IMG/VR virus record: IMGVR_UViG_3300042561_000572
Location: 1 to 64,000 of that record
Length of the DNA stretch: 64,000 bases
DNA from: a virus
Strand: one strand, 5' to 3'
Made by a program: the position numbers and the translations under genes. The notes beneath the pieces are model-generated. The model was not told the DNA's origin and did not search any database. It worked only from the letters and a program-made list of their open reading frames with translations. Below are positions 1-64,000 of the stretch, piece by piece (positions within the stretch are counted from its first letter, which is position 1; each line of letters starts with the position of its first letter).

Positions 1-712
1 TTAAATTAAATTAAATTAAATTAAATTAAATTAAATTAAATTAAATTAAATTATTAAAAGTAATTATATTATTTATAAATAGTAATAAATAAAGACCTTA
101 ACATTACTCCTAAATAAAGATTGAAATGGAGTATGACAGATAGATTATTATTATTATTAATAGTATATATAGTTAATAATAATATTAATAAGAACTTATA
201 ACAACAATTAAATACAACATTAAAGAGTTTATAGAATATATAGACTAGTTTTACAATGTTTATAAAGCAGTTATATAGAATTATATAGCTGATTTTGCAG
301 TATATATTTAAATAAAAGACATATACCCCCAAAAAAGAGGAAAGAGTACTAACCTCCAAGTATTACTGTGTTATAACAATATATAGGGGAGATAAGTTAA
401 GTTATAAGTGTGTTTATATACTTATATATAAAGCCTGTCTAGGGCCAAAATAAAGGGTAATGTGTTGATGTTTTTAATACTGTCCTGTCCTGTTTAAATT
501 AAAAATTTAAAGTTAAGTTAAGTTATAAGTTATAAGTTAAGTTATAAGTTATAAGTTATAAGTTATAAGTTATAAGTTAAGTTATGTCCTGTCCTGTCCT
601 GTCTAAGTTAAAAATTTAAAGTTAAGTTATAAGGTATTATTTATCCTGTCTAAGTTAAAAAATAATAGTTTAACAATAAACTATTATTTTATTTTATTTT
701 ATTTTATTTTAT
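1..712. repeat. Low-complexity AT-rich region with short tandem repeats
   Basis: (TTAAA)x10 at 1-50; AAGTT/ATAAGTT runs at ~505-585; GTCCT repeats at ~481 and ~586; TTTTA run at ~686-715. Confidence 0.9.
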
Positions 713-1666
713 TTAAAATAGTAAGTTAGTACTAAAGAAGAGACTAGTAACAACTTTAACTCTAACAAACATAAACAGTCCAATTATAATTACAAGTTTA
801 GTTATAAGCATATAATCAATTAAGCTATAAGAAGCTATTAAAGTACCAACTACAAGGCCCAATTCTAAATTAGTTACATCTTTGATGTTATTAGTATATA
901 CAGGAGGCCATACTTTATCACCTTCATCTATATACTTTAAGTCCTCATTATAGAAATATGTGATTGTAATTATGGCTATAAATATAATTGCAGACATCCA
1001 ATTAGTAACAATCACAGTAGTAGTACCTCTAACACTATCATTAAAGAGTAAGTTTATAATACATAAGATATCAGCTAAACCATCCATCATATCTTTATTA
1101 TTACTAATAACATCTGATGGTGGACTTATAAATGCTGCCTCTAAAAAACCACCAACTACAGTAGTTAATATACCTTTATTATCATAACTTTCTTTACTAA
1201 CTTTAAACTTATTAGTAGTTAGTTTTAACACTCTACTACTAACATAGGAACATAGAATATTACCACTTATTATAAATGATATTGGATTTTCCATATCTTT
1301 ACATAAGTAACATATTATTATTCCTATAACAACACTAATTGGCCCATCTTGTTTGTAATTAAATGCATATACAGTGATAGTTATGACTAAACTAAAGACT
1401 ATAACTGGAGCACCAATCATCTTCATTATAAACATTATTGGTAGTAATGCTGGTATGAATATAAAACATATATAATAGTCTTTATTCTTTACTCTATTAA
1501 GACTATATAACACTAATGATAAGATTGGTGCCAATGGTAATAATACTAAAGTTGTCATACTACTTAACTTATTTAATTCTTTATAACAATACTTATTTAT
1601 AACAAAACCAAGTATTATTTGACTCATTATAAATGAGTAGGATAGAAATGGATTATTACTAAACAT
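713..1666 (-). CDS. Multi-pass membrane protein, function unknown
   Basis: 317-aa ORF with many hydrophobic segments. Confidence 0.7.
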   Translation of the reverse strand: MFSNNPFLSYSFIMSQIILGFVINKYCYKELNKLSSMTTLVLLPLAPILSLVLYSLNRVKNKDYYICFIFIPALLPIMFIMKMIGAPVIVFSLVITITVYAFNYKQDGPISVVIGIIICYLCKDMENPISFIISGNILCSYVSSRVLKLTTNKFKVSKESYDNKGILTTVVGGFLEAAFISPPSDVISNNKDMMDGLADILCIINLLFNDSVRGTTTVIVTNWMSAIIFIAIITITYFYNEDLKYIDEGDKVWPPVYTNNIKDVTNLELGLVVGTLIASYSLIDYMLITKLVIIIGLFMFVRVKVVTSLFFSTNLLF

Positions 1667-1699
1667 GTAATAGTTTTATACCTATTATTAATTATTTAT

Positions 1700-2167
1700 T
1701 TATCTAACAGCAACCCAATCACCAACAGAAACATTATTACCACCAACAACATCACCATTACTTAGTATTGCCAATCTAGTTCCAGCTCTAACTTTAATAT
1801 CAACTACTTGCAACATAGTATTACTACTAATTTCAGTTGCAGTATAAATAGTAATATTACTATTATCAAGTTTAAACTTATCACTATTATAAGACCAACC
1901 AACCTTTAATCTCTTATCATCACTAGTATAACAAGGGCCAACATATTGACCTTGTATTGGTTGTTCTATAATAAACTTACAATAATCAAAACCACTATTA
2001 CTTCTACCCATATCAACCACTTTAATAGTAGTTGAAGTATCTCTTATAACACCTTTACTTTCTCTAGTTAATATAGATTTACTAGGTTGATTAAGTAAAG
2101 GGGCAAGTATAATAGAAGTAATACATAAAAAGGGGATAAGAGGTGATACTTGTTTCTTATTACTCAT
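1700..2167 (-). CDS. Hypothetical protein with N-terminal signal/TM segment
   Basis: 155-aa ORF, hydrophobic LIPFLCITSIILAPLL near N-terminus. Confidence 0.7.
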   Translation of the reverse strand: MSNKKQVSPLIPFLCITSIILAPLLNQPSKSILTRESKGVIRDTSTTIKVVDMGRSNSGFDYCKFIIEQPIQGQYVGPCYTSDDKRLKVGWSYNSDKFKLDNSNITIYTATEISSNTMLQVVDIKVRAGTRLAILSNGDVVGGNNVSVGDWVAVR

Positions 2168-2203
2168 TATATTAATAAACTCTATTATGTTCTACATCTT
2201 TTA

Positions 2204-2274
2204 TAGCCCTATCTGGTACTGACCCAGAATAAACCCCTTATAAGGAGGCGGCTCTGCCATTGAGCTATAGGGCC
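2204..2274 (-). tRNA. tRNA-Ile(TAT) with non-canonical T loop
   Basis: Acceptor GGCCCTA/TAGGGCT; D arm GCTC..GAGC; anticodon loop CTTATAA; T arm TCTGG-GTCAGTA-CCAGA. Confidence 0.75.
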
Positions 2275-2462
2275 TTATATGTTATAACAATATTTATTAT
2301 ATATAACATATATGTTAGTTATTGTATATAACTAGTAATACATTACATTAGCACTTAATAAAAAGAGCCAAATACTTCTTACTAGTTATATACAGTTGTT
2401 ATAGGCTTGTTATTACACACTAATTAAGGATTGCTACTTTAAAGCATACCACCTATAAAGGG

Positions 2463-2584
2463 TTATATAACTATATGTAACACTTGTATTAACTCTAATG
2501 TAACTATTAATAATTAAAGGTTTAAACCTTATTAATTCAATAGTTACATTAGAGTTAATATAAGTGTTACATATAGTTATATAA
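2463..2584. repeat. Long near-perfect inverted repeat (46-bp arms)
   Basis: 2463-2508 is the reverse complement of 2539-2584 with one mismatch. Confidence 0.9.
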
Positions 2585-2589
2585 AGTCA

Positions 2590-2715
2590 TCACATCTTAC
2601 TAATCCAACTACCAACAACACATAATAATTGTATAGCTATACTTCTATCAAAAGGCCCAGCTATAATAACTTCTTGTGATAATAAATCATCACACCAATC
2701 CATTACATAATACAT
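2590..2715 (-). CDS. Small hypothetical protein (41 aa, MYYVMDWCDD...)
   Basis: Hand translation; AAACTT precedes ATG as in neighbouring genes. Confidence 0.4.
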   Translation of the reverse strand: MYYVMDWCDDLLSQEVIIAGPFDRSIAIQLLCVVGSWISKM

Positions 2716-2734
2716 AAGTTTATATCTTTATTAA

Positions 2735-3361
2735 TTAAAAGTTATTTAGATTCATAGACAGATCATAAGACCAATTCCAATATTTATTAAATACTTTCTT
2801 TAACTCTTGTTTAGCCATTTTAACAATATTAAAGTCAGTAACAAAGCTAATAGCTTCTAGAAAGATGGTCCAAGTTTTCTTATCATTCAGCTTAGCAATG
2901 AAACTAATAGTAAGACTAATGATGTTAGCTAAAAACCTATTATGACCAAAGACTTTTTTACCTCTCTTATTAAAAGGAGTAGCAATTCTTTTATTAGAAG
3001 GCTTTTCATAGAATGGAGTCTTAGAAGCCATGCTAACAACTTGATGATCAGCACAACTAAGATAGACTAGATTATCTGGTTCATTTGACATTGGGTTATT
3101 ATTAATATGATGTACTTCAATCTCACCATACTTAGCAGTAAAACCATTAGCAAGGGCTTTATATCCATAACTACAAAAGGCTACAACTTGATGGACCCCA
3201 ACAACCCAACCAGAATTAGTACAATGAAAATCAAAGAAGCCATTAGTATTTAAAAAGCTAAACAAGGCCTCTTTATTCTTCTTATAACATACAAGGTAGC
3301 CATCAACAGTTTGATGAGGCACACCAATTAATTCTTTTAAATCTTTTAATTCAATTAACAT
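2735..3361 (-). CDS. HNH endonuclease (free-standing, HNH_3-like)
   Basis: VHQVVA...EVHHINNNPMSNEPDNLVYLSCADH; start moved to ATG 3361 behind AAGGGA. Confidence 0.85.
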   Translation of the reverse strand: MLIELKDLKELIGVPHQTVDGYLVCYKKNKEALFSFLNTNGFFDFHCTNSGWVVGVHQVVAFCSYGYKALANGFTAKYGEIEVHHINNNPMSNEPDNLVYLSCADHQVVSMASKTPFYEKPSNKRIATPFNKRGKKVFGHNRFLANIISLTISFIAKLNDKKTWTIFLEAISFVTDFNIVKMAKQELKKVFNKYWNWSYDLSMNLNNF

Positions 3362-3411
3362 AATAATTCCCTTTTGATTAGAGTAAATAATAATAAATAA
3401 AAACAGCAAAG

Positions 3412-3723
3412 CTAGGCTTCCTTACAAAACCTAGTGTGTTCTAGTTACCAACTAGACTCTTCCCAACATAAAAATAATAACTAGGTGTTTTAAGTCTAAT
3501 TATTATTTTTAATATTGAGTCAAAAGGGGCGTTAATGCTAGAGCTCACTCTAGTCAGGCATAGGGTAAAAACTCATTTATAATCCCTATTTAGGTTCAAG
3601 GTCTTACACTAAAATGCCTATCCTCCTGTGGAGTGCCAACTACCAATTACACTGTTGCAGCTTATTTACAACCTAAGTTATATCATCTACTTCAATCAAT
3701 GGACAAATCCGCTATACCTCTTT
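3412..3723 (-). ncRNA. Candidate structured RNA upstream of the HNH gene
   Basis: ORF-free; many stems whose wobbles are G-U on the minus strand. Confidence 0.5.
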
Positions 3724-3863
3724 AACACATAGAGTTAATTAAATAATCTCACTACCTCTTCAGGGGGAAACATTTACTTAATTAACTCTATATATACTAT
3801 AGCAGACATTTAACACAAATGACAACTTATTTAATATTGTTACATTTGTGATATTTATATTAA

Positions 3864-3938
3864 CCCCTCAACTTGGGTATGATCCAAGAAGTCTTTCCTT
3901 TAGAAGAGGAAGATTTTATCCAGTTAAACTATTGAGGG
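3864..3938 (-). tRNA. tRNA-Arg(TCT)
   Basis: Acceptor CCCTCAA/TTGAGGG; anticodon arm TTCCT-CTTCTAA-AGGAA; T arm CTTGG-ATCATAC-CCAAG. Confidence 0.85.
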
Positions 3939-4022
3939 AAATAAGGTAATCTATTTAAGATTATAGGGTAAATATACACATTGTATAAAGCTATTTATAT
4001 AGCATAGCTCTCTAATTAAGTA

Positions 4023-4211
4023 TTAACTATAAGCCTTTTTAAACTTATTGTCAACTCTCTCTTTAGAGTCTTGTAAGTCCTGTTGAATCTCCATCTTAAA
4101 CTCCTTATAAGAGTTAAGTTCACTATCAATATGAGCTAGAACAATCCTTGCTTGTTGTTCCAGATAGTCATTATCAACAACAACACCATTAACTTTAAGA
4201 ATAGAAGACAT
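4023..4211 (-). CDS. Hypothetical protein
   Basis: 62-aa ORF, purine-rich RBS-like leader. Confidence 0.65.
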   Translation of the reverse strand: MSSILKVNGVVVDNDYLEQQARIVLAHIDSELNSYKEFKMEIQQDLQDSKERVDNKFKKAYS

Positions 4212-4378
4212 ATGTTTCTCTCTCTCTTTACAATATAAATAAAATAAACTAAAAAAGGTAATTGGCGGCTTACAAATGTTCTCAAGTCACAACCAACAAG
4301 ACTCAACAATTATACCTTTATTAAAACTTATATATTAGCCGCCACTAATAGTTTTAATAGAATATAAAAGAGAGTCAA

Positions 4379-4452
4379 TAATGCTAGTGGGATTCGGACC
4401 CACACTGTACAGATTTTAAGTCTGTTGCCTCCTACCGTTGGGCTATAGCATC
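4379..4452 (-). tRNA. tRNA-Leu(TAA) with short variable loop
   Basis: Acceptor GATGCTA/TAGCATT; anticodon arm ACAGA-CTTAAAA-TCTGT; T arm GTGGG-TCCGAAT-CCCAC. Confidence 0.9.
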
Positions 4453-4611
4453 AAAATAAATATATATTACACATATAACAAGTTAAGTGAACTCTCACAA
4501 ACTCTTAACTTATTATAATGTGTAACATATATAAGAGATAACCCTAACATCAGGGCATTACATCCCTTTTAACTATATAGTATTTACTACTATACAGTTA
4601 GAAGAGGTGTT

Positions 4612-4908
4612 TTAAATAAATGCATAATTACTTGCTAAGAGGGCCTCATCACCAGTTACAACCCAATGCATAGCATCAGCTAATAACTCAGGTGTAATAG
4701 CATATTCATCAAGTACAGTCCTTTCATTTGGCTCACCAACATTATCAATTAATAACAAGTAGGTTCTTGTATAATCAGCACCAACTGCTTGTAAATTATT
4801 ATCACCAGCTAGTGACAACAATCTATTATCAACTTTAACCTGTAAAGGATGGGCATTAAAAGGAATACAACTATATTTAAACTCTACATCGCTAATTAGA
4901 TTACTCAT
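4612..4908 (-). CDS. Hypothetical protein
   Basis: ORF; probable start MSNLIS. Confidence 0.65.
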   Translation of the reverse strand: MSNLISDVEFKYSCIPFNAHPLQVKVDNRLLSLAGDNNLQAVGADYTRTYLLLIDNVGEPNERTVLDEYAITPELLADAMHWVVTGDEALLASNYAFI

Positions 4909-4912
4909 TGTT

Positions 4913-5173
4913 TTAAGGTCCGTTATAATAAATAACTTGAGCTTCCTCATTATCTTTAAGTTCAAATACTTTAGCTAAATTAATAGCTTTAACAAATGTA
5001 TCTATAGCGTAATCCATAAGAAATGAATCATCACAAAAAGTAGAAGTTGATAGATTAATTAAATGTCTACTTAAGACATTTAAACAACTTTCATTAGATT
5101 CTGCAATTACAGTTGCAATAATAGGAATCTCAAGGCCTAATTTTGTTCTATAGTTAATACAATATAATTTCAT
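4913..5173 (-). CDS. Hypothetical protein
   Basis: 86-aa ORF. Confidence 0.65.
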   Translation of the reverse strand: MKLYCINYRTKLGLEIPIIATVIAESNESCLNVLSRHLINLSTSTFCDDSFLMDYAIDTFVKAINLAKVFELKDNEEAQVIYYNGP

Positions 5174-5201
5174 TGTTATACCAATATAGTTTTATTTGAA
5201 A

Positions 5202-5295
5202 TAGCCCCACTCAGAGTTGAACTGAGATTGCTCCCTAATCTGGGGACACATATGCTGCGTATAAAGCAGGTGTTTTACCATTAAACTATAGGGCC
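5202..5295 (-). tRNA. tRNA-Ile(TAT)-like with enlarged variable arm (94 nt)
   Basis: Acceptor GGCCCTA/TGGGGCT; D arm GTTT..AAAC; anticodon arm CTGC-TTTATAC-GCAG; T arm CTCAG-TTCAACT-CTGAG. Confidence 0.75.
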
Positions 5296-5354
5296 ATGTT
5301 ATCTACTTTTATTATAAGGTGTAGATAAAACCTTTTCTTTTAAACAAACATTAT

Positions 5355-5696
5355 TTAGTTTTTTTGTTCCAAGTTATAACAATATTCTATAAGATATCTA
5401 AAATCTTCAGTTGATTGTTTAATAGTATTAATAGTAGTTTCTTTACCTTTATCAGCTATCATCAAATCAATTGCTGCTTTGATAATCTCATCTGTTATTT
5501 TGACAATCTCGGTACCTTCTCCGTCAACTATCCACTTCCTCATATATGTTGGAAGTGTTTTAAGATATACACTTTCCTCTTGTAATGATGCAGATAAAGA
5601 CTTATTACCTTTATAATAAAGAGCCTTCCATCTGCACCAAGATAGTAGATTCATTTGTATAACATTATTATCATTTTGACTATTATTGCTTGTCAT
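5355..5696 (-). CDS. Hypothetical protein
   Basis: 113-aa ORF. Confidence 0.65.
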   Translation of the reverse strand: MTSNNSQNDNNVIQMNLLSWCRWKALYYKGNKSLSASLQEESVYLKTLPTYMRKWIVDGEGTEIVKITDEIIKAAIDLMIADKGKETTINTIKQSTEDFRYLIEYCYNLEQKN

Positions 5697-5792
5697 TTGT
5701 TCTTGTTTGTATAAGTGTTTATAACTTAAAATACAAACTTAAAGACACAACTTATTTCAAATGTTTATAATACACAAATGAATCTCAACTTA

Positions 5793-6347
5793 TTAACCAA
5801 AGAAGTTCTTAGCAACTGCTTTAGCGTTGGCAGCAGTAGTAGCAAGCCAAGTATCAGTACCACCTTTAGTAGTAACTGCAACATTACCAGTATTGCCAAG
5901 ATTAATATTCTTAGCAAGTCTAGCTTGTTCCCTTGTCAACTTCTTATTAGCTTCAGGGAAAGCCATAACAGATGAGTTGAGACCAGTAGATTCCATCAAA
6001 GCAATAGCAGTTTGTTCAGGCAACCATTGATAGTTAGAACCATTACTCAACTTAAAGTAGTAGCCCAAGTCTTGAGCCTTGCTACCATCAATGACAGCAC
6101 CAGCTTGAAACTCTTGCAACAAAGCTTCATCTTGACCATAAGGGGCAAAGATTTGAATGGTGCCAACACTTTCATCTTGAATGGCTGACTCAAGGATTAC
6201 CTTAGCCCTTTTACCATCAGTGGTTCTACCATGTGAGATGGTGAATACACTTGTAGGAAATGTATAAACATTCAAGGTGCCAGTTGCATTAGCAGCATTA
6301 CCAAGAGCAGAAGAAACAATAGAAGCAGACTTAGTTAGCTTAGACAT
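5793..6347 (-). CDS. Hypothetical protein (N-terminal LTKSAS motif)
   Basis: 184-aa ORF with phage-typical codon use. Confidence 0.8.
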   Translation of the reverse strand: MSKLTKSASIVSSALGNAANATGTLNVYTFPTSVFTISHGRTTDGKRAKVILESAIQDESVGTIQIFAPYGQDEALLQEFQAGAVIDGSKAQDLGYYFKLSNGSNYQWLPEQTAIALMESTGLNSSVMAFPEANKKLTREQARLAKNINLGNTGNVAVTTKGGTDTWLATTAANAKAVAKNFFG

Positions 6348-6511
6348 GATTTTAGTTTCCAGATTAATTAGATAATTTGTTAGTTAGATGTATCATCTTA
6401 TTCAGACAATAGCTGCAAATTAGAGTGCAGCAGGTGATGTTGTTAGTAGTATACCAACAACAATCATTGCAACAATCTACAATTTATTCATCATTAAAAG
6501 AAGTGTTTTAG

Positions 6512-6832
6512 TTAAATTAAAGTAACTTCTCCCTTGTTACAGGGCAGTATTAACTGATTAATTTTAGAATATAATTCCTCTTTATTCTTTTTATAAAGTA
6601 GATTGTTATGTGATCCTGGAGGACCATCATTTCTAATAAAAGAATAATTTTTAATCATATAATCTAATATAGATTGTACAGCTTCATCTTCATTAGTAGC
6701 TTGAGTAATAAGAATATTCTCATTTGTAATAGCTACTTCTAAACCATACATCTTATTACCAACTACAATATAGATACTAGTATTTGGTGTAGTATTTGAA
6801 GATTGTAAAATAGTCATTGTTTTATTCTCCAA
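6512..6832 (-). CDS. Hypothetical protein
   Basis: 106-aa ORF (probable start MTILQ). Confidence 0.6.
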   Translation of the reverse strand: MENKTMTILQSSNTTPNTSIYIVVGNKMYGLEVAITNENILITQATNEDEAVQSILDYMIKNYSFIRNDGPPGSHNNLLYKKNKEELYSKINQLILPCNKGEVTLI

Positions 6833-7181
6833 TTTAATGATTTTAGATTTATTTTAGCTATGTTTAGAAATGTTAAGGGGCATAATAAAACCTAATTAAT
6901 TTCTAATTAAGAGTTAAATTAATTTCTTATTGGTACTGGAGCGCTAGCGGAGTAATTCTCTCAAAGTAGGAAAGGGTTAGGAAGGAGGCAGGTGGTAGAA
7001 GGGAGGAAGGAGGAAAGACAAGGAGAGAAGAGTAGTATAGGTGACTATTCACAAAGGCTACAACCCTTTCACCATATACATTACAAGGCCAAAACAAGGT
7101 GATCAAATACCCGACAAATTTCATACTTGTTACAACCAATTTAATTAGTAATAACTAGTGATATGTAGATACATTATGTGC

Positions 7182-7227
7182 ACATATATATAAATGTATT
7201 GACATATATTTAAATGTGAGGTAATAT
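7182..7227 (+). promoter_or_regulatory. Sigma70-type promoter overlapped by a duplicated operator-like site
   Basis: TTGACA(7199)-17 bp-TAATAT(7222); ACATATATWTAAATGT at 7182 and 7202. Confidence 0.75.
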
Positions 7228-7258
7228 AAAAAGTATAAATAAGATTTCAGGAAATACA

Positions 7259-7462
7259 ATGGTTAAGCTAGAGATAAATGATTCATACTGCCATTTTAGA
7301 GCGCCTAGAGAGTTATTAGAAGTACTTAAGGCAACAGGTGCTCCAAATACATATGCAAGAGAAGTATTAATGAAACACTTCAAATTAGATATAGAAGCTA
7401 TTAAAGCAACTAGAAGACAAGAAATGATTGAGCAGCTACAACAACTACAAGAAGCTAACTAA
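7259..7462 (+). CDS. Small putative DNA-binding regulator (RHH/CopG-like)
   Basis: 67 aa; strand-helix-helix pattern HFRAPRELLEVL..YAREVLMKHF; directly behind promoter. Confidence 0.5.
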   Translation: MVKLEINDSYCHFRAPRELLEVLKATGAPNTYAREVLMKHFKLDIEAIKATRRQEMIEQLQQLQEAN

Positions 7463-7463
7463 T

Positions 7464-8966
7464 ATGTCAAAAGCATACCTAATAGACTTCTATAAAGTTA
7501 ACAAAGCACAATTAGATCTAATTAATGATTTAGATTTGTCCAAAGATTCAAGAACATTCTTATGTCATACGTTAGTTAGCAATCTAATTAAATGGGGTGA
7601 AAAAGCCCCAATTGGTTGTGAATTAATTCAAGCAAAAATACCTCAAGCAAAGTGGAAATCATTAGTTGATAGAGGTCTAATAGAAGCAACTGATTACTCT
7701 TACACAGAACATAAGTCAAGAGAGTTTACAGTTAACTTAGAACTAATAGATCTTTTCTTAGAAGCTGGTAAACTGCCATTAGCAGAAGATATAGAAGCCA
7801 CCAAGTATAATTTATTCACTGGTAAAGTTGTTAATACAAAACAAGTAAGTAGTTTTAAATTACCTAATGACACTCATCAAGCACCACAATTAGTAAAAGA
7901 TGCAATAAACTCTATACCTTATTGTCTAATTAGATTAGAGTCTTTAGAAGTCTACATTAAAAAACAAGAAGCATTATACATTCAAGCCAAAGAAGATTAC
8001 TTCACAAACTCAACCATCACTAAGGATCAATTCAACACTATTAGAGGTCAATATTATAGCTCTGAAACTGCTTATAATTTAGTAGTTGCTCAAAAGCCAA
8101 TAAAGATTGAAGATGATTTATATAGTTATGTTCCTGCCTATCAAGTACAAATGAGTGGTAGAATATGTCAAGTATTTGGAGCAATGACTAATGCTTGTAG
8201 AGAGATGAAAGAAATAGCTTATAAAGACATTAAAGACTTACACAACTATGATTTACAAGCCAGTCAGGTTAATGGTCTTATACAGCAATTTGAAGCTGCT
8301 GAGATTGATACTACCTGGCTAGAAGCATACAAAGCAAACCCTAATTCTAAGTATGAGTATGCAACCCTTGTTGGAGTAAGTGTTGATTGTTGGAAGCAAC
8401 TATTAATTGGCACTATTATGGGTTCCTCATTACCAACCGACCTTAAAAAAGCACAAGCTAAATTAGACAAAGAAGGTGGTCCCTTAGCAGCAGTATTAGC
8501 TACACTAAACAAAGAGTTTTTAGGTGACATTGATAAAGTTATCTCTGCATTAAAAGCTTATGCTGAAGCTATTAAACCCCTCAAAGAATCACTTGATAAG
8601 TGGCACAACTATTTAGTTACAACCCACATCCTATTAAATAGTTTTAAAGTTGGTGCCAAGGGTCACAGATATATTACAAATCCAACTGGAATGAGAATAA
8701 ATGTAACTGAGTTGCTAGGTAATAACACTAACAAGGACATATGGAAAGCAAAAGCTACCTTAGCTCATTTTATTTTAGCAGGTCAAGAGAGTGCATTTAT
8801 CCATCATCTAAGTGTACTTGGTAAAGTAAAAGAAGAGTTTGTAACATTAGGTTCAGAGTATGATGGACTCATTACACTGCATAAAGTATTAGAACCAACA
8901 ATCAAACAAGCAGGATTAACATCAGGCTTAAAAAATCCAATCCTAGTAGAAAAACCATTTAACTAA
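7464..8966 (+). CDS. Divergent family-A-like (T7/PolA palm) polymerase-related protein
   Basis: SGR, YDLQASQ (motif A-like), AGQES, SEYDGL (motif C-like); start at MSKAY. Confidence 0.6.
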   Translation: MSKAYLIDFYKVNKAQLDLINDLDLSKDSRTFLCHTLVSNLIKWGEKAPIGCELIQAKIPQAKWKSLVDRGLIEATDYSYTEHKSREFTVNLELIDLFLEAGKLPLAEDIEATKYNLFTGKVVNTKQVSSFKLPNDTHQAPQLVKDAINSIPYCLIRLESLEVYIKKQEALYIQAKEDYFTNSTITKDQFNTIRGQYYSSETAYNLVVAQKPIKIEDDLYSYVPAYQVQMSGRICQVFGAMTNACREMKEIAYKDIKDLHNYDLQASQVNGLIQQFEAAEIDTTWLEAYKANPNSKYEYATLVGVSVDCWKQLLIGTIMGSSLPTDLKKAQAKLDKEGGPLAAVLATLNKEFLGDIDKVISALKAYAEAIKPLKESLDKWHNYLVTTHILLNSFKVGAKGHRYITNPTGMRINVTELLGNNTNKDIWKAKATLAHFILAGQESAFIHHLSVLGKVKEEFVTLGSEYDGLITLHKVLEPTIKQAGLTSGLKNPILVEKPFN

Positions 8967-8979
8967 TTAATATAAAACA

Positions 8980-9369
8980 ATGAAAGCACCCACATTAAAA
9001 AGAATAGAAATACCTTCAGACTTTCATAGATCACTAACCAATCTAAGTATTAGACAACACCTAAAATTTAGTGAAGTATTAATAGATGCAATAGATCGTG
9101 GAATATATTATTCAATTAATATTGAAACAACTTCTCCAGTAAATAAAGTAAAAGGAGTAAATATACCTATTGAATCCTATCAAAAACTTGTTGATATAAG
9201 TAAAAAGCAGAACATAAACATTATTGATGTGATAGTTTCTGTTATAGAATTTGGTATTCAAGACCTAGAAGAAGAAGAGTGGTCTGAATCTCCTTTAGGT
9301 ATAGCCTTTGAAAGAGAAATAATGGAGGAAATAGATAGAATGGTTTATTGTGGTTATGGTAGAGATTAA
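8980..9369 (+). CDS. Putative DNA-binding protein with two RHH-like repeats
   Basis: KRIEIPSDFHRSL..EVLIDAIDRGI and KGVNIPIESYQKL..DVIVSVIEFGI. Confidence 0.55.
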   Translation: MKAPTLKRIEIPSDFHRSLTNLSIRQHLKFSEVLIDAIDRGIYYSINIETTSPVNKVKGVNIPIESYQKLVDISKKQNINIIDVIVSVIEFGIQDLEEEEWSESPLGIAFEREIMEEIDRMVYCGYGRD

Positions 9370-9431
9370 CACATAACTAAGAACAGACTCATTATCAATT
9401 CCAACACACTTAGAACTAGAAATACTTTAAA

Positions 9432-9507
9432 TGGTGCATCTTAGATTTGAACTAAGGATTCCTCTCAATAATAGGGAGAGTGGCTTGGACCGCTAGCCTA
9501 ATGCACT
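9432..9507 (-). tRNA. tRNA-like / pseudo-tRNA with 9-nt anticodon loop
   Basis: Acceptor GTGCAT/ATGCAC; D arm GGCT..AGCC; CTCTC-CCTATTATT-GAGAG; T arm CTTAG-TTCAAAT-CTAAG. Confidence 0.7.
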
Positions 9508-9601
9508 AAGGATTTTGATAAAGGGCCACTTACAATCTAACATATAGTAATGTAATAACAACTATATAAACAAGTTACTATTACATTACTAATGTTAAAC
9601 T

Positions 9602-9805
9602 CTAAACAGATCTCCAGAAATCAGCCAAAGCTTTCAATTCCAAAGCATCAGCAACTGCCTTCTTAGCATCATACTCATCACTGCTTAAACCATTGGCCCA
9701 ACCAATAGGATAGTTAGAATAAGCACCAAAATGCTTTCTAACTTGTTGAGCAAAGTCTAAGAAGTTATCCACCTCCCAGACTTTACCAAGATAATTAACA
9801 ACCAT
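9602..9805 (-). CDS. Hypothetical protein
   Basis: 67-aa ORF with AAGGAG RBS. Confidence 0.7.
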   Translation of the reverse strand: MVVNYLGKVWEVDNFLDFAQQVRKHFGAYSNYPIGWANGLSSDEYDAKKAVADALELKALADFWRSV

Positions 9806-9816
9806 TACATTACTCC

Positions 9817-10278
9817 TTAATCAAAGAATACACATCTATCTTCAATGACTTCCTTATCTCCATCCAAAAACCTATCAAATGCATCTTCTTCATCAGATGC
9901 AAAGGAGGCCCAACCATCTTGAATATAGACAACACCCTCATTGTCCTCTTCAATGACTTTATGAAAGCCATTGGTATAAGGAATAGAGGCACTAGCTTCC
10001 TCTTTATCAGCATCAATGCCATTGTAGTAACGCCAGAATACAGTTACTGTATTACTAGCTGCTACTGCTTCTGAGATAGTAGCAACTTGCTCCATCTCCA
10101 AGTTTTCCCAAGCAATGATTTGGGCTTCTTGTTCAGAACTAGTGTAAGACTCTATTGCTTGTCTAGCCATAAAAGCCATATCTTCTAGTTCCAACTCTTT
10201 ATACTCTTCTTCAGAGACAGTAGACTTTGCAATAAAAGCCATATCTTCTAGTTCCAAGTTTTCCCAAGCAATAGACAT
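9817..10278 (-). CDS. Highly acidic protein with three internal repeats
   Basis: WENLELEDMAF / YKELELEDMAF / WENLEMEQVAT; AGGAG RBS. Confidence 0.8.
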   Translation of the reverse strand: MSIAWENLELEDMAFIAKSTVSEEEYKELELEDMAFMARQAIESYTSSEQEAQIIAWENLEMEQVATISEAVAASNTVTVFWRYYNGIDADKEEASASIPYTNGFHKVIEEDNEGVVYIQDGWASFASDEEDAFDRFLDGDKEVIEDRCVFFD

Positions 10279-10286
10279 AATAACTC

Positions 10287-10553
10287 CTACAAATTAATTG
10301 TTAAATCAGCAGTCCAGTGAATCTCACCAACATACTTACCAACTTGATAGTTGGCATTAAAAGACTTAATAACACAACCATTAACAATAATGGCTTGATT
10401 CATATTACCCAATACACTGACTAATGCTGCACTAATAATAGGATTATTAGTAACAACATAAACAATAGATCCCATTACTTTGAGATCATTAATAGCATTA
10501 AACAAAGAGTGAGGACTCTCTGTTTCTGCTACTTCAATTAATACTTTTTGCAT
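10287..10553 (-). CDS. Hypothetical protein
   Basis: Probable start MQKVLIEV directly after the GGCCCTTTTAT motif. Confidence 0.6.
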   Translation of the reverse strand: MQKVLIEVAETESPHSLFNAINDLKVMGSIVYVVTNNPIISAALVSVLGNMNQAIIVNGCVIKSFNANYQVGKYVGEIHWTADLTINL

Positions 10554-10641
10554 ATAAAAGGGCCTCTTAGAATACAACATATAGTAATGTAATAACAACA
10601 ACAATCAAGTAGTGTTATTACATTACTAGTGTAAGACTCTA

Positions 10642-11094
10642 TTAGCCAGCAGCAAAATATCCAAAAGCACCAATAGTAAATCCAGTTTCAGGATCAGCAA
10701 TTGTATTAGGACTTACTACATCAGACCGCTTAGCAGCTTGTGCTGTGGGATAAGATGTAATGAAAATCACATCCTCTTGTGGCTCTGGCAATCCTTCAAC
10801 AACGGTCATACCACCAATAGTATGAGTGATGATAGTGCCATCTTCTAGCACCTCATCAAAGGTTGTTGAATCCAATTGCTTTACCTCTGGATTGGGATAA
10901 ACAGAGTTGTCATTGGCTGGCAATACAAACTGTGTATAAACTGCCAAATAAGCAGCAACAGTTGATTCAGACAACTCTTCATTGCTTAGATCAGCAACTT
11001 TGATCTCTCTACCATTCTTTGCTTTACCTTCTACCCAAGGCGCATTAGGAAGTAACTTAACAGAAGGATGGCCAGACAAATTGATGTATTGCAT
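10642..11094 (-). CDS. Conserved phage hypothetical protein
   Basis: INLSGH...GLPEPQEDVIFITS...RSDVVSP pattern resembles a widespread phage family of unknown function. Confidence 0.7.
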   Translation of the reverse strand: MQYINLSGHPSVKLLPNAPWVEGKAKNGREIKVADLSNEELSESTVAAYLAVYTQFVLPANDNSVYPNPEVKQLDSTTFDEVLEDGTIITHTIGGMTVVEGLPEPQEDVIFITSYPTAQAAKRSDVVSPNTIADPETGFTIGAFGYFAAG

Positions 11095-11189
11095 AAGTTT
11101 TATATCTCTATTGTAGAATTGAATAAAAGCTTATCTAACTTCTTAAACTCTATAGTCATATATTTTATACAACTATAGAGTTCAAAGGT

Positions 11190-11403
11190 ATATAACAGTG
11201 TTTGCACCCACCATTACTTTAGCACCTAACCCATTCATCCTTTATGGTGGTCATCTCCATAAATTAGTAACTTTATTTACTATTCAATCAAATATAGGCA
11301 GTTACCTTCTACATTGATTGGCCTCTGCTATAGGTTTGCAAACGACATATCTCTTCACAGAGTTGAAGGTGTGAAGCCCACCTACTTTACCTAAGTAGTT
11401 ATA
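11190..11403. ncRNA. Candidate multibranch structured RNA
   Basis: GTTTGCA..TGCAAAC encloses three hairpins; ORF-free. Confidence 0.4.
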
Positions 11404-11651
11404 CATTTATACAGATTAACTCACCAAGTTATACAACAGTTATGTGTTATACAGAGCTTAGATATATTGTTAATAAGGCTTATAACTAGCATTAATAGCA
11501 ACAATAACATAGACAATACTAACTATCAGCATCTCGCTTGTTGAAATATTATCTATGTTATTACTACTAAACATATCTCTCACTGATTCCTACCAGTTTA
11601 TAAATTCTGCCAACATTAAGCATTAAAGCTAAGGGCCTCAAGAGATAATAT

Positions 11652-11885
11652 TTATTTAACCTGCCAACCAAGAGGAGTCTTAATTGCAACTGGTGCTTTA
11701 TCCTCATCAGTATAAACAGCAACCATCCAAACAGGATCTCTGCCAAGATATAGATCTAGCTCTTCAGCTTCATCAATCATATCAATGACTTGTTGAATAT
11801 TATCAACTGTTGTTTTTTCAAATGGACAGTACTTGGCCCATCCATTATAACCAAGATAAATAGCTCTGATTGTATAAGTAGACAT
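11652..11885 (-). CDS. Hypothetical protein
   Basis: 77-aa ORF, GGAGATAAACTCAC leader. Confidence 0.75.
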   Translation of the reverse strand: MSTYTIRAIYLGYNGWAKYCPFEKTTVDNIQQVIDMIDEAEELDLYLGRDPVWMVAVYTDEDKAPVAIKTPLGWQVK

Positions 11886-11920
11886 GTGAGTTTATCTCCA
11901 ATATAAAGAGTTTATTACAA

Positions 11921-12073
11921 TGATAAGAGTGGGATTTGAACCCACACAAGTTATTCCATTATAGCTTAGTCATCTTGTGACTCTGTACCTTTCTAGGGCC
12001 TTTTTTCAGCTTATAAGTAATATTACCTTGGACCAACATTCACGATGGTTGGGATACCAAACCCATTCTTATC
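11921..12073 (-). ncRNA. 153-nt tRNA-like RNA with large inserted domain
   Basis: Perfect acceptor GATAAGA/TCTTATC-A and canonical T arm GTGGG-TTCAAAT-CCCAC. Confidence 0.75.
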
Positions 12074-12079
12074 TAGCAG

Positions 12080-12292
12080 TTATAGCCAATTATCAATGAA
12101 TTGTTTACATTCTTGCTGACTACCAACAAAAAGCTTTGTATGCCTAAACTTCTTTTGTGTGTGCCACTTAGAAGAATCAACAATAGATAAATTATCAAGC
12201 ACTACAAAAGCTTCAGTTGAAGTTGTAATGTGCCTCTCATTAGAGATATTAGGATCTCTATGAGGATTTTTAACAGTGTAACTACTTCTCAT
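12080..12292 (-). CDS. Hypothetical protein
   Basis: 70-aa ORF, GAGG RBS. Confidence 0.65.
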   Translation of the reverse strand: MRSSYTVKNPHRDPNISNERHITTSTEAFVVLDNLSIVDSSKWHTQKKFRHTKLFVGSQQECKQFIDNWL

Positions 12293-12304
12293 TACTTACC
12301 TCTA

Positions 12305-12589
12305 CTAATTAGGAAAATCAAACTTCAAACCAGAATTAATTGCTTCCCATGCATTAGCATACAAAGAAGATCCTGCCTCTTCAATGCCAGCACTTGTTTC
12401 AACTGAACCATCAATCATCTTGAAACAAATGATTGACTTTGAAGTGTGTAGTATCTGTTTTACAAACATATTATGAACCCACTCTTCAGTATCTTTCAGT
12501 TGATGATCAGCTTCAGATATCCAAGCTTTAACAATTAAGTCAGTGTTAATGTATACATTTTCATCAATCTCTACAAATTTAGCAGACAT
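12305..12589 (-). CDS. Hypothetical protein
   Basis: 94-aa ORF, AGGAGATAAACTCAC leader. Confidence 0.75.
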   Translation of the reverse strand: MSAKFVEIDENVYINTDLIVKAWISEADHQLKDTEEWVHNMFVKQILHTSKSIICFKMIDGSVETSAGIEEAGSSLYANAWEAINSGLKFDFPN

Positions 12590-13026
12590 GTGAGTTTATC
12601 TCCTATTACAAATATTTTATTGAGGGCCAATTACTCTCATCACCAGCTTAACAGTATAGTATATACATACATGCATAACATACATACATATATACACTGT
12701 TACTCAGTCCTTTGAACTGCTGAGTGGGGGTTTAGAGTTGTAAAGACACATAAAATGTCTTTACTACTTTTGTGATAGGGAATTTGCTATAAACTGACAT
12801 AGTTTATTCCCTGTTTTCTTACAGTTACATACCAGCTATTTATACCCTGTTAGATAAGGGGCCCTATATAAATACTACTAACTATAAGCCAGTAAAAGTA
12901 TAAATAGGTTGTAACTGTCCTGCTACCATAGAACCAGGAGGTAATTAAATACTGTAACATACTTAATTAAAAGAGTTTATAACTCCACTAGATATAGGTA
13001 TCTAATAGAGTTATAAACTAGAATTG

Positions 13027-13833
13027 CTAAACGTTTACTTCAGACTCTTCTTTTAAAGTTTCTTCTGCGGTTTTATCACCTTCAGAAGTTTCATTTTTTG
13101 CCCTACTTGCAGTCCATTGAGCAAGATTATGTGCATCAACTTCTGCTTGATTTTCTTCACCCTGCTTCAGCCAAGCCAAAGGATCAGCAGGAACAATTGA
13201 ATTTGCTGAAGCGGCATTAACCACAACAGAGTCAATCAACTGTTGTGCTTTGACTTCTGAATAGATGTTGCTCATATGAGCAACCCAGCCTTCACCTGGA
13301 CATTCTTCAGCAATCTCTTGCTTTTTACCTTTAACCCAAACTGGATTTGTATCTCCAGTTTTAGGATGCTTTTTCAAGGTTTGAATCTCGCTGGCTTGCA
13401 AGATGTAAGAGGTTTCAGTTGTAGGATGCTGACTGAAAGCAACTTTGAAAGTGGCATGTTGACCCTGACCAAAAGACATGTCACTTAAAATATATTCATC
13501 CACAAAGATGAATATAGTCAGTTTTGCAGTGTCCTTGATCGCACCAAATCCAAAAGTGATCTCACCATCATAGTTCAGCGCTTTCACCTTGATCAACTTG
13601 CCAGTCAATCTATAACCCAAGAGTTCTTTCTTGGTGTTGTAAACTGGCTTAGGCTTGTGATTTTTTGTGAATTGCACTGTAACGTAAGCTTCTGGTTGAT
13701 CCTTAGACTTAAGTGCTTCTTGGCATTGAGCAATCACTTGGGGATTACTTGTCACACCCAAAAGCGCCTCAATATCCTCTTTAGGCATAGCCATGTAAGG
13801 ATTTGAAGCTAGCTGTTTATTTAGGCCTAGCAT
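13027..13833 (-). CDS. Hypothetical protein; beta-rich core and acidic tail (possibly OB-fold/SSB-like)
   Basis: 268-aa ORF downstream of the RNAP-like gene. Confidence 0.55.
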   Translation of the reverse strand: MLGLNKQLASNPYMAMPKEDIEALLGVTSNPQVIAQCQEALKSKDQPEAYVTVQFTKNHKPKPVYNTKKELLGYRLTGKLIKVKALNYDGEITFGFGAIKDTAKLTIFIFVDEYILSDMSFGQGQHATFKVAFSQHPTTETSYILQASEIQTLKKHPKTGDTNPVWVKGKKQEIAEECPGEGWVAHMSNIYSEVKAQQLIDSVVVNAASANSIVPADPLAWLKQGEENQAEVDAHNLAQWTASRAKNETSEGDKTAEETLKEESEVNV

Positions 13834-14164
13834 AATTAACTCTCAAACTAATAAATTAATGAATTGATTTTGTAAGTACTAATTAAAACTTTCCTTACTT
13901 CTTGTAATAGGTATCTCTTAAATTTCTTTAAGATTATTTATTACTTCTCGTAATGGGTATCTATATAACAACAACCAGAACAGCTATGCTGCAAAACTTA
14001 GGGAGGAAAATAATATCATATAATACTAACCACTCCTACTAACTCAATAAATAATTTATAAATCTACTAGGTTCCCCTTTTAAAATATAAACTATTTATA
14101 AACCGCTTTTAGAGTGTTTTTCTTATTGGTTTATTATTAAATAATTTATTAGTAAATAAATTAC

Positions 14165-14194
14165 TAATAAAAGGGGCTGTTAAACCCCTTTTAT
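14165..14194 (-). terminator. GC hairpin plus U-tract (GCCCTTTTAT family)
   Basis: AAAAGGGG-CTGTTAAA-CCCCTTTT just past the RNAP-like stop codon. Confidence 0.75.
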
Positions 14195-14199
14195 ATTAT

Positions 14200-17100
14200 C
14201 TACTTGCTAGAATATTGATCATTGATCATATCCTGTTGAGCAGCTTTAAAGATATAACTGCTTACATTATTGTGAATGTAAACACCATTATCCAACATTT
14301 CTTTCAACCAAGGATTGTGCATAGTTTCACTTGCTTTAGATTTATCCAAAGCAGCAAACAAGCTCAAAGGAGAAATGTGATCTTCATCATCCATTTCACT
14401 TGACTCCATCATTTCAAGTTTGGATTCTCTCATGGCTACACCAGCAGGATCAGCGCCTTGACCCATTCTTCTTAAACCACCATAGATATAGGATTCAAGA
14501 AGTTCAGTCTCAGTTTTAATGAGTTTAGTAACCTTACTACCTTTCTCCATACCAGTAAAGAATGTTCTAGTACGTTCAGCTTCTAGAATAAAGCTCATAG
14601 CTCTATACATTAGATTGTAATAAGAGTTAGAACCATCTTCTTTAGTCTTACCAACCCAGAATTTAGACAATCCATTGCCATCTTCTTCTTCTTCACCTAG
14701 ATAAAGAAGAGTCTTAACAGCATCAATGACTTTATCTTCTTTAGTAACACGTTGGTCAGATGGATACATATATTCTCCATCTTTATAAACAAATGTACCA
14801 GTCATTTTAGAAGCACCAAGAATGGCAAACCATTTAGTTGCAGCAGCAGAATAACCTGCAAGACCTAAGCCTTCATATAAGGCCCTCCAAGCAATGACAA
14901 CTGCCAATTTCAAAGCTTTAACATTGGCTAGATCTTCTGCTTTATTAGAGTACAAGATGTTAGCAAGCTTAAAGGTTAAAGCAGATGCAATACCATAGGC
15001 AATACCAACAGCAGCAACGTAGTGCTTTTGTACCAACTCACCAGACTCAAAGTAACCAATATGTTCTTTACCATCTTCATCAGTATAAGAATACTTAGAA
15101 ATAGTAGAAACATAAGGCTTACAATACTTAGCTTTATCAGCAGCATTGTCCCACTTGAGCCATTTCTTCTTAGGCTTTTCAGAGAACTCAGCATAAGGCC
15201 AGTTAGAAACATCTTCTCCATAAACAATCTTGTAGCCCTTAAGACCAACCCAAGAATCATTCATTTCATTGACATCTTTAGCACCTAAACCTCTAATACC
15301 AAGATTCAATACTGATACACCATCACCATCAGTATCACCTTCATTAGCCATAGACCAAAGATAAGGTAATAGAAACATGTGGCTTCTACCAACCTTCTCA
15401 GTCACGACAAGTTTAGCACCTAGACCCATAAACATAGGAATACGGAATGCAGCTACAAACTCACCATTTAGAAGATAGGGATTAAAGTAGAGAGCAACTA
15501 AACCATCTTTAGTCTTCTTGCATCCAACATAAATACAAGATTTATTAGGTTTATGATCTTCAGTTTCAAAGGCATCACCATTAGTATCACCCTCAGCACC
15601 AAAGTTGTTAAGTACAACTTCTTCTATATACTTAGAGTAGAATCTACCTTTAGCATCCTTAGCAAGAAGATGAGTAGCCATACAATCAGGATTCATAGCT
15701 ACCTTTGGAATACCATCAGCATCAGATTGCAAGAAGATATAATAAGCAGTTCTAACCTTCAAGTTGACTAAACACTTGCTAGTTCTAGCAGCACGTTTTA
15801 GTACACCCTTAGACTCAAATGCTTGTCTCAACCAACCCTTCAAAGACTTCTCAAGTTTACAAGTCTTCTTGTAAAAGTAGCTATCATATCCAGACTTAGG
15901 AGGATTAACAATAGCTCTTAAAAAGCCAACAATCTCTTGAGCCATTTGATCAGCAGAGCCACTGATCCATACCATTGTAGATCTAATGATATCAAAGTCT
16001 AAATACAAGATAGAATTACTACCTTCATGATTATTAGCTTTCAAATATAAACCATTAGGATACAACAGCTTATAAGCATCAAGAACTTTAGAGTCAGAAA
16101 GTCCATCCAAAGAACCAATTTTAGCCATCAATTCCTTCTGCTCTTTAGAATCATTAAGATTAACAGAGTTGTTAATAGTAACTTCCTTAGACTTAGTTAC
16201 CATATTAACTAAACCTAGAACAGCTTTTCTAGCTTCTTTGGACTCAAGATATAGCACTTCTGCCAATCTTCTAGACTGAATAGAGATACCAGCTTGCATC
16301 TCAGGAGTCATACCAGAAAGAGATATTGATTCATCAGGTGTGCTAATTTCAACCTCAAAGTTGAGATTACAAACAAGAATTTGAATGTGTTCTCTAACAG
16401 TAACATATCCATCATGTTCAATGACAGACACAATACCAGATAGTTTATCTTGTTTGTCAGATTTGGTAGCATGAGCAGCTACAAGCATATCCCATTCATC
16501 TCTAGCAATGTCAACCTCTAGTAAAACATCTTTAGCTTCAGACTGAACCCAATCAGAGATGATGTTATCCGCTAATGTAACATCTACATAATGTTCTCCA
16601 CCTTCAATAGAAACAAGAGCATCATTAGGGAAATAAACAGCGTCAACACCAACTGTATTAGCAAAAGCATCAATGTGAACACTTCTACCCTTGATAGTCT
16701 CGTTGTTAAACAACATTTCAACATTAAGATCAATGGCATTACCTTCCATGTCATAGAAGTTAAAGTCCATTGGAGTAGTAGTATTCTTAGTGAAATACCT
16801 TCTATTCTTTACAAGCTGAGTAGATGATAAAGCTTCTACTTTGAATTCAACATTGAAATAGGCAGGTTCATAGTCTGCATCAGCCACTTCAACATGTCTT
16901 ACACTTGCAGAAATAACTCTAACAGGAATGTTAGGAAAGTCATTTTTAACAACAATCTTAGTGCCTGGAAATGTTTTGACATCTAAAATAGTTTCACCAG
17001 ATTCAAACAATCTATCTTTATCAATTGCTTCAATCTTAGCAGCAACTCTAGATATGAGATAGTAAAAAGCATGATGCTTTTTAAATCCATGCTTAACACC

Positions 17101-18840
17101 CATATCTTTAAACTTGGCAATAGTTTGAGTATTAAAGTCATGTAGAGAGATTCTACCTTTTAGAGTCTTTTCAATACCACAATGACATTCAACATCAGGT
17201 CTTGTAAATACACCACCTGAACCTGCACTAAGACCAGAATTGGATATACCAATAGATCTTAATACACCTTCTTGTCTAAGAATAGTTCCATCAGGGAGCA
17301 TAGTACCAAACAAGGATTTAGTTCTAGCTTTAATAGCATAATTATTAGAAGTGTATTGTTCAGCTTTCAAGAACTTGCAAGATTGCATTGGTCTATTCCA
17401 CAATTTAGATGGTTTGCCTGCATCATGTAGAGTATAAACCCATTTACCACCATCACCAATCAAAGCAGCATTAGCAGCAGTTCTACCTCCAAAGAATTTA
17501 AGAAGATACTTGTCACCAGTAACAATACCTTCTTCTTCTAAACAAGCTTTAACCGCTTGCATATCTACCTTTTTAGTAGGATTACCTACCACAAGCCAAG
17601 GGAAACATGAATTAAATGTTCCTGCAAAGTTAGAATACATTTGTAAAGCGTTAGAAGCATTCATAGGGATTGCAACTGCTGGATCAGTCTCCTCAGTTTT
17701 AACCCCATAATTAGGATCTTCAACCCACAAAGTAGGAGTTTTATTGACAAGACCAGCAACTTGCCAAGTAGATATATCAGGTCTAGCAATAGCTTGTGCA
17801 AAGTAGAATAAACCTACTAAACCTTTAACAGTTGCACCTCCAAGTACTACATTGTTAACAGAGTAATAGGAGTCTTCAGAGGTATGTAGTATACCTTTAT
17901 TGAAGTCAACACTGAACCCACCGCCAGGTTTAGTTACGGTTGCAACACCTTCTTTGTGTGTAGTATTAACACTAAGAATAGAGAACAGTTCAGCCATTTT
18001 ATCTGAAGATAAATCAGACATCCAAGAAGCAGCATGAGCAGCAACAAAGTCAGATACTTCATGTGTATATAACACATTAGTTACATCTTCATGTTCATCT
18101 TTGTTGTAGGGAATAAGATAAATTTCTGAATCACCTTTATGTCCTACAACCTTTTGATATCCATCAAGATATCTATATTTAAACTTAGAACCTACCAGTT
18201 TAACTTCTTTACCATTAGGTGTAACAGTGGTAGATTCTGTAGCATGATAGATTTCAACACCAACAGAAAGTAGGAAGTTAATCCAAGGATATACCAAAGA
18301 AGCAGACTTTTTGGTAGACACCAACAACAACTTTTTATTAGCTGGAAGAGCCAAAGGACAAATGCTATTAGTATGGTAGAAATCAACCAACTTATTAGCT
18401 TGCATAGTCCATGCATCGGTTTCCTTATAGGGAATAGAGTATAGAACCGCAGCTTCCAATTCACTAGTTTCACCAGCAACTGAAGTCAAGTTATTAACTT
18501 TTGACAGTTGAGTTGCAGCATCAATCTTAGAAGGAACGACCTTCTTATCAGTTCTAATAACAGGAGAATAAACAGCAGGCGTTCTGACTGATTTAGGCCA
18601 CATAGTATCAGGTTGTAGTAGATCTTTACAAGCAGAAACCACAGCAAAGAAAACATTCAAAGCAAGCTTAGAAACTTGAGCAGGTTGAGTAACCTTCTTC
18701 ATAGCTTTAGCAGCCTTTTTAGCAGCTTCAGCCTTAAACTTAGCTTCATGGTGAGCAGTCTTTTCTGCTCTCAAAGCATTAGCCTGTTCAATCAAAGTAG
18801 AAGACATACGAGGATTCTTGGTCTTGTTCTTAGTAGACAT
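14200..18840 (-). CDS. Single-polypeptide two-barrel (beta/beta-prime-like) DNA-dependent RNA polymerase, YonO-like
   Basis: 1546 aa; AAFRIP followed by NEGDTDGDG (15322-15336), matching the R-x-P and DxDGD catalytic elements. Confidence 0.75.
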   Translation of the reverse strand: MSTKNKTKNPRMSSTLIEQANALRAEKTAHHEAKFKAEAAKKAAKAMKKVTQPAQVSKLALNVFFAVVSACKDLLQPDTMWPKSVRTPAVYSPVIRTDKKVVPSKIDAATQLSKVNNLTSVAGETSELEAAVLYSIPYKETDAWTMQANKLVDFYHTNSICPLALPANKKLLLVSTKKSASLVYPWINFLLSVGVEIYHATESTTVTPNGKEVKLVGSKFKYRYLDGYQKVVGHKGDSEIYLIPYNKDEHEDVTNVLYTHEVSDFVAAHAASWMSDLSSDKMAELFSILSVNTTHKEGVATVTKPGGGFSVDFNKGILHTSEDSYYSVNNVVLGGATVKGLVGLFYFAQAIARPDISTWQVAGLVNKTPTLWVEDPNYGVKTEETDPAVAIPMNASNALQMYSNFAGTFNSCFPWLVVGNPTKKVDMQAVKACLEEEGIVTGDKYLLKFFGGRTAANAALIGDGGKWVYTLHDAGKPSKLWNRPMQSCKFLKAEQYTSNNYAIKARTKSLFGTMLPDGTILRQEGVLRSIGISNSGLSAGSGGVFTRPDVECHCGIEKTLKGRISLHDFNTQTIAKFKDMGVKHGFKKHHAFYYLISRVAAKIEAIDKDRLFESGETILDVKTFPGTKIVVKNDFPNIPVRVISASVRHVEVADADYEPAYFNVEFKVEALSSTQLVKNRRYFTKNTTTPMDFNFYDMEGNAIDLNVEMLFNNETIKGRSVHIDAFANTVGVDAVYFPNDALVSIEGGEHYVDVTLADNIISDWVQSEAKDVLLEVDIARDEWDMLVAAHATKSDKQDKLSGIVSVIEHDGYVTVREHIQILVCNLNFEVEISTPDESISLSGMTPEMQAGISIQSRRLAEVLYLESKEARKAVLGLVNMVTKSKEVTINNSVNLNDSKEQKELMAKIGSLDGLSDSKVLDAYKLLYPNGLYLKANNHEGSNSILYLDFDIIRSTMVWISGSADQMAQEIVGFLRAIVNPPKSGYDSYFYKKTCKLEKSLKGWLRQAFESKGVLKRAARTSKCLVNLKVRTAYYIFLQSDADGIPKVAMNPDCMATHLLAKDAKGRFYSKYIEEVVLNNFGAEGDTNGDAFETEDHKPNKSCIYVGCKKTKDGLVALYFNPYLLNGEFVAAFRIPMFMGLGAKLVVTEKVGRSHMFLLPYLWSMANEGDTDGDGVSVLNLGIRGLGAKDVNEMNDSWVGLKGYKIVYGEDVSNWPYAEFSEKPKKKWLKWDNAADKAKYCKPYVSTISKYSYTDEDGKEHIGYFESGELVQKHYVAAVGIAYGIASALTFKLANILYSNKAEDLANVKALKLAVVIAWRALYEGLGLAGYSAAATKWFAILGASKMTGTFVYKDGEYMYPSDQRVTKEDKVIDAVKTLLYLGEEEEDGNGLSKFWVGKTKEDGSNSYYNLMYRAMSFILEAERTRTFFTGMEKGSKVTKLIKTETELLESYIYGGLRRMGQGADPAGVAMRESKLEMMESSEMDDEDHISPLSLFAALDKSKASETMHNPWLKEMLDNGVYIHNNVSSYIFKAAQQDMINDQYSSK

Positions 18841-18929
18841 AATAATTAGGTTGTGAGTTTATTAATTAAGATGCTGTATTGCATCTAAGAAAAAGGGGGC
18901 CAATTAAGGCCCTCTTTTAACTATAATGT

Positions 18930-20222
18930 CTATAGATCTACATCAGCAAATTCATCATCTGCTTCTGCTTGTTTATTGGATGCATTAAGCCAATCCATAG
19001 GATTAGCAACAGCAACAGGTTGTACAATCAATTCTTCTTCAAATGCAAGAGCTTCATCTACCATTTCATCAGAAGAGACAACAGAATCTCCAAGAGCTTC
19101 GTTTACCAATTCATCAGATGAAGGAGTAATAGCAACAGAAGGAGAAGCTAATAATGCTTGAGCAGCATCACCAACCTTCTGAATCAGTTGCACTCTCAAA
19201 GAGCCCATAAGAAGTTCATGATTACTCATTGTGTAATGAGCATTGAGTCCACGCTTAGCAATGTAGCTGAGTGAAGCTTCATAGCCGTGGTCCCAATTAC
19301 CTGCTTCAACAGCAGCAATCAAACCCTTCTTGGCATCAAGATGAGCCTTTTTGCCAGTGCCAATCTTAGCAAGAGACATCTCTTGTTTGATTTCAATAGC
19401 TTCAAAGAAAGCATCAGGCAATGTTTTATTGCCATCGGCATTCAACTCATCTTCTGCCATTGCAGCAAGACCAGCAGCAAAGCCTCTTTCAAGTCTTGCA
19501 TTGCTGACCACATTTCTAGGTTTAGGATTGTAGACAGTCTTGCCTTCTTCAAAGACAACAGCAATGATTGCTGGCTCCAAGAAGACCTTGTAACCACCTC
19601 CACCTTCACCTTCATGGCGCTTGTCAAGTTCCACAGTGTCTCTCACATGAGTTTTATTCATGGAAAAGTAAACAGTGAGAAGACCCTTTTCAGTCTTCAT
19701 AGTGTCAACAAGATTGTCCAAAGAACCATCATCATTGAAGGTCAGCTTGGCGTAGTTAGCACCATAAGTAGTCTGAAAGAAAGCACGTTGAAACCTGCCA
19801 TTGAGCTTAGTCTCTTTCAAAACTGCTCCAGAAAGAGGAGGACAAGGCTTGTTTTGAGAAAGAAACAAAGCCTTGATAGCCTTATCATCTTCACTCTCTT
19901 CAAGCTGAAGAACTGACAGATTAAGTGCAAAATCGGTATCAGGAATGAATTTGTCTTGATCATCATAACTGCCAATTGTATTGTCAATCTCCCAAAACAG
20001 ACGCTGATTTTTGGCGTTGAGCTTCATCATGCCACAACCACCAAGACCAGTGATTGTTCTCATCCACCTGCCTTTAGCCTGTTCTTTAAGAACAGAGGAA
20101 GGGTTAGCATTGAGATCAAGTTTAAACACCCTTGCACCAGATGCAACTTCATCCTTGACCTTCTGAAGGTAGTCAGCAGTAGAAGCATCAGAAGAAGAGG
20201 CAGACTTAGTTAGAAAAGCCAT
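18930..20222 (-). CDS. Hypothetical protein with acidic C-terminal tail
   Basis: 430 aa, ends EADDEFADVDL; directly upstream of the RNAP-like gene. Confidence 0.8.
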   Translation of the reverse strand: MAFLTKSASSSDASTADYLQKVKDEVASGARVFKLDLNANPSSVLKEQAKGRWMRTITGLGGCGMMKLNAKNQRLFWEIDNTIGSYDDQDKFIPDTDFALNLSVLQLEESEDDKAIKALFLSQNKPCPPLSGAVLKETKLNGRFQRAFFQTTYGANYAKLTFNDDGSLDNLVDTMKTEKGLLTVYFSMNKTHVRDTVELDKRHEGEGGGGYKVFLEPAIIAVVFEEGKTVYNPKPRNVVSNARLERGFAAGLAAMAEDELNADGNKTLPDAFFEAIEIKQEMSLAKIGTGKKAHLDAKKGLIAAVEAGNWDHGYEASLSYIAKRGLNAHYTMSNHELLMGSLRVQLIQKVGDAAQALLASPSVAITPSSDELVNEALGDSVVSSDEMVDEALAFEEELIVQPVAVANPMDWLNASNKQAEADDEFADVDL

Positions 20223-20306
20223 GATATTAATTATCCTGTCAGATTATTATCTACACTGTATTGTATAGATAATAAAAAGGGCCCAAGATAAGGCCCTTAA
20301 TACTAG

Positions 20307-21185
20307 TTAGCTTAAAGCATCAGCAAGCGCTTCATCAAGATTGACAAAGCTTTGGTTCATAATACCATTAGCAGTACCGCTATCATTAATATGACACCAT
20401 TCAAAATTATAATAGCCACCATCAACATAAGCACTAACCCCATCTGTCAGAAAAGGAGAGTCATGAACAATAGATTGCCAATGAATCCTTTCAACATAGA
20501 CATCCCTATGTAAGCATCTAGTCAACATAGAGCTAGGGAATACAGTGGCAGTCCACCCATCAATCCTACCACTATTAAACAAACGGTGAATTAAACACTC
20601 AAAGTTGTTTAATGTCTCTTGAGTCACTTCATTAGTAACTCTATCCAACAACACAGACTTAGCAAGTCTAATTAAAGACTTAGAGAAAGGCTCAGGTCTA
20701 TTGTCATCTTCCATGAAATCATTGTGTGATTCATAGCCAAAGAAACAATTAGGAAAAGGAAGATCAGTGTACAAAAACTCCAAATCACCGTCATCATCTC
20801 CACCATTAGCATAGTTGTTAGTAGTAGTTTCAGGATTAGACCAACCACCTGTCAGATACAATTCAATCTCATTGGTCTCTTTGAAAATCCTCCATTGAAT
20901 GTAATGATCAGGGTGATAACCTAATGCCAATCTAGAATCATTCTCCCAATCAGAAGTGGGTTTACAACCAGCAAGCCAAGTAGCTTGTCTAGCCAAATGT
21001 GGTGGAAAGTTACACATATGAGAACAAAGAAGTGTACCCTCTTCACCAGTTACTGAATCTCTAACATCAATCAAGCTGTCAAAAACATCACTAGCTGAAG
21101 TGATGTTGATCATGTCATTATACTCTTGATCAGGAGTATTTACATTAGAAGCAAGGACAAAGCGGCGTGTAGTAACATAAGACAT
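20307..21185 (-). CDS. Acidic hypothetical protein
   Basis: 292-aa ORF. Confidence 0.8.
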   Translation of the reverse strand: MSYVTTRRFVLASNVNTPDQEYNDMINITSASDVFDSLIDVRDSVTGEEGTLLCSHMCNFPPHLARQATWLAGCKPTSDWENDSRLALGYHPDHYIQWRIFKETNEIELYLTGGWSNPETTTNNYANGGDDDGDLEFLYTDLPFPNCFFGYESHNDFMEDDNRPEPFSKSLIRLAKSVLLDRVTNEVTQETLNNFECLIHRLFNSGRIDGWTATVFPSSMLTRCLHRDVYVERIHWQSIVHDSPFLTDGVSAYVDGGYYNFEWCHINDSGTANGIMNQSFVNLDEALADALS

Positions 21186-21306
21186 AGTAATTACCTAGCA
21201 CTTGTAATGAGTTTGTAATGTGCTAAATAAAAGGGCCTTATAATGGGCCCTTAATACTATAAGTTAACTAATGTAATCTCAGGGAGCAAAACAATAGTTA
21301 ACATTG

Positions 21307-21945
21307 TTAATGTTGTCTAGGATAGTTTAAAATCCACTCTTTAAAGTCACTCCAATCCTCTTTATCTTTAACAAGACATCTATCAATGATGTCATTATCA
21401 TCATACTGCTCAAGCATAGAATAGCCCAAGTCAACAAGCCTAATAACACATCTTCCATTTACCTCTGTCAACATAATGTTGTTGTATAACCCGTCAACAT
21501 TATTACCTTCAACCTTTAACACACATGGTTGTCTTTTAATGTCTCCATGAGTCCAGCCAGACTCCCACAATTGCTGTAATTGTTCTTCAGCAACTTCAAT
21601 AGCTACTGTAATCTCCTCAACTGTAAAAGCAGTTGGCAAACATGGAAATAATCTTTCCATCATAATCAAATCACCAATGTCTTGCACAGGAATATGCTCC
21701 TTTATCTTAACAACCAAGTCATTAAAACTATTGGCCCATTGTAATGACAACACTTCTGCTAGCACATCACCATCTTTAAATGTACTCCAAACAGCACCAC
21801 CACAAGTCTCAATAGACTTAACAACTGTAACATCATTCAAAGCATACACACTGCCTTGAAAACCACTAGCTAATAGTTTAGCTTCAGGTAAAAATTCCAA
21901 TACAACTTGTTGGATATTAGACATATTACAAATAACTAACTGCAT
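21307..21945 (-). CDS. Protein kinase (Ser/Thr kinase-like fold)
   Basis: LASGFQGSVY Gly loop, VVK, HGDIK catalytic loop, NIM, LVDLG. Confidence 0.9.
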   Translation of the reverse strand: MQLVICNMSNIQQVVLEFLPEAKLLASGFQGSVYALNDVTVVKSIETCGGAVWSTFKDGDVLAEVLSLQWANSFNDLVVKIKEHIPVQDIGDLIMMERLFPCLPTAFTVEEITVAIEVAEEQLQQLWESGWTHGDIKRQPCVLKVEGNNVDGLYNNIMLTEVNGRCVIRLVDLGYSMLEQYDDNDIIDRCLVKDKEDWSDFKEWILNYPRQH

Positions 21946-21989
21946 TTATATATTGTGAGTTTATGCAGTTTATACTCCTAAATAAAAGG

Positions 21990-22560
21990 GCTGAAGGCAG
22001 CCACATTTATCTAGTTATGATCATTTATTTATACTGGTTGTAACTCTCCAGATATCTTATTTAGTTGTATATTTAATTGTGTATTTAATTTGTATGTAGT
22101 AAACAACATCTTTTAAAATCAACTAAGAGAATGACCAGTCTTTCAGGCCACATGGTTATTGTTATTGATGGTATGAGGACCAACAACTACAGATTCAATA
22201 ACATTTAAGGAAAACGCTAAGTAACCCCTTTACTATTTCTCTTCTTAAGGATGAAGGAAAGCCACATTATTGCCTTTCTACTACTTGCGTTGGGACTATC
22301 AAGACTTTTAGATGCATTGCACTAGACTGTCACTCTATACATTCTAAAAGGTTCTCAAAGAGAAGCCTAAAAGGGCTTGTTAGGTAATAACAAGATAGTA
22401 GTTACAATAAGAGGTGACTCTCATTGGTGTAGTATTAGGGATTCTTTGTACTCATGCATAGTCCTACAGTCATCTAGCAATAACAAGGCGGTTAATCTTA
22501 TTACAGTACTATCTAGATAACATCTATACATGGGTCCTGCCAATTATCACTTGCAGTTTA
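21990..22560 (-). ncRNA. Candidate large (~570 nt) structured ncRNA
   Basis: ORF-free, bounded by conserved hairpin elements, many stems and a 5'/3' long-range pairing. Confidence 0.6.
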
Positions 22561-22605
22561 TATATTGTTAATTAAAAGGGCCATAGAATAGGCCCAATTA
22601 ACTAA

Positions 22606-22968
22606 TTAGTTATCATCATACCAATCAATGCCTTCACCATCATCTTGTTCTAAGAAAGAAAGATGTTGTTCAACCTTCTTGTCATAGAAAACTTGTGGAA
22701 TTGGAAAGCCCAACAGTTTATTCAACTTAGCTCCAATCTTCCAAGCTAGAGATTCGTCAGACCAATCCTTACCTTGTCTAAAGGCAAACATATGACCTAC
22801 TTCATGCAAAGTAGAACAAAACATGTCCATCCTACTTGTTGCAATGGTAGAGATGTAAATATAATCCTTACCAAGCAGTTGCATATAATGACTGTCTTCT
22901 GGCCCATAAACCAAAGTAAAGTTATAGCCAGAAGCAAGAGATTCATCCATTGTATTGAAATAAGACAT
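22606..22968 (-). CDS. HExxH zinc metallopeptidase-like protein (ImmA/IrrE-like)
   Basis: STLHEVGH...DESLAW. Confidence 0.7.
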   Translation of the reverse strand: MSYFNTMDESLASGYNFTLVYGPEDSHYMQLLGKDYIYISTIATSRMDMFCSTLHEVGHMFAFRQGKDWSDESLAWKIGAKLNKLLGFPIPQVFYDKKVEQHLSFLEQDDGEGIDWYDDN

Positions 22969-23173
22969 TGTATTTACCTAGCACTTTTGAGTTTTGATTT
23001 AAGTTTGTGCTAAATAAAAGGGCCTCTTACTTAGGCTGTTGGTTATAGTATAAATATAGGGATAGGGAGCAAAGAGACTCAAACATAGAGTTAGTTCCAC
23101 ACCAACTGAATGCCATATGTTTAGAGTATCTCCAATCCAAATAAAAGGGCCAATTAAGACCCTTTTATTTTAG

Positions 23174-23590
23174 TTATAGACCACGTTCAGCCATTTGCTG
23201 AACAAGGAAATTAGATAAGAAATCCAATTGATCTTTCACAATTAGATTGTCTTCTTGAACCTTTTTAGCAGCATCAAAGCTGTTAAGTAGATTCTGAGCA
23301 GAAGCAAAGTTAGTCTTCACTTGCTCAATGACAAAAGACTCTGCATCAGCCTTAGCTTTAGCAGAAGTAACAGCCTTTTCAAGTTCTACAAGTCTATCAG
23401 TTGAAGCAACATGAACTGCTTTGAATTGATCAGCAAGAGCCAAAGCATCAGCCAATTTCTTAGCCTCTGCCTCCTTAGCTTCTTGTTCTGCTTGAGCAGC
23501 CAATGTATCAGCTTCAGCCTTTGCTTTAACAGCATTAGCGTTAGCAATGAGCTGGTCAAGAAGAGCAGCAGGTGTTAATGTAGTAGACAT
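23174..23590 (-). CDS. Ala-rich coiled-coil protein, paralog 1
   Basis: Closely similar to 24077-24490; probable start MSTTLTP. Confidence 0.8.
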   Translation of the reverse strand: MSTTLTPAALLDQLIANANAVKAKAEADTLAAQAEQEAKEAEAKKLADALALADQFKAVHVASTDRLVELEKAVTSAKAKADAESFVIEQVKTNFASAQNLLNSFDAAKKVQEDNLIVKDQLDFLSNFLVQQMAERGL

Positions 23591-23671
23591 GAGTTTCATT
23601 TATAGTGAGAGGGTAAAGTAAATTCTCACTTAAATAAAAGGGTCATAGAATAGACCCTTTTATTTATTTAG

Positions 23672-24001
23672 TTATAGAAGACCCAACTTACGTTGTTCAG
23701 CTTCCATTGCAATAATCATCTGATCAATTGCAGCATTACCAGCAACTAGATCAGGCATTGTTGCCTTAGCAGCAACAAGCTTTTTATTGCTCTCAGTAAC
23801 AGCCAAGAAAGCAGCAGTTGCTTTCTCTTGTTCTGCCCTGATTTGCATGTTGTAAGCTTCATACTCAGCCTGCTTCTTAGCCATAACTTCCATTTTATCA
23901 GCCTTAGCCTTTGAAGCCTGCATTTCTGCAAGTTGCTCAGGTGTGGGTTGATAGCTAGGAGCTACAGTCTTAGAAGGAAACAACCAAGAAAAGATAGACA
24001 T
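23672..24001 (-). CDS. Ala-rich coiled-coil protein, distant paralog
   Basis: TPEQLAEM..AKA and C-terminal RKLGLL resemble its neighbours. Confidence 0.75.
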   Translation of the reverse strand: MSIFSWLFPSKTVAPSYQPTPEQLAEMQASKAKADKMEVMAKKQAEYEAYNMQIRAEQEKATAAFLAVTESNKKLVAAKATMPDLVAGNAAIDQMIIAMEAEQRKLGLL

Positions 24002-24076
24002 GAGTTTCATTTAACCTGGTGAATAAGAGATCCAGATAAATAAAAGGGCCAAATTAATGACCCTTTTATTTATTAG

Positions 24077-24490
24077 TTATAGACCTCTAGACTTCATCTG
24101 ATCTACCAAGAAATTAGACAAGAAGTCCAATTGATCTTTAGTAGCAAGATTAGCTTCTTGCACTGCTTTTGCTTCATCAAATGAATTGAGAAGCTGTTGA
24201 GCAGAAGCAAAGTTAGACTTCACTTGTTCAACTACAAACACTTCAGCATCAGCTTTAACCTTTGCTTCAGTAGCAGCTTTTTCAAGCTCTACAAGTCTAT
24301 CAACTGATGCCTTGTGTAGAGGCTCAAACTGATCAGCCAAAAGCAATGCATCAGACAGTTTCTTGTCTTCAGCAGCTTTAGCCTCAGCCTTAGCTTTCAG
24401 GTCAGCAGCCTCTTGTTCTGCTTTTGCTTTAGCAGCATTAGCATTAGAGATCAACTGGGCCAAAAGTTCAGAAGGTGTTAGTACAGACAT
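24077..24490 (-). CDS. Ala-rich coiled-coil protein, paralog 2
   Basis: GGAG RBS, start MSVLTP; shares DRLVELEKA and KDQLDFLSNFLV with 23174-23590. Confidence 0.8.
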   Translation of the reverse strand: MSVLTPSELLAQLISNANAAKAKAEQEAADLKAKAEAKAAEDKKLSDALLLADQFEPLHKASVDRLVELEKAATEAKVKADAEVFVVEQVKSNFASAQQLLNSFDEAKAVQEANLATKDQLDFLSNFLVDQMKSRGL

Positions 24491-24558
24491 TTCATTCTCC
24501 AGGGTGTAAAGTATTTCCCTAAGTAAAAGGGTCAATTAAGACCACAATTACTTACTAT

Positions 24559-24879
24559 CTATTTAGATAGAAGATCAATCCACTTGTCTGCATTAGGTAC
24601 TTGACCCTTTGCATAACAATGTAAAACTGCATTAATACAGTTTATACAATTAATAGGATAATCTGGATCTCTGATAGACCAGTTCCTATTAATGTGGATG
24701 ATCAATTCTTCACACCAAGTGACATACATTGCTGCTTTAAGCTCAACATTTTCATGTTGAGGAAGCAGATTTGCAAATCCCTGGAATTTAGAATGACATT
24801 GAAGCTTATCTGAAACTGCCCTTAGAATGAGTCTAGAGGAGTAGATAAAGTTCTTTGTTTTCTTAGTTGAATTGAACAT
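24559..24879 (-). CDS. Hypothetical protein
   Basis: 106-aa ORF. Confidence 0.7.
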   Translation of the reverse strand: MFNSTKKTKNFIYSSRLILRAVSDKLQCHSKFQGFANLLPQHENVELKAAMYVTWCEELIIHINRNWSIRDPDYPINCINCINAVLHCYAKGQVPNADKWIDLLSK

Positions 24880-24956
24880 GTTTTTCTTTATTTATCTACG
24901 GTCATAGGTTATACACATAGATAAATAAAAGGGCCATAGAATAGACCCTTTTAATT

Positions 24957-25403
24957 TTATCCTGTATAAAACTCACCAAACTCTTTAGTCAAGAGTTTAT
25001 GAGAGATCTGAAGCAAAGGCTCCCAGGACAATGATTTGTCCCAAAGAACCATTTGCATATGATCTTTAAGCATGGGAATTCCATGCTGACCATATTGATG
25101 CCAATCTCTATGATCAGCATTAAAACGGCCCCAAACATTCTTGTAAATGCAAATATCATCCACAAGAACCTCCCCAATAGGAGGTAAAATGCAGGCAAAT
25201 TTGCCTTGTAAGACTTTTGCGATATTAATAGCATTAGCCTTACTGCCACAATAAATTGTGACATCTTTGCCTTCTTGACCACTCTTGCCAACTTTGTAGT
25301 TGACATTAAGAGTTGCCAAAAACTGGCCAATCCTCTTACCTTCTTGAGTATGAAGATGAAGTTTCCAGCCACAATTGACAGAATGTTGTTTGAATTCTTT
25401 CAT
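24957..25403 (-). CDS. Stand-alone phospho-Ser/Thr lyase-like protein (LanKC/LanL N-terminal, OspF family)
   Basis: GWKLHL...YK...GKDVTIY...DD....VWGRF parallels GWKIHVS..FK..GKFITIYP..SD..YxRYG. Confidence 0.7.
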   Translation of the reverse strand: MKEFKQHSVNCGWKLHLHTQEGKRIGQFLATLNVNYKVGKSGQEGKDVTIYCGSKANAINIAKVLQGKFACILPPIGEVLVDDICIYKNVWGRFNADHRDWHQYGQHGIPMLKDHMQMVLWDKSLSWEPLLQISHKLLTKEFGEFYTG

Positions 25404-25735
25404 TTAGTTTAGCTCCTTGCTAATAATCAAATAAAAGGGCCTATTACAGCCCTTCTATTAGTACTACTTCATCATATAGCCCTTGCTATTGATGTGGTTA
25501 GCACACTCTCTTGGACTAGGAGCCCAAGAGAGTTTCCTTTGACTATGGATACACCTTGTATCTACATAGCTAATAAAAAGGGCTAAACGCTTAACTTTTT
25601 AATAATCACATGTTAATTCTAACTAACATTGAAAATTTTCTGCACATAGGGTAAGGGGGGGGCATGTACTACTACTATAAGCCCAAAAATCCTCCACATG
25701 TACCTCTAAAATAAAGATTTTTCATATAAATCTTA

Positions 25736-26068
<333 letters not shown>

Positions 26069-26213
26069 TATATACATATAACAAGTTATTAACACATTAC
26101 AAATAATATAAAAAGAGCTAAATAAGTATAATAAAATATATAAACTAACATGTTATAATTAAAACAATACATACAATTAATTTATACAACCATCCATCCA
26201 TTATTTATAAACT

Positions 26214-27371
26214 GTGAAGATTAACTCAACACTCTATTTACAAAAGCCCAACTTAGCTACTCTCTACTATGTTATAAGACATTATGACAAGAAGGGGGCT
26301 GGTTGGGTTTGTGTAAGTATAAGTAAACTAGTTAAGATGAGCAAACTGTCTTTAAGTACTATTTATAAGTTATTAAAAGAACTATTATCTAGCAATTGGA
26401 TATATAACTATGAGTTAAAAGGTAATAGTAAAAACAGTAAAGGACAAGTATATATTAAATATGTAAGTGATATAAAAATACTAACTAACACATATAACAT
26501 AAAGGTTAAACCCCTCTACGTTGTAGCACCATACAAGTTGTTATATAACAAAGCAGCTATTAAGGGGCGTTGTTATTTGGGCCAAATGAATTTTAATCAG
26601 GCTGTAGTAGAAAACAAGTTAGATTATTCTATTGGTAAGAGAAAGATAAAGGGTGAACTACTTCCTTTATCTACTGTTAAAGCAGAAAACAAAAGACTTA
26701 GATATCCCACTAATAAGGCTAAAGTTGGCCCTCTAGATAGTACGAGTATCAACGACTTAAAATCAGCAATAACAGGTAAATGTTATGACAGCAATACTAG
26801 TAATTATGGCTCTGTTCAAGAACATATAAGCTATGCAATTAAAGGGCAGCATGGTGTGAAAGTTCTAAACAAAAGCAGTTACAAAGTAGCAGCTATAACA
26901 TCACAAACCTTAGCTAATAAGCTTAATGTTAACAGAAGAACAGTTGATAAGTATTTGAAACAATACTCTAATAATAGAGTTAAGTTATATAGAAGATGTT
27001 CTCTTATTGAAGCAACAACAGAAGCACCTTATGTTATTTGGGACATAGATGAAGACAGAGGTATATGTGATGCATATAGACCTTTACCATTCCTTTATAC
27101 AAAGAATGTTTTACACTCACATCAAAGAGCTTTAATTAAAAAGCCTCTTATCTCATATTTAAACAATGAGCAATTAGAAGTGGCTAAACTTTGTGCTATT
27201 ACAAAAGGTTTTAGTAATGATAATGAAGGTGCTGAAGCTTATTTAAAGAAGACAGGTTTAGTTAGATTTAAGAAAAATACTAACTCTCTATCTGACAAGC
27301 CAAAGATTTACAATAGTTATTACTTGTACAAGGGCCAACTAACAACTGAACCTGCTACTGTATACTTATAA
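26214..27371 (+). CDS. Basic DNA-binding protein with two HTH motifs (replication-initiator-like)
   Basis: SISKLVKMSKLSLSTIYKLLKEL and SQTLANKLNVNRRTVDKYLK; GTG start. Confidence 0.6.
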   Translation: MKINSTLYLQKPNLATLYYVIRHYDKKGAGWVCVSISKLVKMSKLSLSTIYKLLKELLSSNWIYNYELKGNSKNSKGQVYIKYVSDIKILTNTYNIKVKPLYVVAPYKLLYNKAAIKGRCYLGQMNFNQAVVENKLDYSIGKRKIKGELLPLSTVKAENKRLRYPTNKAKVGPLDSTSINDLKSAITGKCYDSNTSNYGSVQEHISYAIKGQHGVKVLNKSSYKVAAITSQTLANKLNVNRRTVDKYLKQYSNNRVKLYRRCSLIEATTEAPYVIWDIDEDRGICDAYRPLPFLYTKNVLHSHQRALIKKPLISYLNNEQLEVAKLCAITKGFSNDNEGAEAYLKKTGLVRFKKNTNSLSDKPKIYNSYYLYKGQLTTEPATVYL

Positions 27372-27606
27372 TAATAGACTCTATAATATAAAGGATTGCC
27401 CTTTATATGGCACACAAATAAGAAAGTAACAAAAGTTTAAAATAATAATTAAATAATAATTAAATAATAATTAAAACAAACTTATAGTAATTAAGGAAAA
27501 GAGATAACCTCCTACTAATTACTATAAGTTTGTTGTTTTTATATAATTATAAAAATAACTAATAAAATAACTAATAAAATAACTAATAACATAATTAATA
27601 ATAAAA

Positions 27607-28029
27607 ATGGCAAAGATAACCCAACAAGAAGCAGAGATGACAGAAGACTTACAAAGTCTAGATAAGTTAATAGATTATAGTAAAGATCACATATTAAGAC
27701 AGGATATAGAATTAGATTTAGAAAGTAATGAGAAGGAGAAGACAGAACAAGTATTTAATGATATAAATAGATATACAAAGTTTTACATACCCAACTCATA
27801 TAGTGGCAACAACAAACTATATAACTTATATGTAAAGAAGTTTATAACAAAAAGAGCCAAACAAATATTCAACTCAACAAAGGTAATAATATATGCTCAA
27901 ATTCCTCAAAAACTGCAAGGAACTGTTTATACTTTTAACCCAGGTAAGTATAAAAAGGCACTCAAACGTCTTTTTGATAGACCTGCCAAACATCATTTTA
28001 ACTATAAATCCAAAGATTTTACTTATTAG
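27607..28029 (+). CDS. Hypothetical protein
   Basis: 140-aa ORF. Confidence 0.7.
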   Translation: MAKITQQEAEMTEDLQSLDKLIDYSKDHILRQDIELDLESNEKEKTEQVFNDINRYTKFYIPNSYSGNNKLYNLYVKKFITKRAKQIFNSTKVIIYAQIPQKLQGTVYTFNPGKYKKALKRLFDRPAKHHFNYKSKDFTY

Positions 28030-28228
28030 TAGCCCCTTAGAACAAGCTCAACAGATAAGTGAATTAGAGTTATTATATGGGGATAAATGGTCCAATATAT
28101 ACAAAGAATTAATAACTAAACAAAGGTTAGAAAGCACTTTAAAACAAAGTAAAAATACAAATACAAATACAAAACCAACTAACAATAAATGTTGTTGTAA
28201 TAAGGGAATAACAGATGTTTGCAGCTAG
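27893..28228 (+). CDS. Hypothetical protein (start uncertain)
   Basis: Fills the gap before PAAR; overlaps the upstream ORF. Confidence 0.45.
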   Translation: MLKFLKNCKELFILLTQVSIKRHSNVFLIDLPNIILTINPKILLISSPLEQAQQISELELLYGDKWSNIYKELITKQRLESTLKQSKNTNTNTKPTNNKCCCNKGITDVCS

Positions 28229-28511
28229 AGTATTAGATACATGTTGTGGTTTAATAGGTCCTTCTTGTGGTAGTTGTGGAGGACCTAATTCATATGGATG
28301 TGGAGCTTCTATATGCACAGGATCATCTACATTTATAATAGAAGGATTACCAGTTGCAAGGTTATTAGATTTAACATATGTTGGACCAATAACAAACACT
28401 AAAAATACAATAATTTTAGCTGAAGGATTACCAATATCAACATTACTTGATACAACATCTTGTGGTTTTATAAACAATGTTAGTAATACAACTTTTTTAA
28501 TAATAAGTTAA
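28215..28511 (+). CDS. PAAR-like tail spike tip protein
   Basis: FAARVLD, TGSSTFIIEGLPVARLLD, EGLPISTLLDTTSCG; Cys-rich. Confidence 0.85.
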   Translation: MFAARVLDTCCGLIGPSCGSCGGPNSYGCGASICTGSSTFIIEGLPVARLLDLTYVGPITNTKNTIILAEGLPISTLLDTTSCGFINNVSNTTFLIIS

Positions 28512-28578
28512 TAAATAAGTTAATAAATAAGTTAATAAATAAGTAAATAAATAAGTTAATAAATAAATTAATAAATAA

Positions 28579-29379
28579 ATGACAGTAGTATATTCAAACA
28601 TACCTCAAACAATTTCTTCTTATATACCCCAATTGAATAAAAATGCAATAGTATCAGTACAAACATTAGACAATAATAAACAAATAATATATAGAAGCTT
28701 TAAAGTATATTCATTTCCAAATAGCAAAGCCAAAGATATAAAATTAATACAACTACCATCATATAGTGAAGTATATAAAAGTAGCTCATATTATGAAATA
28801 ACAGAAGAGTTTATAGTAGATACATATTCATCTACACAAGAAGTTATAAATGGTACATTACAGCCTTCTTTTTACACTTGGGAACATACAACAACAACCT
28901 TAAACAATCAAAGACAATTAAGTAATATACAAAAGTTAGTTGTAAGTTGGATACCACCTACAGCATCATTAACACCTCAACAAATAGCACTTTTAACACC
29001 ACAACAAATACAACAATATTTACAACCATTTAACATACAAGTTGGAGATGTATATGGAGTAACAATACCTTCTAATTGTGAAGTAATAAGCCCTACTAAT
29101 TTAGATACATCCTTATTAAAAGATGTAGACATAATTAGAATTAAACCCTTAGCATTAGTGCAATTAAATTTTTCATTTAGAGGAGTAGATGTAGTATCAA
29201 TTGAATTACCCTACAAAATAGTAACAGATAACCCTAAGTTATTATATCCAAAGACTTTAACAGATCCACCAAAAGTACCACCTAATATAACAGGATTAAA
29301 CACTAACTTTCCAACTACAGAAGAAGTAGAATTAAGTAATTATGCAACCAGAAGAAACAGATCCACTTCAATTATTTAG
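28579..29379 (+). CDS. Hypothetical protein, possibly structural
   Basis: 266-aa ORF after PAAR. Confidence 0.7.
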   Translation: MTVVYSNIPQTISSYIPQLNKNAIVSVQTLDNNKQIIYRSFKVYSFPNSKAKDIKLIQLPSYSEVYKSSSYYEITEEFIVDTYSSTQEVINGTLQPSFYTWEHTTTTLNNQRQLSNIQKLVVSWIPPTASLTPQQIALLTPQQIQQYLQPFNIQVGDVYGVTIPSNCEVISPTNLDTSLLKDVDIIRIKPLALVQLNFSFRGVDVVSIELPYKIVTDNPKLLYPKTLTDPPKVPPNITGLNTNFPTTEEVELSNYATRRNRSTSII

Positions 29380-29914
29380 AAATAAATTTAAGTTAGAAGA
29401 AGAGGAAAGATTAAAAAAAGAACAAATTAAAAAAGAAGAAGAAAATACTATAAAGTATAAACCTGAACCAACATATTATCCTTTACAAACTGAAACAATA
29501 GAGCAATTATCATTATTCAAGAACTATAAATTTACAGAGGATAGTAATGTTGAATACTTACCACCTAAATATGATGGTAAGTATAAAAGAAAGAGAAAAG
29601 TATTAGCTTTAATTAATCCTTCTATTTATAGAAATGTATATGCTAAAAAGACATATAAAAATGACAAAAAGGTATCTATACCTATAAACTTATATAATGC
29701 TCTTATAACACTTAATCCTTATCACAACAATCCAAGAGTAATTATATATTTTTTACTTAATTATTACACTCTATCTAAACCTATATATATAAAAGAATTA
29801 AGAGATAGAATAAAAAGTAGAGTAAAAGAAGGGCCTGACTTTGCATTCTTTGTAGAGTTAAAAAACTTATACTATGACATTGAACAAATATTAAAACAAA
29901 CAAGATACTTATAA
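29342..29914 (+). CDS. Hypothetical protein
   Basis: 190-aa ORF. Confidence 0.7.
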   Translation: MQPEETDPLQLFRNKFKLEEEERLKKEQIKKEEENTIKYKPEPTYYPLQTETIEQLSLFKNYKFTEDSNVEYLPPKYDGKYKRKRKVLALINPSIYRNVYAKKTYKNDKKVSIPINLYNALITLNPYHNNPRVIIYFLLNYYTLSKPIYIKELRDRIKSRVKEGPDFAFFVELKNLYYDIEQILKQTRYL

Positions 29915-29915
29915 A

Positions 29916-30281
29916 ATGACAACAACACCAAAGCTAGGATATTTAATAATTAAAACCCCTATAGAAGAGGATGATATATATATAATTAAAGATGCTTTAC
30001 AAGAAGAAAATGATGAGAATATTATCTCCATAGAAGAGCAAGGAAATAAACTTATAATTACAATATCATATGAAGAAATAGAAGAAATAGCTCAAATTGC
30101 CTCTACAATAACTTATACTTGTATAAGCCTTGAAATATACTCAATAAGCATAAAATACTGTGGAAAAGAATCTAACACCAGAACAAATACAAATATTAAA
30201 GGAACATATAATAGTCTATCAACTAACAACAGTAGAAGCACCGCCTTTGATAGTTATCTCAGAAGCTCACTTACTATCTAA
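29916..30281 (+). CDS. Hypothetical protein
   Basis: 121-aa ORF. Confidence 0.6.
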   Translation: MTTTPKLGYLIIKTPIEEDDIYIIKDALQEENDENIISIEEQGNKLIITISYEEIEEIAQIASTITYTCISLEIYSISIKYCGKESNTRTNTNIKGTYNSLSTNNSRSTAFDSYLRSSLTI

Positions 30282-30465
30282 ACATAGACAGTGGAGCTAT
30301 TTAAACTTGCCACAAAACATTGAATTATTTGAGGTAAGAGTAACAGTTTACACACTAGAAGGGGAACATATACAAATGATATCTGAGATATGTAATAAAC
30401 AAACAGTAAAGAATAGATTAAACTATATACCACTTAAACTAAAGGCTCAACTAATAGATTTATAG
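30160..30465 (+). CDS. Hypothetical protein
   Basis: 101-aa ORF, GTG start. Confidence 0.55.
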   Translation: MEKNLTPEQIQILKEHIIVYQLTTVEAPPLIVISEAHLLSKHRQWSYLNLPQNIELFEVRVTVYTLEGEHIQMISEICNKQTVKNRLNYIPLKLKAQLIDL

Positions 30466-30477
30466 TTGAGCCTTTAG
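30440..30477. terminator. Hairpin between convergent genes
   Basis: TAAAGGCTCAACTA...TAGTTGAGCCTTTA. Confidence 0.75.
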
Positions 30478-30489
30478 TTTATTATTTAA

Positions 30490-30717
30490 CTAACCAATTA
30501 TAATACAACCGTTATCAGGATCATTAAATACATTTAAGTTACCAACATTTAACTCATAATCTTCAATCCAATAATCATTCTTTCTACTAAATCTAACCTC
30601 TGATTTTTTCCAATTAAGAACTACATCATTAGCAATATCTTCTGTTAAACATATCTCTATAATTCTATGTTCATCTACTTTACCTTCTTTGTCAGACATT
30701 ACAACATATACATTCAT
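30490..30717 (-). CDS. Small hypothetical protein
   Basis: 75 aa; paralog of 30719-30889. Confidence 0.7.
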   Translation of the reverse strand: MNVYVVMSDKEGKVDEHRIIEICLTEDIANDVVLNWKKSEVRFSRKNDYWIEDYELNVGNLNVFNDPDNGCIIIG

Positions 30718-30718
30718 A

Positions 30719-30889
30719 TTATTCTTCTACCACATCATATTCTCTAATATCATACTCAACGCCAAATCTTTGGTCATCTTGTATGTATTCTTTTAACTTT
30801 CTGTTAGCTATTTGTTCAGTTAAACATACTTTTAGTAATCTACAGTCCGTCATCTCATAATTATAAAACATAATTATATATACTTTCAC
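30719..30889 (-). CDS. Small hypothetical protein (56 aa)
   Basis: Hand translation MKVYIIM..RLLKVCLTEQIAN, similar to MNVYVVM..RIIEICLTEDIAN. Confidence 0.65.
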   Translation of the reverse strand: MKVYIIMFYNYEMTDCRLLKVCLTEQIANRKLKEYIQDDQRFGVEYDIREYDVVEE

Positions 30890-31038
30890 TTAGTTTCATT
30901 CTCCTGTTTAAATCTATACAATCTACCCAATTCAGAACTCTTTAACCATTCTAATCTTTCTTTGTAGCTCATGATTCTGTGAGTGCCAACTCTAATTTGT
31001 TCTGGTCTTAAAGCTTTATTATCTGTTTGTTTACTCAT
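30886..31038 (-). CDS. Small hypothetical protein (50 aa)
   Basis: Hand translation MSKQTDNKALRPEQ...; overlaps both neighbours by a few nt. Confidence 0.55.
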   Translation of the reverse strand: MSKQTDNKALRPEQIRVGTHRIMSYKERLEWLKSSELGRLYRFKQENETK

Positions 31039-31243
31039 ATACAACTTTACCTAATTCATAGTCAAATACTCTCCATCTAAGACTTCTTTTAAATTTAAAA
31101 GTATGAAGTCTATTATCATGAGCCATTTCTATAATACTTATGAAGTAATCTAAATCATTAGTTATTTTAAAAGTACCTTTATCAATAACCCAATGATTAT
31201 CTTGTAATGTTTGTATTCTATATCTAATTTTAAACATAAGCAC
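31031..31243 (-). CDS. Hypothetical protein
   Basis: 70-aa ORF. Confidence 0.6.
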   Translation of the reverse strand: MLMFKIRYRIQTLQDNHWVIDKGTFKITNDLDYFISIIEMAHDNRLHTFKFKRSLRWRVFDYELGKVVYE

Positions 31244-34200
31244 TATCTCCTGAAACTAAATAAGTTTCACTTCTACTATCACTACTTAAGTTTTCAAACT
31301 CAACATCTGTTGCCCAAACACCAACTACAACTGGTGGTACATCTAACTTATCAGGCACATCTATAAAGTCACTGGACATTGGATCTATTTCAGCTTCACC
31401 TCTAGCAGCTATAGCATCAGATAAGTTATCTTGCATTTGAGCCAACTTATTATTTAAATTATTATCTCCTTGGTTGAAGTTGCTTTTTAATAAACCAGCA
31501 CTTTGTTGAATACTACTATCAAGCATATTCATAGCTAAAGCACCAACAAATGATCCAATAATAGCACTAACACCACTCTCTGCTATTGGCACATTATGTC
31601 TAAACAAAGGAGCAACAACATTTCTATTAAACAAGTCTGTTAACTTAGGAGTAACATAAGTACCAACTAGACTAAGTGAAGCTTCAGTTGATGCAGCTTT
31701 AGCTAAGTTAGTGGCCCAATCTTCATCAGGATTTCTATAAGCTTTACTTCTAAAGAGAGCACCAGCAGCATTAGCAGCACCTTTACCATGTGGCATGTTA
31801 TAACCCATTAAACTTAAAGTACCACCAATAACACCTGCTGCATCCATACCAGCTTGATCATTAGAAGTACCATATATAGCACCACCAATCATACTAAGTA
31901 AAGCAGGACCAACTATATTAAATATACCATCAGCAGCTTTAACTTTTAACTCTTGTCTAGTAGTACCATCATTACCTCTAGCAACATGTTCAGGTTTAAA
32001 GTAATCTTTACCCTCCTTACTTAAAGTACCTAACAATAAGCCATTTTCAGCTAACAATTCATCTGCTAATGCTTTAGCCTCTGCTTCATTTTTATTTATA
32101 TTTTTATGCTGACCTACAATCTGAGCATGTATCTTATTATAAGTAACATCACTTATTTCACCAGCTTGATTCATAGCAGCAGCAACTTCACTAATAGCTT
32201 GTAATTTAAAGCCTTGTGATGTTTTCTTACTTTGTCTATTAATCAAATCACTAACTAATTCATTCTTTCTTTCAACCTTACCATCAATGGTTACTTCATG
32301 TTGTATTTCAACATGTTTAAGATGCTTATACATTTCTGCCATTTCTTTAGCATTCTCCTCATCACCACTAAAGTTAGACATCATTTGTCCCATAGCATCA
32401 GCATTAGTCAATTTAGGATCATTAACAGCTTTAAACAGTCTGCCCATAACAGAAGCACCTTCCATGCTAAGTTTACCTTGAGCCATTAACCTATAAGCAG
32501 CATTAAACAAATCACCACCTAATAAGCTAGTACCAACCTCTCTAACACTAGAACTTGTAATGTTTCTTTGCATGTCCTTACTAGCTTTATTTAGATGAAC
32601 AAATCTATCTAAACCACTACCATAATCACCCATAAATGTCTTAGTTTGAGTGATACTAGCATGATGACTAAGTACTAATAGAGAAGCAGTTGATAAGCCA
32701 CCACTACTTTGTCTAACCTCATTAAGTTTAGCCATATTATCATCAGTCATAGCCATTCCCATATGTTCATAAAGCATAGTACCAAAAGCACCATTAGAGT
32801 TAGTAATCATCTCTGCTGAGAACCTGTTAACTTGTTCTACTACAGCCTTATCTCTATGTTGTTCTGATACATAACCAACACTATAACCACTGGCTCTTGT
32901 AGAAAATCCAACTCCTCTACTATTAATACCATCTATAGCATTATATAAACCTTCAACTGCTTTAACAGCATCTGCTTTATTCCCCATTGCTAGCTCAGCA
33001 AGAGTTAAACTAACACCTTTACTATCACTACCCTTACCTAAAAAGCCATGTAATCCTTCACTAATAGTCTTTTCCAAAGCTCTATTACTACTAGCTTTAT
33101 CATCAATCTTTAACTTACCATCCTTACCAATTTCTAATGAACCAAAGTTCTTTTCAAAGTTAAACATAGTAGTAATACTTCTAAGACTACTACTAACTTT
33201 AAACTTAATTAAAGAATCTTCATTTACATCAGACCCCATTAAAGCCATTCCAATATCTCTTTGATCTCCAGTTATGTTATAGTCTCCAATGCTGCCATAT
33301 CTACCTTCTCCATCTTTCCTTTCACCAGTAGAACCAGCAGCATGAATCATCTTATTTAAATCCATTAGACCCTTCATACCAGCACCAGGACCAATTTTAG
33401 AAGCCATATCATTAACTAAACTTTGTCTTTTACTCTCATCAGCAGTAGTATATTCTTCTGACATCTTAATAAGTTCAGCCATAACAGAACTAGAATCACC
33501 CTTTAGTTTTATACTATCTCTAAGCATCTGTTGAACTGCTTTATTCCAACCTTGCAATTGTTGTGCTTTATCATATGAAGCTTGTAAGTTAGCCATAAAT
33601 CTAGTGCCTTCATCTGATGGCATAACAACAGAGTTACTAGCATTATTAACTGGCCCATGTTGTCCAGTCATTCTGTTCATCTTCTCAGCAATCTGTGGAC
33701 TATCACCTTCTAATATGTGATACAAACTAACAATAGGAGAATCAGCAACAAAAGTGCCAAGTAAAGTGTTATAAGTCTTACCTAACACATCACTACCAGC
33801 CTCACCTAATGTTTTAGTTAATACATCATATGTTGATTCACCCATACCAATACCTAAGCCAGCATTAATCTTACTGTATAAAACATTACTAGCTTTACTA
33901 GTTGCATCTAACTTACTAAATAGAGTTGTAAAATAAGCCTCTTTATTAACCTCACCTTCAAAGTTATGTAAAGTATTACTGCTTTGTTTTAACTCATCCC
34001 AAGTAAGTCTCATACTGTTTGTTAAAGCTTCTTGTAACTCTTGTTGCATATCAGTATCTTGCAGTTGAGTTGAGTTTAAAGTCATACCAATAGCAGTAAA
34101 GAACTGATTCTTATCAGAACCTGTTTCTATGCTTTTTATCATATCATCTAAAGTATTCTTATCAAAGGTTAAACCAACAGAATGTTTACTGCCCAAAGAA

Positions 34201-37200
34201 GCATTTAACAAGTCCTCAACTCTAGTATTCATTTCACTATTAACACCTTGCATACCACCATATAAGCCTTTACCTTGATCTAACATAGCAGCCATAGAAC
34301 TAACATTAATAGTACCCTGACTTCTAAAACCACCTTCATTACTACCTCTAAAGAATCTACTATCAATACCCATATAAGAGGCCACATCTTTTGCCATCTT
34401 ACTTTGTTTATCAGGAGCATTCATATCCTTTTGCAATGACTTTAAAGCCATAGCATCTTCAAATAATTTAGCTTCTTCATTGGCTAATGTCTTCTCTAAT
34501 TTACTAAGAGCTTCTGTGTCTGATATAGGACCAACAAAAGCTTTCATTGAACTAATTTCTTTCTTTTTATGTTCAATTACAAATCTTCTATCATCAATTG
34601 TATTAATCTTTTCAGTAACCTTATGTAGCAACGTCATATAGTTATCACCATCAAAGTCACCTAAGTTACTAGTTAAGAATGACAAACCACTAAAGATTGA
34701 AATACTCTTACTTCTATCAACATCAAACCTAACAATATTGTCATCTATTGCTAAGTTATCAATCATTTTATTGAATTGATCAACACCTCTAATAGCCATT
34801 AAAGTAGCAAGATGAGATTCAGTTGAACCATATGGTGCTGATCTCCAGCTTTGATTTTGCATGTTATCAAGTTCACTCATACTATTATGAATGTAGCCTA
34901 ATTCTTGTAATGAATAGTGTAAGAACTTAGTACTTAAAGTGCCTCCTTGATCCTTATAAGCAGCCACTTGTTCTTTAATGTTAGTCATATCATTAATCAT
35001 ATAACCAACACTCTTTCTATTAGCAGCTACTATAAAGTGTTCTTGTTCTGACTTAGCATTCTTAGTAGAAGTAGGAGCAAAGCCCTCCATAAAGTTCTCT
35101 AAGTTCTTTATTCTATTGTCAATGTATTCAAGTGTAATCTGTCTAGCAGCTTCAAAGTTACCACCTGTTTTTGGATCAGCAGTGTCATTAATTAGATCTG
35201 TAATACTTTGATGAGTTTGCTTATACACAGTATGTTTACCTCTCATAGCACCCTCTAATTCCTTGCTATAATGATTAACAAGATCAAGGCCCATGCTATA
35301 TCTATTCTTCATAGTACTATTATGAATAAAGTCTCTAATCTCATGATTCTTACCAAGATATATAGCATCTTGGTAACCTCTTTCAGACATCCAATCATTA
35401 ACAGTACCTATTAAACCTTTATATTCTTCTCTCTTCTTAGGATTAAGACTGTTTTCAGCTAACTTTGTATCAGCTTTCAACTTAGCAAATTGCAGATTAG
35501 CTAATACATAACTAGCAACATATGCCTTATCATAAGCACCAGTTACATCTAAGTTTTTCTTAACAGTATTAAATGAATTTTGAGCCTTTTCAACAGCAGC
35601 ATCTAAATCATTTATATCAGTAGTCTTACCAGTTTGTACTTGATTAAGTAAATTATGAGCACCACCAATAACTTCAACACCATTCTGCAATTTTAATGCT
35701 GCCATAGTTGAAATACCTCTAACAAGCATTTGCTTTTGATAATCTAATACAGTACCTAATGACTGATTAAAATCTTGTAGTTGTTTATTACTTTGATAAT
35801 TCTTAAACTTAGTAGACATCTCACTACCAAGTGTTGTATATGTTAAATGTGCAGCAGCAGTAACCTCAAATAGTTTCTTTCTAAGACTAGCAATACCTTC
35901 AGGTGCTCCATACTTCTCATTAACAAATTGGGGCATAACATTCATGTTAGCAGCTAAACTTAAGTTAGGAATACCAGTACTAACATAACCTTCAAACTCA
36001 GTACCATGACCTGCAACTGCTTTTTGCATTAAAGTATCAGAACTAGCTTCTGATATAGCTTGTAATAACTCATCACCAAGATAACCTAATCTAGCAATCA
36101 TATCAGTCTCTTCAGGGCTTAAATTAACATTGAAGGTGGCACTATTCTTTTGTGCTGCTCTAGCTTTAGCAACTTTAATCATTACATCATTTTCAGCAGT
36201 ACCTGGTACAAAATAACTTTGCATATTTAATGTTTTACCAACAATATCACTAACAAAGTCACCAAAAGATGAACCAACTTGATTTAACAAATCAGCACCA
36301 GGCATAAATATATATGTGTTTTGAGTATTACTAAATACAGTATTAACATCTCCAGTCATTTGATCTACAAGTGGTCCACCAACTACTTTTGGCATTAATA
36401 TGTTATAAGTCCTATTACCAGTATCTTGTAACATTTGTAGCTTAGGTTGAGTTATATCTGTACCCATACCTTTACTTTGTTCTAAGTTATAAGTTATGGC
36501 AGACTTTCTTAAAGCTTCAATTATATGTTGACCAACACGCCTTAATTGACCAGCATAATCAGTAAGCTTAGCAGTAGGATCACTATTATGTTTATCCCTA
36601 TTTAACCCATCAACATATGTTGCTTCAGCAAGAGTTAAATCACCGTTATTATAGTAATCTTCTACTTTACTAACATCAAAGTTCTTTTTAATAGATGGTT
36701 TATAAATAGTTCTATATTCTTTTATTAACTCACTACTATTCTCATTAGCATTATAATAAACTCCTAAGAAGTCCCTACCAAAGAAGCCACTCATAGTTAC
36801 TGGATCTAATGCTTGAATTGCTTGTATACTCTTTAAATACTCTGCACTATCAGCCATACCAACACTAATAAGTCCAATCTCTTGAGCAGCAACAACAGTA
36901 CCTAACACATACGCTAAGTTACCCTTATTACCAGTTCTAGTAAACTGTTTAGATTGAGCTTCTAATGGTGCTAACAAGTGTTGCATTTCAGTCTTAGCTC
37001 TTAAGTTCTTACCAAGAGGATCTTTACTAGCAGAAGGTGATATAGACAATGATAATTGCACTGCATAGTTTTGTTGCAAGTATATACCCATTTGATTAGC
37101 AAGTTGTTCTTTCTCCTCATTAGTCATATTAAAAGCATTATCACTACCACCTAAAGCTGCTGCAATTTCCAACAATGGATCATTTAAAACTACACCACTG

Positions 37201-40200
37201 TATGCATCATAATTGCCTGTAACTGCATTAGGTGTAGCAGCTCTTGTTAAAGCTCCTATTTCTGATAGTGGACTTGTCTTTAAAGGACCAATAAAAGAAT
37301 CATCATTAAACTTACCAGTAGTACCATCATTTTGTCTTACCTTCATTTTAAGCATCCAATCAGTAACCATACTAATGTCACCTCTTTGATTCTTAAGCTG
37401 ACCAAACATATCAATAGCAGTTAACATAGCAGAGACACCTCTAGTATATAAGTCACTACTATTAATTACATAACCATCACCACTTCTACTACCAACAGTG
37501 TTAACATAACCTTGTAATAAGCCTGTTAAATCTCCACTATCAGTTAATATGGCATCTCTAATAGATCCTACAAGTTCCTTATTATTCATAATGAATTGTG
37601 GAATACTACCAAAGATATTATCCTTTGATCTAGTAGCTTTACCAGTAAGTACATTCTGCATTTCAGCCATTCTAATAAAGGTGCCAAACTCACCTTTAAT
37701 AGCAGCCTTCTTATAAGCTTTAACATATTGATCATTCAACATTAAAGCATCACCTGGTTTATTCCTTTCATATGAACCATCAGCTATAATGTCTAAACCA
37801 AACTGACTAATCAAAGCTGCTGCTAACATTCTATTAGTCTGTTTAACAAGAGTATTAGCAAGTTTAGTTCTAACTCCATCAGGACCAGTTACATCTTTAG
37901 TAAACAACATAGAAGCATGATCCATAAAGAAGCCACTCTTTAAGTTGTTAGGATTAATCAAGCCATAAACATCAGATACTTGATTCTTTAAAATACTAGC
38001 ACTACTTATACCTGCTTCAACTGTTTTAATAGCCCCCATATCATCTTTAAAAGTAGATTCATAGCCTAATGATTTCATAAAACTACTAAATACACCCTCA
38101 AATTGACTACCTTTTAAAGCAGCACCAACACCTTTAAATAAAAGACCAGCAGCAGTACCTTCATGTCTTCTACCAGAACCAGGTTGTAATATTGGCAAAG
38201 CACTTACTTGGTATTTTATTTCATTAGTGCCTGGACTACCACCTTCAACTCTACCAGCAGTAAGAATAAGATGAACTGAATCTTCACCAGGTCTATTACT
38301 AATTGACTTTTGTTTAACAGATGCTACAGGTTTACCAAATAAACTGAAGTTTTCAATCTGTCCAATTAAATAATCAGCACTACCAGTACCTCCAACATAA
38401 GTTACATTATCTCCACCATCTGCTCTAATTTGAACAACCTTATTAACACTTCTATCATATACAAAAGTATCACCTTCATTAATAACAAGGCCATTCTTTT
38501 GCAACATATCACCACTAAAAGTTACTTCACCAACATGTGTTCTAGCATCTAACATAGAAGCCTTAATACCAGTATTAGTAACAGTTGGCATACCAGCATA
38601 ATGTTGTGTTCTAAATTTAGGATTAGTATAGAAGTGATCACTATAACCACCATTAAGTTGTAATAATACAAACTGTTGTTTATCTCTTCTACCTCCAACA
38701 ACTGAACCAACACTATTAGCAACACTACTATAACTAATCATCTTCATTCTAAACATGTTGTTAAGTATTTGATTAGTATCTTCTCTCTCTGTCTCACTTA
38801 AGTTTAAATCTTTAAACTTATCAAATAATTCTTTTCTCTGCGCTAATACAAAGTTATAAGCACTTTCATTTAGCACTGTTCTAACATCAGTATCAAACAT
38901 AGAACCTAAGTTTACTTCTTCTGCTGTTAGATAATTATGTATAAACTTCTTAGCTTTATCATCAGTTAATAAAGATGTTAATTGAGCTATATTATCTGCA
39001 ATGCCCTTTCTTTGACCTGCATTATATTCTTTTAAACTACCCTTTTCTAATATAGTCTTAGAAGCCTCTTCAGATACTTCATACATTAATCTACTACCAA
39101 GAGCATTCTTAATTCTTTGGTTAATTTGTGCTGGTTTACTAGGATCAAGATTAAATAACATACCTCTTTGATTACCTTTAACATTTAACAATGTCATAAT
39201 CTCATCAACTTCACTGTCTTTAAAGTCACCACTATTAACAAGTTTATCCTTACTAATAAGAACACCAATACCAGTTCCTTCAAGGATATCAATACTATTC
39301 CTATCAGTTGGAAACTTATTTCTAACACCAAATGATTCTAGTTGATAACCTTTCTTATTCTGAGTAGAAACACCTTCAGCAACACCACCTAAATAAAACC
39401 TTTCATTACCTTCATAATCAGTACCAAAACCACTATAAACACTAACATCTCTAGCAAATGTTCTAGCATATTGTAATGTTTGTAGAAGAGGGTTCTTACT
39501 AACATCAGCAATGTTTAGTAAACTCATAGCTCTTTCATTACCAGCATCTAAACCATAATTAATATACTTACTAGCAGGAACACCTGCCGCATAACTAATA
39601 GCCTGGTGAGCTTGTAAATAAGGATCAAATATAGTTTTAGATAACTCTGTCATCTGACTATTTAAATCTCTTTCAGCATTATATTTACTATTAACTCTAA
39701 GAACATCTAAGGTTAAATCTTGATAACCTTCTTGACCTAATAGTTGACCAATAGCATGTATAGCTGTAAAAACATCATCACCACTTTTAGCATTTCTAAT
39801 ATTTTGTATTTGATCTGTTAACTTAATGCCAAACTTTGTACCTTCAACATTAACATTAACATTTAACCTGTTATAAACATCTACACCAGCTAACTGTCTA
39901 GTAGTATCTAAATAACTAATACCTTCAGCATTAAATCTACTTTCCAATGCATTAGCAAGGTCTTTATATCCACCCCTATCAAACAAGTTATTAGATCTAC
40001 CCCTATCAAACAAGTTATTAGAATAAGCTAATCCATCTGTATTTATGCCAACCTTATTATCAGCTAACATGTATCTAGTATCACCCATCAAAGAAATAGC
40101 AAAGTCTAATGCTAAACCTCTTTTAGTATCAGCATCAACACCTATTAACTTACTAGCAGGATTACTAATAGCTTGTTTATAAGCCATCTCACCAATCATA

Positions 40201-43200
40201 GTAGCAAAGATACTAGTAGTATTATCAATACTAGACATCTCAGCAGATTGACCATGTTCTAAAACACCAGGTCTATCCCCAAACTTCCAACTAATCTTTC
40301 CACCAGTATTATTAGTAAAGTTACTGTTATATATTAACTTACCTTCCTTTTGAAAGAACACAGGACCAGGTTGATTAGCAGTACCTTGTAACATACCAAG
40401 AGTATAAGTAAGCCTACTAGTATTAGTGTTTAAACCTAATAACTTACCAGGCATAATAGCAACTTCTAACATAAGAGGAGTGCCAAATCTATCATACTTT
40501 CTAGTAATAGACATAGCATCCCCTAACCCTTTACTCATCTCCCTTAAAGTACTTTCTAACTTTAAAAGATCACCAGTATTAGATTGTCTAGCCCAGTATG
40601 GTAAACCTTCAATGGAGGGTAACAAACCATTATCTAACCTATTACCATAGTTAAGTTGAGCATAAGACATAGTTACAGCCTTATTATTATCTTTTAACTC
40701 ATACATTTCTTCTTCTGCTAATAAAGAATATTCATTACTAAAGCCTAAGTTTAAAGCCTCAATGTTATCTCTAAAGTCTTGGTCATAGCCAGTATTACTT
40801 TCCTTAGCAGCATCAATGAATAACTTTCTATTAACATAAACAGCACCCATTTCATCACTAACATATGGATCATTACCTCCAACACCAAGATACTTATTAT
40901 CAGGTCTAATATCAACACCTAATGAGTTCATACTAAAGTTAGAAGAGTTAGCAGCAGTACCAGCTATTTGCTGAGTATATTTAACATATGTACTACCATC
41001 TTTTCTTGTTGCTGATTCATATCTATAAGCACTAAAAGACTTACTATGTTGTCTAGGAACATCAGCACCAGCCATATTACCACTAGCAATAGCAAGCATT
41101 TGTAATGCAGTTAAGTTCTTACCATCAGTAATATCTAATTGAGCATTAATAAGTTCAACCTTTCTATTTAGTGATTGATTACTCTCTGTTACAGCATTAA
41201 CAAAGCCACTAATAGAGCCACTAAATTCATTATGAAACCTAGCACCAAACCTATCATTTAAATAATTCCAAGTAGGTTCTATGACCTGTTTAGTAAAGTT
41301 ATTAGTATCAACTACAACCTTACTAATACCCATTGCTATCAAACTAAAGTTCTTTCTTTGTATGTCTCTATACAATTCATATCTAACATCTTGTCTTGAT
41401 CTAAACTGACCACTTCCAAGAGTATTGGAACTAAATTTACCCATTTCACCAATCTCTTGACTGGTAGCATCATTAAATCTATTAGCTCTATTATTAGGAT
41501 CACTACCATTAACATCTAAATGATTAACATGTAATAAGTATGCTTGATCAAGCACCATAGTCATACCTAAATCACCAGTATATTTACCCTTTAATTCGTC
41601 TAAACTACTATTCATTTCTCTACCACTTTCAGTGTGTAAATAGTCAACAGTAGCCTTCAATGTATACATAATATCAGTTGCAAACTTAATATTAGATTGA
41701 CTACTTATAGTTGTTATTTGTTGTTTTTGAGCAGCAACAACTTGTTCATACATAAGAGCAGATACAGTCTTCTTATATTTATTAACCTTATTATCATTTA
41801 ACTTTTGAGGATCAAACTTACCTAATAACAAATTAAGTTGTGCTAACCCAGAGAAGTCTTTAAAAGATGTCCAATTATTTAATAGTTCTGGTAACCTGTT
41901 AATATATTCTTGTCTCTTTTTAATTAAATCCTTATTACTATGAAACATGCCTAACATTTCATAGTTGGAGCCAGCTTTAAATATAGAATCACCAACAGGA
42001 CTAGTTAAGTTAATAGAGCCTAACACAGCAACCTGATCTGTTATATAAACCTTTCTATGATGAGCAGGGCCAGCAAGCTTAATGTTAAACACACCAGGAA
42101 CCCCATCTTTACCATTAACAATCTCTTCTGCTTCTTGTCTAGTTTTTTTCTTGCTATTAACAAGTTCATTGATAATAGTTTCTTTTAACTTCTCCATCTT
42201 TGCAACTTCAAGTATATTAGGCCCAAAGATAGCAGCACTAGTACCTTCATCACCTGGAATAGGAGAACCAACAATCATATTAACTTTAAAGCCATAGTTC
42301 TCATTACCTATGATTTCTCTATAGATCTTACTAACAACAACATCACTAATAGCTCTATTTTGATATTGGAAAGTATCAATTGTAATGCTTTCTTTAGCAG
42401 ATTCAAACATAGAAACAAATGGTAATATACCAGGTCTAGTTTGATACTTAACATCATCAATCACTTTAGCTGCTTTTTGTTTATAACTATTGTTAATACT
42501 AGTATCAATAGCTTTAATGTTTCTTCTATTTATACTAACACCACCCTTAGTTAACTCATTAACATAAGACTTACTTCTAACAAAGTCTAAGTCAGTAATA
42601 GTCTTACCAGCTTTACTTCTACTACTATTAAAAGTACCTTCATTAATTGCTCTAAGCTCATCTGCTGAGTTACCATCAACAGGAACAAGACCACTACCAA
42701 ATAGATCAGCATTAACTAATCTCTCTAATGTCTCTTGTCCTCTAGCTTCCATATCTCTAATATTAGAACTAGATTGAACACGACTAAAAGCATTAGCATA
42801 CTGATAGCTTTGATCTAAGTAATAATTATCTTTAGCTTTAGTAGGATCTTCAATGTATAAACCTTTTTTAGCTAAAACATTACCAAATATATTTTCAAAT
42901 ACCACTTGACTAGCATAAGCTTTAGTCTCAGTAGGATCAATTCTATAAGCTTCACCAACTAAGAACTTAAGACTCTTTCTACTATCTAATAAGCTATTAG
43001 AAACATTACTATCAAACTCAGTAAACAGTCTAGTAGTAACAGTTTGACTAAGACCTAATACAAACTTATTAGAGAATGCTTCTCTTTTACCAGTAGTAGT
43101 AACATGTTTAGGATCAAACATACCACCTGATATATCACTAGTCATACCAATAGCATTTTGCCAATCACTATTAGTTGAGCCTAACTCATTAGTAAAGACT

Positions 43201-43337
43201 TCACTGTTATACAAACCATAACCAACAGAAGTTGCAAGAGCACTTCTATTACCTTGTTCTATAAAACCATGAAGACTACTAACAGATTGTCTTCTATGTT
43301 CTAAATGATATTCAGTGTTTGAGAAATAACTTGACAT
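31230..43337 (-). CDS. Giant protein: N-terminal PLD (HKD) domain plus two-barrel RNA polymerase; putative virion RNAP
   Basis: HRKVYITD..VLGSINLT (aa ~427), HSK..NSSNFS (aa ~764), WRSAP and NLGDFDGD (aa ~2894, 34644-34658); Gly/Ala hydrophobic C-terminus. Confidence 0.75.
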   Translation of the reverse strand: MSSYFSNTEYHLEHRRQSVSSLHGFIEQGNRSALATSVGYGLYNSEVFTNELGSTNSDWQNAIGMTSDISGGMFDPKHVTTTGKREAFSNKFVLGLSQTVTTRLFTEFDSNVSNSLLDSRKSLKFLVGEAYRIDPTETKAYASQVVFENIFGNVLAKKGLYIEDPTKAKDNYYLDQSYQYANAFSRVQSSSNIRDMEARGQETLERLVNADLFGSGLVPVDGNSADELRAINEGTFNSSRSKAGKTITDLDFVRSKSYVNELTKGGVSINRRNIKAIDTSINNSYKQKAAKVIDDVKYQTRPGILPFVSMFESAKESITIDTFQYQNRAISDVVVSKIYREIIGNENYGFKVNMIVGSPIPGDEGTSAAIFGPNILEVAKMEKLKETIINELVNSKKKTRQEAEEIVNGKDGVPGVFNIKLAGPAHHRKVYITDQVAVLGSINLTSPVGDSIFKAGSNYEMLGMFHSNKDLIKKRQEYINRLPELLNNWTSFKDFSGLAQLNLLLGKFDPQKLNDNKVNKYKKTVSALMYEQVVAAQKQQITTISSQSNIKFATDIMYTLKATVDYLHTESGREMNSSLDELKGKYTGDLGMTMVLDQAYLLHVNHLDVNGSDPNNRANRFNDATSQEIGEMGKFSSNTLGSGQFRSRQDVRYELYRDIQRKNFSLIAMGISKVVVDTNNFTKQVIEPTWNYLNDRFGARFHNEFSGSISGFVNAVTESNQSLNRKVELINAQLDITDGKNLTALQMLAIASGNMAGADVPRQHSKSFSAYRYESATRKDGSTYVKYTQQIAGTAANSSNFSMNSLGVDIRPDNKYLGVGGNDPYVSDEMGAVYVNRKLFIDAAKESNTGYDQDFRDNIEALNLGFSNEYSLLAEEEMYELKDNNKAVTMSYAQLNYGNRLDNGLLPSIEGLPYWARQSNTGDLLKLESTLREMSKGLGDAMSITRKYDRFGTPLMLEVAIMPGKLLGLNTNTSRLTYTLGMLQGTANQPGPVFFQKEGKLIYNSNFTNNTGGKISWKFGDRPGVLEHGQSAEMSSIDNTTSIFATMIGEMAYKQAISNPASKLIGVDADTKRGLALDFAISLMGDTRYMLADNKVGINTDGLAYSNNLFDRGRSNNLFDRGGYKDLANALESRFNAEGISYLDTTRQLAGVDVYNRLNVNVNVEGTKFGIKLTDQIQNIRNAKSGDDVFTAIHAIGQLLGQEGYQDLTLDVLRVNSKYNAERDLNSQMTELSKTIFDPYLQAHQAISYAAGVPASKYINYGLDAGNERAMSLLNIADVSKNPLLQTLQYARTFARDVSVYSGFGTDYEGNERFYLGGVAEGVSTQNKKGYQLESFGVRNKFPTDRNSIDILEGTGIGVLISKDKLVNSGDFKDSEVDEIMTLLNVKGNQRGMLFNLDPSKPAQINQRIKNALGSRLMYEVSEEASKTILEKGSLKEYNAGQRKGIADNIAQLTSLLTDDKAKKFIHNYLTAEEVNLGSMFDTDVRTVLNESAYNFVLAQRKELFDKFKDLNLSETEREDTNQILNNMFRMKMISYSSVANSVGSVVGGRRDKQQFVLLQLNGGYSDHFYTNPKFRTQHYAGMPTVTNTGIKASMLDARTHVGEVTFSGDMLQKNGLVINEGDTFVYDRSVNKVVQIRADGGDNVTYVGGTGSADYLIGQIENFSLFGKPVASVKQKSISNRPGEDSVHLILTAGRVEGGSPGTNEIKYQVSALPILQPGSGRRHEGTAAGLLFKGVGAALKGSQFEGVFSSFMKSLGYESTFKDDMGAIKTVEAGISSASILKNQVSDVYGLINPNNLKSGFFMDHASMLFTKDVTGPDGVRTKLANTLVKQTNRMLAAALISQFGLDIIADGSYERNKPGDALMLNDQYVKAYKKAAIKGEFGTFIRMAEMQNVLTGKATRSKDNIFGSIPQFIMNNKELVGSIRDAILTDSGDLTGLLQGYVNTVGSRSGDGYVINSSDLYTRGVSAMLTAIDMFGQLKNQRGDISMVTDWMLKMKVRQNDGTTGKFNDDSFIGPLKTSPLSEIGALTRAATPNAVTGNYDAYSGVVLNDPLLEIAAALGGSDNAFNMTNEEKEQLANQMGIYLQQNYAVQLSLSISPSASKDPLGKNLRAKTEMQHLLAPLEAQSKQFTRTGNKGNLAYVLGTVVAAQEIGLISVGMADSAEYLKSIQAIQALDPVTMSGFFGRDFLGVYYNANENSSELIKEYRTIYKPSIKKNFDVSKVEDYYNNGDLTLAEATYVDGLNRDKHNSDPTAKLTDYAGQLRRVGQHIIEALRKSAITYNLEQSKGMGTDITQPKLQMLQDTGNRTYNILMPKVVGGPLVDQMTGDVNTVFSNTQNTYIFMPGADLLNQVGSSFGDFVSDIVGKTLNMQSYFVPGTAENDVMIKVAKARAAQKNSATFNVNLSPEETDMIARLGYLGDELLQAISEASSDTLMQKAVAGHGTEFEGYVSTGIPNLSLAANMNVMPQFVNEKYGAPEGIASLRKKLFEVTAAAHLTYTTLGSEMSTKFKNYQSNKQLQDFNQSLGTVLDYQKQMLVRGISTMAALKLQNGVEVIGGAHNLLNQVQTGKTTDINDLDAAVEKAQNSFNTVKKNLDVTGAYDKAYVASYVLANLQFAKLKADTKLAENSLNPKKREEYKGLIGTVNDWMSERGYQDAIYLGKNHEIRDFIHNSTMKNRYSMGLDLVNHYSKELEGAMRGKHTVYKQTHQSITDLINDTADPKTGGNFEAARQITLEYIDNRIKNLENFMEGFAPTSTKNAKSEQEHFIVAANRKSVGYMINDMTNIKEQVAAYKDQGGTLSTKFLHYSLQELGYIHNSMSELDNMQNQSWRSAPYGSTESHLATLMAIRGVDQFNKMIDNLAIDDNIVRFDVDRSKSISIFSGLSFLTSNLGDFDGDNYMTLLHKVTEKINTIDDRRFVIEHKKKEISSMKAFVGPISDTEALSKLEKTLANEEAKLFEDAMALKSLQKDMNAPDKQSKMAKDVASYMGIDSRFFRGSNEGGFRSQGTINVSSMAAMLDQGKGLYGGMQGVNSEMNTRVEDLLNASLGSKHSVGLTFDKNTLDDMIKSIETGSDKNQFFTAIGMTLNSTQLQDTDMQQELQEALTNSMRLTWDELKQSSNTLHNFEGEVNKEAYFTTLFSKLDATSKASNVLYSKINAGLGIGMGESTYDVLTKTLGEAGSDVLGKTYNTLLGTFVADSPIVSLYHILEGDSPQIAEKMNRMTGQHGPVNNASNSVVMPSDEGTRFMANLQASYDKAQQLQGWNKAVQQMLRDSIKLKGDSSSVMAELIKMSEEYTTADESKRQSLVNDMASKIGPGAGMKGLMDLNKMIHAAGSTGERKDGEGRYGSIGDYNITGDQRDIGMALMGSDVNEDSLIKFKVSSSLRSITTMFNFEKNFGSLEIGKDGKLKIDDKASSNRALEKTISEGLHGFLGKGSDSKGVSLTLAELAMGNKADAVKAVEGLYNAIDGINSRGVGFSTRASGYSVGYVSEQHRDKAVVEQVNRFSAEMITNSNGAFGTMLYEHMGMAMTDDNMAKLNEVRQSSGGLSTASLLVLSHHASITQTKTFMGDYGSGLDRFVHLNKASKDMQRNITSSSVREVGTSLLGGDLFNAAYRLMAQGKLSMEGASVMGRLFKAVNDPKLTNADAMGQMMSNFSGDEENAKEMAEMYKHLKHVEIQHEVTIDGKVERKNELVSDLINRQSKKTSQGFKLQAISEVAAAMNQAGEISDVTYNKIHAQIVGQHKNINKNEAEAKALADELLAENGLLLGTLSKEGKDYFKPEHVARGNDGTTRQELKVKAADGIFNIVGPALLSMIGGAIYGTSNDQAGMDAAGVIGGTLSLMGYNMPHGKGAANAAGALFRSKAYRNPDEDWATNLAKAASTEASLSLVGTYVTPKLTDLFNRNVVAPLFRHNVPIAESGVSAIIGSFVGALAMNMLDSSIQQSAGLLKSNFNQGDNNLNNKLAQMQDNLSDAIAARGEAEIDPMSSDFIDVPDKLDVPPVVVGVWATDVEFENLSSDSRSETYLVSGDSAYV

Positions 43338-43504
43338 TTAATGCTTACTTATAATATATATTTGACTATTATTAATGTATATACTAGTATAATTACAGTT
43401 AATAAATAAATATAAGTAAGCAGTTAATATAACAGTGCTTATAAGTTATTTATAATAAATAATTACAACAATTAAAACAATAACAAACCTTAATAACAAC
43501 TAAT

Positions 43505-43906
43505 ATGTCCACAGCATCAACAGTATTTGAAATTCCTCTTCCTTCTGGTAAAGTTATCTCTTTTAGACTTCCTACATACAGAGATAGACAAGCAGCAGTT
43601 AAGAGATTTAGACAACAACAAAATGAAGTAGGTTGGTCAATTGAAGAGTTTTTAGCATTTGGTATGCTTGAATTTGTAGATGGACTGCCTTTGCAAGCTG
43701 GTCTTGACCCTATTGATCAAGTATCTGAATGGTCATTGAAAGATGTAAATATTTATCTAGAAGTATTTATGCCCTTAGTATTTCCTGATGATGTTGCTAA
43801 GCAAAGAGCACAAGACATGGTTAAGGCACTTCTTGAGGGAAAGTCAGTAGTGAAACAAGTGGCCTCACCTATTACTTCAGCCCCTACTACAGCTATAACC
43901 GCATAA
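43505..43906 (+). CDS. Tail assembly chaperone (gpG-like)
   Basis: LPSGKVISFRLPTYRD pattern; GGGAAAG slippery site near 3' end. Confidence 0.75.
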   Translation: MSTASTVFEIPLPSGKVISFRLPTYRDRQAAVKRFRQQQNEVGWSIEEFLAFGMLEFVDGLPLQAGLDPIDQVSEWSLKDVNIYLEVFMPLVFPDDVAKQRAQDMVKALLEGKSVVKQVASPITSAPTTAITA

Positions 43907-44334
43907 CAGATGTTGCAATATCGTTGGCAGTATTATATAAACTGCCAATGGTAACAACTAGAAAGTGTATATATAACTATGACTCTAACTATCCTGAAAA
44001 GTATTATAGAGACATACCAATATCAGAAGATTTAATATTATTAAGAGAGTTAACGTTTGAGGGTTATGCCAATCACTTCATAGAAGCATACAACTTAAAT
44101 AACTACATACAAATTAGTGGCACTATACAGATACCCTATGGTAATGACTGGCTAGACTTAGATGAAGTTGAGAGAAGAGCATTTGAAATTGTAGTTAACA
44201 AAGTAAACATTGAAAGACACAAGGCAGCTCAAGCAGAAAAAGAAGAACTAAAGAAAAACCTTCAATCTTCAACTCAAAATCATTCTAGGTCAATGTTTGA
44301 TGGTATACCAATGTCTAGTATAAGTATGAGATAA
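43837..44334 (+). CDS. -1 frameshift extension of the tail chaperone (gpT-like)
   Basis: -1 frame is open from G GGA AAG (43837-43843) to 44334; otherwise only a weak TTG or internal ATG start. Confidence 0.75.
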   Translation, partial: GKVSSETSGLTYYFSPYYSYNRITDVAISLAVLYKLPMVTTRKCIYNYDSNYPEKYYRDIPISEDLILLRELTFEGYANHFIEAYNLNNYIQISGTIQIPYGNDWLDLDEVERRAFEIVVNKVNIERHKAAQAEKEELKKNLQSSTQNHSRSMFDGIPMSSISMR

Positions 44335-44343
44335 CAACACTAA

Positions 44344-45813
44344 ATGGCAACAAATAATACAAAAGCAACTACATCAACTAAGAAGGAGGAGACTAAACAA
44401 AAAGCATCATCTCCTCCTTCTAGTGGAGAAATAAACTTCTCTAAATACAAAACAAATCCACCATTACAAGTGTTTGGAGATACTTCTAACAAAGTAAGAC
44501 CAAACACTTACAAACAATTAGGTAGAGCCACCTCATTTGTAAGTAATGGTGATTCTTTGTATGTAAATACAGGGCCACATCAATATGCTTTAGCAACATG
44601 GGACTATGCTAGAAAGAATGAACCAATAATATCTGATGGTTTAGATAAGATAGTATTATCAGTTTTGGCTAAGATAGGTTCCTATAATCATCCTAATCCA
44701 GACATAAGAAAGTTTATAAAAGCTAACTTAAAACATAAGATTAGACACTGGATTGAAAATATAACATATTCTATGTTGTGGTCAGGTAAGTCTGTATCAG
44801 AGATAATATGGGAAAAGAAGTGGGATGGTGACACCCCTCAGTTATGGGTAAAAGATTTAATAAACTATCATACATCTCAAGTTATATTAAGATTAAATAA
44901 CTATGGTACTTTAACACATGGAGAACAAGTGTTAAATAGCCAATTTAATACAGGTGTTTGGGTTCCTAGACCTATTTTAACTGAAGATAAAAAGATGTAT
45001 AAAGTTGATAGAAACAACACAGGATCACATATAAGACTTGCTAAAGACAAGTTAATTATAGCTACATATAAAGATGAAGGTAATAATCCTCATGGCACAC
45101 CAGCTTTATATGCAGCTATTCAATGGTCTTTATACAAAGCAGCTTTTGTTGATATGTATTCTATAGCATTAGACAGATATGGAACACCTTTAATGTATTT
45201 TATAGTGCCAGCCACACAAACAACTGAAGACATGGAAGAAGTTGATGGTACTATTAGAAAAAAGATGTTTAGAGAAGCATTACAAGATGAACTACAAGAC
45301 TTAAGAAGTGGTTCTGTTTTAATACTTGAAAGACAAGGAAACAAAGATGCACCAGAACCAAAAGTAGAGTCATTAACAACTGGTAATAACTTTGGAGATT
45401 CATTTATAACAGCCATTGATAAGTGTGATCAAAACATGTTACATGCTATGGGAATACCTAACTTACTTATAAAGAATCAAGACTTAGGATTAGGTTCTGG
45501 TGGAACAACTGAAAAGCAAGTTGAAATGTTTGAAATGTCTATTGAACAGATAGCTATAAAAGTAAGTGAAGTATTAATTGATCAACTTATAAAGACTTTA
45601 ATAACTTATAACTTTTCACCAAAACTAGTAGATCATGCTGATAACTATGGAGAATTTATAATCAAACCAATAAGATATGTTGATTATAAAGTAATGGCAG
45701 AAAGTGCAAAGATATTAACAGAAGCAGGAGTTATAGCACCATTAGTAAGTGAAATGGATAGAAAATTTATTAGAAATCAACTAGGAATACCTAATGATCA
45801 TGAGGATGTATAA
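44344..45813 (+). CDS. Portal protein (DUF935/Mu gp29-like)
   Basis: 489 aa; GKSVSEIIW, NPHGTPAL, LDRYGTP, IRNQLGIP. Confidence 0.85.
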   Translation: MATNNTKATTSTKKEETKQKASSPPSSGEINFSKYKTNPPLQVFGDTSNKVRPNTYKQLGRATSFVSNGDSLYVNTGPHQYALATWDYARKNEPIISDGLDKIVLSVLAKIGSYNHPNPDIRKFIKANLKHKIRHWIENITYSMLWSGKSVSEIIWEKKWDGDTPQLWVKDLINYHTSQVILRLNNYGTLTHGEQVLNSQFNTGVWVPRPILTEDKKMYKVDRNNTGSHIRLAKDKLIIATYKDEGNNPHGTPALYAAIQWSLYKAAFVDMYSIALDRYGTPLMYFIVPATQTTEDMEEVDGTIRKKMFREALQDELQDLRSGSVLILERQGNKDAPEPKVESLTTGNNFGDSFITAIDKCDQNMLHAMGIPNLLIKNQDLGLGSGGTTEKQVEMFEMSIEQIAIKVSEVLIDQLIKTLITYNFSPKLVDHADNYGEFIIKPIRYVDYKVMAESAKILTEAGVIAPLVSEMDRKFIRNQLGIPNDHEDV

Positions 45814-46343
45814 TGAGTATTGCACATAAAGATGTAACAACAATTGATAATCACACACCTTACAGATGGGTATTTAACAATGTTACAGAAAGATTAGCCT
45901 TAACCTCTATTAACTCATCTGAGTTATATAAAAGAGCCTTACAATTAGATAATGAGTTAGAATATACATTAATATCAACATCACCTATTAGATGGAAGGA
46001 ATATGGTACAACTAACTCAATACCTACAACAACGGTAGCAAGACTTAATCCAAGTCCAATTATAACTGTTGTAGAAGATTTATCTATTAATCCAACATAT
46101 TCTTGTTTAAACTTAACATCAACTGCTAATGTAACTATAATATCAACTCCTAGTATCATAGGAGCAACAAGCAATGCACAAGAACTAACTCTAGTAAATG
46201 TTGGTAATTATAATATAGTATTTCAAAATAAAACTGCATTAGTAGGATCACTAATAGATACATCATTTACCTTAACTCCAACTGCTAGAATAGTAAAACT
46301 AATATACATAAAACAAGGTTTAAACTTATGGTTTAAATACTAA
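45813..46343 (+). CDS. Putative virion protein
   Basis: 176 aa, Thr/Ile-rich, coupled to portal. Confidence 0.6.
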   Translation: MSIAHKDVTTIDNHTPYRWVFNNVTERLALTSINSSELYKRALQLDNELEYTLISTSPIRWKEYGTTNSIPTTTVARLNPSPIITVVEDLSINPTYSCLNLTSTANVTIISTPSIIGATSNAQELTLVNVGNYNIVFQNKTALVGSLIDTSFTLTPTARIVKLIYIKQGLNLWFKY

Positions 46344-46428
46344 ATACAATTTAAATATAAACAATAAAAAACAACATTAGATATACTTCCAATGTTGTTT
46401 TTTATTGTTTATATATATATATATATAA

Positions 46429-46806
46429 TTAGTTTTTAGCTTTATGTAACAACTTAACTTGATTCTTTCTGAAGTTCATATACCATTGTGTAAACAATAC
46501 ATGTTTACACGGACTAAACCTATCAGCACAGTCACAAGAGTTACCTTGTATAAAGTATGTATCACCCTTATCATTGCTAACAACAAAGGTATCTTCTAAT
46601 GAATTAATAACACAATAACCTTCCATGATTAACATACCAGCAATAGTGTTATTAACAATAGTATGAGGATCAGCTATAGGTGCAATCTTATTAGTACTAG
46701 AACTACTTCCTAATGCTACATCATAATAAATATAACCATCATTAGGACCTCCATCTTTTAACACATTAACATTCTTAAAAGCACCACCAATAATTAATTT
46801 AGACAT
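46429..46806 (-). CDS. SWIM zinc-finger protein
   Basis: CDCADRFSPCKH. Confidence 0.8.
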   Translation of the reverse strand: MSKLIIGGAFKNVNVLKDGGPNDGYIYYDVALGSSSSTNKIAPIADPHTIVNNTIAGMLIMEGYCVINSLEDTFVVSNDKGDTYFIQGNSCDCADRFSPCKHVLFTQWYMNFRKNQVKLLHKAKN

Positions 46807-46879
46807 GTAATTATTAATAGCTAAATATAGTAAAGGATTCTTCATTTATTATTTAATTGATTCTTTATTTGTATATACA

Positions 46880-47422
46880 TTATATAGGAATGTTATCAGC
46901 AAAATCTTGATATAGTATTAACATTTTAGGTAAGAAATCTCCATTCATTTGTGTATCTTTAATACTAATACCATGTTCAACATTACCAAATACTTCTATT
47001 AATGATCTATCAATTCTGTCTCTTATCTTGATAGAGTTTTCATATGCAGTGGAAAAATAATAATTATAATCTTTAGGTATTTTAGTTTCTTCATTTAAAT
47101 AATTTAAAGGATAAATCTTTAACCAAAGATCTTCTAATACCAACACCACATCTTGTTTATCAAAAGTTGTATAATGTTTAAACATTAAACCTTCATAGAG
47201 ATTATAAGCTATTAGATTTAATATAAAATTATAAACACCCATTAATGTTATGTTATTAAAAAGCCCTCTATTATCTTGATTCCTTAAATCATAACTTATC
47301 AACTCATAAAAGATACTTTTACTAGATAGACTATCAACAAACTGCTTAGCATTAATAGATAGTAAATAATCTTTTTCTTTATCTAATATTCTAATTTGAT
47401 CATATAGGGATTGCATTTGCAA
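46880..47422 (-). CDS. Paralog-array protein (start uncertain)
   Basis: KEKDYLL..FVDSLSS..FYEL and FLPKMLILYQDF. Confidence 0.7.
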   Translation of the reverse strand: MQMQSLYDQIRILDKEKDYLLSINAKQFVDSLSSKSIFYELISYDLRNQDNRGLFNNITLMGVYNFILNLIAYNLYEGLMFKHYTTFDKQDVVLVLEDLWLKIYPLNYLNEETKIPKDYNYYFSTAYENSIKIRDRIDRSLIEVFGNVEHGISIKDTQMNGDFLPKMLILYQDFADNIPI

Positions 47423-47936
47423 AGTCCTGATATAATATTAACATTTTAGGTAGAAAGTCATCAGGCATATCTTGAGCCCATATAGTTATAGTATGCTCAA
47501 ATACTTGTAGTTTTAGATTGCCAACAGATATATTATCAAATAATTTGATGGAGTTCCTAGACCTATAAGGATAAGCAATTAAGTATTCATATTCTAAAGT
47601 TGTTTTATCTGGTTGATAATTTACATTATTAATGTGTAAACCAAAACTTCTTAGATCAATTTGTTTATCCTGTTTGTTATAAATAAGATGATGTCTAAAA
47701 ACTAATGCCTCATATAAATTATGACATATTACATTCAAAATACCATTATAAATACCTACCAAAGATATATTATTATAACTTAGTCTAACATCTTTTAGAT
47801 CCCTCTCAATTGCTAATTTATCAAAGCTTAATAACTCATAAAAGATACTAGCACTACTTAAACTGTCAACAAACTGCTGAGCATTAACATTTAATAAGTA
47901 ATCCTTTTCTTTATCTAATATTTTAATTTGGGCCAT
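47400..47936 (-). CDS. Paralog-array protein
   Basis: Same conserved termini as its neighbours. Confidence 0.8.
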   Translation of the reverse strand: MAQIKILDKEKDYLLNVNAQQFVDSLSSASIFYELLSFDKLAIERDLKDVRLSYNNISLVGIYNGILNVICHNLYEALVFRHHLIYNKQDKQIDLRSFGLHINNVNYQPDKTTLEYEYLIAYPYRSRNSIKLFDNISVGNLKLQVFEHTITIWAQDMPDDFLPKMLILYQDFANAIPI

Positions 47937-47940
47937 TTAT

Positions 47941-48492
47941 TTATACTGGAATATTATCTACAAAGTCATTATAAAGCACTAACATCTTACTTATAAACTC
48001 ACCACAATCTTGTATATAAAAGTTAAATTTATTATTAACACTAAGTACATCTTTTAATACTAAAAAATCCTTTATTACATAGTTAATAGGAGCAGGATGA
48101 AAAGGACTTAGAGGCATCATATTTTTAGTTTCTAATACATATTCATAATCTTTTTGAAAATGTTTATTAGGATTAAACTGCCAACAATCATCTTCTGGTC
48201 TAATATAAAAAGTTATAATTAAACCTTTATATAATGTAATTCTAATATCATTATTAGGATGTCTTAAATTTAAAGCCTCTTGTACGTTGGAGTTAATAAT
48301 ATTTACAATAAAATTATAAAGACCTATTATAGTAACAATACTAAAATTATATTGTATTGCATCCTTGTTAGTAAGTAAGCTTTCAGCACCTAACATCTCA
48401 TAAAATAAGCTTTTACTATATAACTTATCTATAAATGTTTCAGCATTAACATTTAACAAGTACTGTTTCTCTTTTTCAGTAATAGTAATCAC
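47941..48492 (-). CDS. Paralog-array protein
   Basis: KEKQYLLNVNA..FYEML and FISKMLVLYNDF. Confidence 0.8.
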   Translation of the reverse strand: MITITEKEKQYLLNVNAETFIDKLYSKSLFYEMLGAESLLTNKDAIQYNFSIVTIIGLYNFIVNIINSNVQEALNLRHPNNDIRITLYKGLIITFYIRPEDDCWQFNPNKHFQKDYEYVLETKNMMPLSPFHPAPINYVIKDFLVLKDVLSVNNKFNFYIQDCGEFISKMLVLYNDFVDNIPV

Positions 48493-49148
48493 AAAAAAGC
48501 ACCTTCTAAGTCCAATTCCTCTTGTGGCATCAGTTCAATAAACTCATCATATATAGTACAAACTTTAAATAGAAACTCATTTAAGTTATCTACTCTATAA
48601 TTAATCTTATTAAACAGAGATGTAGCTTCTTTGTCATAAGATCTAGTATAAGTTAATTGTAAAGTAAATATATCAAACTGTAACTTAACTGTTTGTTTAT
48701 TAGGATTAATTCTATAAGTAATCCAGATACATTCATTGTCTTCATAACTGCTAAGGCCTAACTTTTTACTTATAAAGTTTGTATTAGCCTTCTTATTTAA
48801 AGTTGGAATTATCTTATCAACTTCAAAGATGTATAAATACAAATTAACAAGCTCAAATATACTACAAAGGAATATAGAATCATCTATTGGAATATTCTTT
48901 TCATCAGCTTTAAATATCTCTCTAATAAAAGTATAAGTGGCACTTTCCTTGTCAAATATAGATAATGTATTAGACATTAGAAAGTCTAGTTGTTTGTCTG
49001 TTAAATAGTTTTGTATTGTAATAGCCATAGGATTAAAGTAGTTAAGTTCTAATAGAGCATATAATATATCTTCATTGCATTCTTTTATTAGATCTGCAAA
49101 GTTATAATCATTTGATTTTGTATGATAAGGAAAATTATAAATTGCCAT
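48489..49148 (-). CDS. Distant paralog-array protein
   Basis: LTDKQLDFL and EFLFKVCTIYDEF. Confidence 0.7.
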   Translation of the reverse strand: MAIYNFPYHTKSNDYNFADLIKECNEDILYALLELNYFNPMAITIQNYLTDKQLDFLMSNTLSIFDKESATYTFIREIFKADEKNIPIDDSIFLCSIFELVNLYLYIFEVDKIIPTLNKKANTNFISKKLGLSSYEDNECIWITYRINPNKQTVKLQFDIFTLQLTYTRSYDKEATSLFNKINYRVDNLNEFLFKVCTIYDEFIELMPQEELDLEGAFL

Positions 49149-49209
49149 AAAAATAGGCTCAACAAGGAGCCTAAATAAGTTAATTATTAAGTTGTAACAG
49201 TGTTATGTA

Positions 49210-49719
49210 TTAACTATTAAACAAGTTACTTTGAAGTAAATATATATACTTATCAACAGCTAATGAGTGTTCTTGCAACATATTACTAGTAGTCTTATCT
49301 ATACTATCTAATCTATTAATATACATATATAACAAGCCACTAATAGTTTTTAATGCATTAACAATAAGAGTAATGTTACTTTGTATATCATTAGATATTT
49401 CATTTATATCATCTAATAATGTATTCTCAATACTAAATTTTAGATTAACTCTAGCCATAGCACCAAATGATCTAATTCTTTCAGCAAGAGGATCAATAAA
49501 ACCACCAATAGTATCTAGAATCTCTTCAAATAGTTTATGAATAGAAATAAAACTACTACCTTCACTATTCCAATGAGCCTCCCAAACTCTACCATGAGCA
49601 TCATTATAAGTAGCTATTAAACTATAAAGTACTGAACTAACTTCTGCTCTAACTTCTTCTGCTAAAGCATGTGTTCTAGTAAATTTAATATCTAACAAAT
49701 TTGTTGTATTATCTTCCAT
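49210..49719 (-). CDS. dps: Dps/ferritin-like protein
   Basis: HWNSEGSSFISIHKLFEE...DPLAERIR ferroxidase signature. Confidence 0.9.
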   Translation of the reverse strand: MEDNTTNLLDIKFTRTHALAEEVRAEVSSVLYSLIATYNDAHGRVWEAHWNSEGSSFISIHKLFEEILDTIGGFIDPLAERIRSFGAMARVNLKFSIENTLLDDINEISNDIQSNITLIVNALKTISGLLYMYINRLDSIDKTTSNMLQEHSLAVDKYIYLLQSNLFNS

Positions 49720-49874
49720 TTTAATTTAAGGTATTATATATTATGTATATTACCTTATATAACACCTATTTAGTTATAATAAGTAAACATAAATGCCTAC
49801 AAATATATACAAATAAGATATAATATTAGGTTTATAAAAAGTAAATAGTAATACACTAAACAGTAATATAAATA

Positions 49875-51104
49875 ATGCAGTATCCTGTATTAAACACTAA
49901 ATCTATTGAAGCTAATATATCAGAAACAAAAGCAAAGATACCTCTCTTAATAAAAGGTAATTGGCATGTTCCTGGATATGGTTTAATGAGAGTTACAGAT
50001 AGCTATATTGAAAAACTTAAAGATAACTACAAATCAAATGTATTAGGTTTTAAACCATATGCAACCCTAGGTCATCCAACTGATTCACCTGATCCAGCAA
50101 GCATTGATGGAGAAAGAAAAAGAGGAGACTTAGAAGATATAGTAGTAGAGAATGATATAGTATATGGAGTATATGATATTAACTTAGAAACATATAATCT
50201 TATTAAAAATGGGGATTATGAATATAGTTCACCTGAGATTCAACAAAACTTTAAAGATAAAGTAACAGGAGAATCAAAAGGACCTACTTTACTAAGGACA
50301 GCATTAACAAATGCACCTTTTATGCCTTTCAATGATAATAAGATAGTAGCTTTATCACAAAGTAATAATACTAATAATGAAGAGATTATAAGTCCAATAT
50401 GTATTAAACTATCAACTACTATTAGTGTTAATACACAAACAATAGAACCAACAATAGAAACAAAAACAGAACAAGAATATATAAAAATGTCAACCACTCC
50501 AATTGAAGTAACAACTCCTTCTGTATCTACCCCTTCTGAAGTTAAACAATCTGTAGATATTGAAGCAATTCTAACTAAAGTATTAAGCACTCAAGCAGAA
50601 ACATTTACTAATACTATTAACAGTCTTACAACTAAGTTTGATGAAAGTGTAAATAATGTTATTAGTCAAACATCTGAGACTGTAGCTGCACTAGCAAGTG
50701 AAGTTCAAAGCATGAAGAGTCAAGTATCTGATGTACTAACTAAAGCAAATGAATTTGATAAGACTGCACAATATGTAACTAGTCTATCTAGCAGTGATAA
50801 AGCAAGACAACTTAATAGTAAACTAAAGGGTTTGTTTGATTCTGGTGTTACTCCTGCTGCAATTTCTCTAACTAAGAAGCTAATTGAAAATGAAGGTAAT
50901 TCTGTAGTTAAGTTATCTATTAATGGTGCAGAAACTGATGTATCATTTGAAGATTCTTTAATTGAATTAGTTAAACTAAGTTCTACTAGTTTTCAAGATG
51001 AGTTTCAAGTAGGTGCTCAATCTACTCCTGTTAAAGCAAACTATATTAATCAAGTAATTGAAGCTAATAGAGCTAAAGCAGAATCTGGTAAGATTAAGAA
51101 ATAA
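49875..51104 (+). CDS. Prohead protease/scaffold (Mu gpI-like)
   Basis: YEYSSPE, GPTLLRTALTNAPF, coiled-coil C-terminal half; precedes capsid gene. Confidence 0.85.
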   Translation: MQYPVLNTKSIEANISETKAKIPLLIKGNWHVPGYGLMRVTDSYIEKLKDNYKSNVLGFKPYATLGHPTDSPDPASIDGERKRGDLEDIVVENDIVYGVYDINLETYNLIKNGDYEYSSPEIQQNFKDKVTGESKGPTLLRTALTNAPFMPFNDNKIVALSQSNNTNNEEIISPICIKLSTTISVNTQTIEPTIETKTEQEYIKMSTTPIEVTTPSVSTPSEVKQSVDIEAILTKVLSTQAETFTNTINSLTTKFDESVNNVISQTSETVAALASEVQSMKSQVSDVLTKANEFDKTAQYVTSLSSSDKARQLNSKLKGLFDSGVTPAAISLTKKLIENEGNSVVKLSINGAETDVSFEDSLIELVKLSSTSFQDEFQVGAQSTPVKANYINQVIEANRAKAESGKIKK

Positions 51105-51145
51105 ATATAAACTAATAAATAATAATAATAAATAAGAGAATATAA

Positions 51146-52465
51146 ATGGCATTACAACAAATTCCTTCTTTTAATATGGATGCATATGCATCTCCTTGGG
51201 AAACAGTAAGTACTAGTGAAAAACCAGGTGTACCTACTTATTTAGAACTAGCTAAGTCTTTCTTACCTTTAGTTGGTTCAACTCCCCTAAAAGAACTATT
51301 TCCTGATCAAACCATCAAACAACCTATTGTTGCAATTGAACAAAGATTTGAAACAAGTGGTACTTTACTTCCTCCTGTTAAATTTGGTGAACCAGATCAA
51401 CTATTAGGAGTTTCTCAATACACAACTCAAAGAAGATATATTCAACCTTTATACCTTAGAGGATCACATTATATTAGTTGGGGTGATGTAAACATTAGAA
51501 TCAAAGATGGCACCTTAAATGACTTTGAAGATCCACAAGCTTATGTTACAAAGCAAGTTGAAAAGCTAGTTGAAACACATAACCTAACATGGGATGTTTA
51601 TAGAGGTCTAACTCTTCTTGGTGGTATTAATTATACTGATCCTAGAAGTGGTCAACCAGTTAGTGTTTCTGCTCAGATTCCTGCTCATAACTTCTGGTCT
51701 TATAACAATGTAAATGGTTATAGAGGAAGAAATGAAGCTAACTTGTTTAGAGGTTTGATTGATTATAATACTCCTCAAGCTTCTACTGCTGGTGTACCTT
51801 GGACTGAGCCAGATGCTGCTATTGTAAGTTGTATTCAAAAGTTTGTTTATTGGTTTAAAACCACCAATAAAACTAGAGTAACTGCTATGTATATTCACCC
51901 TGACTTGAAGCAAATCATTAGTGAAAACAATGAAATTAAACTTCAAACTGGTGGTCTTATTCCTAGATTTGGTGCTCAAACTGGTGATAAGCAAGTTATG
52001 ATTAATAACACTGGTGGTGGCTATCAAGTTGAAGCTAATGAACTAGCTGCTAATGCATTTGGTTCTATTGGTGTGGGCCCCGAAGGTATTATGTCCATTG
52101 CGGGTGTACCTATTAGAACAGTTGAAACTTGGTATAGAGATCCTGTAGATGGTGTAAGGAAGTATCTATGGCCTAGAAATAAGGTTGTATTTGTATCTGA
52201 AGTTAATCCTGATGGTACTTATGAAGCTCCTGGTAGAACACAATATTGTGTATCAGAAGAAAGTGGTGGTGAACCTGGACTTTGGATGAGAGAGCAAAGA
52301 GATACTCCTATTCCTGCTGCTCCTGGTATGTACTTGCAACTAGGTAATGCTGGCCTTCCTTATCTCCTATATCCTCATAGAGTTGCTCATATGACTGTTG
52401 GTACAATTCAAGATATTAATACTAGAATTGGTATTTTAGGCGATTTGGGCTATGGCAGTATCTAA
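51146..52465 (+). CDS. Major capsid protein (HK97 fold, lambda gpE-like)
   Basis: 439 aa, position after protease, GLPYL near C-terminus. Confidence 0.85.
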   Translation: MALQQIPSFNMDAYASPWETVSTSEKPGVPTYLELAKSFLPLVGSTPLKELFPDQTIKQPIVAIEQRFETSGTLLPPVKFGEPDQLLGVSQYTTQRRYIQPLYLRGSHYISWGDVNIRIKDGTLNDFEDPQAYVTKQVEKLVETHNLTWDVYRGLTLLGGINYTDPRSGQPVSVSAQIPAHNFWSYNNVNGYRGRNEANLFRGLIDYNTPQASTAGVPWTEPDAAIVSCIQKFVYWFKTTNKTRVTAMYIHPDLKQIISENNEIKLQTGGLIPRFGAQTGDKQVMINNTGGGYQVEANELAANAFGSIGVGPEGIMSIAGVPIRTVETWYRDPVDGVRKYLWPRNKVVFVSEVNPDGTYEAPGRTQYCVSEESGGEPGLWMREQRDTPIPAAPGMYLQLGNAGLPYLLYPHRVAHMTVGTIQDINTRIGILGDLGYGSI

Positions 52466-52565
52466 CCTCTAAAAGATACACTTAAGTCTAAACCAAGTAT
52501 CTTTTAAAAACTGGGTTACGGTCCTTCATAATCTAGTTTACAAAAGATACATAATAGAATATAAT

Positions 52566-52598
52566 AAAGGGAGTAAACAACTACTCCCTTTATTTTTT
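52566..52598 (+). terminator. Hairpin plus U-tract directly before the GIY-YIG start codon
   Basis: AAAGGGAGTA-AACAAC-TACTCCCTTTATTTTTT-ATG. Confidence 0.75.
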
Positions 52599-53456
52599 AT
52601 GAGAAACAAATTATCTGGTATATATTCTTTTACAAATAAAACAACTGGTAAAAGATATATTGGACAAACAGTATATTTAAATGGTAGAAAAGGAGATCAT
52701 TTATTAAATCTTAGAAGGAATCAACATGATAATGATTATCTTCAAAAAGCTTTTAATAAATATGGTGAAAAAGACTTTATATTTGAAGTGTTAGAAGTGG
52801 TGCCAAAGTTAGAAGATGGTACTAATGATAAAGTTAAATTAACTGAAAGAGAGCAGTACTGGATGGATTTTTATAAGTCTTATGATAGAGATTATGGTTA
52901 TAATATTAATCCTTCAGCAAGTATGAATCCAATGCAGGGTAAAACACATACCCCAGAAGCTAGAAAGAAGATTAGTGAAGCAGCTTATAATAGACCTCCT
53001 AGAAAAGTAATTTTACCTACATATATTCCTAATCCTGATATTAAAGATAGTATAGACAGTAAATTTGAATATACTGTAGAACATATTAATGGTAATACAT
53101 ATATTTTAGATGATAATAGTTTTATAGATTTTTGCAGACAATTACATTTAGATGATGCTAGATTATTTAGATGTTTATACTTTAAAGAGTTTTATTATGG
53201 ATTAAAAGGCTCTATAAAAGTATTAAATAAGTGGGGAGAATATCATATACATCAGTGTAATACTCAACAGAAAAACGCCGTAGTATATAGATATTATTTA
53301 AAAGATGAAACTGGAACAGAACATATAACTGATAATCTAAATAATTTTTGTAGGATTAATAGATTAAGCAGAACACATATGGGAAATGTAGTAAATAAAA
53401 ACAAATACTATAAAGGATGGACTGGTTATAAAGTTTCTCTAAAAGATATAAAATAA
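52599..53456 (+). CDS. GIY-YIG homing endonuclease with NUMOD3-like motif
   Basis: SGIYSFTNKTTGKRYIGQT, EREQYW, GYN, GKTHTPEARKKIS. Confidence 0.95.
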   Translation: MRNKLSGIYSFTNKTTGKRYIGQTVYLNGRKGDHLLNLRRNQHDNDYLQKAFNKYGEKDFIFEVLEVVPKLEDGTNDKVKLTEREQYWMDFYKSYDRDYGYNINPSASMNPMQGKTHTPEARKKISEAAYNRPPRKVILPTYIPNPDIKDSIDSKFEYTVEHINGNTYILDDNSFIDFCRQLHLDDARLFRCLYFKEFYYGLKGSIKVLNKWGEYHIHQCNTQQKNAVVYRYYLKDETGTEHITDNLNNFCRINRLSRTHMGNVVNKNKYYKGWTGYKVSLKDIK

Positions 53457-53460
53457 ATAA

Positions 53461-53500
53461 TAAAAAGAGGTTAGATTTTATTTTCTAACCTCTTTTTATT
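53461..53500. terminator. Bidirectional terminator
   Basis: AAAAAGAGGTTAGA..TCTAACCTCTTTTT between convergent genes. Confidence 0.8.
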
Positions 53501-53539
53501 ATTTAAACTTAAGTGTATTTAACCTTTATTATTTAAAAT

Positions 53540-53839
53540 CTAACTATCATTTAAATGCTCTGATTTCCACATAATACTTAAGCTTGATAGATCTGCATGT
53601 ATAACAATATATCCTTTTTTAATTAACTCTTTATATATGTATATAGAATATGTTAAATCTTTAACTTGTAAGTCAAAATAAAACTGTTCTGCCCTTGATC
53701 TAATTAGATCTGCAACCTTTTGTAATTCCATTTCCTTAGTGCCAGTATTAGCTAATTTATTAGCTTCTTTAGCACTTAATAATGGCAGTATTTCCTTCTC
53801 TTTAACACTTGTATTAATACTACTATCTTTAACTATCAT
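53540..53839 (-). CDS. Hypothetical protein
   Basis: 99-aa ORF. Confidence 0.65.
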   Translation of the reverse strand: MIVKDSSINTSVKEKEILPLLSAKEANKLANTGTKEMELQKVADLIRSRAEQFYFDLQVKDLTYSIYIYKELIKKGYIVIHADLSSLSIMWKSEHLNDS

Positions 53840-53987
53840 TTATGTGCCTACTTTATGTTATAAAAGCCTACAATAATATAGCATTATAATATAAAGTATA
53901 ACAATATAAAGTAAGTTAAAAAAGAATACTTACAATAAATAAATATAAAAAGAATACTTATAATAAATAAATATAAAAGAGAAATAA

Positions 53988-55145
53988 ATGGGTTTATACA
54001 ACATTAATCAAATCCTTAGAGGTGCTAGAAATGCTGGTGGTGTAAAGACTTACAACCAAGCATCAGTAACTACTAAGCCAACAGCAGCTATTGCTGGTAC
54101 TACTATTACTTTTAGTGGGGGTGCAATTGAAGTAGAGGGTAAAGAATATGGTTTTTCAACCTTTGATTTTAGTACCTTTTCTGCTCTTTTGAAAGCATCT
54201 ACAACTTATGTTTTAAGTGCTGTTCCTACTTATTTAGAGCCTGCTGATCAAAGTGCAGCAGTTTCTGCTGGTGTTAACTATGTTGTAACACAAACTGCTC
54301 TTGGTGAATCAGTATTAAATTACTTCATGAATCCATCTGCTATTAGTGGTATTAATGCTTTAGGCGGTGAACAAGCAGTAAGAGAAAGAGTACAATTAGG
54401 TACTGCAACCGAAGCAGATTATAGAGCTTTTAACTTCTTCTCCAGTGAAAGAGAAAAGCTAGCTGACCCTAGATATGGTACAGGTCTACAATTGCCTATT
54501 ACTGGTATTAAATATGTATTAACTGAAGTATCAGCACAAGATAATAGTTCTAAGTCTAATGTATTAAGTACTTTTACATATAATGATTTTGCTAAATTTA
54601 GAGCTACTCAAGGTGACATTCCTGCTGAATTTAAAGTATTAGCAACTGCTGCTGCTGTAACAGCTTATGAAACGCCATCTAAGACTTTCTTGTGTAAGAG
54701 AATCTTTGGTTATACTTCTTTAAACAATGCTAATGCAAACATTGGTGGTGTTGAAATTGCAGTTTATAATAAAACAACTGGTGCTCTTTTAGCTACTCCT
54801 TTTACCAATCCTACTAACATTTCAACTGAAGCTAGTGTAAGTTCTTTGACTCACTTTACAGTATATGAATATTATAGTCCTTCTTATATGGAACTAGGTA
54901 ATGTTGGAACTAAAGATAAAGTACTAAACATCCTATCTAATAAAGAAGCATCTGGTCTTGGTAGAATCAATCCTATTTACTTAGATAATCCTTTTAGTAT
55001 TCAAAGATCTTCACTAATGAATACTAAAGCTAGACCCGCTTTAACTCTTTATAACAATCCTTGTGATCTAGTTAAAGTAACAGTATCTAGTTTAGGTCCT
55101 GTAGTACTTAGCTCACTTGTTCCTGTATATGATACACTACTGTAA
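53988..55145 (+). CDS. Putative virion structural protein
   Basis: 385 aa, Thr/Ala/Ser-rich, within head-neck module. Confidence 0.65.
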   Translation: MGLYNINQILRGARNAGGVKTYNQASVTTKPTAAIAGTTITFSGGAIEVEGKEYGFSTFDFSTFSALLKASTTYVLSAVPTYLEPADQSAAVSAGVNYVVTQTALGESVLNYFMNPSAISGINALGGEQAVRERVQLGTATEADYRAFNFFSSEREKLADPRYGTGLQLPITGIKYVLTEVSAQDNSSKSNVLSTFTYNDFAKFRATQGDIPAEFKVLATAAAVTAYETPSKTFLCKRIFGYTSLNNANANIGGVEIAVYNKTTGALLATPFTNPTNISTEASVSSLTHFTVYEYYSPSYMELGNVGTKDKVLNILSNKEASGLGRINPIYLDNPFSIQRSSLMNTKARPALTLYNNPCDLVKVTVSSLGPVVLSSLVPVYDTLL

Positions 55146-55181
55146 TAACTACAAATTAACAATAAATAGGTACATCTAAAC

Positions 55182-55838
55182 ATGTTTGATCCAAACATTA
55201 AAGTTAGAGTAGTAGCTGATTATAAATATAAAGATGGGAGTTACTTAGTTGCTAACTCCTATCTTTCCTTTGATATTTATGACAGTACTAAGATAGCAGA
55301 ACTAATTGATCTATATAATTCAAATTATGAATATAAAGATCATATTGAGTTACCTTCTATAGATTCTTTACCATTCCATGTAAAACAACAACTACAAGAA
55401 ACATATAAGTTTAATAAACCACAAGAAGCAGATGGTTATCTACCTCCTAGTGATAAACCTTTATATGAAACAGTTGATGATACATACTCTCCTTTTGCTC
55501 CTTCTCCTTATGAAGATAAAGATAACTTTGAAGTTCTAGCAGATAATACATATGAACCTAAAGTTGAAGAACCTAGATTTATAGAATTAACTCCTCCTTC
55601 ACCTTCAGTAGCAGAAGTAAAAGATGTAGTTAAAGAAGAAGTAAAAGAAGTAACTAAAGAAGAGCCAGTAGTTGAACAAGTATATAGTGTTTATATCCAA
55701 CAACTACTTAAACTAACTAAGGAACAATTAGAAGATAAAAGTGCTGCTGATATTAAAAAGGCAGTATTAGAAGTAGATTCTAAATATGAATATACTAACA
55801 AAATAGAAGCTATAAAATATTTATTAACTATTAAATAA
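55182..55838 (+). CDS. Hypothetical protein with acidic Pro-rich linker
   Basis: 218-aa ORF. Confidence 0.7.
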   Translation: MFDPNIKVRVVADYKYKDGSYLVANSYLSFDIYDSTKIAELIDLYNSNYEYKDHIELPSIDSLPFHVKQQLQETYKFNKPQEADGYLPPSDKPLYETVDDTYSPFAPSPYEDKDNFEVLADNTYEPKVEEPRFIELTPPSPSVAEVKDVVKEEVKEVTKEEPVVEQVYSVYIQQLLKLTKEQLEDKSAADIKKAVLEVDSKYEYTNKIEAIKYLLTIK

Positions 55839-55847
55839 TAAACAATA

Positions 55848-57773
55848 ATGAACTTTGCACAAGACATACAAAGTAGTCTTGATACAGTCAACTTTATAAA
55901 ACTAGTAAGGCCTCTATGTGTATTAACACAAGGGGCTTCTTTTATAACTGATGATGACATATTGTTTCAAGGCTACAATCAATTTAATAACATAGGGCTT
56001 GTATTATCTGCTGCTAAAGATAAAGATAATACACAATTATTTAAAATACCAACAACATATCAAGCTGTATTAGGTTTAATGACAAACTCTGAATATAGTT
56101 CAGGTTTAGTCAATGTAGCAGCAGAATTAACAGCAGCTAATATTATTAGATCATTACCACTCAATGACTCTTTAAAGTTAATTGAAAGAGGAAACACATT
56201 AGAAACAAGAGCATATTCTAACTTAGATAGAATTATATTCTTATATACATCTGCATCAGCAGTATCAACAAATGTATCAATTAGTACATCTAATGATTTC
56301 TTTTTCTTCTCACCTGATATAGATAGAACAACTATTTTAGATAGTCAATTTGATGTTGGATTAGAAACAGAATCAGTTAAGTTAACAGGTGTTAAAACAG
56401 TTAAAACATTATCAGTTGATCCTAATCAAGTCTCCTTTATATACTACAACATATTAAAGTCTGAACCAGGAACACCACCATTATTAAATGAAGGTATAAC
56501 TATAGTAAATAATGGACAAGATATAGAGAACTTTATATATCAATTATCATCTGATATAAACACTTTATGTACTAATGTTTATTCAACTGGAACAGCAACT
56601 TATCCCTTCTCTAACTTAATAGCAGAACCAACAAGAACTCAAAATATAGACTCAAATATATCTATAAAGAAAAGTAACTTTTATACAAACACTGCTACAT
56701 TTTTAAATAAGACAGCAACATTTACTCTTAGAACATTTAGTGTTTATTTAGAGTTTGCAGCTAGAAGATTATCTACTACTGTATCAAGAGAAGCTATTAC
56801 TATTAGACCTTTAACAATCCATAAAGCTGCTTTATTAACACCTTATACATCCTATAAAGGAACATATAGTACAACTACTTTATACTCTTTAAATGATGTT
56901 GTTATAAGTAATAATATAGGTTATAAAGTAATACTTGCATCACCTCCTGTAAACAGTATAACTAACACTACTTATTGGCAACAGTTAAATGTATCTAATG
57001 TAAGTTATACATCTAATGATTTATTAGTTAGAAAGTCCACTTATATAAAGAATTATGTTGATGGTTTATTAATTGGTAAACAAACATCAAACTATTTTAA
57101 CTATCAATCATTACAGCTAGAAGGGCCTTTATCAGCCATTATTGATGTTAATAAAGGTACAGTTAGTTCAGCTTCAGCTACAACAACAGGATCAACTTCA
57201 ATTGATCACAAAGTTGAAATAGATACCTTTTACTTTAGTTATTCAAATCCTTTAACACCCTATTGTACTTCTGCTGGAACTCTTCTATTTAGAATATCAA
57301 CTTTATTTGAAGATGTTCCTTGGATACCAATAAACATAGAACTTGGAGATCAGCCAGAAGATGTAGCATTTAAGTTATTACAAGGTATATTAGAGTATAG
57401 AGTAGAGCAAGATACTAAAGTAGTAGGTGCTCAAATATATAAAGATGCAGTTTATATAAATGCTTATAAGATTACAAATCCAGAAGTAAGAGTAGTAGTT
57501 GATATTAAATTTGAAAATGTAGAAGGAATAACAGTTGCATCTTATTATCATTTAGTTGCACCAGCTATAACAAGTTATGCTACAGCACCTAGATCTGTAG
57601 CAGTTACAACTGTGTTAAGAGTAACTAATAATCCCTCAACAGATCAAACAATAAATAAAGGAGCATCCGCTATTGATTTTGGAAGTAGAAGTAATAGTAC
57701 TATGAATAGAGTAAAAGATAAGATAGCTTTATTAAATGATGTTATAGGAAGTCAATATGCATGGAGTAGATAA
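55848..57773 (+). CDS. Putative neck/head-tail protein with CBM5/12-like insert
   Basis: YKGTYSTTTLYSLNDVV...YWQQ; position before tail genes. Confidence 0.55.
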   Translation: MNFAQDIQSSLDTVNFIKLVRPLCVLTQGASFITDDDILFQGYNQFNNIGLVLSAAKDKDNTQLFKIPTTYQAVLGLMTNSEYSSGLVNVAAELTAANIIRSLPLNDSLKLIERGNTLETRAYSNLDRIIFLYTSASAVSTNVSISTSNDFFFFSPDIDRTTILDSQFDVGLETESVKLTGVKTVKTLSVDPNQVSFIYYNILKSEPGTPPLLNEGITIVNNGQDIENFIYQLSSDINTLCTNVYSTGTATYPFSNLIAEPTRTQNIDSNISIKKSNFYTNTATFLNKTATFTLRTFSVYLEFAARRLSTTVSREAITIRPLTIHKAALLTPYTSYKGTYSTTTLYSLNDVVISNNIGYKVILASPPVNSITNTTYWQQLNVSNVSYTSNDLLVRKSTYIKNYVDGLLIGKQTSNYFNYQSLQLEGPLSAIIDVNKGTVSSASATTTGSTSIDHKVEIDTFYFSYSNPLTPYCTSAGTLLFRISTLFEDVPWIPINIELGDQPEDVAFKLLQGILEYRVEQDTKVVGAQIYKDAVYINAYKITNPEVRVVVDIKFENVEGITVASYYHLVAPAITSYATAPRSVAVTTVLRVTNNPSTDQTINKGASAIDFGSRSNSTMNRVKDKIALLNDVIGSQYAWSR

Positions 57774-58431
57774 AGTATGTATCAGTATTGCTAAAGGTAT
57801 TGCAAGTCATCCTCTTATACTTGCAAATCTAATAGTTAATCCAATAACAAATGAACCTGTACCAATTTCAAGTTATAGATTATATGGTGGATTAGAGACA
57901 TCATCTAACACTTTAACATGTGCTGTATATCCAGCACCTATATCATCATTAACTGCAAAATCAGCATCATCACAAACAGCATCTATTGTATATAAACCTT
58001 ACAACTTAGGTAGTGAAACTGATGAAGTAATGTCAATGATACATATTAGTTTTTACTTTAATAGTGTTACCTCTGGCTCTCAATCAACCCCTTTAATTCT
58101 AGAAAATATGCCTACACAATTACCTATTAGTAATGATGAAATAGTAATAGAAAATAGCACAAATATAGAATTATATACAGATGTAGCTTTACATATATTA
58201 AGTCAATGTATTGAGTTATTAAGACTAATAATATATGAAATTAAAATAGATGACTTAAAGACTAAAGTAGAACTACTAAGATCATCATTTATTGGAGGTG
58301 AGTGGGAAAAAGATCCATACTTTAAAGAGGTAATGACAGCTTGTTTAGTTACCACTTATCTACCAAAAGCAGCAAAAACAAATCCAATAATACAAGATAT
58401 AAAATATAACATAAACAATGAGAATTCCTGA
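57757..58431 (+). CDS. Putative tail completion protein
   Basis: 224 aa, immediately before sheath; call is positional. Confidence 0.5.
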   Translation: MHGVDKVCISIAKGIASHPLILANLIVNPITNEPVPISSYRLYGGLETSSNTLTCAVYPAPISSLTAKSASSQTASIVYKPYNLGSETDEVMSMIHISFYFNSVTSGSQSTPLILENMPTQLPISNDEIVIENSTNIELYTDVALHILSQCIELLRLIIYEIKIDDLKTKVELLRSSFIGGEWEKDPYFKEVMTACLVTTYLPKAAKTNPIIQDIKYNINNENS

Positions 58432-61180
58432 AGTTATTTTTAATGAGACACCCTCTTTAGGAGCCCCAATAAACACTACTGTTTCTAATAGAGTTGCTAT
58501 TGTAGGTGAGTTTACAAAAGGACCAACTAATACTATTTTACTATCAGAGTTTAAAGACTTTGCAAGGATATATGGTTATGATACTGGTACTGCAAACTTA
58601 TCCTTTCAAGCAGCATATGATCAAGGTGCTAGAGAATTTGGAATTAAAAGAGTAATTGGTCAAGCAGTTCCCCCAAAAATTGATTTATTAATTAGTGGTA
58701 TTGCTACAAAACAAAACAATTTAACAGTTAACTTAAAGTTTGTTGGACAACCAATAAGCACAGCAACTAGTTATATTGAAACATTTATTAGTTCTAGTGG
58801 TAGTTATACTGGTACAACTGATAAAAGATATTTGTTTAAAGTTACCCAAGGTCCTATTACACTTAATGCTACTTATAATCAAGCAACAGCAGCTTCCACT
58901 ATTACTACATCAATTGCTAATGCAGCTAAAGTAGTAATTGGCTCTAAGATTGCAAGTGCAGAATCTAATGTATTAACTACCCCAACAACTACCACTATAA
59001 CAGCAGTTAATCCTCTAACTGGAGTTATTACTTTATCAGCTCCTTTAGTAACAGGAGTAGCGGGTTATGGTGAGTTTACACTTACTAATAAAGCAACATT
59101 AAAGTGGGTTGTATTACCCATTAATCAATACCCATTTGCAACTAATCTACCTACTGTTAATTGGGGGGATGATAGTGCTGATATTCCTACTTATGTTAAT
59201 ACACTTGGTACAACAGTTACAGGTGCAGTATTAGGAAGTGCTTTAGATCTAACAACTGATGCAGGTATTTATAAAGTAATAGCTGAAGGTATATCTATTA
59301 GATTTAGTGTAACAGGAGTACCAATTGAAGTATATCCTGGAGAACAATTTACATTAAGAGTTAACTCTGCTGAGTATTTGATTCCAATTGCAGAAGGAGC
59401 AACTTCATCTGATGTTATTAATAACATTCAGGATATTATGGGAGGCATTGCACCTATTGGTCTAGTTAAAAGATTAGAAAATGAATTAGGTACATCCTTA
59501 TTCTTATCAGAAGAAATTGTTAGTCAACCTCTTGAGTTCTTTGACTTAGATGAACCTAATAGAGTAACAATTGCAAGTGGTTATAGTTTATGGGTTGATT
59601 TAGATGAACCAGATGGACAGGTAGTAGTTACAGGTTCAGCTACAAGTGCATCTACATCACTAACAGTTTCAGATGCAACTAACATTGCAATTGATAGTAT
59701 TGTATCTGGTACTAGTATTGTTCAAGGCACTACTGTTATTAGTAAAACTGGTAATGTATTAACACTATCAGATCCTGTATCAGCAAACATTGTTAGTGGT
59801 ACTATTACATTCTCTAACTTAAATGGTATTAACTTTAGTAATTATGGATCTCTTAATAAGAGTGGATTCTCTGCTACATCTAATAATGCTAGAAATGCAT
59901 TTGTAACTACTTATTCTTCTGATGGATATCCTTTAGTTAGATTTACTGCTATTAGTCCTGGTCAATGGGGTAATGGCATCTCATTATCTATCAACAGCAT
60001 TGGTGCTAGTAGATTTAATGTTGTAATTGAAGATACTAATACTAATACAAATGATAAAGAAATTGAATCATTTACAGTTAATCTATTAACGGATGTAGCT
60101 GCTGATGGCACAATTAACTCAATTGCATCTTCATATGTTAGAGCTGATTATATTCCAGTATCAGTTGGTAGTAATCAATTTCCTGCTCAAATAGTAAATA
60201 GAACTCCTCAAAGATTAGCACCTGCTAATCCTTTTATAACTACAGTAACAGACATTAGACATATTAGTTATGTAGGTAATAACAAGTTATCTAACATCTT
60301 CTTAAAGAGAGGTTATGATGGCCCAGTTCCAACTGAAACTGATTACATTAATGCTGTTAATTCACTCTCACAAGAAAGAGTTAACTTTATTGTAGTAGCT
60401 AATGAATTGGGAGCTAGAACAGCAGTAAGACAAGCACAATTATCAGTTGCTGGTAATAGTGGTGAACTAGAGGGTAGAAAGATTGCAATCCTAACATCTA
60501 CTAGAAACTTAACAGCAGCAAGAGCTAGATTAGAAACAGTTGGTATTAACACTGAAAGAGGTGTTTATGTTGCAGGTTGGGCTACATATAGTGGTGGTAT
60601 TGGAGCTAGTAGATTCTCTATTCCTTTAAGTGTATTTTATGCTGGTAAGTTAGGTTATATATCAGAGAACCTTAGTCCTAATGCTAGAACAAGTGCTGGT
60701 TCTATTCAAGGAATCATTGAAACTGATCTAGATCAATACAAATCTATTAGTTCTAAACAACAATTTATAGATACTAAAGTTGACATGATTTCAATTGATC
60801 CTGCATTATCTGGTTACTTTGTAGTACAAGGTAGAACACTAACTGATATTACTGGTAAAGATAGAATTAACTTAGTTAGAATTAATGACAAGATTAGAAG
60901 AGATCTATTCTTTAACCTACAAAGTTATAAAGGTGAAACCAATTCTAAAGTAGTTAGAACACAGATTGCATCTGCTATATCTGCTTATATGAGTACTCTT
61001 GCTAGAAGTGGTTATATTACTAGTTATAACCAACCAGTCATTGATGAAACAAATAATCCATCTAGTGCATATTACACAGGTACATTAAACATATCTTTAA
61101 GTTATAGTCCCATATATCCTATAGATGCAATAGTGATTACTTTAACCAGAGATGTGTCTGGTAATGTTTCAGTAGCTTAA
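58418..61180 (+). CDS. Contractile tail sheath protein
   Basis: AIVGEFTKGP, ISPGQWGN, GYDG, QGRTL..RINLVR, IDETNNP. Confidence 0.95.
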   Translation: MRIPEVIFNETPSLGAPINTTVSNRVAIVGEFTKGPTNTILLSEFKDFARIYGYDTGTANLSFQAAYDQGAREFGIKRVIGQAVPPKIDLLISGIATKQNNLTVNLKFVGQPISTATSYIETFISSSGSYTGTTDKRYLFKVTQGPITLNATYNQATAASTITTSIANAAKVVIGSKIASAESNVLTTPTTTTITAVNPLTGVITLSAPLVTGVAGYGEFTLTNKATLKWVVLPINQYPFATNLPTVNWGDDSADIPTYVNTLGTTVTGAVLGSALDLTTDAGIYKVIAEGISIRFSVTGVPIEVYPGEQFTLRVNSAEYLIPIAEGATSSDVINNIQDIMGGIAPIGLVKRLENELGTSLFLSEEIVSQPLEFFDLDEPNRVTIASGYSLWVDLDEPDGQVVVTGSATSASTSLTVSDATNIAIDSIVSGTSIVQGTTVISKTGNVLTLSDPVSANIVSGTITFSNLNGINFSNYGSLNKSGFSATSNNARNAFVTTYSSDGYPLVRFTAISPGQWGNGISLSINSIGASRFNVVIEDTNTNTNDKEIESFTVNLLTDVAADGTINSIASSYVRADYIPVSVGSNQFPAQIVNRTPQRLAPANPFITTVTDIRHISYVGNNKLSNIFLKRGYDGPVPTETDYINAVNSLSQERVNFIVVANELGARTAVRQAQLSVAGNSGELEGRKIAILTSTRNLTAARARLETVGINTERGVYVAGWATYSGGIGASRFSIPLSVFYAGKLGYISENLSPNARTSAGSIQGIIETDLDQYKSISSKQQFIDTKVDMISIDPALSGYFVVQGRTLTDITGKDRINLVRINDKIRRDLFFNLQSYKGETNSKVVRTQIASAISAYMSTLARSGYITSYNQPVIDETNNPSSAYYTGTLNISLSYSPIYPIDAIVITLTRDVSGNVSVA

Positions 61181-61211
61181 CAATATATAAATAAGAGAAG
61201 ATAAACATACA

Positions 61212-62033
61212 ATGTTAGACATTTATAAAGCTCCTGTTAATAATATAGGATTGGACCCTATACAAGGTTTTGACATTGCTGCTTGGATGCAAGATTCAGC
61301 AAGCGGTCAAATAGCTTTGTTTGGTGACTTTCAATCTATTACATTAACAATTAGAGATAGTACAGAAACTTATTTACCATTAGGCACCAGATTTCCAGTG
61401 TACTTAAATGGTGAAATTCAAATAGCATTTGTTATTGAACAAGGTTTAGTTGATATGAACTTCATGCAAAGAACCTTTGGTGTTCAGAACATGGTAAGAG
61501 AACAACTTGTTACTAGAGGTCCTAGATTCCAACTTACATTTGATGCTAATGCCTATGAACTAAATAAAAATTATGTAGACATTGCTAATGAGAGTGGTAA
61601 AGTATCGACTGAAATAAACTATAGAACAGGTGGTACTACTTTTAATCAAATTGTAGGTGGATCAAATGCTAAATTTGCTAAAAGCAGCTTAGGGGGGTCT
61701 GGTAACGAAAAAGTTAATAAAGGTCAAGTTCCTCTTGCACAAGGTAGATATGAACTACAAAGATGTAAGATTGACTCTTTATCTGTTGGTATCATGCCTG
61801 GTAGAAGAGTTATAGCACAACGTTGGGAAGGAGTAGCAGAAGGTATTAGATTTATACCTGAATCTTTACAAGACTTTAGAAGTAATAATCCTGATAATCC
61901 TGGCCCTGCTTTTAGAGGCGGTAATTTAACTAGTGATGGTAGTGGTAATATTAGTGTTGGGCTTCCAGCTAATACAATTACTAATATTAATAATATTAAT
62001 ACTGGTGGTGGTATTGGTGGTATTTTAGTTTAA
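61212..62033 (+). CDS. Tail tube protein
   Basis: Follows sheath; FQSITL..ETYLPLG..YLNGEIQI. Confidence 0.8.
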   Translation: MLDIYKAPVNNIGLDPIQGFDIAAWMQDSASGQIALFGDFQSITLTIRDSTETYLPLGTRFPVYLNGEIQIAFVIEQGLVDMNFMQRTFGVQNMVREQLVTRGPRFQLTFDANAYELNKNYVDIANESGKVSTEINYRTGGTTFNQIVGGSNAKFAKSSLGGSGNEKVNKGQVPLAQGRYELQRCKIDSLSVGIMPGRRVIAQRWEGVAEGIRFIPESLQDFRSNNPDNPGPAFRGGNLTSDGSGNISVGLPANTITNINNINTGGGIGGILV

Positions 62034-62127
62034 TTTTATAACTTATAAAATTAAATTAAAAGTTTATATATAAATATATAAATATAATAAAAAGAGTGTT
62101 ACTATATATTTAGTACACTCTTTTTTA

Positions 62128-62586
62128 ATGAATAATATTAATAATATGTTTGATCAAATAGCTAAAGAAGTTATCTTATATACAGTTGCACATAACCAAC
62201 CAGATAAGATCATTGGAACATTTAAAGACATTAGCACTAAAATAAACACTAAATCAGGAGTGTTATTAGATGGTGAATGTTATATTACATTTCAGCTAAA
62301 AGATGGTAATTTAACATTACAAAACTTAAAAGATAAAGTGTTTTACATTACATTTGATCTTCAAAAGAATGATACAAGATGTGTTTTAAGACTTTGTAAA
62401 TTAATTGATGATCAATGTAATAATGAAGTATTAGCTGGTAATGCTGATAATATGGGAAGTATTCCACAATCAATACAAACTTTTAAAGATAACATTGATA
62501 AGATAAATAAAGCATTAGAACTAGGAATAGTTAAACTAGATCAATCATTTGAAGACTTTAAAACATTAATCAGTAAACAAAAATGA
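62128..62586 (+). CDS. Divergent tail-tube-like paralog
   Basis: GTFKDI..LLDGE..LCKLID..IPQSIQTF parallels the tube. Confidence 0.55.
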   Translation: MNNINNMFDQIAKEVILYTVAHNQPDKIIGTFKDISTKINTKSGVLLDGECYITFQLKDGNLTLQNLKDKVFYITFDLQKNDTRCVLRLCKLIDDQCNNEVLAGNADNMGSIPQSIQTFKDNIDKINKALELGIVKLDQSFEDFKTLISKQK

Positions 62587-63029
62587 TAGAAACAACAACA
62601 AAAGATGTCATTGTTTATACTTTACAAGATGACAACAAGATAAACATTATAGGTGAGTTTGAAAATATAACTTTATGTGTTAGAACTACTACTAATAATA
62701 ATATTTACTTAGAAGGTGAAACAAGGGTTGCATTTGTATTATATAAAGGTGTTATTAAGTTTAATAATCAAGAACTAAAACCTAATACATTTGTAACAAG
62801 AGGCCCAAGATTTAATATTAGTTATGATTCTTATGAAATAAATTTTAATAATAATAAAGTTATAGGTGATGTAAAAGGTAGATATGAATTAGGTAGATGT
62901 ATGATTGATACTACATCTACAGGAGATATAGTTGGTAGAAAAGTTGTAAGTCTTAGAGTTGAAGGTGTAGCTGAATACATCAAATTCATACCACAAACAG
63001 TTGAAGACTTTATTACTAGTAATAAATAA
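62583..63029 (+). CDS. Tail-tube paralog
   Basis: Shares VTRGPRF, GRYELxRCxID, EGVAExIxFIP with 61212-62033. Confidence 0.85.
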   Translation: MIETTTKDVIVYTLQDDNKINIIGEFENITLCVRTTTNNNIYLEGETRVAFVLYKGVIKFNNQELKPNTFVTRGPRFNISYDSYEINFNNNKVIGDVKGRYELGRCMIDTTSTGDIVGRKVVSLRVEGVAEYIKFIPQTVEDFITSNK

Positions 63030-63139
63030 GCACACAATTACATATCACAAAAGACTGTAGTATACTAATACATACAGTCTTTTTAATGCAAATAAATACA
63101 CAATATTAATACTTAAATTAATAAATACATAAATAATAT

Positions 63140-64000
63140 ATGTCTAAATTTTACTCAGATAAAGCGCCAACACCAGTCTTTGCAGTTACATTTGTAAGTA
63201 ATAGAGATGGTATTATACCTAAAGAAAAAGTACAAACTAGTAGCAAAAGTACTACTCCTCAACAAAATGAAGAAGATATTACTAATCCAAACTTTAAATC
63301 TAGTGATTATAAAGAGGGAATAGAAGCAGGAGAAAAAGATTTATTAAATAAGATTGCTTCAATTAAAAAGACTCAAAGGAATAATCCAACACCAGATGAA
63401 AAGAAAAGATATGATGAAGCTTTAACTGATTATAGAAAAGCTTTAAGAGAGTTTAGAGAAAAGAATATGCCAACCTTTTATGGACCTTCTAATTCTTCTA
63501 CTCCAACTATACCTACCAAAGATAGTGAATACTTAATTTATTCTAATTTACAAATACAAAAAACAGATGATCCAACTGACTTATCACAACAATCTAATTG
63601 GTATTTAAGAGAAGCTGAAGTTGAATTAACTAGAGATTGGCCCATTCAAAAGGCCAAGTTAATTGTAACTTGTAAGCTATTAGATAATGGCTCTATACCA
63701 CCTTTAGTTGAAGTTGAGAATGGTTTTGTATATGAGAAAAATAATCAGACTCAAGTGTTTACACCTGTCACTGGAGGGCGCTTCTTATCAGCAGATGATG
63801 AAGTGAGAATATATGCTGGTTATAAGAATGATCAATGTATTAGTATGAATGATTTAGATAAATATCCATTTGATTTTACTAACTTAGAAGCTACAAAACC
63901 AATACCACCAATAGTTGAAGCTCAAGTAAAGTTCCTAGAAAAGCAAGTAGTTGCTATACAAAATGCTATAGATGCTATAAACAATCCTCTAACAGATCCA
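63140..64000 (+). CDS. Partial ORF, putative baseplate hub/tail protein
   Basis: ATG 63140 (MSKFYSDKAP...), open to window end; DEVRIYAGY motif. Confidence 0.55.
   Translation, partial: MSKFYSDKAPTPVFAVTFVSNRDGIIPKEKVQTSSKSTTPQQNEEDITNPNFKSSDYKEGIEAGEKDLLNKIASIKKTQRNNPTPDEKKRYDEALTDYRKALREFREKNMPTFYGPSNSSTPTIPTKDSEYLIYSNLQIQKTDDPTDLSQQSNWYLREAEVELTRDWPIQKAKLIVTCKLLDNGSIPPLVEVENGFVYEKNNQTQVFTPVTGGRFLSADDEVRIYAGYKNDQCISMNDLDKYPFDFTNLEATKPIPPIVEAQVKFLEKQVVAIQNAIDAINNPLTDP

Follow-up and report, generated by a model that had tools for sequence, protein, structure and literature searches.

A stand-alone homologue of LanKC- and OspF-type lyases and a minimal protein kinase in a variable early-gene interval of a phage genome

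Genes and elements of the interval

We analyzed a 64,000-nucleotide stretch (here, the window) of the IMG/VR virus record IMGVR_UViG_3300042561_000572, centering on a lyase-like gene and a protein kinase gene that lie on the same strand of the same early arm, the kinase gene 3,011 bp downstream of the lyase gene. The features of the interval, from upstream to downstream on the minus strand, are as follows.

25851 to 26024, minus strand: conserved 57-aa Lys-rich gene, preceding the lyase gene
25430 to 25459, minus strand: GC-stem hairpin with T-run, immediately 5' of the lyase gene
24957 to 25403, minus strand: stand-alone lyase-like ORF, 148 aa, placed by homology in the OspF/SpvC/RamC_N superfamily
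24926 to 24953, minus strand: hairpin with T-run, immediately 3' of the lyase stop codon
24559 to 24879, minus strand: 106-aa ORF with 5 Cys and 10 Ser/Thr, directly 3' of the lyase gene
24077 to 24535, minus strand: p152, Ala-rich helical protein, paralog of p141, with the ATG at 24490 as its likely true start
23672 to 24010, minus strand: Ala-rich 112-aa protein, marginally similar to p141 and p152 (E 0.08)
23174 to 23599, minus strand: p141, Ala-rich helical protein, paralog of p152
22606 to 22968, minus strand: metallopeptidase-like protein, 120 aa, HExxH motif (HEVGH), common phage family
21946 to 22605, between the peptidase and kinase genes: ORF-free stretch of 660 bp, bounded by hairpins at 22578 to 22595 and 21989 to 22002
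21307 to 21945, minus strand: minimal Ser/Thr-type protein kinase, 212 aa, distal C-lobe missing

This arrangement agrees in outline with the first-pass annotation of the region, which had placed lyase motifs at 24957 to 25403, a minimal kinase 3 kb downstream, and an HExxH peptidase between the two. It had also taken the lyase gene as the first gene of the arm, which is incorrect, because the conserved 57-aa gene comes before it; the product of this gene is 82 to 84% identical in the related loci L001, L002, and L008, and in L001 and L002 the gene lies just after the kinase. Of the three Ala-rich proteins described as paralogs, p152 and p141 clearly deserve the name (70.6% identity over 136 aa), while the relationship of the 112-aa protein to them is marginal; L001 encodes a 33%-identical homologue of the latter. 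None of the Ala-rich proteins contains Cys. The 106-aa ORF and the ORF-free stretch had both gone unmentioned. We found no relative of the 106-aa ORF in IMG/VR, and the ORF-free stretch has no detectable similarity to the 292-aa paralog that relatives carry ahead of the kinase, of which it could have been a decayed copy.

The 120-aa HEVGH protein structurally resembles Peptidase_M78, the MPTase-PolyVal domain of ArdC, and SprT, and has no Pfam or PHROG match. Pfam and PHROGs searches with the window proteins gave nothing usable overall, and a blastn search of GenBank phages with the region returned no match. As the first-pass annotation had remarked, no cyclase is visible: a search for LanC-like cyclases (LANC_like) found none in the 94-kb record, which is 56% complete. 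Because hairpin and T-run elements bracket each gene of the interval, the genes look like separate cassettes, with no obvious operon.

The 212-aa protein has a bilobal kinase fold in which all the core catalytic residues are kept: the G-loop (residues 28 to 33), the beta3 Lys (K43), the alphaC acidic residue (E64), the HxD Asp (H133-G-D135), the Mg-binding Asn (N156), and the DxG Asp (D172-L-G). K43 and N156 are present in all 26 sequences compared, H133, D135, D172, and G174 in 24 of the 26, and an acidic residue (E/D) at position 64 likewise in 24. We are confident in the kinase fold assignment, which describes a minimal ePK-like fold with PIM1 and CDK-type kinases as its closest matches. 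Pfam Pkinase (PF00069) did not match the window kinase and matched one of the 26 relatives at E 0.15; PDB profile and phmmer searches with the kinase yielded noise only. No fused forms of the kinase family were found, which is weak evidence. Within this phage group, the kinase gene is conserved separately, as one of the core early genes.

Homology and predicted active site of the lyase-like protein

Animal and plant pathogens use phosphothreonine lyases as type III effectors, of which OspF acts on MAPK activation loops, and lanthipeptide synthetases contain such lyases as domains. The phage lyase family comprises at least 235 cluster representatives at E ≤ 1e-3 (clusters at 50% identity). The Pfam model of the LanKC lyase domain, RamC_N (PF25816), matched 19 of 30 family members at E ≤ 1, with a best E value of 5.7e-6. 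No member reaches the RamC_N gathering threshold of 27 bits: the best, P0086, scores 25.7 bits, and the window protein, at 11.3 bits (E 0.25), falls far under it. Judged by these profile scores, the family is a clade related to, yet distinct from, RamC_N.

The family profile matched the N-terminal lyase region of the LanKC crystal chains 8car (1.2e-3), 9wop, 9ugq, and 8sao, and phmmer against LanKC 8w7a aligned GWKIH together with the FK lysine at +29, which is the spacing of K65, H67, and K94 in ThurKC (PMC10604976). With SpvC from pSLT (241 aa) as the reference, hhalign paired K14 with K104, H16 with H106, K37 with K136, and Y51 with Y158, in a weak alignment (E 0.18). In the window protein, the corresponding GWKLH motif occupies residues 12 to 16, and the predicted catalytic residues are K14, H16, K37, K46, D83, and R93, which are conserved at 93 to 98% across 149 lyase domains. 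The equivalences of K14, H16, and K37 come from alignment, and those of D83 and R93 from order and spacing, without significant alignment; the two lie 10 residues apart, compared to 11 for D152 and R163 of ThurKC. Counted in this way, K65, H67, K94, D152, and R163 of ThurKC all have counterparts in the family (D83 and R93 by spacing). Among the 149 domains, SpvC R220 has no conserved counterpart.

In the ESM Atlas, the clusters nearest to the lyase-like protein by features are OspF/VRP3 (0.87), and by structure the TM-score between its predicted structure and those of LanKC is 0.55 to 0.65. Pfam VRP3 (PF03536) matched neither the window protein nor the 30 family members. An AlphaFold model from a 4-sequence alignment had a pLDDT of 48, and a wide PDB structure search with it returned generic ferredoxin-like folds; PDB profile and phmmer searches with the same alignment gave noise only. 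The top PDB matches of a wider profile were designed Cake/Bagel propellers, which we rejected (a repeated 'TIYVGS' motif, per-domain E 50 to 100). No close lyase relatives were found in an IMG/VR scan, and a RamC_N search of control genomes found no LanKC sequence for alignment. At the family level, the resemblance in sequence to these lyases is far beyond chance, and the 148-aa protein is homologous to the LanKC/OspF-type lyase domain, its predicted catalytic residues being conserved. Taken alone, the enzyme identities of the lyase and the kinase are both highly probable.

Among known systems, the N-terminal lyase of LanKC (RamC_N; ThurKC, PDB 8SAM-8SAP) gives the best match by sequence and by profile, sharing the GWK[IL]H motif, a catalytic Lys about 23 to 29 residues on, and a conserved Asp...Arg pair. 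Unlike LanKC, the phage protein stands alone or sits in polyvalent proteins, with no fused kinase and cyclase and no evident leader-peptide substrate, and it lacks the insertions around K108 and K117 of ThurKC. OspF, SpvC, and HopAI1 resemble it in being stand-alone effector-type enzymes that an invader delivers into its target cell, and the weak SpvC comparison brings their K-x-H, catalytic Lys, and T-x-Y motifs into register. In contrast to these effectors, the phage protein lacks an N-terminal region for secretion or MAPK docking and is about 90 residues shorter, and its target would be bacterial rather than a eukaryotic MAPK.

Distribution of the lyase and kinase families

The lyase clade is distributed over phage genomes, giant polyvalent proteins, and metagenome-assembled genomes of CPR bacteria and Planctomycetia. 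In other phage genomes the domain lies within ORFs of 1,671 to 4,062 aa, and giant relatives have LPD23 with a methyltransferase, or InPase. Elsewhere in phages the domain is shuffled as a module among giant polyvalent proteins, whereas the window copy forms a cassette of its own within a variable slot for early genes, alongside a polyvalent-type minimal metallopeptidase. The repertoire of polyvalent proteins, known from phages and conjugative elements, includes kinases without a C-lobe and MPTase-PolyVal peptidases (Iyer et al. 2017, PMC5512222). The window also encodes a kinase whose C-lobe is truncated and a minimal zincin that resembles MPTase-PolyVal, but here these domains are separate small genes, and PMC5512222 makes no mention of any lyase or OspF-like domain. 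In the literature we searched, we found no clade of the OspF/SpvC/LanKC-N lyase superfamily from phages or mobile elements.

The two families do not travel together in the genomes that could be compared. The lyase is missing from the kinase-bearing loci L001, L002, L005, and L008 and from the whole 107-kb record G001, in a search run with a positive control. Conversely, neither the window kinase family nor Pfam Pkinase was detected in the lyase-bearing phage genomes G002 to G006, although divergent kinases could escape both profiles; four near-complete phage genomes carry the lyase domain with no detectable kinase. The kinase family is absent from the 150 listed lyase-family representatives, and no kinase of either type tested was detected in 67 multidomain lyase-bearing proteins. 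A kinase-motif regex found none in these 67 proteins, a weak result in that the window kinase would also escape it. Segment 22606 to 25403 of the window is missing from syntenic relatives; the lyase lies in a variable slot, whereas the kinase is a core gene. In these loci and genomes, all outside the closest relatives of either gene (70 to 85% identical for the lyase, 76 to 87% for the kinase), there is no conserved kinase-lyase pairing; within that narrow closest lineage the two may cooperate.

Predicted roles of the lyase and the kinase

The first-pass annotation had suggested a coupled system in which the phage kinase phosphorylates Ser/Thr of host proteins and the lyase eliminates the phosphate, permanently converting the targets to dehydroalanine or dehydrobutyrine; absence of co-occurrence had been set beforehand as an observation that would count against it, and that absence is what we found in the loci and genomes compared. 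LanKC and LanL fuse precisely these two activities (PMC10604976), bacterial lyase-kinase proteins without a cyclase exist (3 rows of ESM Atlas structure neighbors), and the two window genes share a strand and an early arm 3 kb apart. Split pairs are known as well: in class V lanthipeptides and thioamitides, LanK and LanY are separate kinase and phospho-lyase proteins (PMC10604976). That pair, however, consists of an APH-like kinase (PF01636) and a HopA1-family lyase (PF17914) in a RiPP cluster with a precursor and a cyclase, none of which is present here; APH and HopA1 Pfam matches were absent from both the window kinase and the lyase-like protein. Given the unpaired occurrence of each family in other phages, the variable slot of the lyase as opposed to the core status of the kinase, and the five other genes, the ORF-free stretch, and the many hairpin and T-run elements between them, we consider coupled dehydration unlikely. 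A RiPP-like pathway, in which the two enzymes would dehydrate a phage-encoded peptide or small protein, is far less credible still. Its appeal is that the closest characterized homologues, RamC_N and LanKC, are RiPP enzymes and that the 106-aa Cys-containing ORF directly follows the lyase gene; that ORF or the Ala-rich proteins would be the candidate substrates. Against it, the record yielded no LanC cyclase, the Ala-rich proteins are without Cys, the neighboring small genes are not found beside the lyase domain elsewhere, and embedding in giant polyvalent proteins with unrelated neighbors is unlike the pattern of a RiPP cluster.

It is also improbable, somewhat more so than coupling, that the fold has been kept for another function, acting on a non-protein phosphoester or serving only as a phospho-binding or regulatory module. 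The window protein is shorter than OspF and SpvC, and the missing counterpart of R220 would fit such a change. The K-x-H, K, D, and R set, however, is conserved in divergent domains to the degree expected of a working elimination site, and every characterized member of the superfamily acts on pSer/pThr in peptides (PMC10604976).

The kinase and the lyase look independent because other phages show no conserved pairing, and we lean toward reading the interval as a variable slot for early genes, filled with stand-alone effector cassettes that are independent of one another, with the two enzymes as separate early weapons against the host. The kinase would probably phosphorylate host proteins alone, as the T7 kinase does: gp0.7 is an early phage Ser/Thr kinase that acts on host proteins and disarms defenses by itself (PMC13645617). 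It offers a precedent for a phage kinase working without a partner, but no sequence relationship to the window kinase was detected.

Under this reading of separate effectors, the 148-aa protein would be a minimal phospho-Ser/Thr beta-elimination lyase. By homology, K14 would bind the phosphate, K37 would take the alpha-proton, H16 would protonate the departing phosphate, and K46, D83, and R93 would make up the rest of the site. The product would be dehydroalanine or dehydrobutyrine, which could not be re-phosphorylated, making the loss of phosphate irreversible. The lyase probably acts to erase the phospho-Ser/Thr that host kinases produce; its most likely substrates would be proteins phosphorylated by host Ser/Thr kinases, for example, by analogy with OspF, the activation loop of Hanks-type signaling or defense kinases. 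We infer that action against host kinase-based processes, as an early host-takeover or counter-defense effector, fits better than a coupled kinase-lyase system; use of the lyase against kinase-based host defense had been the second suggestion of the first-pass annotation.

More tentatively, OspF-like phospho-Ser/Thr lyases could be widespread, previously unrecognized effectors of phages and mobile elements, deployed inside injected polyvalent proteins or as early stand-alone genes, that irreversibly erase host Ser/Thr-kinase signaling, for instance by beta-elimination at the phosphothreonine in the activation loop of Hanks-type defense or stress kinases. If this is true, they would be a bacterial-virus counterpart of the action of Shigella OspF on MAP kinases, and the clade of at least 235 clusters would carry phosphothreonine-lyase chemistry into phage-bacterium conflict, adding a catalytic domain to the polyvalent-protein repertoire. 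At 148 aa, the window protein is predicted to be a very small natural phospholyase and may serve as a tool enzyme. For the phages themselves, it would represent a candidate way to neutralize kinase-based host signaling or defense.

Organization of the minus-strand arm

The IMG/VR record from which the window is taken is 94,155 bp long and 56% complete according to CheckV. The window has a low GC content (about 0.32) and contains five tRNAs as well as giant ORFs of 4,035 and 1,546 aa. The lyase and the kinase lie in its minus-strand arm, with genes in the following transcription order.

Features of the minus-strand arm of the window
25851-26024, minus strand: 57-aa conserved Lys-rich gene, first in the arm
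24957-25403, minus strand: 148-aa lyase, second in the arm
after the lyase, minus strand: 106-aa ORF
after the 106-aa ORF, minus strand: Ala-rich proteins of 152, 112, and 141 aa, in that order
22606-22968, minus strand: 120-aa HEVGH protein, after the Ala-rich proteins
21946-22605: 660-bp stretch without an ORF, between the peptidase and kinase genes, with hairpin elements at its bounds
21307-21945, minus strand: 212-aa kinase, after the ORF-free stretch
20307-21185, minus strand: 292-aa ORF, downstream of the kinase, followed by a 430-aa ORF and then the 1,546-aa ORF

On the minus strand of positions 18800-26400, we counted 15 terminator-like elements consisting of a GC hairpin and a T run, compared to 4.1 expected, and 23 occurrences of the motif GCCCTTTTAT, compared to 5.5 expected. 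Hairpin/T-run elements occur beside nearly every gene of the arm, including both sides of the lyase gene. The 660-bp stretch has no similarity to the paralog of the 292-aa protein that fills the equivalent position in relatives. The family of the 120-aa HEVGH protein is common in phages, and the predicted structure of this protein resembles Peptidase_M78, the MPTase-PolyVal domain of ArdC, and SprT.

Homology and conserved residues of the kinase and lyase

Homologues of the kinase (n = 59, 190 to 226 aa) have no match in Pfam or, by sequence, in PDB. The closest relatives, P0005 to P0007, are 76 to 87% identical to the window kinase. The AlphaFold model of the kinase is confident (pLDDT 89.8, pTM 0.85), and a Foldseek search with this model returned Ser/Thr kinases exclusively, such as CDK12, PIM1, and MK2 (probability 1.0); its matches in BFVD are viral Ser/Thr kinases, one of them from Bacillus phage Curly. 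The G-loop, K43, E/D64, H133-x-D135, N156, and D172-x-G174 are kept in 24 to 26 of 26 kinase sequences, and an insert of approximately 15 residues separates HGDLKR from the NN motif. In the two exceptions in the family alignment, P0061 and P0062, the residues H133, D135, D172, and G174 have disappeared as a set and the G-loop is partly missing; both are probable pseudokinases. Kinases without a C-lobe, including stand-alone ones, have been described in work on polyvalent proteins (PMC5512222). We found no fused forms of the kinase, which is weak evidence.

Searched alone, the window lyase has only a faint Pfam match (RamC_N, E 0.25), and its AlphaFold model is poor (pLDDT 48) and uninformative. 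An exhaustive HMMER search with four sequences, namely the window protein and its three close relatives (P0001 to P0003, 70 to 85% identical), yielded 235 cluster representatives with E <= 1e-3; 98 of these reach E <= 1e-10. Among 150 listed of the 235, six are at most 160 aa long, 76 are 161 to 350 aa, 13 are 351 to 1000 aa, and 55, in which the domain is embedded, exceed 1,000 aa. RamC_N is matched by 19 of 30 short members (best E 5.7e-6), and the top score, reached by one member, is 25.7 bits against a cutoff of 27; the clade is not captured by current Pfam models. The family profile matches class III lanthipeptide synthetases of known crystal structure (8car at 1.2e-3; 9wop, 9ugq, 8sao, and 8w7a), every time in the N-terminal lyase region. 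Cake/Bagel propellers ranked above the synthetases in this search and were rejected as repeat artefacts. In the ESM Atlas, the clusters nearest to the window lyase by features are OspF/VRP3 and RamC_N (0.85 to 0.87), and the Atlas's own model of the lyase matches LanKC and lyase-kinase proteins at a TM of 0.55 to 0.65 across approximately 120 residues.

A phmmer alignment with 8w7a pairs GWKIH with GWKIH and places the lysine of "FK" at +29 from the first lysine; K65/H67 and K94 of ThurKC are spaced identically. These ThurKC residues have been equated with SpvC K104/H106 and K136, and mutation showed that K65, H67, and K94 are needed for full dehydration (PMC10604976). A weak hhalign alignment with SpvC from pSLT (E 0.18) agrees with this assignment, pairing K14 with K104, H16 with H106, K37 with K136, T49 with T156, and Y51 with Y158. 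The counterparts of D83/R93, ThurKC D152/R163 and SpvC D201/R213, are assigned only from their order and spacing. Across 149 divergent lyase domains, conservation is 97% for K14, H16, and K37, 98% for K46, 99% for T49, 96% for Y51, 93% for D83, and 98% for R93. We conclude that the window lyase is a genuine member of the OspF/SpvC/LanKC-lyase superfamily, and it is probably enzymatically active. The first-pass annotation, which had noted a lyase-like protein and a minimal kinase, was essentially right on this point, with small corrections.

In bacteria and MAGs, short lyase forms (P0091, P0096, P0099, P0131, and P0180 in the family alignment) carry an N-terminal extension of approximately 30 to 100 aa, inside which a P-[DNG]-W-[LI] motif recurs.

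No conserved pairing of lyase and kinase

The first-pass annotation also proposed a coupled dehydration system, in which the kinase marks Ser/Thr and the lyase eliminates the phosphate, with co-occurrence of both genes across phages as a check. We compared 13 metagenome loci and one IMG/VR contig bearing the kinase and found no lyase in the fetched DNA, which spans up to 10 kb on each side of the kinase, less where a contig ends sooner, nor across the whole of G001, a 107-kb record with the kinase. The identical search recovers the window's own gene (1.8e-58). A kinase of this family and a Pfam Pkinase are both absent from five IMG/VR genomes that carry the lyase domain, four of which are 92% or more complete, and the kinase family is missing from the 150 listed of the 235 lyase representatives. 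Across these loci, genomes, and representatives, the coupled system is unsupported.

Kinase-bearing relatives conserve the divergent arm and the order of 292-aa paralog, then kinase. The syntenic ones have no counterpart of window positions 22606-25403, and other small ORFs occupy this position in the relative locus L008. Because this segment is unmatched and the arm order is kept, we place the lyase in a variable accessory slot and regard the kinase as a core gene. Within giant proteins, the stretches on either side of the lyase domain show no conservation. It is improbable that the lyase and kinase cooperate in this particular phage. A RiPP-like role of the lyase is also unlikely because no cyclase was found in the 56% complete record, the Ala-rich proteins have no Cys, and the neighborhood is not conserved.

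The 57-aa Lys-rich ORF is 82 to 84% identical in relatives (L001, 10727-10891). It lies directly after the kinase in the relative loci L001 and L002 and upstream of the lyase in the window; therefore, early-arm gene order has been rearranged. In relatives, the kinase is immediately preceded by a paralog of the 292-aa protein, about 42 to 45% identical to it (L001, 9013-9900; L005, 133-1056 and 2456-3298), and the window has the 292-aa protein as the downstream copy only (20307-21185).

Polyvalent proteins and proposed function of the lyase

In phage genomes, the lyase domain is found within uninterrupted ORFs of 1,671 to 4,062 aa, one of which also contains LPD23 and a methyltransferase. Another family member has an InPase domain, and a Planctomycetia giant with the lyase domain has a methyltransferase. 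We read these partners as hallmarks of polyvalent proteins, a class believed to be injected by phages and conjugative elements along with their DNA (PMC5512222; PMC7824862); PMC5512222 makes no mention of a lyase or OspF-like domain. Given also the structural resemblance of the 120-aa HEVGH protein to MPTase-PolyVal, the slot in the window looks like a collection of polyvalent-type effector domains in "unbundled" form. GTDB genomes with the lyase domain include CPR bacteria (Saccharibacteria, Levyibacteriota, Peregrinibacteria, and Peribacteria), Planctomycetia, Vitreimonas, and Burkholderiales, and the domain is often near the C-terminus of these proteins (300 to 2,400 aa).

A single polyvalent ORF of 3,555 to 4,062 aa makes up 16 to 18% of complete phage genomes of approximately 66 kb (L017, 8291-20476; L018, 8477-19141), and nearly nothing in these two ORFs matches Pfam or PHROGs. 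The lyase domain is conspicuously frequent in Candidate Phyla Radiation MAGs (L021 to L032), often as the C-terminal part of proteins of 300 to 2,400 aa that have no other annotation.

We searched the literature for phosphothreonine lyases in phages and found no paper on them. The lyase would act in infected cells, where it would beta-eliminate phosphate from pSer/pThr of proteins and leave Dha or Dhb that could not be re-phosphorylated. Since most lyase-bearing phages have no detectable kinase, host kinases are the most likely source of the phosphosites. OspF and SpvC target kinase activation loops. Host or prophage Ser/Thr kinases are involved in anti-phage defense, as seen for Stk2 and the KKP module (PMC11341870). 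The phage kinase probably acts independently of the lyase, for which the T7 kinase, which disarms defenses (PMC13645617), offers a model. The lyase belongs to a clade from phages and mobile elements that is new within an already known enzyme superfamily. Because kinases serve anti-phage defense and activation loops are the target of OspF/SpvC, we favor the reading that it would irreversibly inactivate host kinase signaling.

Follow-up and report, generated by a model that had tools for sequence, protein, structure and literature searches.

A probable new large structured non-coding RNA gene in an uncultured virus related to cyanophages

Few classes of bacterial or phage RNA are known to exceed 500 nt in length. 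One RNA of this size is ColE1 RNA II, which is about 550 nt long. Among the large phage RNAs, which are closest to the locus described here in size class and context, a member of the ROOL class, env-120, measures 659 nt, and expression of GOLLD rises in phage lysis (10.1101/2024.12.08.627333). OLE, GOLLD and ROOL all form unexpected RNA-only assemblies (10.1101/2024.12.08.627333). Here we describe a gene slot on the minus strand of a 64,000-nt stretch of viral DNA (hereafter the window) that is probably a new gene for a large structured non-coding RNA (ncRNA), as judged from two sequences, with a predicted transcript of about 555 nt.

The predicted RNA is like ROOL in its similar size, its many hairpins, its encoding by a phage as a stand-alone gene and the absence of an associated protein. 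However, ROOL often lies near tRNA islands, whereas no tRNA lies within 12 kb of the slot (tRNAs at 2204–9508), and ROOL belongs to Firmicutes or rumen phages, whereas the slot lies in a virus related to cyanophages. GOLLD is likewise phage-borne, large and structured, but many of its members exceed 800 nt and often adjoin tRNAs, in contrast to the ~555 nt of the slot RNA with no tRNA nearby. ColE1 RNA II matches in its nearly equal length, multiple hairpins, sigma-70 promoter and A/T-rich region toward the 3′ end, and differs in that the slot RNA has an intrinsic terminator and no clear antisense promoter, skew turn or sequence similarity. Finally, trans-acting, protein-binding folded RNAs of the 6S RNA and CsrB/RsmZ type offer an analogy for the mode of action that we favour, although the slot RNA, read by eye, has neither the rod-with-bubble shape of 6S RNA nor the repeated GGA loop motif of CsrB.

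Searches against known families agreed with these differences. Rfam scans of both available copies of the slot, at gathering thresholds and at lax thresholds (E up to 10), returned noise far below the cut-offs with no family in common to the two copies, and no match to ROOL, GOLLD, an intron, RNase P, tmRNA or 6S RNA in either; ROOL at the gathering threshold had no match anywhere in the window, and ARAGORN found no tRNA or tmRNA in the slot. The scans of both copies thus bear out an initial annotation, made from the window sequence, that the candidate is neither ROOL nor GOLLD. We rejected retron, DRT and group II intron RNAs because no reverse transcriptase (RVT_1) matched across the 94-kb record from which the window derives and no intron family appeared in the Rfam scans, and an OMEGA guide RNA because there is no TnpB or IscB neighbour, the flanking proteins in both phages being without a Pfam or PHROG family. 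A literature search found no description of this RNA, and no large RNA has been described from its lineage, the myoviruses whose capsid protein shares about 44% identity with its counterpart in Microcystis phage Ma-LMM01. The slot RNA would therefore be a new family among large structured phage RNAs; ROOL and GOLLD resemble it in size class and in being phage-borne, and differ from it in sequence, in model match and in tRNA neighbourhood.

The window makes up positions 1–64,000 of an IMG/VR virus record of 94 kb, whose completeness CheckV puts at 56%. The record encodes a portal, a protease, a major head protein and a tail sheath, and the head protein is 41–45% identical to those of the Microcystis phages Ma-LMM01 and MaMV-DC and the Microcoleus phage My-WqHQDG, an identity that makes the source virus probably an uncultured myovirus of cyanobacteria. 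The slot (21946–22605, minus strand) lies within an arm of small minus-strand genes (9.8–25.4 kb) without Pfam or PHROG families, between an upstream gene for a 120-aa protein (22606–22968) and, directly downstream, a kinase-like gene of 212 aa (21307–21945), both on the minus strand. Behind nearly every gene of the arm stands a terminator-type hairpin, GGGYC-loop-GRCCC followed by UUUUAUUU. One copy of this repeated element is found at each end of the slot (22595–22578 and 22002–21989), with its U run on the minus strand only, and the slot is therefore bounded like a gene.

Within these boundaries we found no open reading frame longer than 47 aa (translation table 11). Hidden coding through recoded stops was rejected, since no frame opened: stop-to-stop frames within the slot reached at most about 60 aa with TAG read as glutamine or TGA as tryptophan, and at most 86 aa with TAA read as glutamine. 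Comparison with the second copy of the slot, in a related record (G001), gave the same picture. The indels between the two measure 1, 1, 23, 1, 1, 17, 24, 1 and 7 nt, mostly not multiples of three; the longest open frames of the two copies (61 and 66 aa) differ in position and frame, with none in common; transitions and transversions stand at 41:43; and stops interrupt all frames, leaving no conserved reading frame. The initial proposal of a gene slot that lacks an ORF and lies between two hairpin elements therefore holds.

The slot appears to carry its own transcription signals. At its 5′ boundary, a terminator-type hairpin, GGGCC-8-GGCCC with a U run (22578–22595, minus strand; terminator scan), ends the upstream 120-aa gene and is kept in G001. 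It is followed by a sigma-70-like promoter (22543–22571, minus strand) that consists, by consensus match, of TTAACA (22571–22566), a 17-nt spacer and GATAAT (22548–22543). With 10 of 12 consensus positions, this site is the first listed of the joint-highest promoter-like sites in 13500–26500, four others tying with it. Both hexamers are identical in G001 while three spacer bases differ, and by eye, intergenic spacers elsewhere in the arm have a short leader hairpin and no comparable promoter. At the 3′ end, the terminator scan identified an intrinsic terminator (21978–22014, minus strand) with a core stem at 22002–21989 followed by CUUUUAUUU; G001 retains this terminator with a stem that differs in sequence, helix 21 having one compensatory and two wobble changes. 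Placing the start 5–7 nt past the −10 hexamer (about 22536–22538) and the end in the U run after the terminator (about 21981–21985) gives a predicted minus-strand transcript of about 555 nt (21981–22538). The conserved promoter and terminator, and hence both predicted ends, are consensus matches, and ends this clean make in vitro synthesis and direct tests of folding, oligomerization and partners feasible.

We next considered how well the slot is conserved. Ten IMG/VR contigs carry a head protein 84–100% identical to that of the window, and five of them were searched over their full length. Of these, only G001, a 107-kb contig whose head protein is 90% identical, spans the arm in which the slot lies. 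Its homologue of the slot (11001–11582, minus strand; BLAST 77% identity over 533 nt, E 3e-117, 413 bits) scores higher than any other DNA match between the two phages in the 14–26 kb arm. In the slot body, 84 of 471 aligned columns differ (82% identity), and averaging column identity across the full alignment, with the terminator, gives 85%. Proteins of the arm common to both phages are 25–68% identical, four-fold sites in five shared genes are 44–61% identical, and the head (capsid) gene, the best-kept structural gene, is 83% identical in nucleotides. Conservation of the slot is thus on par with the capsid gene and far above the four-fold sites of shared genes, which implies a function that the phage cannot easily lose, although, given the shuffled neighbours, the high identity could come in part from a more recent cassette exchange.

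Indeed, the two phages arrange their genes differently around the slot. The kinase-like gene, adjacent to the slot in the window, is found 3 kb from it on the opposite side in G001, where the gene downstream of the slot is an unrelated 458-aa ORF. The upstream gene is swapped as well: the 120-aa protein of the window, which has an HEVGH (HExxH) motif, is replaced in G001 (L013:2019–2435) by an unrelated 138-aa protein, and the two genes still share a leader hairpin (GCAC...GTGCTAGGTAAAT) and their first three codons, ATG TCT TAT. This pattern points to cassette exchange at conserved boundaries; with neighbours replaced and boundary elements kept, the RNA cassette persists while protein genes turn over.

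Wider searches returned the same pair of copies. BLAST of the slot and the surrounding 9 kb against 50,697 phage records gave no match, nor did BLAST and a covariance model of the domain IV described below (R1) against Ma-LMM01, MaMV-DH01, My-WqHQDG and G002; the model found only the window and G001 copies. BLAST of the slot against G003–G005 likewise gave no match, and the silence of G002–G005 is uninformative because these records end before the arm. Three exact-pattern scans of IMG/VR recovered G001 and otherwise chance 20-mers, an exact-pattern scan of JGI metagenomes gave 46 matches, all by chance except the source contig of G001 itself, and scans of viral and genome collections anchored on the kinase-like and 385-aa neighbours recovered G001 only. 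Public metagenomes (ENA, Logan and JGI) contain 59 relatives of the kinase-like neighbour, so further copies of the RNA are probably present there, and a proper covariation model should be attainable.

To assess structure, we compared folding of the minus strand with that of shuffled sequences and obtained z-scores of −4.7 for the 660-nt slot, −3.1 for the 559-nt transcript and −1.9 for the G001 copy. The plus strand of the window copy also folds well (z −3.6), and folding energy alone therefore cannot decide the strand. Changes on both sides of a pair were more discriminating. An exhaustive count of helices kept in both copies (at least 5 bp, span up to 150) found 17 double-changed pairs, against 2.0 ± 1.4 (maximum 7) in 300 column shuffles and 9 on the plus-strand reading. 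When local folds were made from one sequence and scored on the other, with span limits of 40–120, we counted 6–10 compensatory pairs on the minus strand where about 1.6 were expected (P ≤ 0.007 for each span limit), and the number of broken pairs was below expectation; the plus strand gave 2–5 compensatory pairs (P 0.03–0.5). The global minimum-free-energy fold of the window copy alone was not significant (3 compensatory and 26 broken pairs), a result attributed to wrong long-range pairs, and was dropped for local folds.

Coding sequence at equal identity behaved differently. Capsid-gene controls had 0–3 double changes (0.00–0.07 of changed pairs), compared with 7 and 10 (0.29 and 0.23 of changed pairs) for the RNA, although one of 28 coding controls, at a lower identity of 74%, reached 0.27. 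A domain-wise consensus of 147 pairs in 21 helices, which was chosen on the alignment and pairs at 100% by construction, contains 18 double-changed pairs, against 0–2 when partners are slid by 1–3 columns. The two large indels are complete hairpins in themselves, forming two small stems in the window copy and GUGGGU-UAU-ACCUAC in that of G001, and one hairpin loop, in the domain IV described below, changes from GAAA to GCGA between the copies, maintaining a GNRA loop. At least ten predicted local hairpins are kept through double-sided pair changes, a significant excess over three kinds of control that is drawn from two sequences, too few for R-scape-type statistics and for the standard usually set for a new RNA class.

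These results bear on the possibility that the slot is an inert spacer or decayed gene, conserved by recent cassette exchange, in which the hairpins and paired changes arose by chance. The mosaic arm, with its differing gene order and a slot neighbour swapped between conserved boundary elements, would fit such a spacer, as would the restriction to two sequences and the one coding control that came near the compensatory fraction of the RNA. The excess of compensatory pairs together with the deficit of broken ones and the low counts in capsid controls, promoter hexamers kept while the spacer between them varies, and large indels that correspond to whole hairpins all argue the other way, and a pseudogene would not retain both promoter and terminator. 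We therefore regard an inert spacer as quite improbable, and a functional structured RNA gene as likely. The stand-alone ncRNA of about 570 nt that was initially proposed is supported, on two sequences, by the absence of a reading frame, the conserved promoter and terminator, the level of conservation, the compensatory hairpins and the absence of an Rfam match.

The consensus divides the predicted RNA into five domains on the minus strand. Domain I (22450–22535) is a long 5′ hairpin of three stacked helices (helices 1–3; 28 pairs, 6 of them double-changed) that recurs in the single-sequence fold of G001. Domain II (22281–22432), taken from the consensus folds, comprises an invariant 9-bp hairpin, CAAUGAGAG/CUCUUAUUG, the stem CUUGUUA/UAACAAG and a long hairpin, CUUUUAG...CUAAAAG, with a conserved apical loop GUGACAG; compensatory changes fall at pairs 152–162, 206–218 and 208–216, and its closing helices are uncertain. 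Within it, by alignment and by the fold of the window copy, a 23-nt segment (22352–22374) is specific to the window, forms small hairpins of its own and is not in G001. Domain III (22199–22276) has three short hairpins (helices 10–12) with conserved loops, namely AAUAAUGUG, a purine-rich loop and UCCUU, and contains 4 double-changed pairs, including A–U to U–A and G–U to U–G in one 8-bp stem. Domain IV (22090–22198), a multi-branch of hairpins that includes GUGGCC/GGUCAU, is the best-conserved block, with 91% column identity and 5 double-changed pairs in helices 13–18. An A/U-rich linker (22061–22089; GC 0.28), in which the alignment reveals a 24-nt tandem duplication (22064–22087) that is not in G001, leads to domain V (22027–22060), a small hairpin AUAUCUGG...CCAGUAU whose helices 19–20 have one wobble change and no double-sided change.

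The initial annotation had described an ornate RNA on the basis of seven pairings, all of whose word pairs are present in the sequence, and the alignment with G001 divides them. Four are kept there: CAATGAGAG/CTCTTATTG as an invariant 9-bp helix with its sole change in the loop, CTTGTTA/TAACAAG with one compensatory and one wobble change, CTTTTAGA/TCTAAAAG with wobble changes only, and GTGGCC/GGTCAT with two compensatory changes. The other three fail. By eye, TTATCTAG/CTAGATAA loses 3 of its 8 pairs; TGTTATTGA/TCAATAACA is split by a 17-nt insertion, its UGUUA half pairing instead in a hairpin with two compensatory changes (helix 12); and in GGACTAT/ATAGTCC a U-to-A change disrupts the pairing and is compensated elsewhere, in a helix where ACUAC/GAUAGU becomes UCUAC/GAUAGA (pair 140–247). 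On the G001 alignment and the consensus we rejected the long-range pairs of this proposal. The domain-wise fold and a global RNAalifold prediction agree on local hairpins and differ in long-range helices, which never vary, and two candidate tertiary pairings (207–213/318–324 and 62–66/309–313) each reuse a changed column that a hairpin already explains. The local hairpins of the proposed structure therefore stand, whereas an ornate global architecture is not established by the models, its long-range helices being invariant, dependent on the prediction and without covariation.

The explanation that we prefer, with somewhat better than even confidence, is that the slot is a minus-strand stand-alone gene for a structured ncRNA of about 555 nt that is made by the host polymerase and acts in trans. 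Host RNA polymerase would synthesize the RNA from its own sigma-70-like promoter early in infection, a timing suggested by its position in the minus-strand arm of small genes and by the dedicated promoter, and given this extra promoter the RNA may be made at a higher level than its neighbours. It would then act in trans as a folded particle, a mode suggested by neighbours that are not conserved, which argues against action in cis, and by the absence of an antisense target in the phage. Invariant loops and junctions would bind a host or phage protein, or copies of the RNA itself, so that during host take-over the RNA would be a scaffold or decoy and not an antisense regulator or cis leader; we put forward the scaffold or decoy role tentatively, as a possibility that is less likely than the gene itself. 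The modest thermodynamic excess in G001 and a promoter that is a consensus match weigh against this explanation.

Some early phage RNAs are known to target host transcripts, and the slot RNA could instead be a trans base-pairing regulator or sponge, whose unpaired stretches pair with host mRNAs, tRNAs or small RNAs while the hairpins serve mainly for stability. Long invariant unpaired runs (AAUAACCAUGUG and CCUUCAUCC) and the pyrimidine-rich loops UCCUU and CCUCAU are what such an RNA might present to its targets. However, a search of both phage genomes found neither a second copy nor an extended complementary target, and a length of about 555 nt with more than ten hairpins is far larger than that of typical base-pairing RNAs, and we give this alternative little credence.

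A slot that is conserved at the DNA level, has a sigma-70-like promoter and would specify a structured ~555-nt RNA with an A/T-rich tandem-repeat tract near its 3′ end (22061–22089; GC 0.28) could also be a replication origin, at which the transcript primes in the manner of ColE1 RNA II or of T4 and T7 origin transcripts by entering an A/T-rich unwinding tract. Several features argue against this. An intrinsic terminator lies about 60 nt beyond the A/T tract, the tract is 24 nt shorter in G001, there is no turn in GC skew at 22 kb, and the repeat-rich divergent region at 25.4–26.2 kb would be more typical as an origin. The marks of a ColE1-type primer, a lack of termination and an antisense RNA I promoter, were not found: the terminator closes the unit, and opposite its 5′ end the plus strand has a single promoter-like site (22537–22566), a weak one that matches 9 of 12 positions. 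An origin primer is thus less probable again than a base-pairing RNA or an inert spacer. Least probable is a cis-acting leader or 3′ UTR that exerts riboswitch-like or attenuator control over the kinase-like gene, since the slot, although it ends in a terminator directly upstream of that gene in the window, precedes the unrelated 458-aa ORF in G001, has a terminator that is not special in an arm where nearly every gene carries such a hairpin behind it, and is far longer than known leaders.

If the slot is indeed a stand-alone gene for a trans-acting RNA, it might define a new class: large phage RNAs that work as RNA-only machines early in infection and pass as an exchangeable cassette among probable cyanophages. 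Such a machine could possibly be a self-assembling multimer like the cages of ROOL and GOLLD, a ribozyme or an anti-defence decoy. We consider this broader proposal rather unlikely.

Several further elements were observed in the window. ARAGORN predicts five tRNAs at 2204–9508, among them two tRNA-Ile(TAT) and, at 9431–9508, a tRNA-Asn whose anticodon, ATT, is unusual, and Rfam at the gathering score supports only three of the five. GC content is 0.35–0.39 in the minus-strand arm (10000–26000), against 0.24–0.34 across most of the remaining window. Between 14000 and 25600 on the minus strand, each terminator-type hairpin is followed by a second small leader hairpin immediately ahead of the start codon (for example ATCTATG...CGTAGAT and AGTGAGA...TCTCACT), with no Shine–Dalgarno-like sequence there; these leader hairpins may be processing or translation-control elements. 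A mini-slot at 23013–23138 on the minus strand is also free of ORFs and is flanked by two GGCCCTTTTATTT hairpin elements; its core, UCUUUGCUCCCUAUCCCUAU(A/G)UUUAU, is kept in G001, and the mini-slot might represent a small RNA or a binding site. An intergenic region (25404–26213), from which the minus-strand arm and the genes on the plus strand diverge, has long simple repeats of the (TAA)n, (TAAG)n-like and (AACT)n types and is a possible origin or main early promoter region. At 25851–26024 on the minus strand lies an ORF for a conserved small protein of 57 aa (MADKNKLD...), which is 81% identical in nucleotides to G001 14160–14342 and has its frame kept there, but at a different position in the arm.

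Follow-up and report, generated by a model that had tools for sequence, protein, structure and literature searches.

A giant phage protein with a PLD-superfamily domain and a predicted RNA polymerase beta-like fold: probably a giant virion RNA polymerase of a new lineage

A 4035-aa protein encoded in the window (i.e., the whole 64,000-nucleotide stretch of viral DNA analysed, from IMG/VR record IMGVR_UViG_3300042561_000572) seems to contain a single-chain counterpart, highly diverged, of the cellular RNA polymerase (RNAP) core. Its family is probably a new lineage of giant virion RNAP. The best explanation, with a rough probability of 0.6, is that a PLD domain, a fused beta-beta-prime-type polymerase and membrane segments form one protein that would be packaged, ejected and used for early transcription. 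From the N to the C terminus the order was PLD domain, beta-like module, a linker of about 700 residues, candidate beta-prime-like region and C-terminal hydrophobic segments. The features within the protein were as follows.

31230..43337, minus strand: giant ORF (P0001), 4035 aa, matching PHROG 31006, the Ma-LMM01 gp080 family
40908..42440, minus strand: two-HKD PLD-superfamily domain, about aa 300-810 (Pfam PLDc_2 and our own HMM)
42009..42059, minus strand: HKD half-site 1, H427-x-K429-x4-D...G-S-x-N443 (HRKVYITD...GSIN); H427, K429 and N443 invariant
40938..41048, minus strand: HKD half-site 2, degenerate, R-Q-H764-x-K766...S798-x-N800 (QHSKSF...SSN); H764, K766, S798 and N800 invariant, without Asp
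36993..39290, minus strand: beta/Rpb2-like module, aa 1350-2115, hybrid-binding/barrel region, from AlphaFold (AF2) fold matches
38619..38651, minus strand: G-x-Y-S-D1567...N-P, candidate beta-side Mg-B aspartate (GYN-x-E-D of beta/Rpb2); D1567 58/58, G1563 58/58
38127..38168, minus strand: G-x-G-R-R1724-x-E-G...F-K1735-G-V, candidate basic pair of the beta-side barrel; R1724 and K1735 59/59
37917..37955, minus strand: N-P-x-N-L-K1800-S...H1807, resembling N-P-L-G-V-P-S-R-M of beta, a putative equivalence; K1800 59/59, H1807 58/59
33468..34940, minus strand: beta-prime-like region, aa 2800-3290, a candidate whose fold was not obtained; best conserved block of the family
34827..34844, minus strand: R2832-S-A-P2835-x-G (cf. 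N-R-A-P-T-L-H of beta-prime); Arg 110/110
34644..34664, minus strand: L-G-D2894-F-D2896-G-D2898, candidate Mg-A site; D, D, G and D in 111/111 relatives
33663..33839, minus strand: long helix, aa 3167-3225, bridge-helix candidate; modelled as one helix of 59 residues, in which G3178..N3190..P3201 form an invariant cluster
31803..31931, minus strand: Gly/Ala-rich hydrophobic segments 1 and 2, aa 3803-3845; Kyte-Doolittle 1.5-1.6 over 19 residues
31509..31592, minus strand: hydrophobic segment 3, aa 3916-3943

The giant ORF was present as the single frame described in the earlier note, on the minus strand, and its profile match was to phrog_31006 (E 2.7e-48), a family of unknown function. The family contained at least 108 giant proteins, among them gp080 of Ma-LMM01, a Microcystis phage in culture. 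The profile of the beta-prime-like block found 108 representatives, 86 of them at E<=1e-10. The order PLD, beta-like, beta-prime-like was shared by 57 representatives and by Ma-LMM01 gp080, which matched all three block HMMs built here (E<=1e-132). Misassembly of the PLD part, raised earlier as a concern, was excluded by the same architecture in more than 50 independent assemblies and in the Ma-LMM01 isolate genome. Residues H427, K429, N443, H764, K766, S798, N800, R2832, P2835 and D2894/D2896/G2897/D2898 were invariant in 19 homologues down to 20% identity. Given this invariance, the motifs are not due to chance.

Pfam PF13091 (PLDc_2) scored 29 bits on aa 250-860 against a cut-off of 27, and 25 bits, slightly below the cut-off, on the whole 4035-aa protein. 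PLDc_2 matches were found in 15 of the 19 family members, and our own PLD HMM found the domain in 57 representatives. The first HKD copy, already read from the letters as a clear HxKxxxxD..GSxN motif starting at H427, was complete; the second retained His, Lys, Ser and Asn. The conserved motifs and the PLDc_2 match support the suggestion that this degenerate copy completes an intramolecular PLD pair. Among solved structures, profile searches matched best, though weakly, the PLD3/PLD4 exonucleases (PLD4) and the poxvirus virion nicking-joining enzyme (E 0.02-0.15). These nucleases likewise have two HKD half-sites per chain, and the poxvirus enzyme is virion-packaged, as the giant protein may be. 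However, no more than about 20 residues surrounding the motif were matched, and the half-sites of the giant protein were 337 residues apart, the second lacking Asp. The domain is probably a nuclease; most likely it serves as a phosphodiesterase on nucleic acid and would cut or process that of host or phage.

The beta-like half had not been located in the earlier note and was found in the present follow-up. In a Foldseek search, an AF2 model of aa 1350-2300, for which no templates were used, matched only RNAP second-largest subunits (beta/Rpb2), and a second, independent aligner, VIA-align, gave the same result. RNAP beta-type chains alone were top-ranked among 350,542 chains (Foldseek) and 48,161 chains (VIA-align). 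The matched second-largest subunits came from: bacterial, archaeal, Pol I-V, poxvirus, ASFV, and phiKZ and AR9 phage enzymes. The model thus gives the giant protein the beta-type barrel and hybrid-binding fold of the two-barrel superfamily. R1724 and K1735 lay within the fold-matched region and are candidate equivalents of beta K1065 and K1073. By motif likeness, D1567 is a candidate for the fourth, beta-side aspartate (Rpb2 D837). Because hhalign matched the beta-like block to beta with a probability of 0.3%, the motif equivalences on this side are leads, not alignments. In 19 beta-like segments, Pfam searches with E values allowed up to 10 found no polymerase family.

Within the beta-prime-like region, DFDGD occupied aa 2894-2898, about 1000 residues downstream of the beta-like module, and R2832-S-A-P2835 lay 62 residues upstream of it. 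Both motifs had been noticed from the letters, and both were present. The D-x-D-x-D pattern of an Mg-A loop was found with all three aspartates and G2897 invariant among the 111 relatives. The Pro followed the invariant Arg at +3 in near-clade members and at +4 in those of the far clade, the canonical position being +2. Against cyanobacterial beta-prime, hhalign aligned only the DFDGD block, with N-A-D-F-D-G-D (P 0.001); a relaxed run placed R-S-x-P near N-R-A-P without significance. The AF2 model of aa 2650-3400 had a pTM of 0.38 and a pLDDT below 50 at aa 2822-2899, which includes DFDGD. With this model, Foldseek and VIA-align returned generic coiled-coil and helical-hairpin matches only. 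The ESM Atlas search of aa 2790-3300 gave only sub-threshold tape-measure-like clusters, and Pfam searches of 20 beta-prime-like segments at E up to 10 found no polymerase family. The helix at aa 3167-3225 lies about 280 aa beyond DFDGD, which makes it a bridge-helix candidate. Domain-wise structure prediction, proposed in the earlier note as a check, succeeded for aa 1350-2300 and failed for the DFDGD region. The polymerase centre proposed at DFDGD kept its invariant triad and was joined by the beta/Rpb2-like fold at aa 1350-2115, but the expected DPBB fold was not obtained.

Two-barrel polymerases are defined by eight residues (PMC2919709). The reference residues are: Rpb1 D481/D483/D485, R446 and P448; Rpb2 K979/K987 and D837; and QDE-1 R738/K743 (PMC2919709). 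All eight had invariant candidates in the giant protein, in the correct order. The proposed enzyme would resemble a fused beta-beta-prime enzyme, with its two polymerase halves folded against each other to make a two-barrel active site. The beta-prime-like half would contribute the Mg-binding DFDGD loop and the long bridge-helix-like helix, and D2894, D2896 and D2898 would face D1567, R1724 and K1735. The giant protein shared with multisubunit RNAPs, including those of phiKZ and AR9, the beta hybrid-binding/barrel fold (as modelled), the DFDGD loop and motif-level likeness to GYN-x-ED, GRHGNKG, NPLGVPSRM and NRAPTLH. Multisubunit RNAPs consist of two to five chains, whereas the giant protein is one, with altered Arg-Pro spacing, no known alpha or omega partners and no Pfam or HMM-HMM similarity to them. 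The full-length family profile found nothing among PDB sequences, a PF00623 search of the contig gave no candidate, and none of the sequence-profile methods tied the family to known polymerases.

The Gly/Ala hydrophobic C-terminus reported earlier was seen at aa 3803-3845 and 3916-3943. These two to three moderately hydrophobic segments kept their distance from the C-terminus in distant homologues and their position in Ma-LMM01 gp080. The giant gene was located within the head module, divergent from ORFs leading into the portal, protease and major capsid genes. The genes that bear on its context were as follows.

43505-43906 and 43924-44334: two small ORFs, matching phrog_32670 (function unknown) only
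44344-45813: portal gene, directly after the two small ORFs
63140-66004 of the contig: 954-aa ORF, tape-measure candidate, after a tube-like gene and two small ORFs and before baseplate and M23-peptidase genes
14200-18840 of the window: second DxDGD protein, 1546 aa, with gp064 as its Ma-LMM01 counterpart

The earlier description of the gene as divergent from tail chaperone genes did not hold: the adjoining small ORFs matched no chaperone family and no Pfam family, and led to the portal gene. The likely true tail module, a series of sheath, tube, small ORFs and the 954-aa ORF, started about 15 kb further on.

In Ma-LMM01, gp080 mRNA was zero at 1 h after infection, while early genes were already high, and rose at 3-6 h (PMC5780444 supplement). 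Any early role therefore needs pre-made, delivered protein. From this silence at 1 h, the adjacency to the portal and the conserved C-terminal segments, we infer packaging and ejection. The protein would be synthesised in the middle-to-late phase, packaged beside the portal inside the head and expelled through the tail together with the DNA. The two or three membrane-type segments would anchor it in, or pass it through, the membrane, and the first phage genes would be transcribed without the host polymerase.

It is unlikely that the protein is a genuine two-barrel phage RNAP made after infection for intracellular middle or late transcription, its PLD and hydrophobic parts having other intracellular roles (host DNA degradation, membrane tethering). 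The Ma-LMM01 homologue does belong to the middle expression class, and the early promoters of that phage look sigma-70-like. Additionally, no virion proteome was found for any family member, and there was no proteomic evidence of packaging. However, the gene has the portal as its neighbour within the head module, and the size, C-terminal hydrophobic segments and single-chain build parallel known delivered polymerases. The smaller DxDGD protein would better fit the role of an intracellular enzyme; BLASTP and HMMs showed no relation between it and the giant protein beyond the motif.

Quite unlikely is an ejection or internal head protein on a polymerase-derived scaffold, performing another nucleotidyl transfer (RNA-dependent synthesis, priming, PolD-like DNA synthesis) or none, with channel formation and PLD cleavage as its main job. 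Such a protein would suit the mostly helical content, the language-model likeness to tape-measure and ejection proteins (0.87, with a lead threshold of 0.9), the weak, non-significant Foldseek rows to T7 core proteins, and the use of the two-barrel fold by RdRPs and PolD (PMC2919709). The Mg triad and basic residues were, however, totally invariant in 59-111 very divergent sequences, which argues for catalysis. The fold matches were to DNA-dependent multisubunit enzymes and not to QDE-1 or PolD, and the invariant K1800 may stand at the place of Rpb2-R1020 in DNA-dependent enzymes.

It is very improbable that an unrelated giant structural protein has DFDGD and the other motifs as features of its own family, and that the beta-like match is a modelling artefact: the model was template-free, both aligners ranked only RNAP beta-type chains at the top, and a beta-like block together with an invariant DFDGD in one protein is not expected by chance. 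Least probable is a tail tape measure, alone or combined with the polymerase; the P23-45 precedent, the C-terminal hydrophobic segments, the weak language-model likeness to tape-measure clusters and a GAG-GGA-AAG heptamer in the two small upstream ORFs are outweighed by sheath-tube genes on the opposite strand about 15 kb off, a separate 954-aa ORF in the canonical tape-measure position, and the tail of about 600 nm that 4035 residues would specify at about 0.15 nm of tail length per residue.

The proposed packaged PLD-polymerase protein has precedents as a giant delivered polymerase in N4 gp50, crAss gp66 and P23-45 gp96; the phiKZ vRNAP is a further virion-delivered polymerase. P23-45 gp96 (5002 aa) is a virion RNAP fused to the tape measure protein (PMC10770324). 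Like the giant protein, it is a giant single chain that carries a DFDGD loop, has hardly any sequence similarity to known polymerases, has membrane segments, is delivered with the virion (probable here) and has a second, non-virion paralogue in the phage (a candidate here). In gp96 the polymerase occupies the N-terminal 1200 residues and the remainder is tape measure with a metallopeptidase; in the giant protein the polymerase halves lie mid-protein over about 1900 residues, preceded by the PLD domain, and the gene is in the head module of a phage with a separate tape-measure candidate. The two proteins had no sequence match.

The crAss-like phi14:2 gp66 is a large virion protein, and adjacent virion proteins are sometimes fused into one huge polyprotein (bioRxiv 10.1101/2020.03.07.982082). 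It has two barrels per chain, beta-like before beta-prime-like, followed by the bridge helix (bioRxiv 10.1101/2020.03.07.982082), the order proposed here. It is QDE-1-like, its barrels are joined by about 140 residues and its loop reads DFDID, whereas about 1000 residues separate the putative barrels of the giant protein, whose loop is a canonical DFDGD and whose beta-like half matched multisubunit enzymes. Coliphage N4 gp50 is a giant head-packaged, ejected polymerase of about 3500 aa with flanking ejection domains (PMC13434306). Its polymerase fold is the T7-like right hand (PMC7824862), so this likeness is functional only.

A wider proposal, tentative and given somewhat less than even odds, is that Ma-LMM01-like freshwater phages, including bloom-relevant Microcystis phages, carry an unrecognised deep single-chain beta-beta-prime RNAP lineage, capsid-delivered, joined in one protein with a PLD nuclease and a module for membrane insertion, and followed by the smaller DxDGD enzyme (gp064). 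Their early programme would thus be independent of the host polymerase. If true, this would add a further lineage of giant, virion-delivered RNAPs, nearer by fold to cellular beta/beta-prime than crAss gp66 or YonO, and would bear on the evolution of the two-subunit core. The proposed fusion of a PLD nuclease to a polymerase suggests coupled cutting and transcription as DNA enters. The published picture, in which Ma-LMM01-type Microcystis phages depend entirely on host sigma-70 transcription (PMC5780444, PMC9927357), would then need revision as well. Isolate papers on Ma-LMM01-like freshwater phages report no polymerase of their own, and no literature on an RNAP in Ma-LMM01-type phages was found. 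The literature searched held no description of this family or of any PLD-RNAP fusion, in agreement with the earlier note, which knew of none. Since a cultured member exists, the reading is testable in Ma-LMM01.

The giant-ORF region had no megablast match among phage genomes, and a scan of a genome collection found one MAG contig only. Contigs from metatranscriptome libraries, not taken as proof of expression because such libraries can contain DNA, were 90-95% alike over most of the giant gene.

The giant open reading frame (ORF) described in the earlier note was recovered as a single uninterrupted ORF of 4035 codons, and every motif named there was present at its position in the product. The source IMG/VR virus record was 94,155 bp in length, with a CheckV completeness of 56%. 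Judged by the sequences of its structural genes (portal, protease-like, major capsid and sheath), the contig is a Ma-LMM01-like myovirus. The giant gene was divergent from this structural block. The following features were located in the window:

713-25403, minus strand: long arm, beyond the small plus-strand block
14200-18840, minus strand: 1546-aa ORF (phrog_30979)
26214-30465, plus strand: small block left of the giant gene
31230-43337, minus strand: giant ORF
43505-44334, plus strand: pair of small ORFs, of 133 and 136 aa, separating the portal gene from the giant gene
44344-45813: portal gene
49875-51104: protease-like gene
51146-52465: major capsid protein (phrog_30785, E 1e-120)
58418-61180: tail sheath

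A homing endonuclease gene directly followed the major capsid gene (52599-53456, plus strand; phrog_314, E 2e-25), with a GIY-YIG type N-terminus and a weak HNH-type match at its C-terminus. At the start of the contig (1-52) stood about ten TTAAA repeats in tandem, and no terminal repeat shared by its two ends was found.

The giant protein matched PHROG 31006 (E 2.7e-48), a profile of 3562 positions, the length of its homologue gp080 in the cultured Microcystis phage Ma-LMM01, annotated as 'hypothetical protein'. A word search returned 22 giant homologues, and collection scans found 21 viral, 14 metagenomic and one MAG homologous loci. Using a profile of aa 2800-3290 (the beta-prime-like half), 108 proteins were retrieved from 1.84 billion representatives, 86 of them at E<=1e-10; nearly all were 3000-5400 aa in length. 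The motif D-[FYW..]-D-G-D occurred in 105 of 108 giant proteins (>=2800 aa). The literature searched held no published description of this family or of any PLD-polymerase fusion. About 48 representatives, making up the more distant half of the family, matched the beta-prime-like profile only, yet nearly all of them kept the D-x-D-G-D and R-x-G-x-P motifs; one member (P0074) had sub-threshold RNase_T/RNase_H-like matches at aa 1513-1652.

Invariance was judged in a 19-sequence alignment with identity down to 20%. Invariant residues included H427, K429, N443, H764, K766, S798 and N800 of the PLD motifs and R2832, P2835, D2894, D2896, G2897 and D2898 of the polymerase motifs. Further invariant clusters, absent from the earlier note, were G1563/D1567/N1572, R1724/K1735, K1800/H1807, G3178...N3190 and R3273/D3274/K3277/K3279.

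The PLD domain is established, as had been called from the motifs. Pfam PLDc_2 (cut-off 27 bits) scored 25 bits on the whole protein and 29 bits on aa 250-860; when family members were scanned one by one, it matched 15 of 19. The two HKD half-sites were 337 residues apart; the second had no Asp and kept His, Lys, Ser and Asn, so a complete PLD-type active site could form within one chain. Among solved structures, the closest sequence matches were to PLD4, a two-HKD exonuclease (E 0.02), and to a poxvirus virion nicking-joining enzyme (E 0.15), both confined to the motif surroundings. In a language-model comparison, the PLD block lay nearest to small PLDc_2 proteins of viruses and to nucleases of the NgoFVII type, each of them below the 0.9 lead threshold. 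The domain is read, with low certainty, as a phosphodiesterase of nucleic acids and not as a lipase. An HMM built from the PLD block detected it in 57 representatives; a distant-half member (P0080) had a weak PLDc_2 match.

The giant protein probably contains a two-barrel-type polymerase module. An AlphaFold2 model of aa 1350-2300, covering the beta-like half (19 aligned relatives, no templates), reached pTM 0.62 with a beta-rich core at aa 1556-1825. Searched by Foldseek against 350,542 PDB chains, its top 50 matches were second-largest RNA polymerase subunits only, led by vaccinia Rpo132 (E 4.8e-4, probability 1.0) and Thermus beta (E 9.9e-4) and otherwise comprising Pol I/III/IV/V, archaeal, mycobacterial and cyanobacterial enzymes.

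Evidence for the putative beta-prime-like half came from motifs only. Modelling of aa 2650-3400 gave a poor, mostly helical structure (pTM 0.38, pLDDT <50 across aa 2822-2899), and fold searches with it returned uninformative matches. The L-G-D-F-D-G-D loop was absolutely invariant in the family, and hhalign paired it with N-A-D-F-D-G-D of beta-prime (P 0.001). An Arg lay 55-65 residues upstream of the loop in 110 of 110 relatives, followed by Pro at +3 or +4, the canonical spacing being +2. About 280 residues downstream, a predicted helix of 59 residues, containing an invariant cluster rich in Gly, would occupy the place of the bridge helix, for which it is a candidate. Eight invariant residues define the two-barrel superfamily: on one barrel the three Asp of the loop together with Arg and Pro, on the other an Asp and two basic residues (Ruprich-Robert and Thuriaux; PMC2919709). 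All eight had invariant candidates in the correct order (D1567; R1724, K1735; R2832, P2835; D2894/D2896/D2898), the residue-level assignment being secure for the triad only. Sequence profiles failed entirely to tie the family to known polymerases, as they likewise miss the P23-45 and crAss phage polymerases; the P23-45 authors reported the same failure for most two-barrel families (PMC10770324).

The C-terminal region carried two or three segments rich in Gly and Ala (Kyte-Doolittle 1.5-1.6), placed about 230 and 110 residues before the end of the protein, and distant relatives and gp080 had them at the same positions. In the Ma-LMM01 transcriptome, gp080 belonged to expression class B5 (middle), with log2 counts of 0 (0 h), 0 (1 h), 7.3 (3 h) and 8.5 (6 h), while early genes gp054-gp063 had reached 7.3-7.9 at 1 h (PMC5780444). 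An early-transcription role would therefore need delivered protein. This absence at 0-1 h and rise at 3-6 h fit a non-virion middle enzyme equally well. The full model, in which a PLD and two-barrel polymerase protein is packaged, ejected and transcribes early genes, is given a probability of roughly 0.6. The transcriptome paper stated that these phages use the host polymerase and encode none (PMC5780444), as did the MaMV-DH01 paper.

The 1546-aa ORF may be a second, non-virion two-barrel polymerase, by analogy with the non-virion partner polymerase of P23-45. It carried N-E-G-D-T-D-G-D at aa 1166-1173, which reads N-E-G-D-A-D-G-D in Ma-LMM01 gp064 (overall identity 25%), whose gene lies just upstream of the early cluster gp063-gp054. 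This candidate matched nothing in Pfam or among PDB sequences, and no relation between it and the giant protein could be detected.

The tail module lay elsewhere, in the order sheath, tube-like gene, two small ORFs, 954-aa ORF, baseplate protein and M23-peptidase protein:

contig 63140-66004: 954-aa ORF, candidate tape measure by position (phrog_34291, function unknown)
contig 67730-68890: 386-aa protein whose C-terminus is of the M23 metallopeptidase type, after the baseplate-like protein

With this separate candidate in the tail module, a tape-measure reading of the giant protein is unsupported, and so is the identification of its divergent neighbours as tail chaperone genes. The second small ORF at 43505-44334 was in the -1 frame relative to the first, yet despite a GAG-GGA-AAG heptamer at 43834-43842 the pair matched no tail-chaperone family and only phrog_32670, of unknown function; their portal-adjacent position is unusual for chaperones. 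The earlier proposal stood for its ORF, motifs and PLD domain and is probable for its polymerase; its neighbour claim was unsupported.

The sole relative found in the genome collection was on an 11-kb MAG contig (CAZGDE010000231.1). Genomes of this MAG's phylum mostly had split rpoC1 (about 570-660 aa), and we take the phylum to be Cyanobacteriota, a hint that the host of this relative is a cyanobacterium, although the binning could be spurious. The DNA recurred at >=99% in further lake-water runs, and a relative about 93% identical was found in aquatic metatranscriptome libraries. Over most of the giant gene (31000-43600 compared), metatranscriptome contigs showed 90-95% identity, and several small clusters of indels that look in-frame lay near 33628-33674. 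These contigs represent a close relative that is possibly transcribed in nature.
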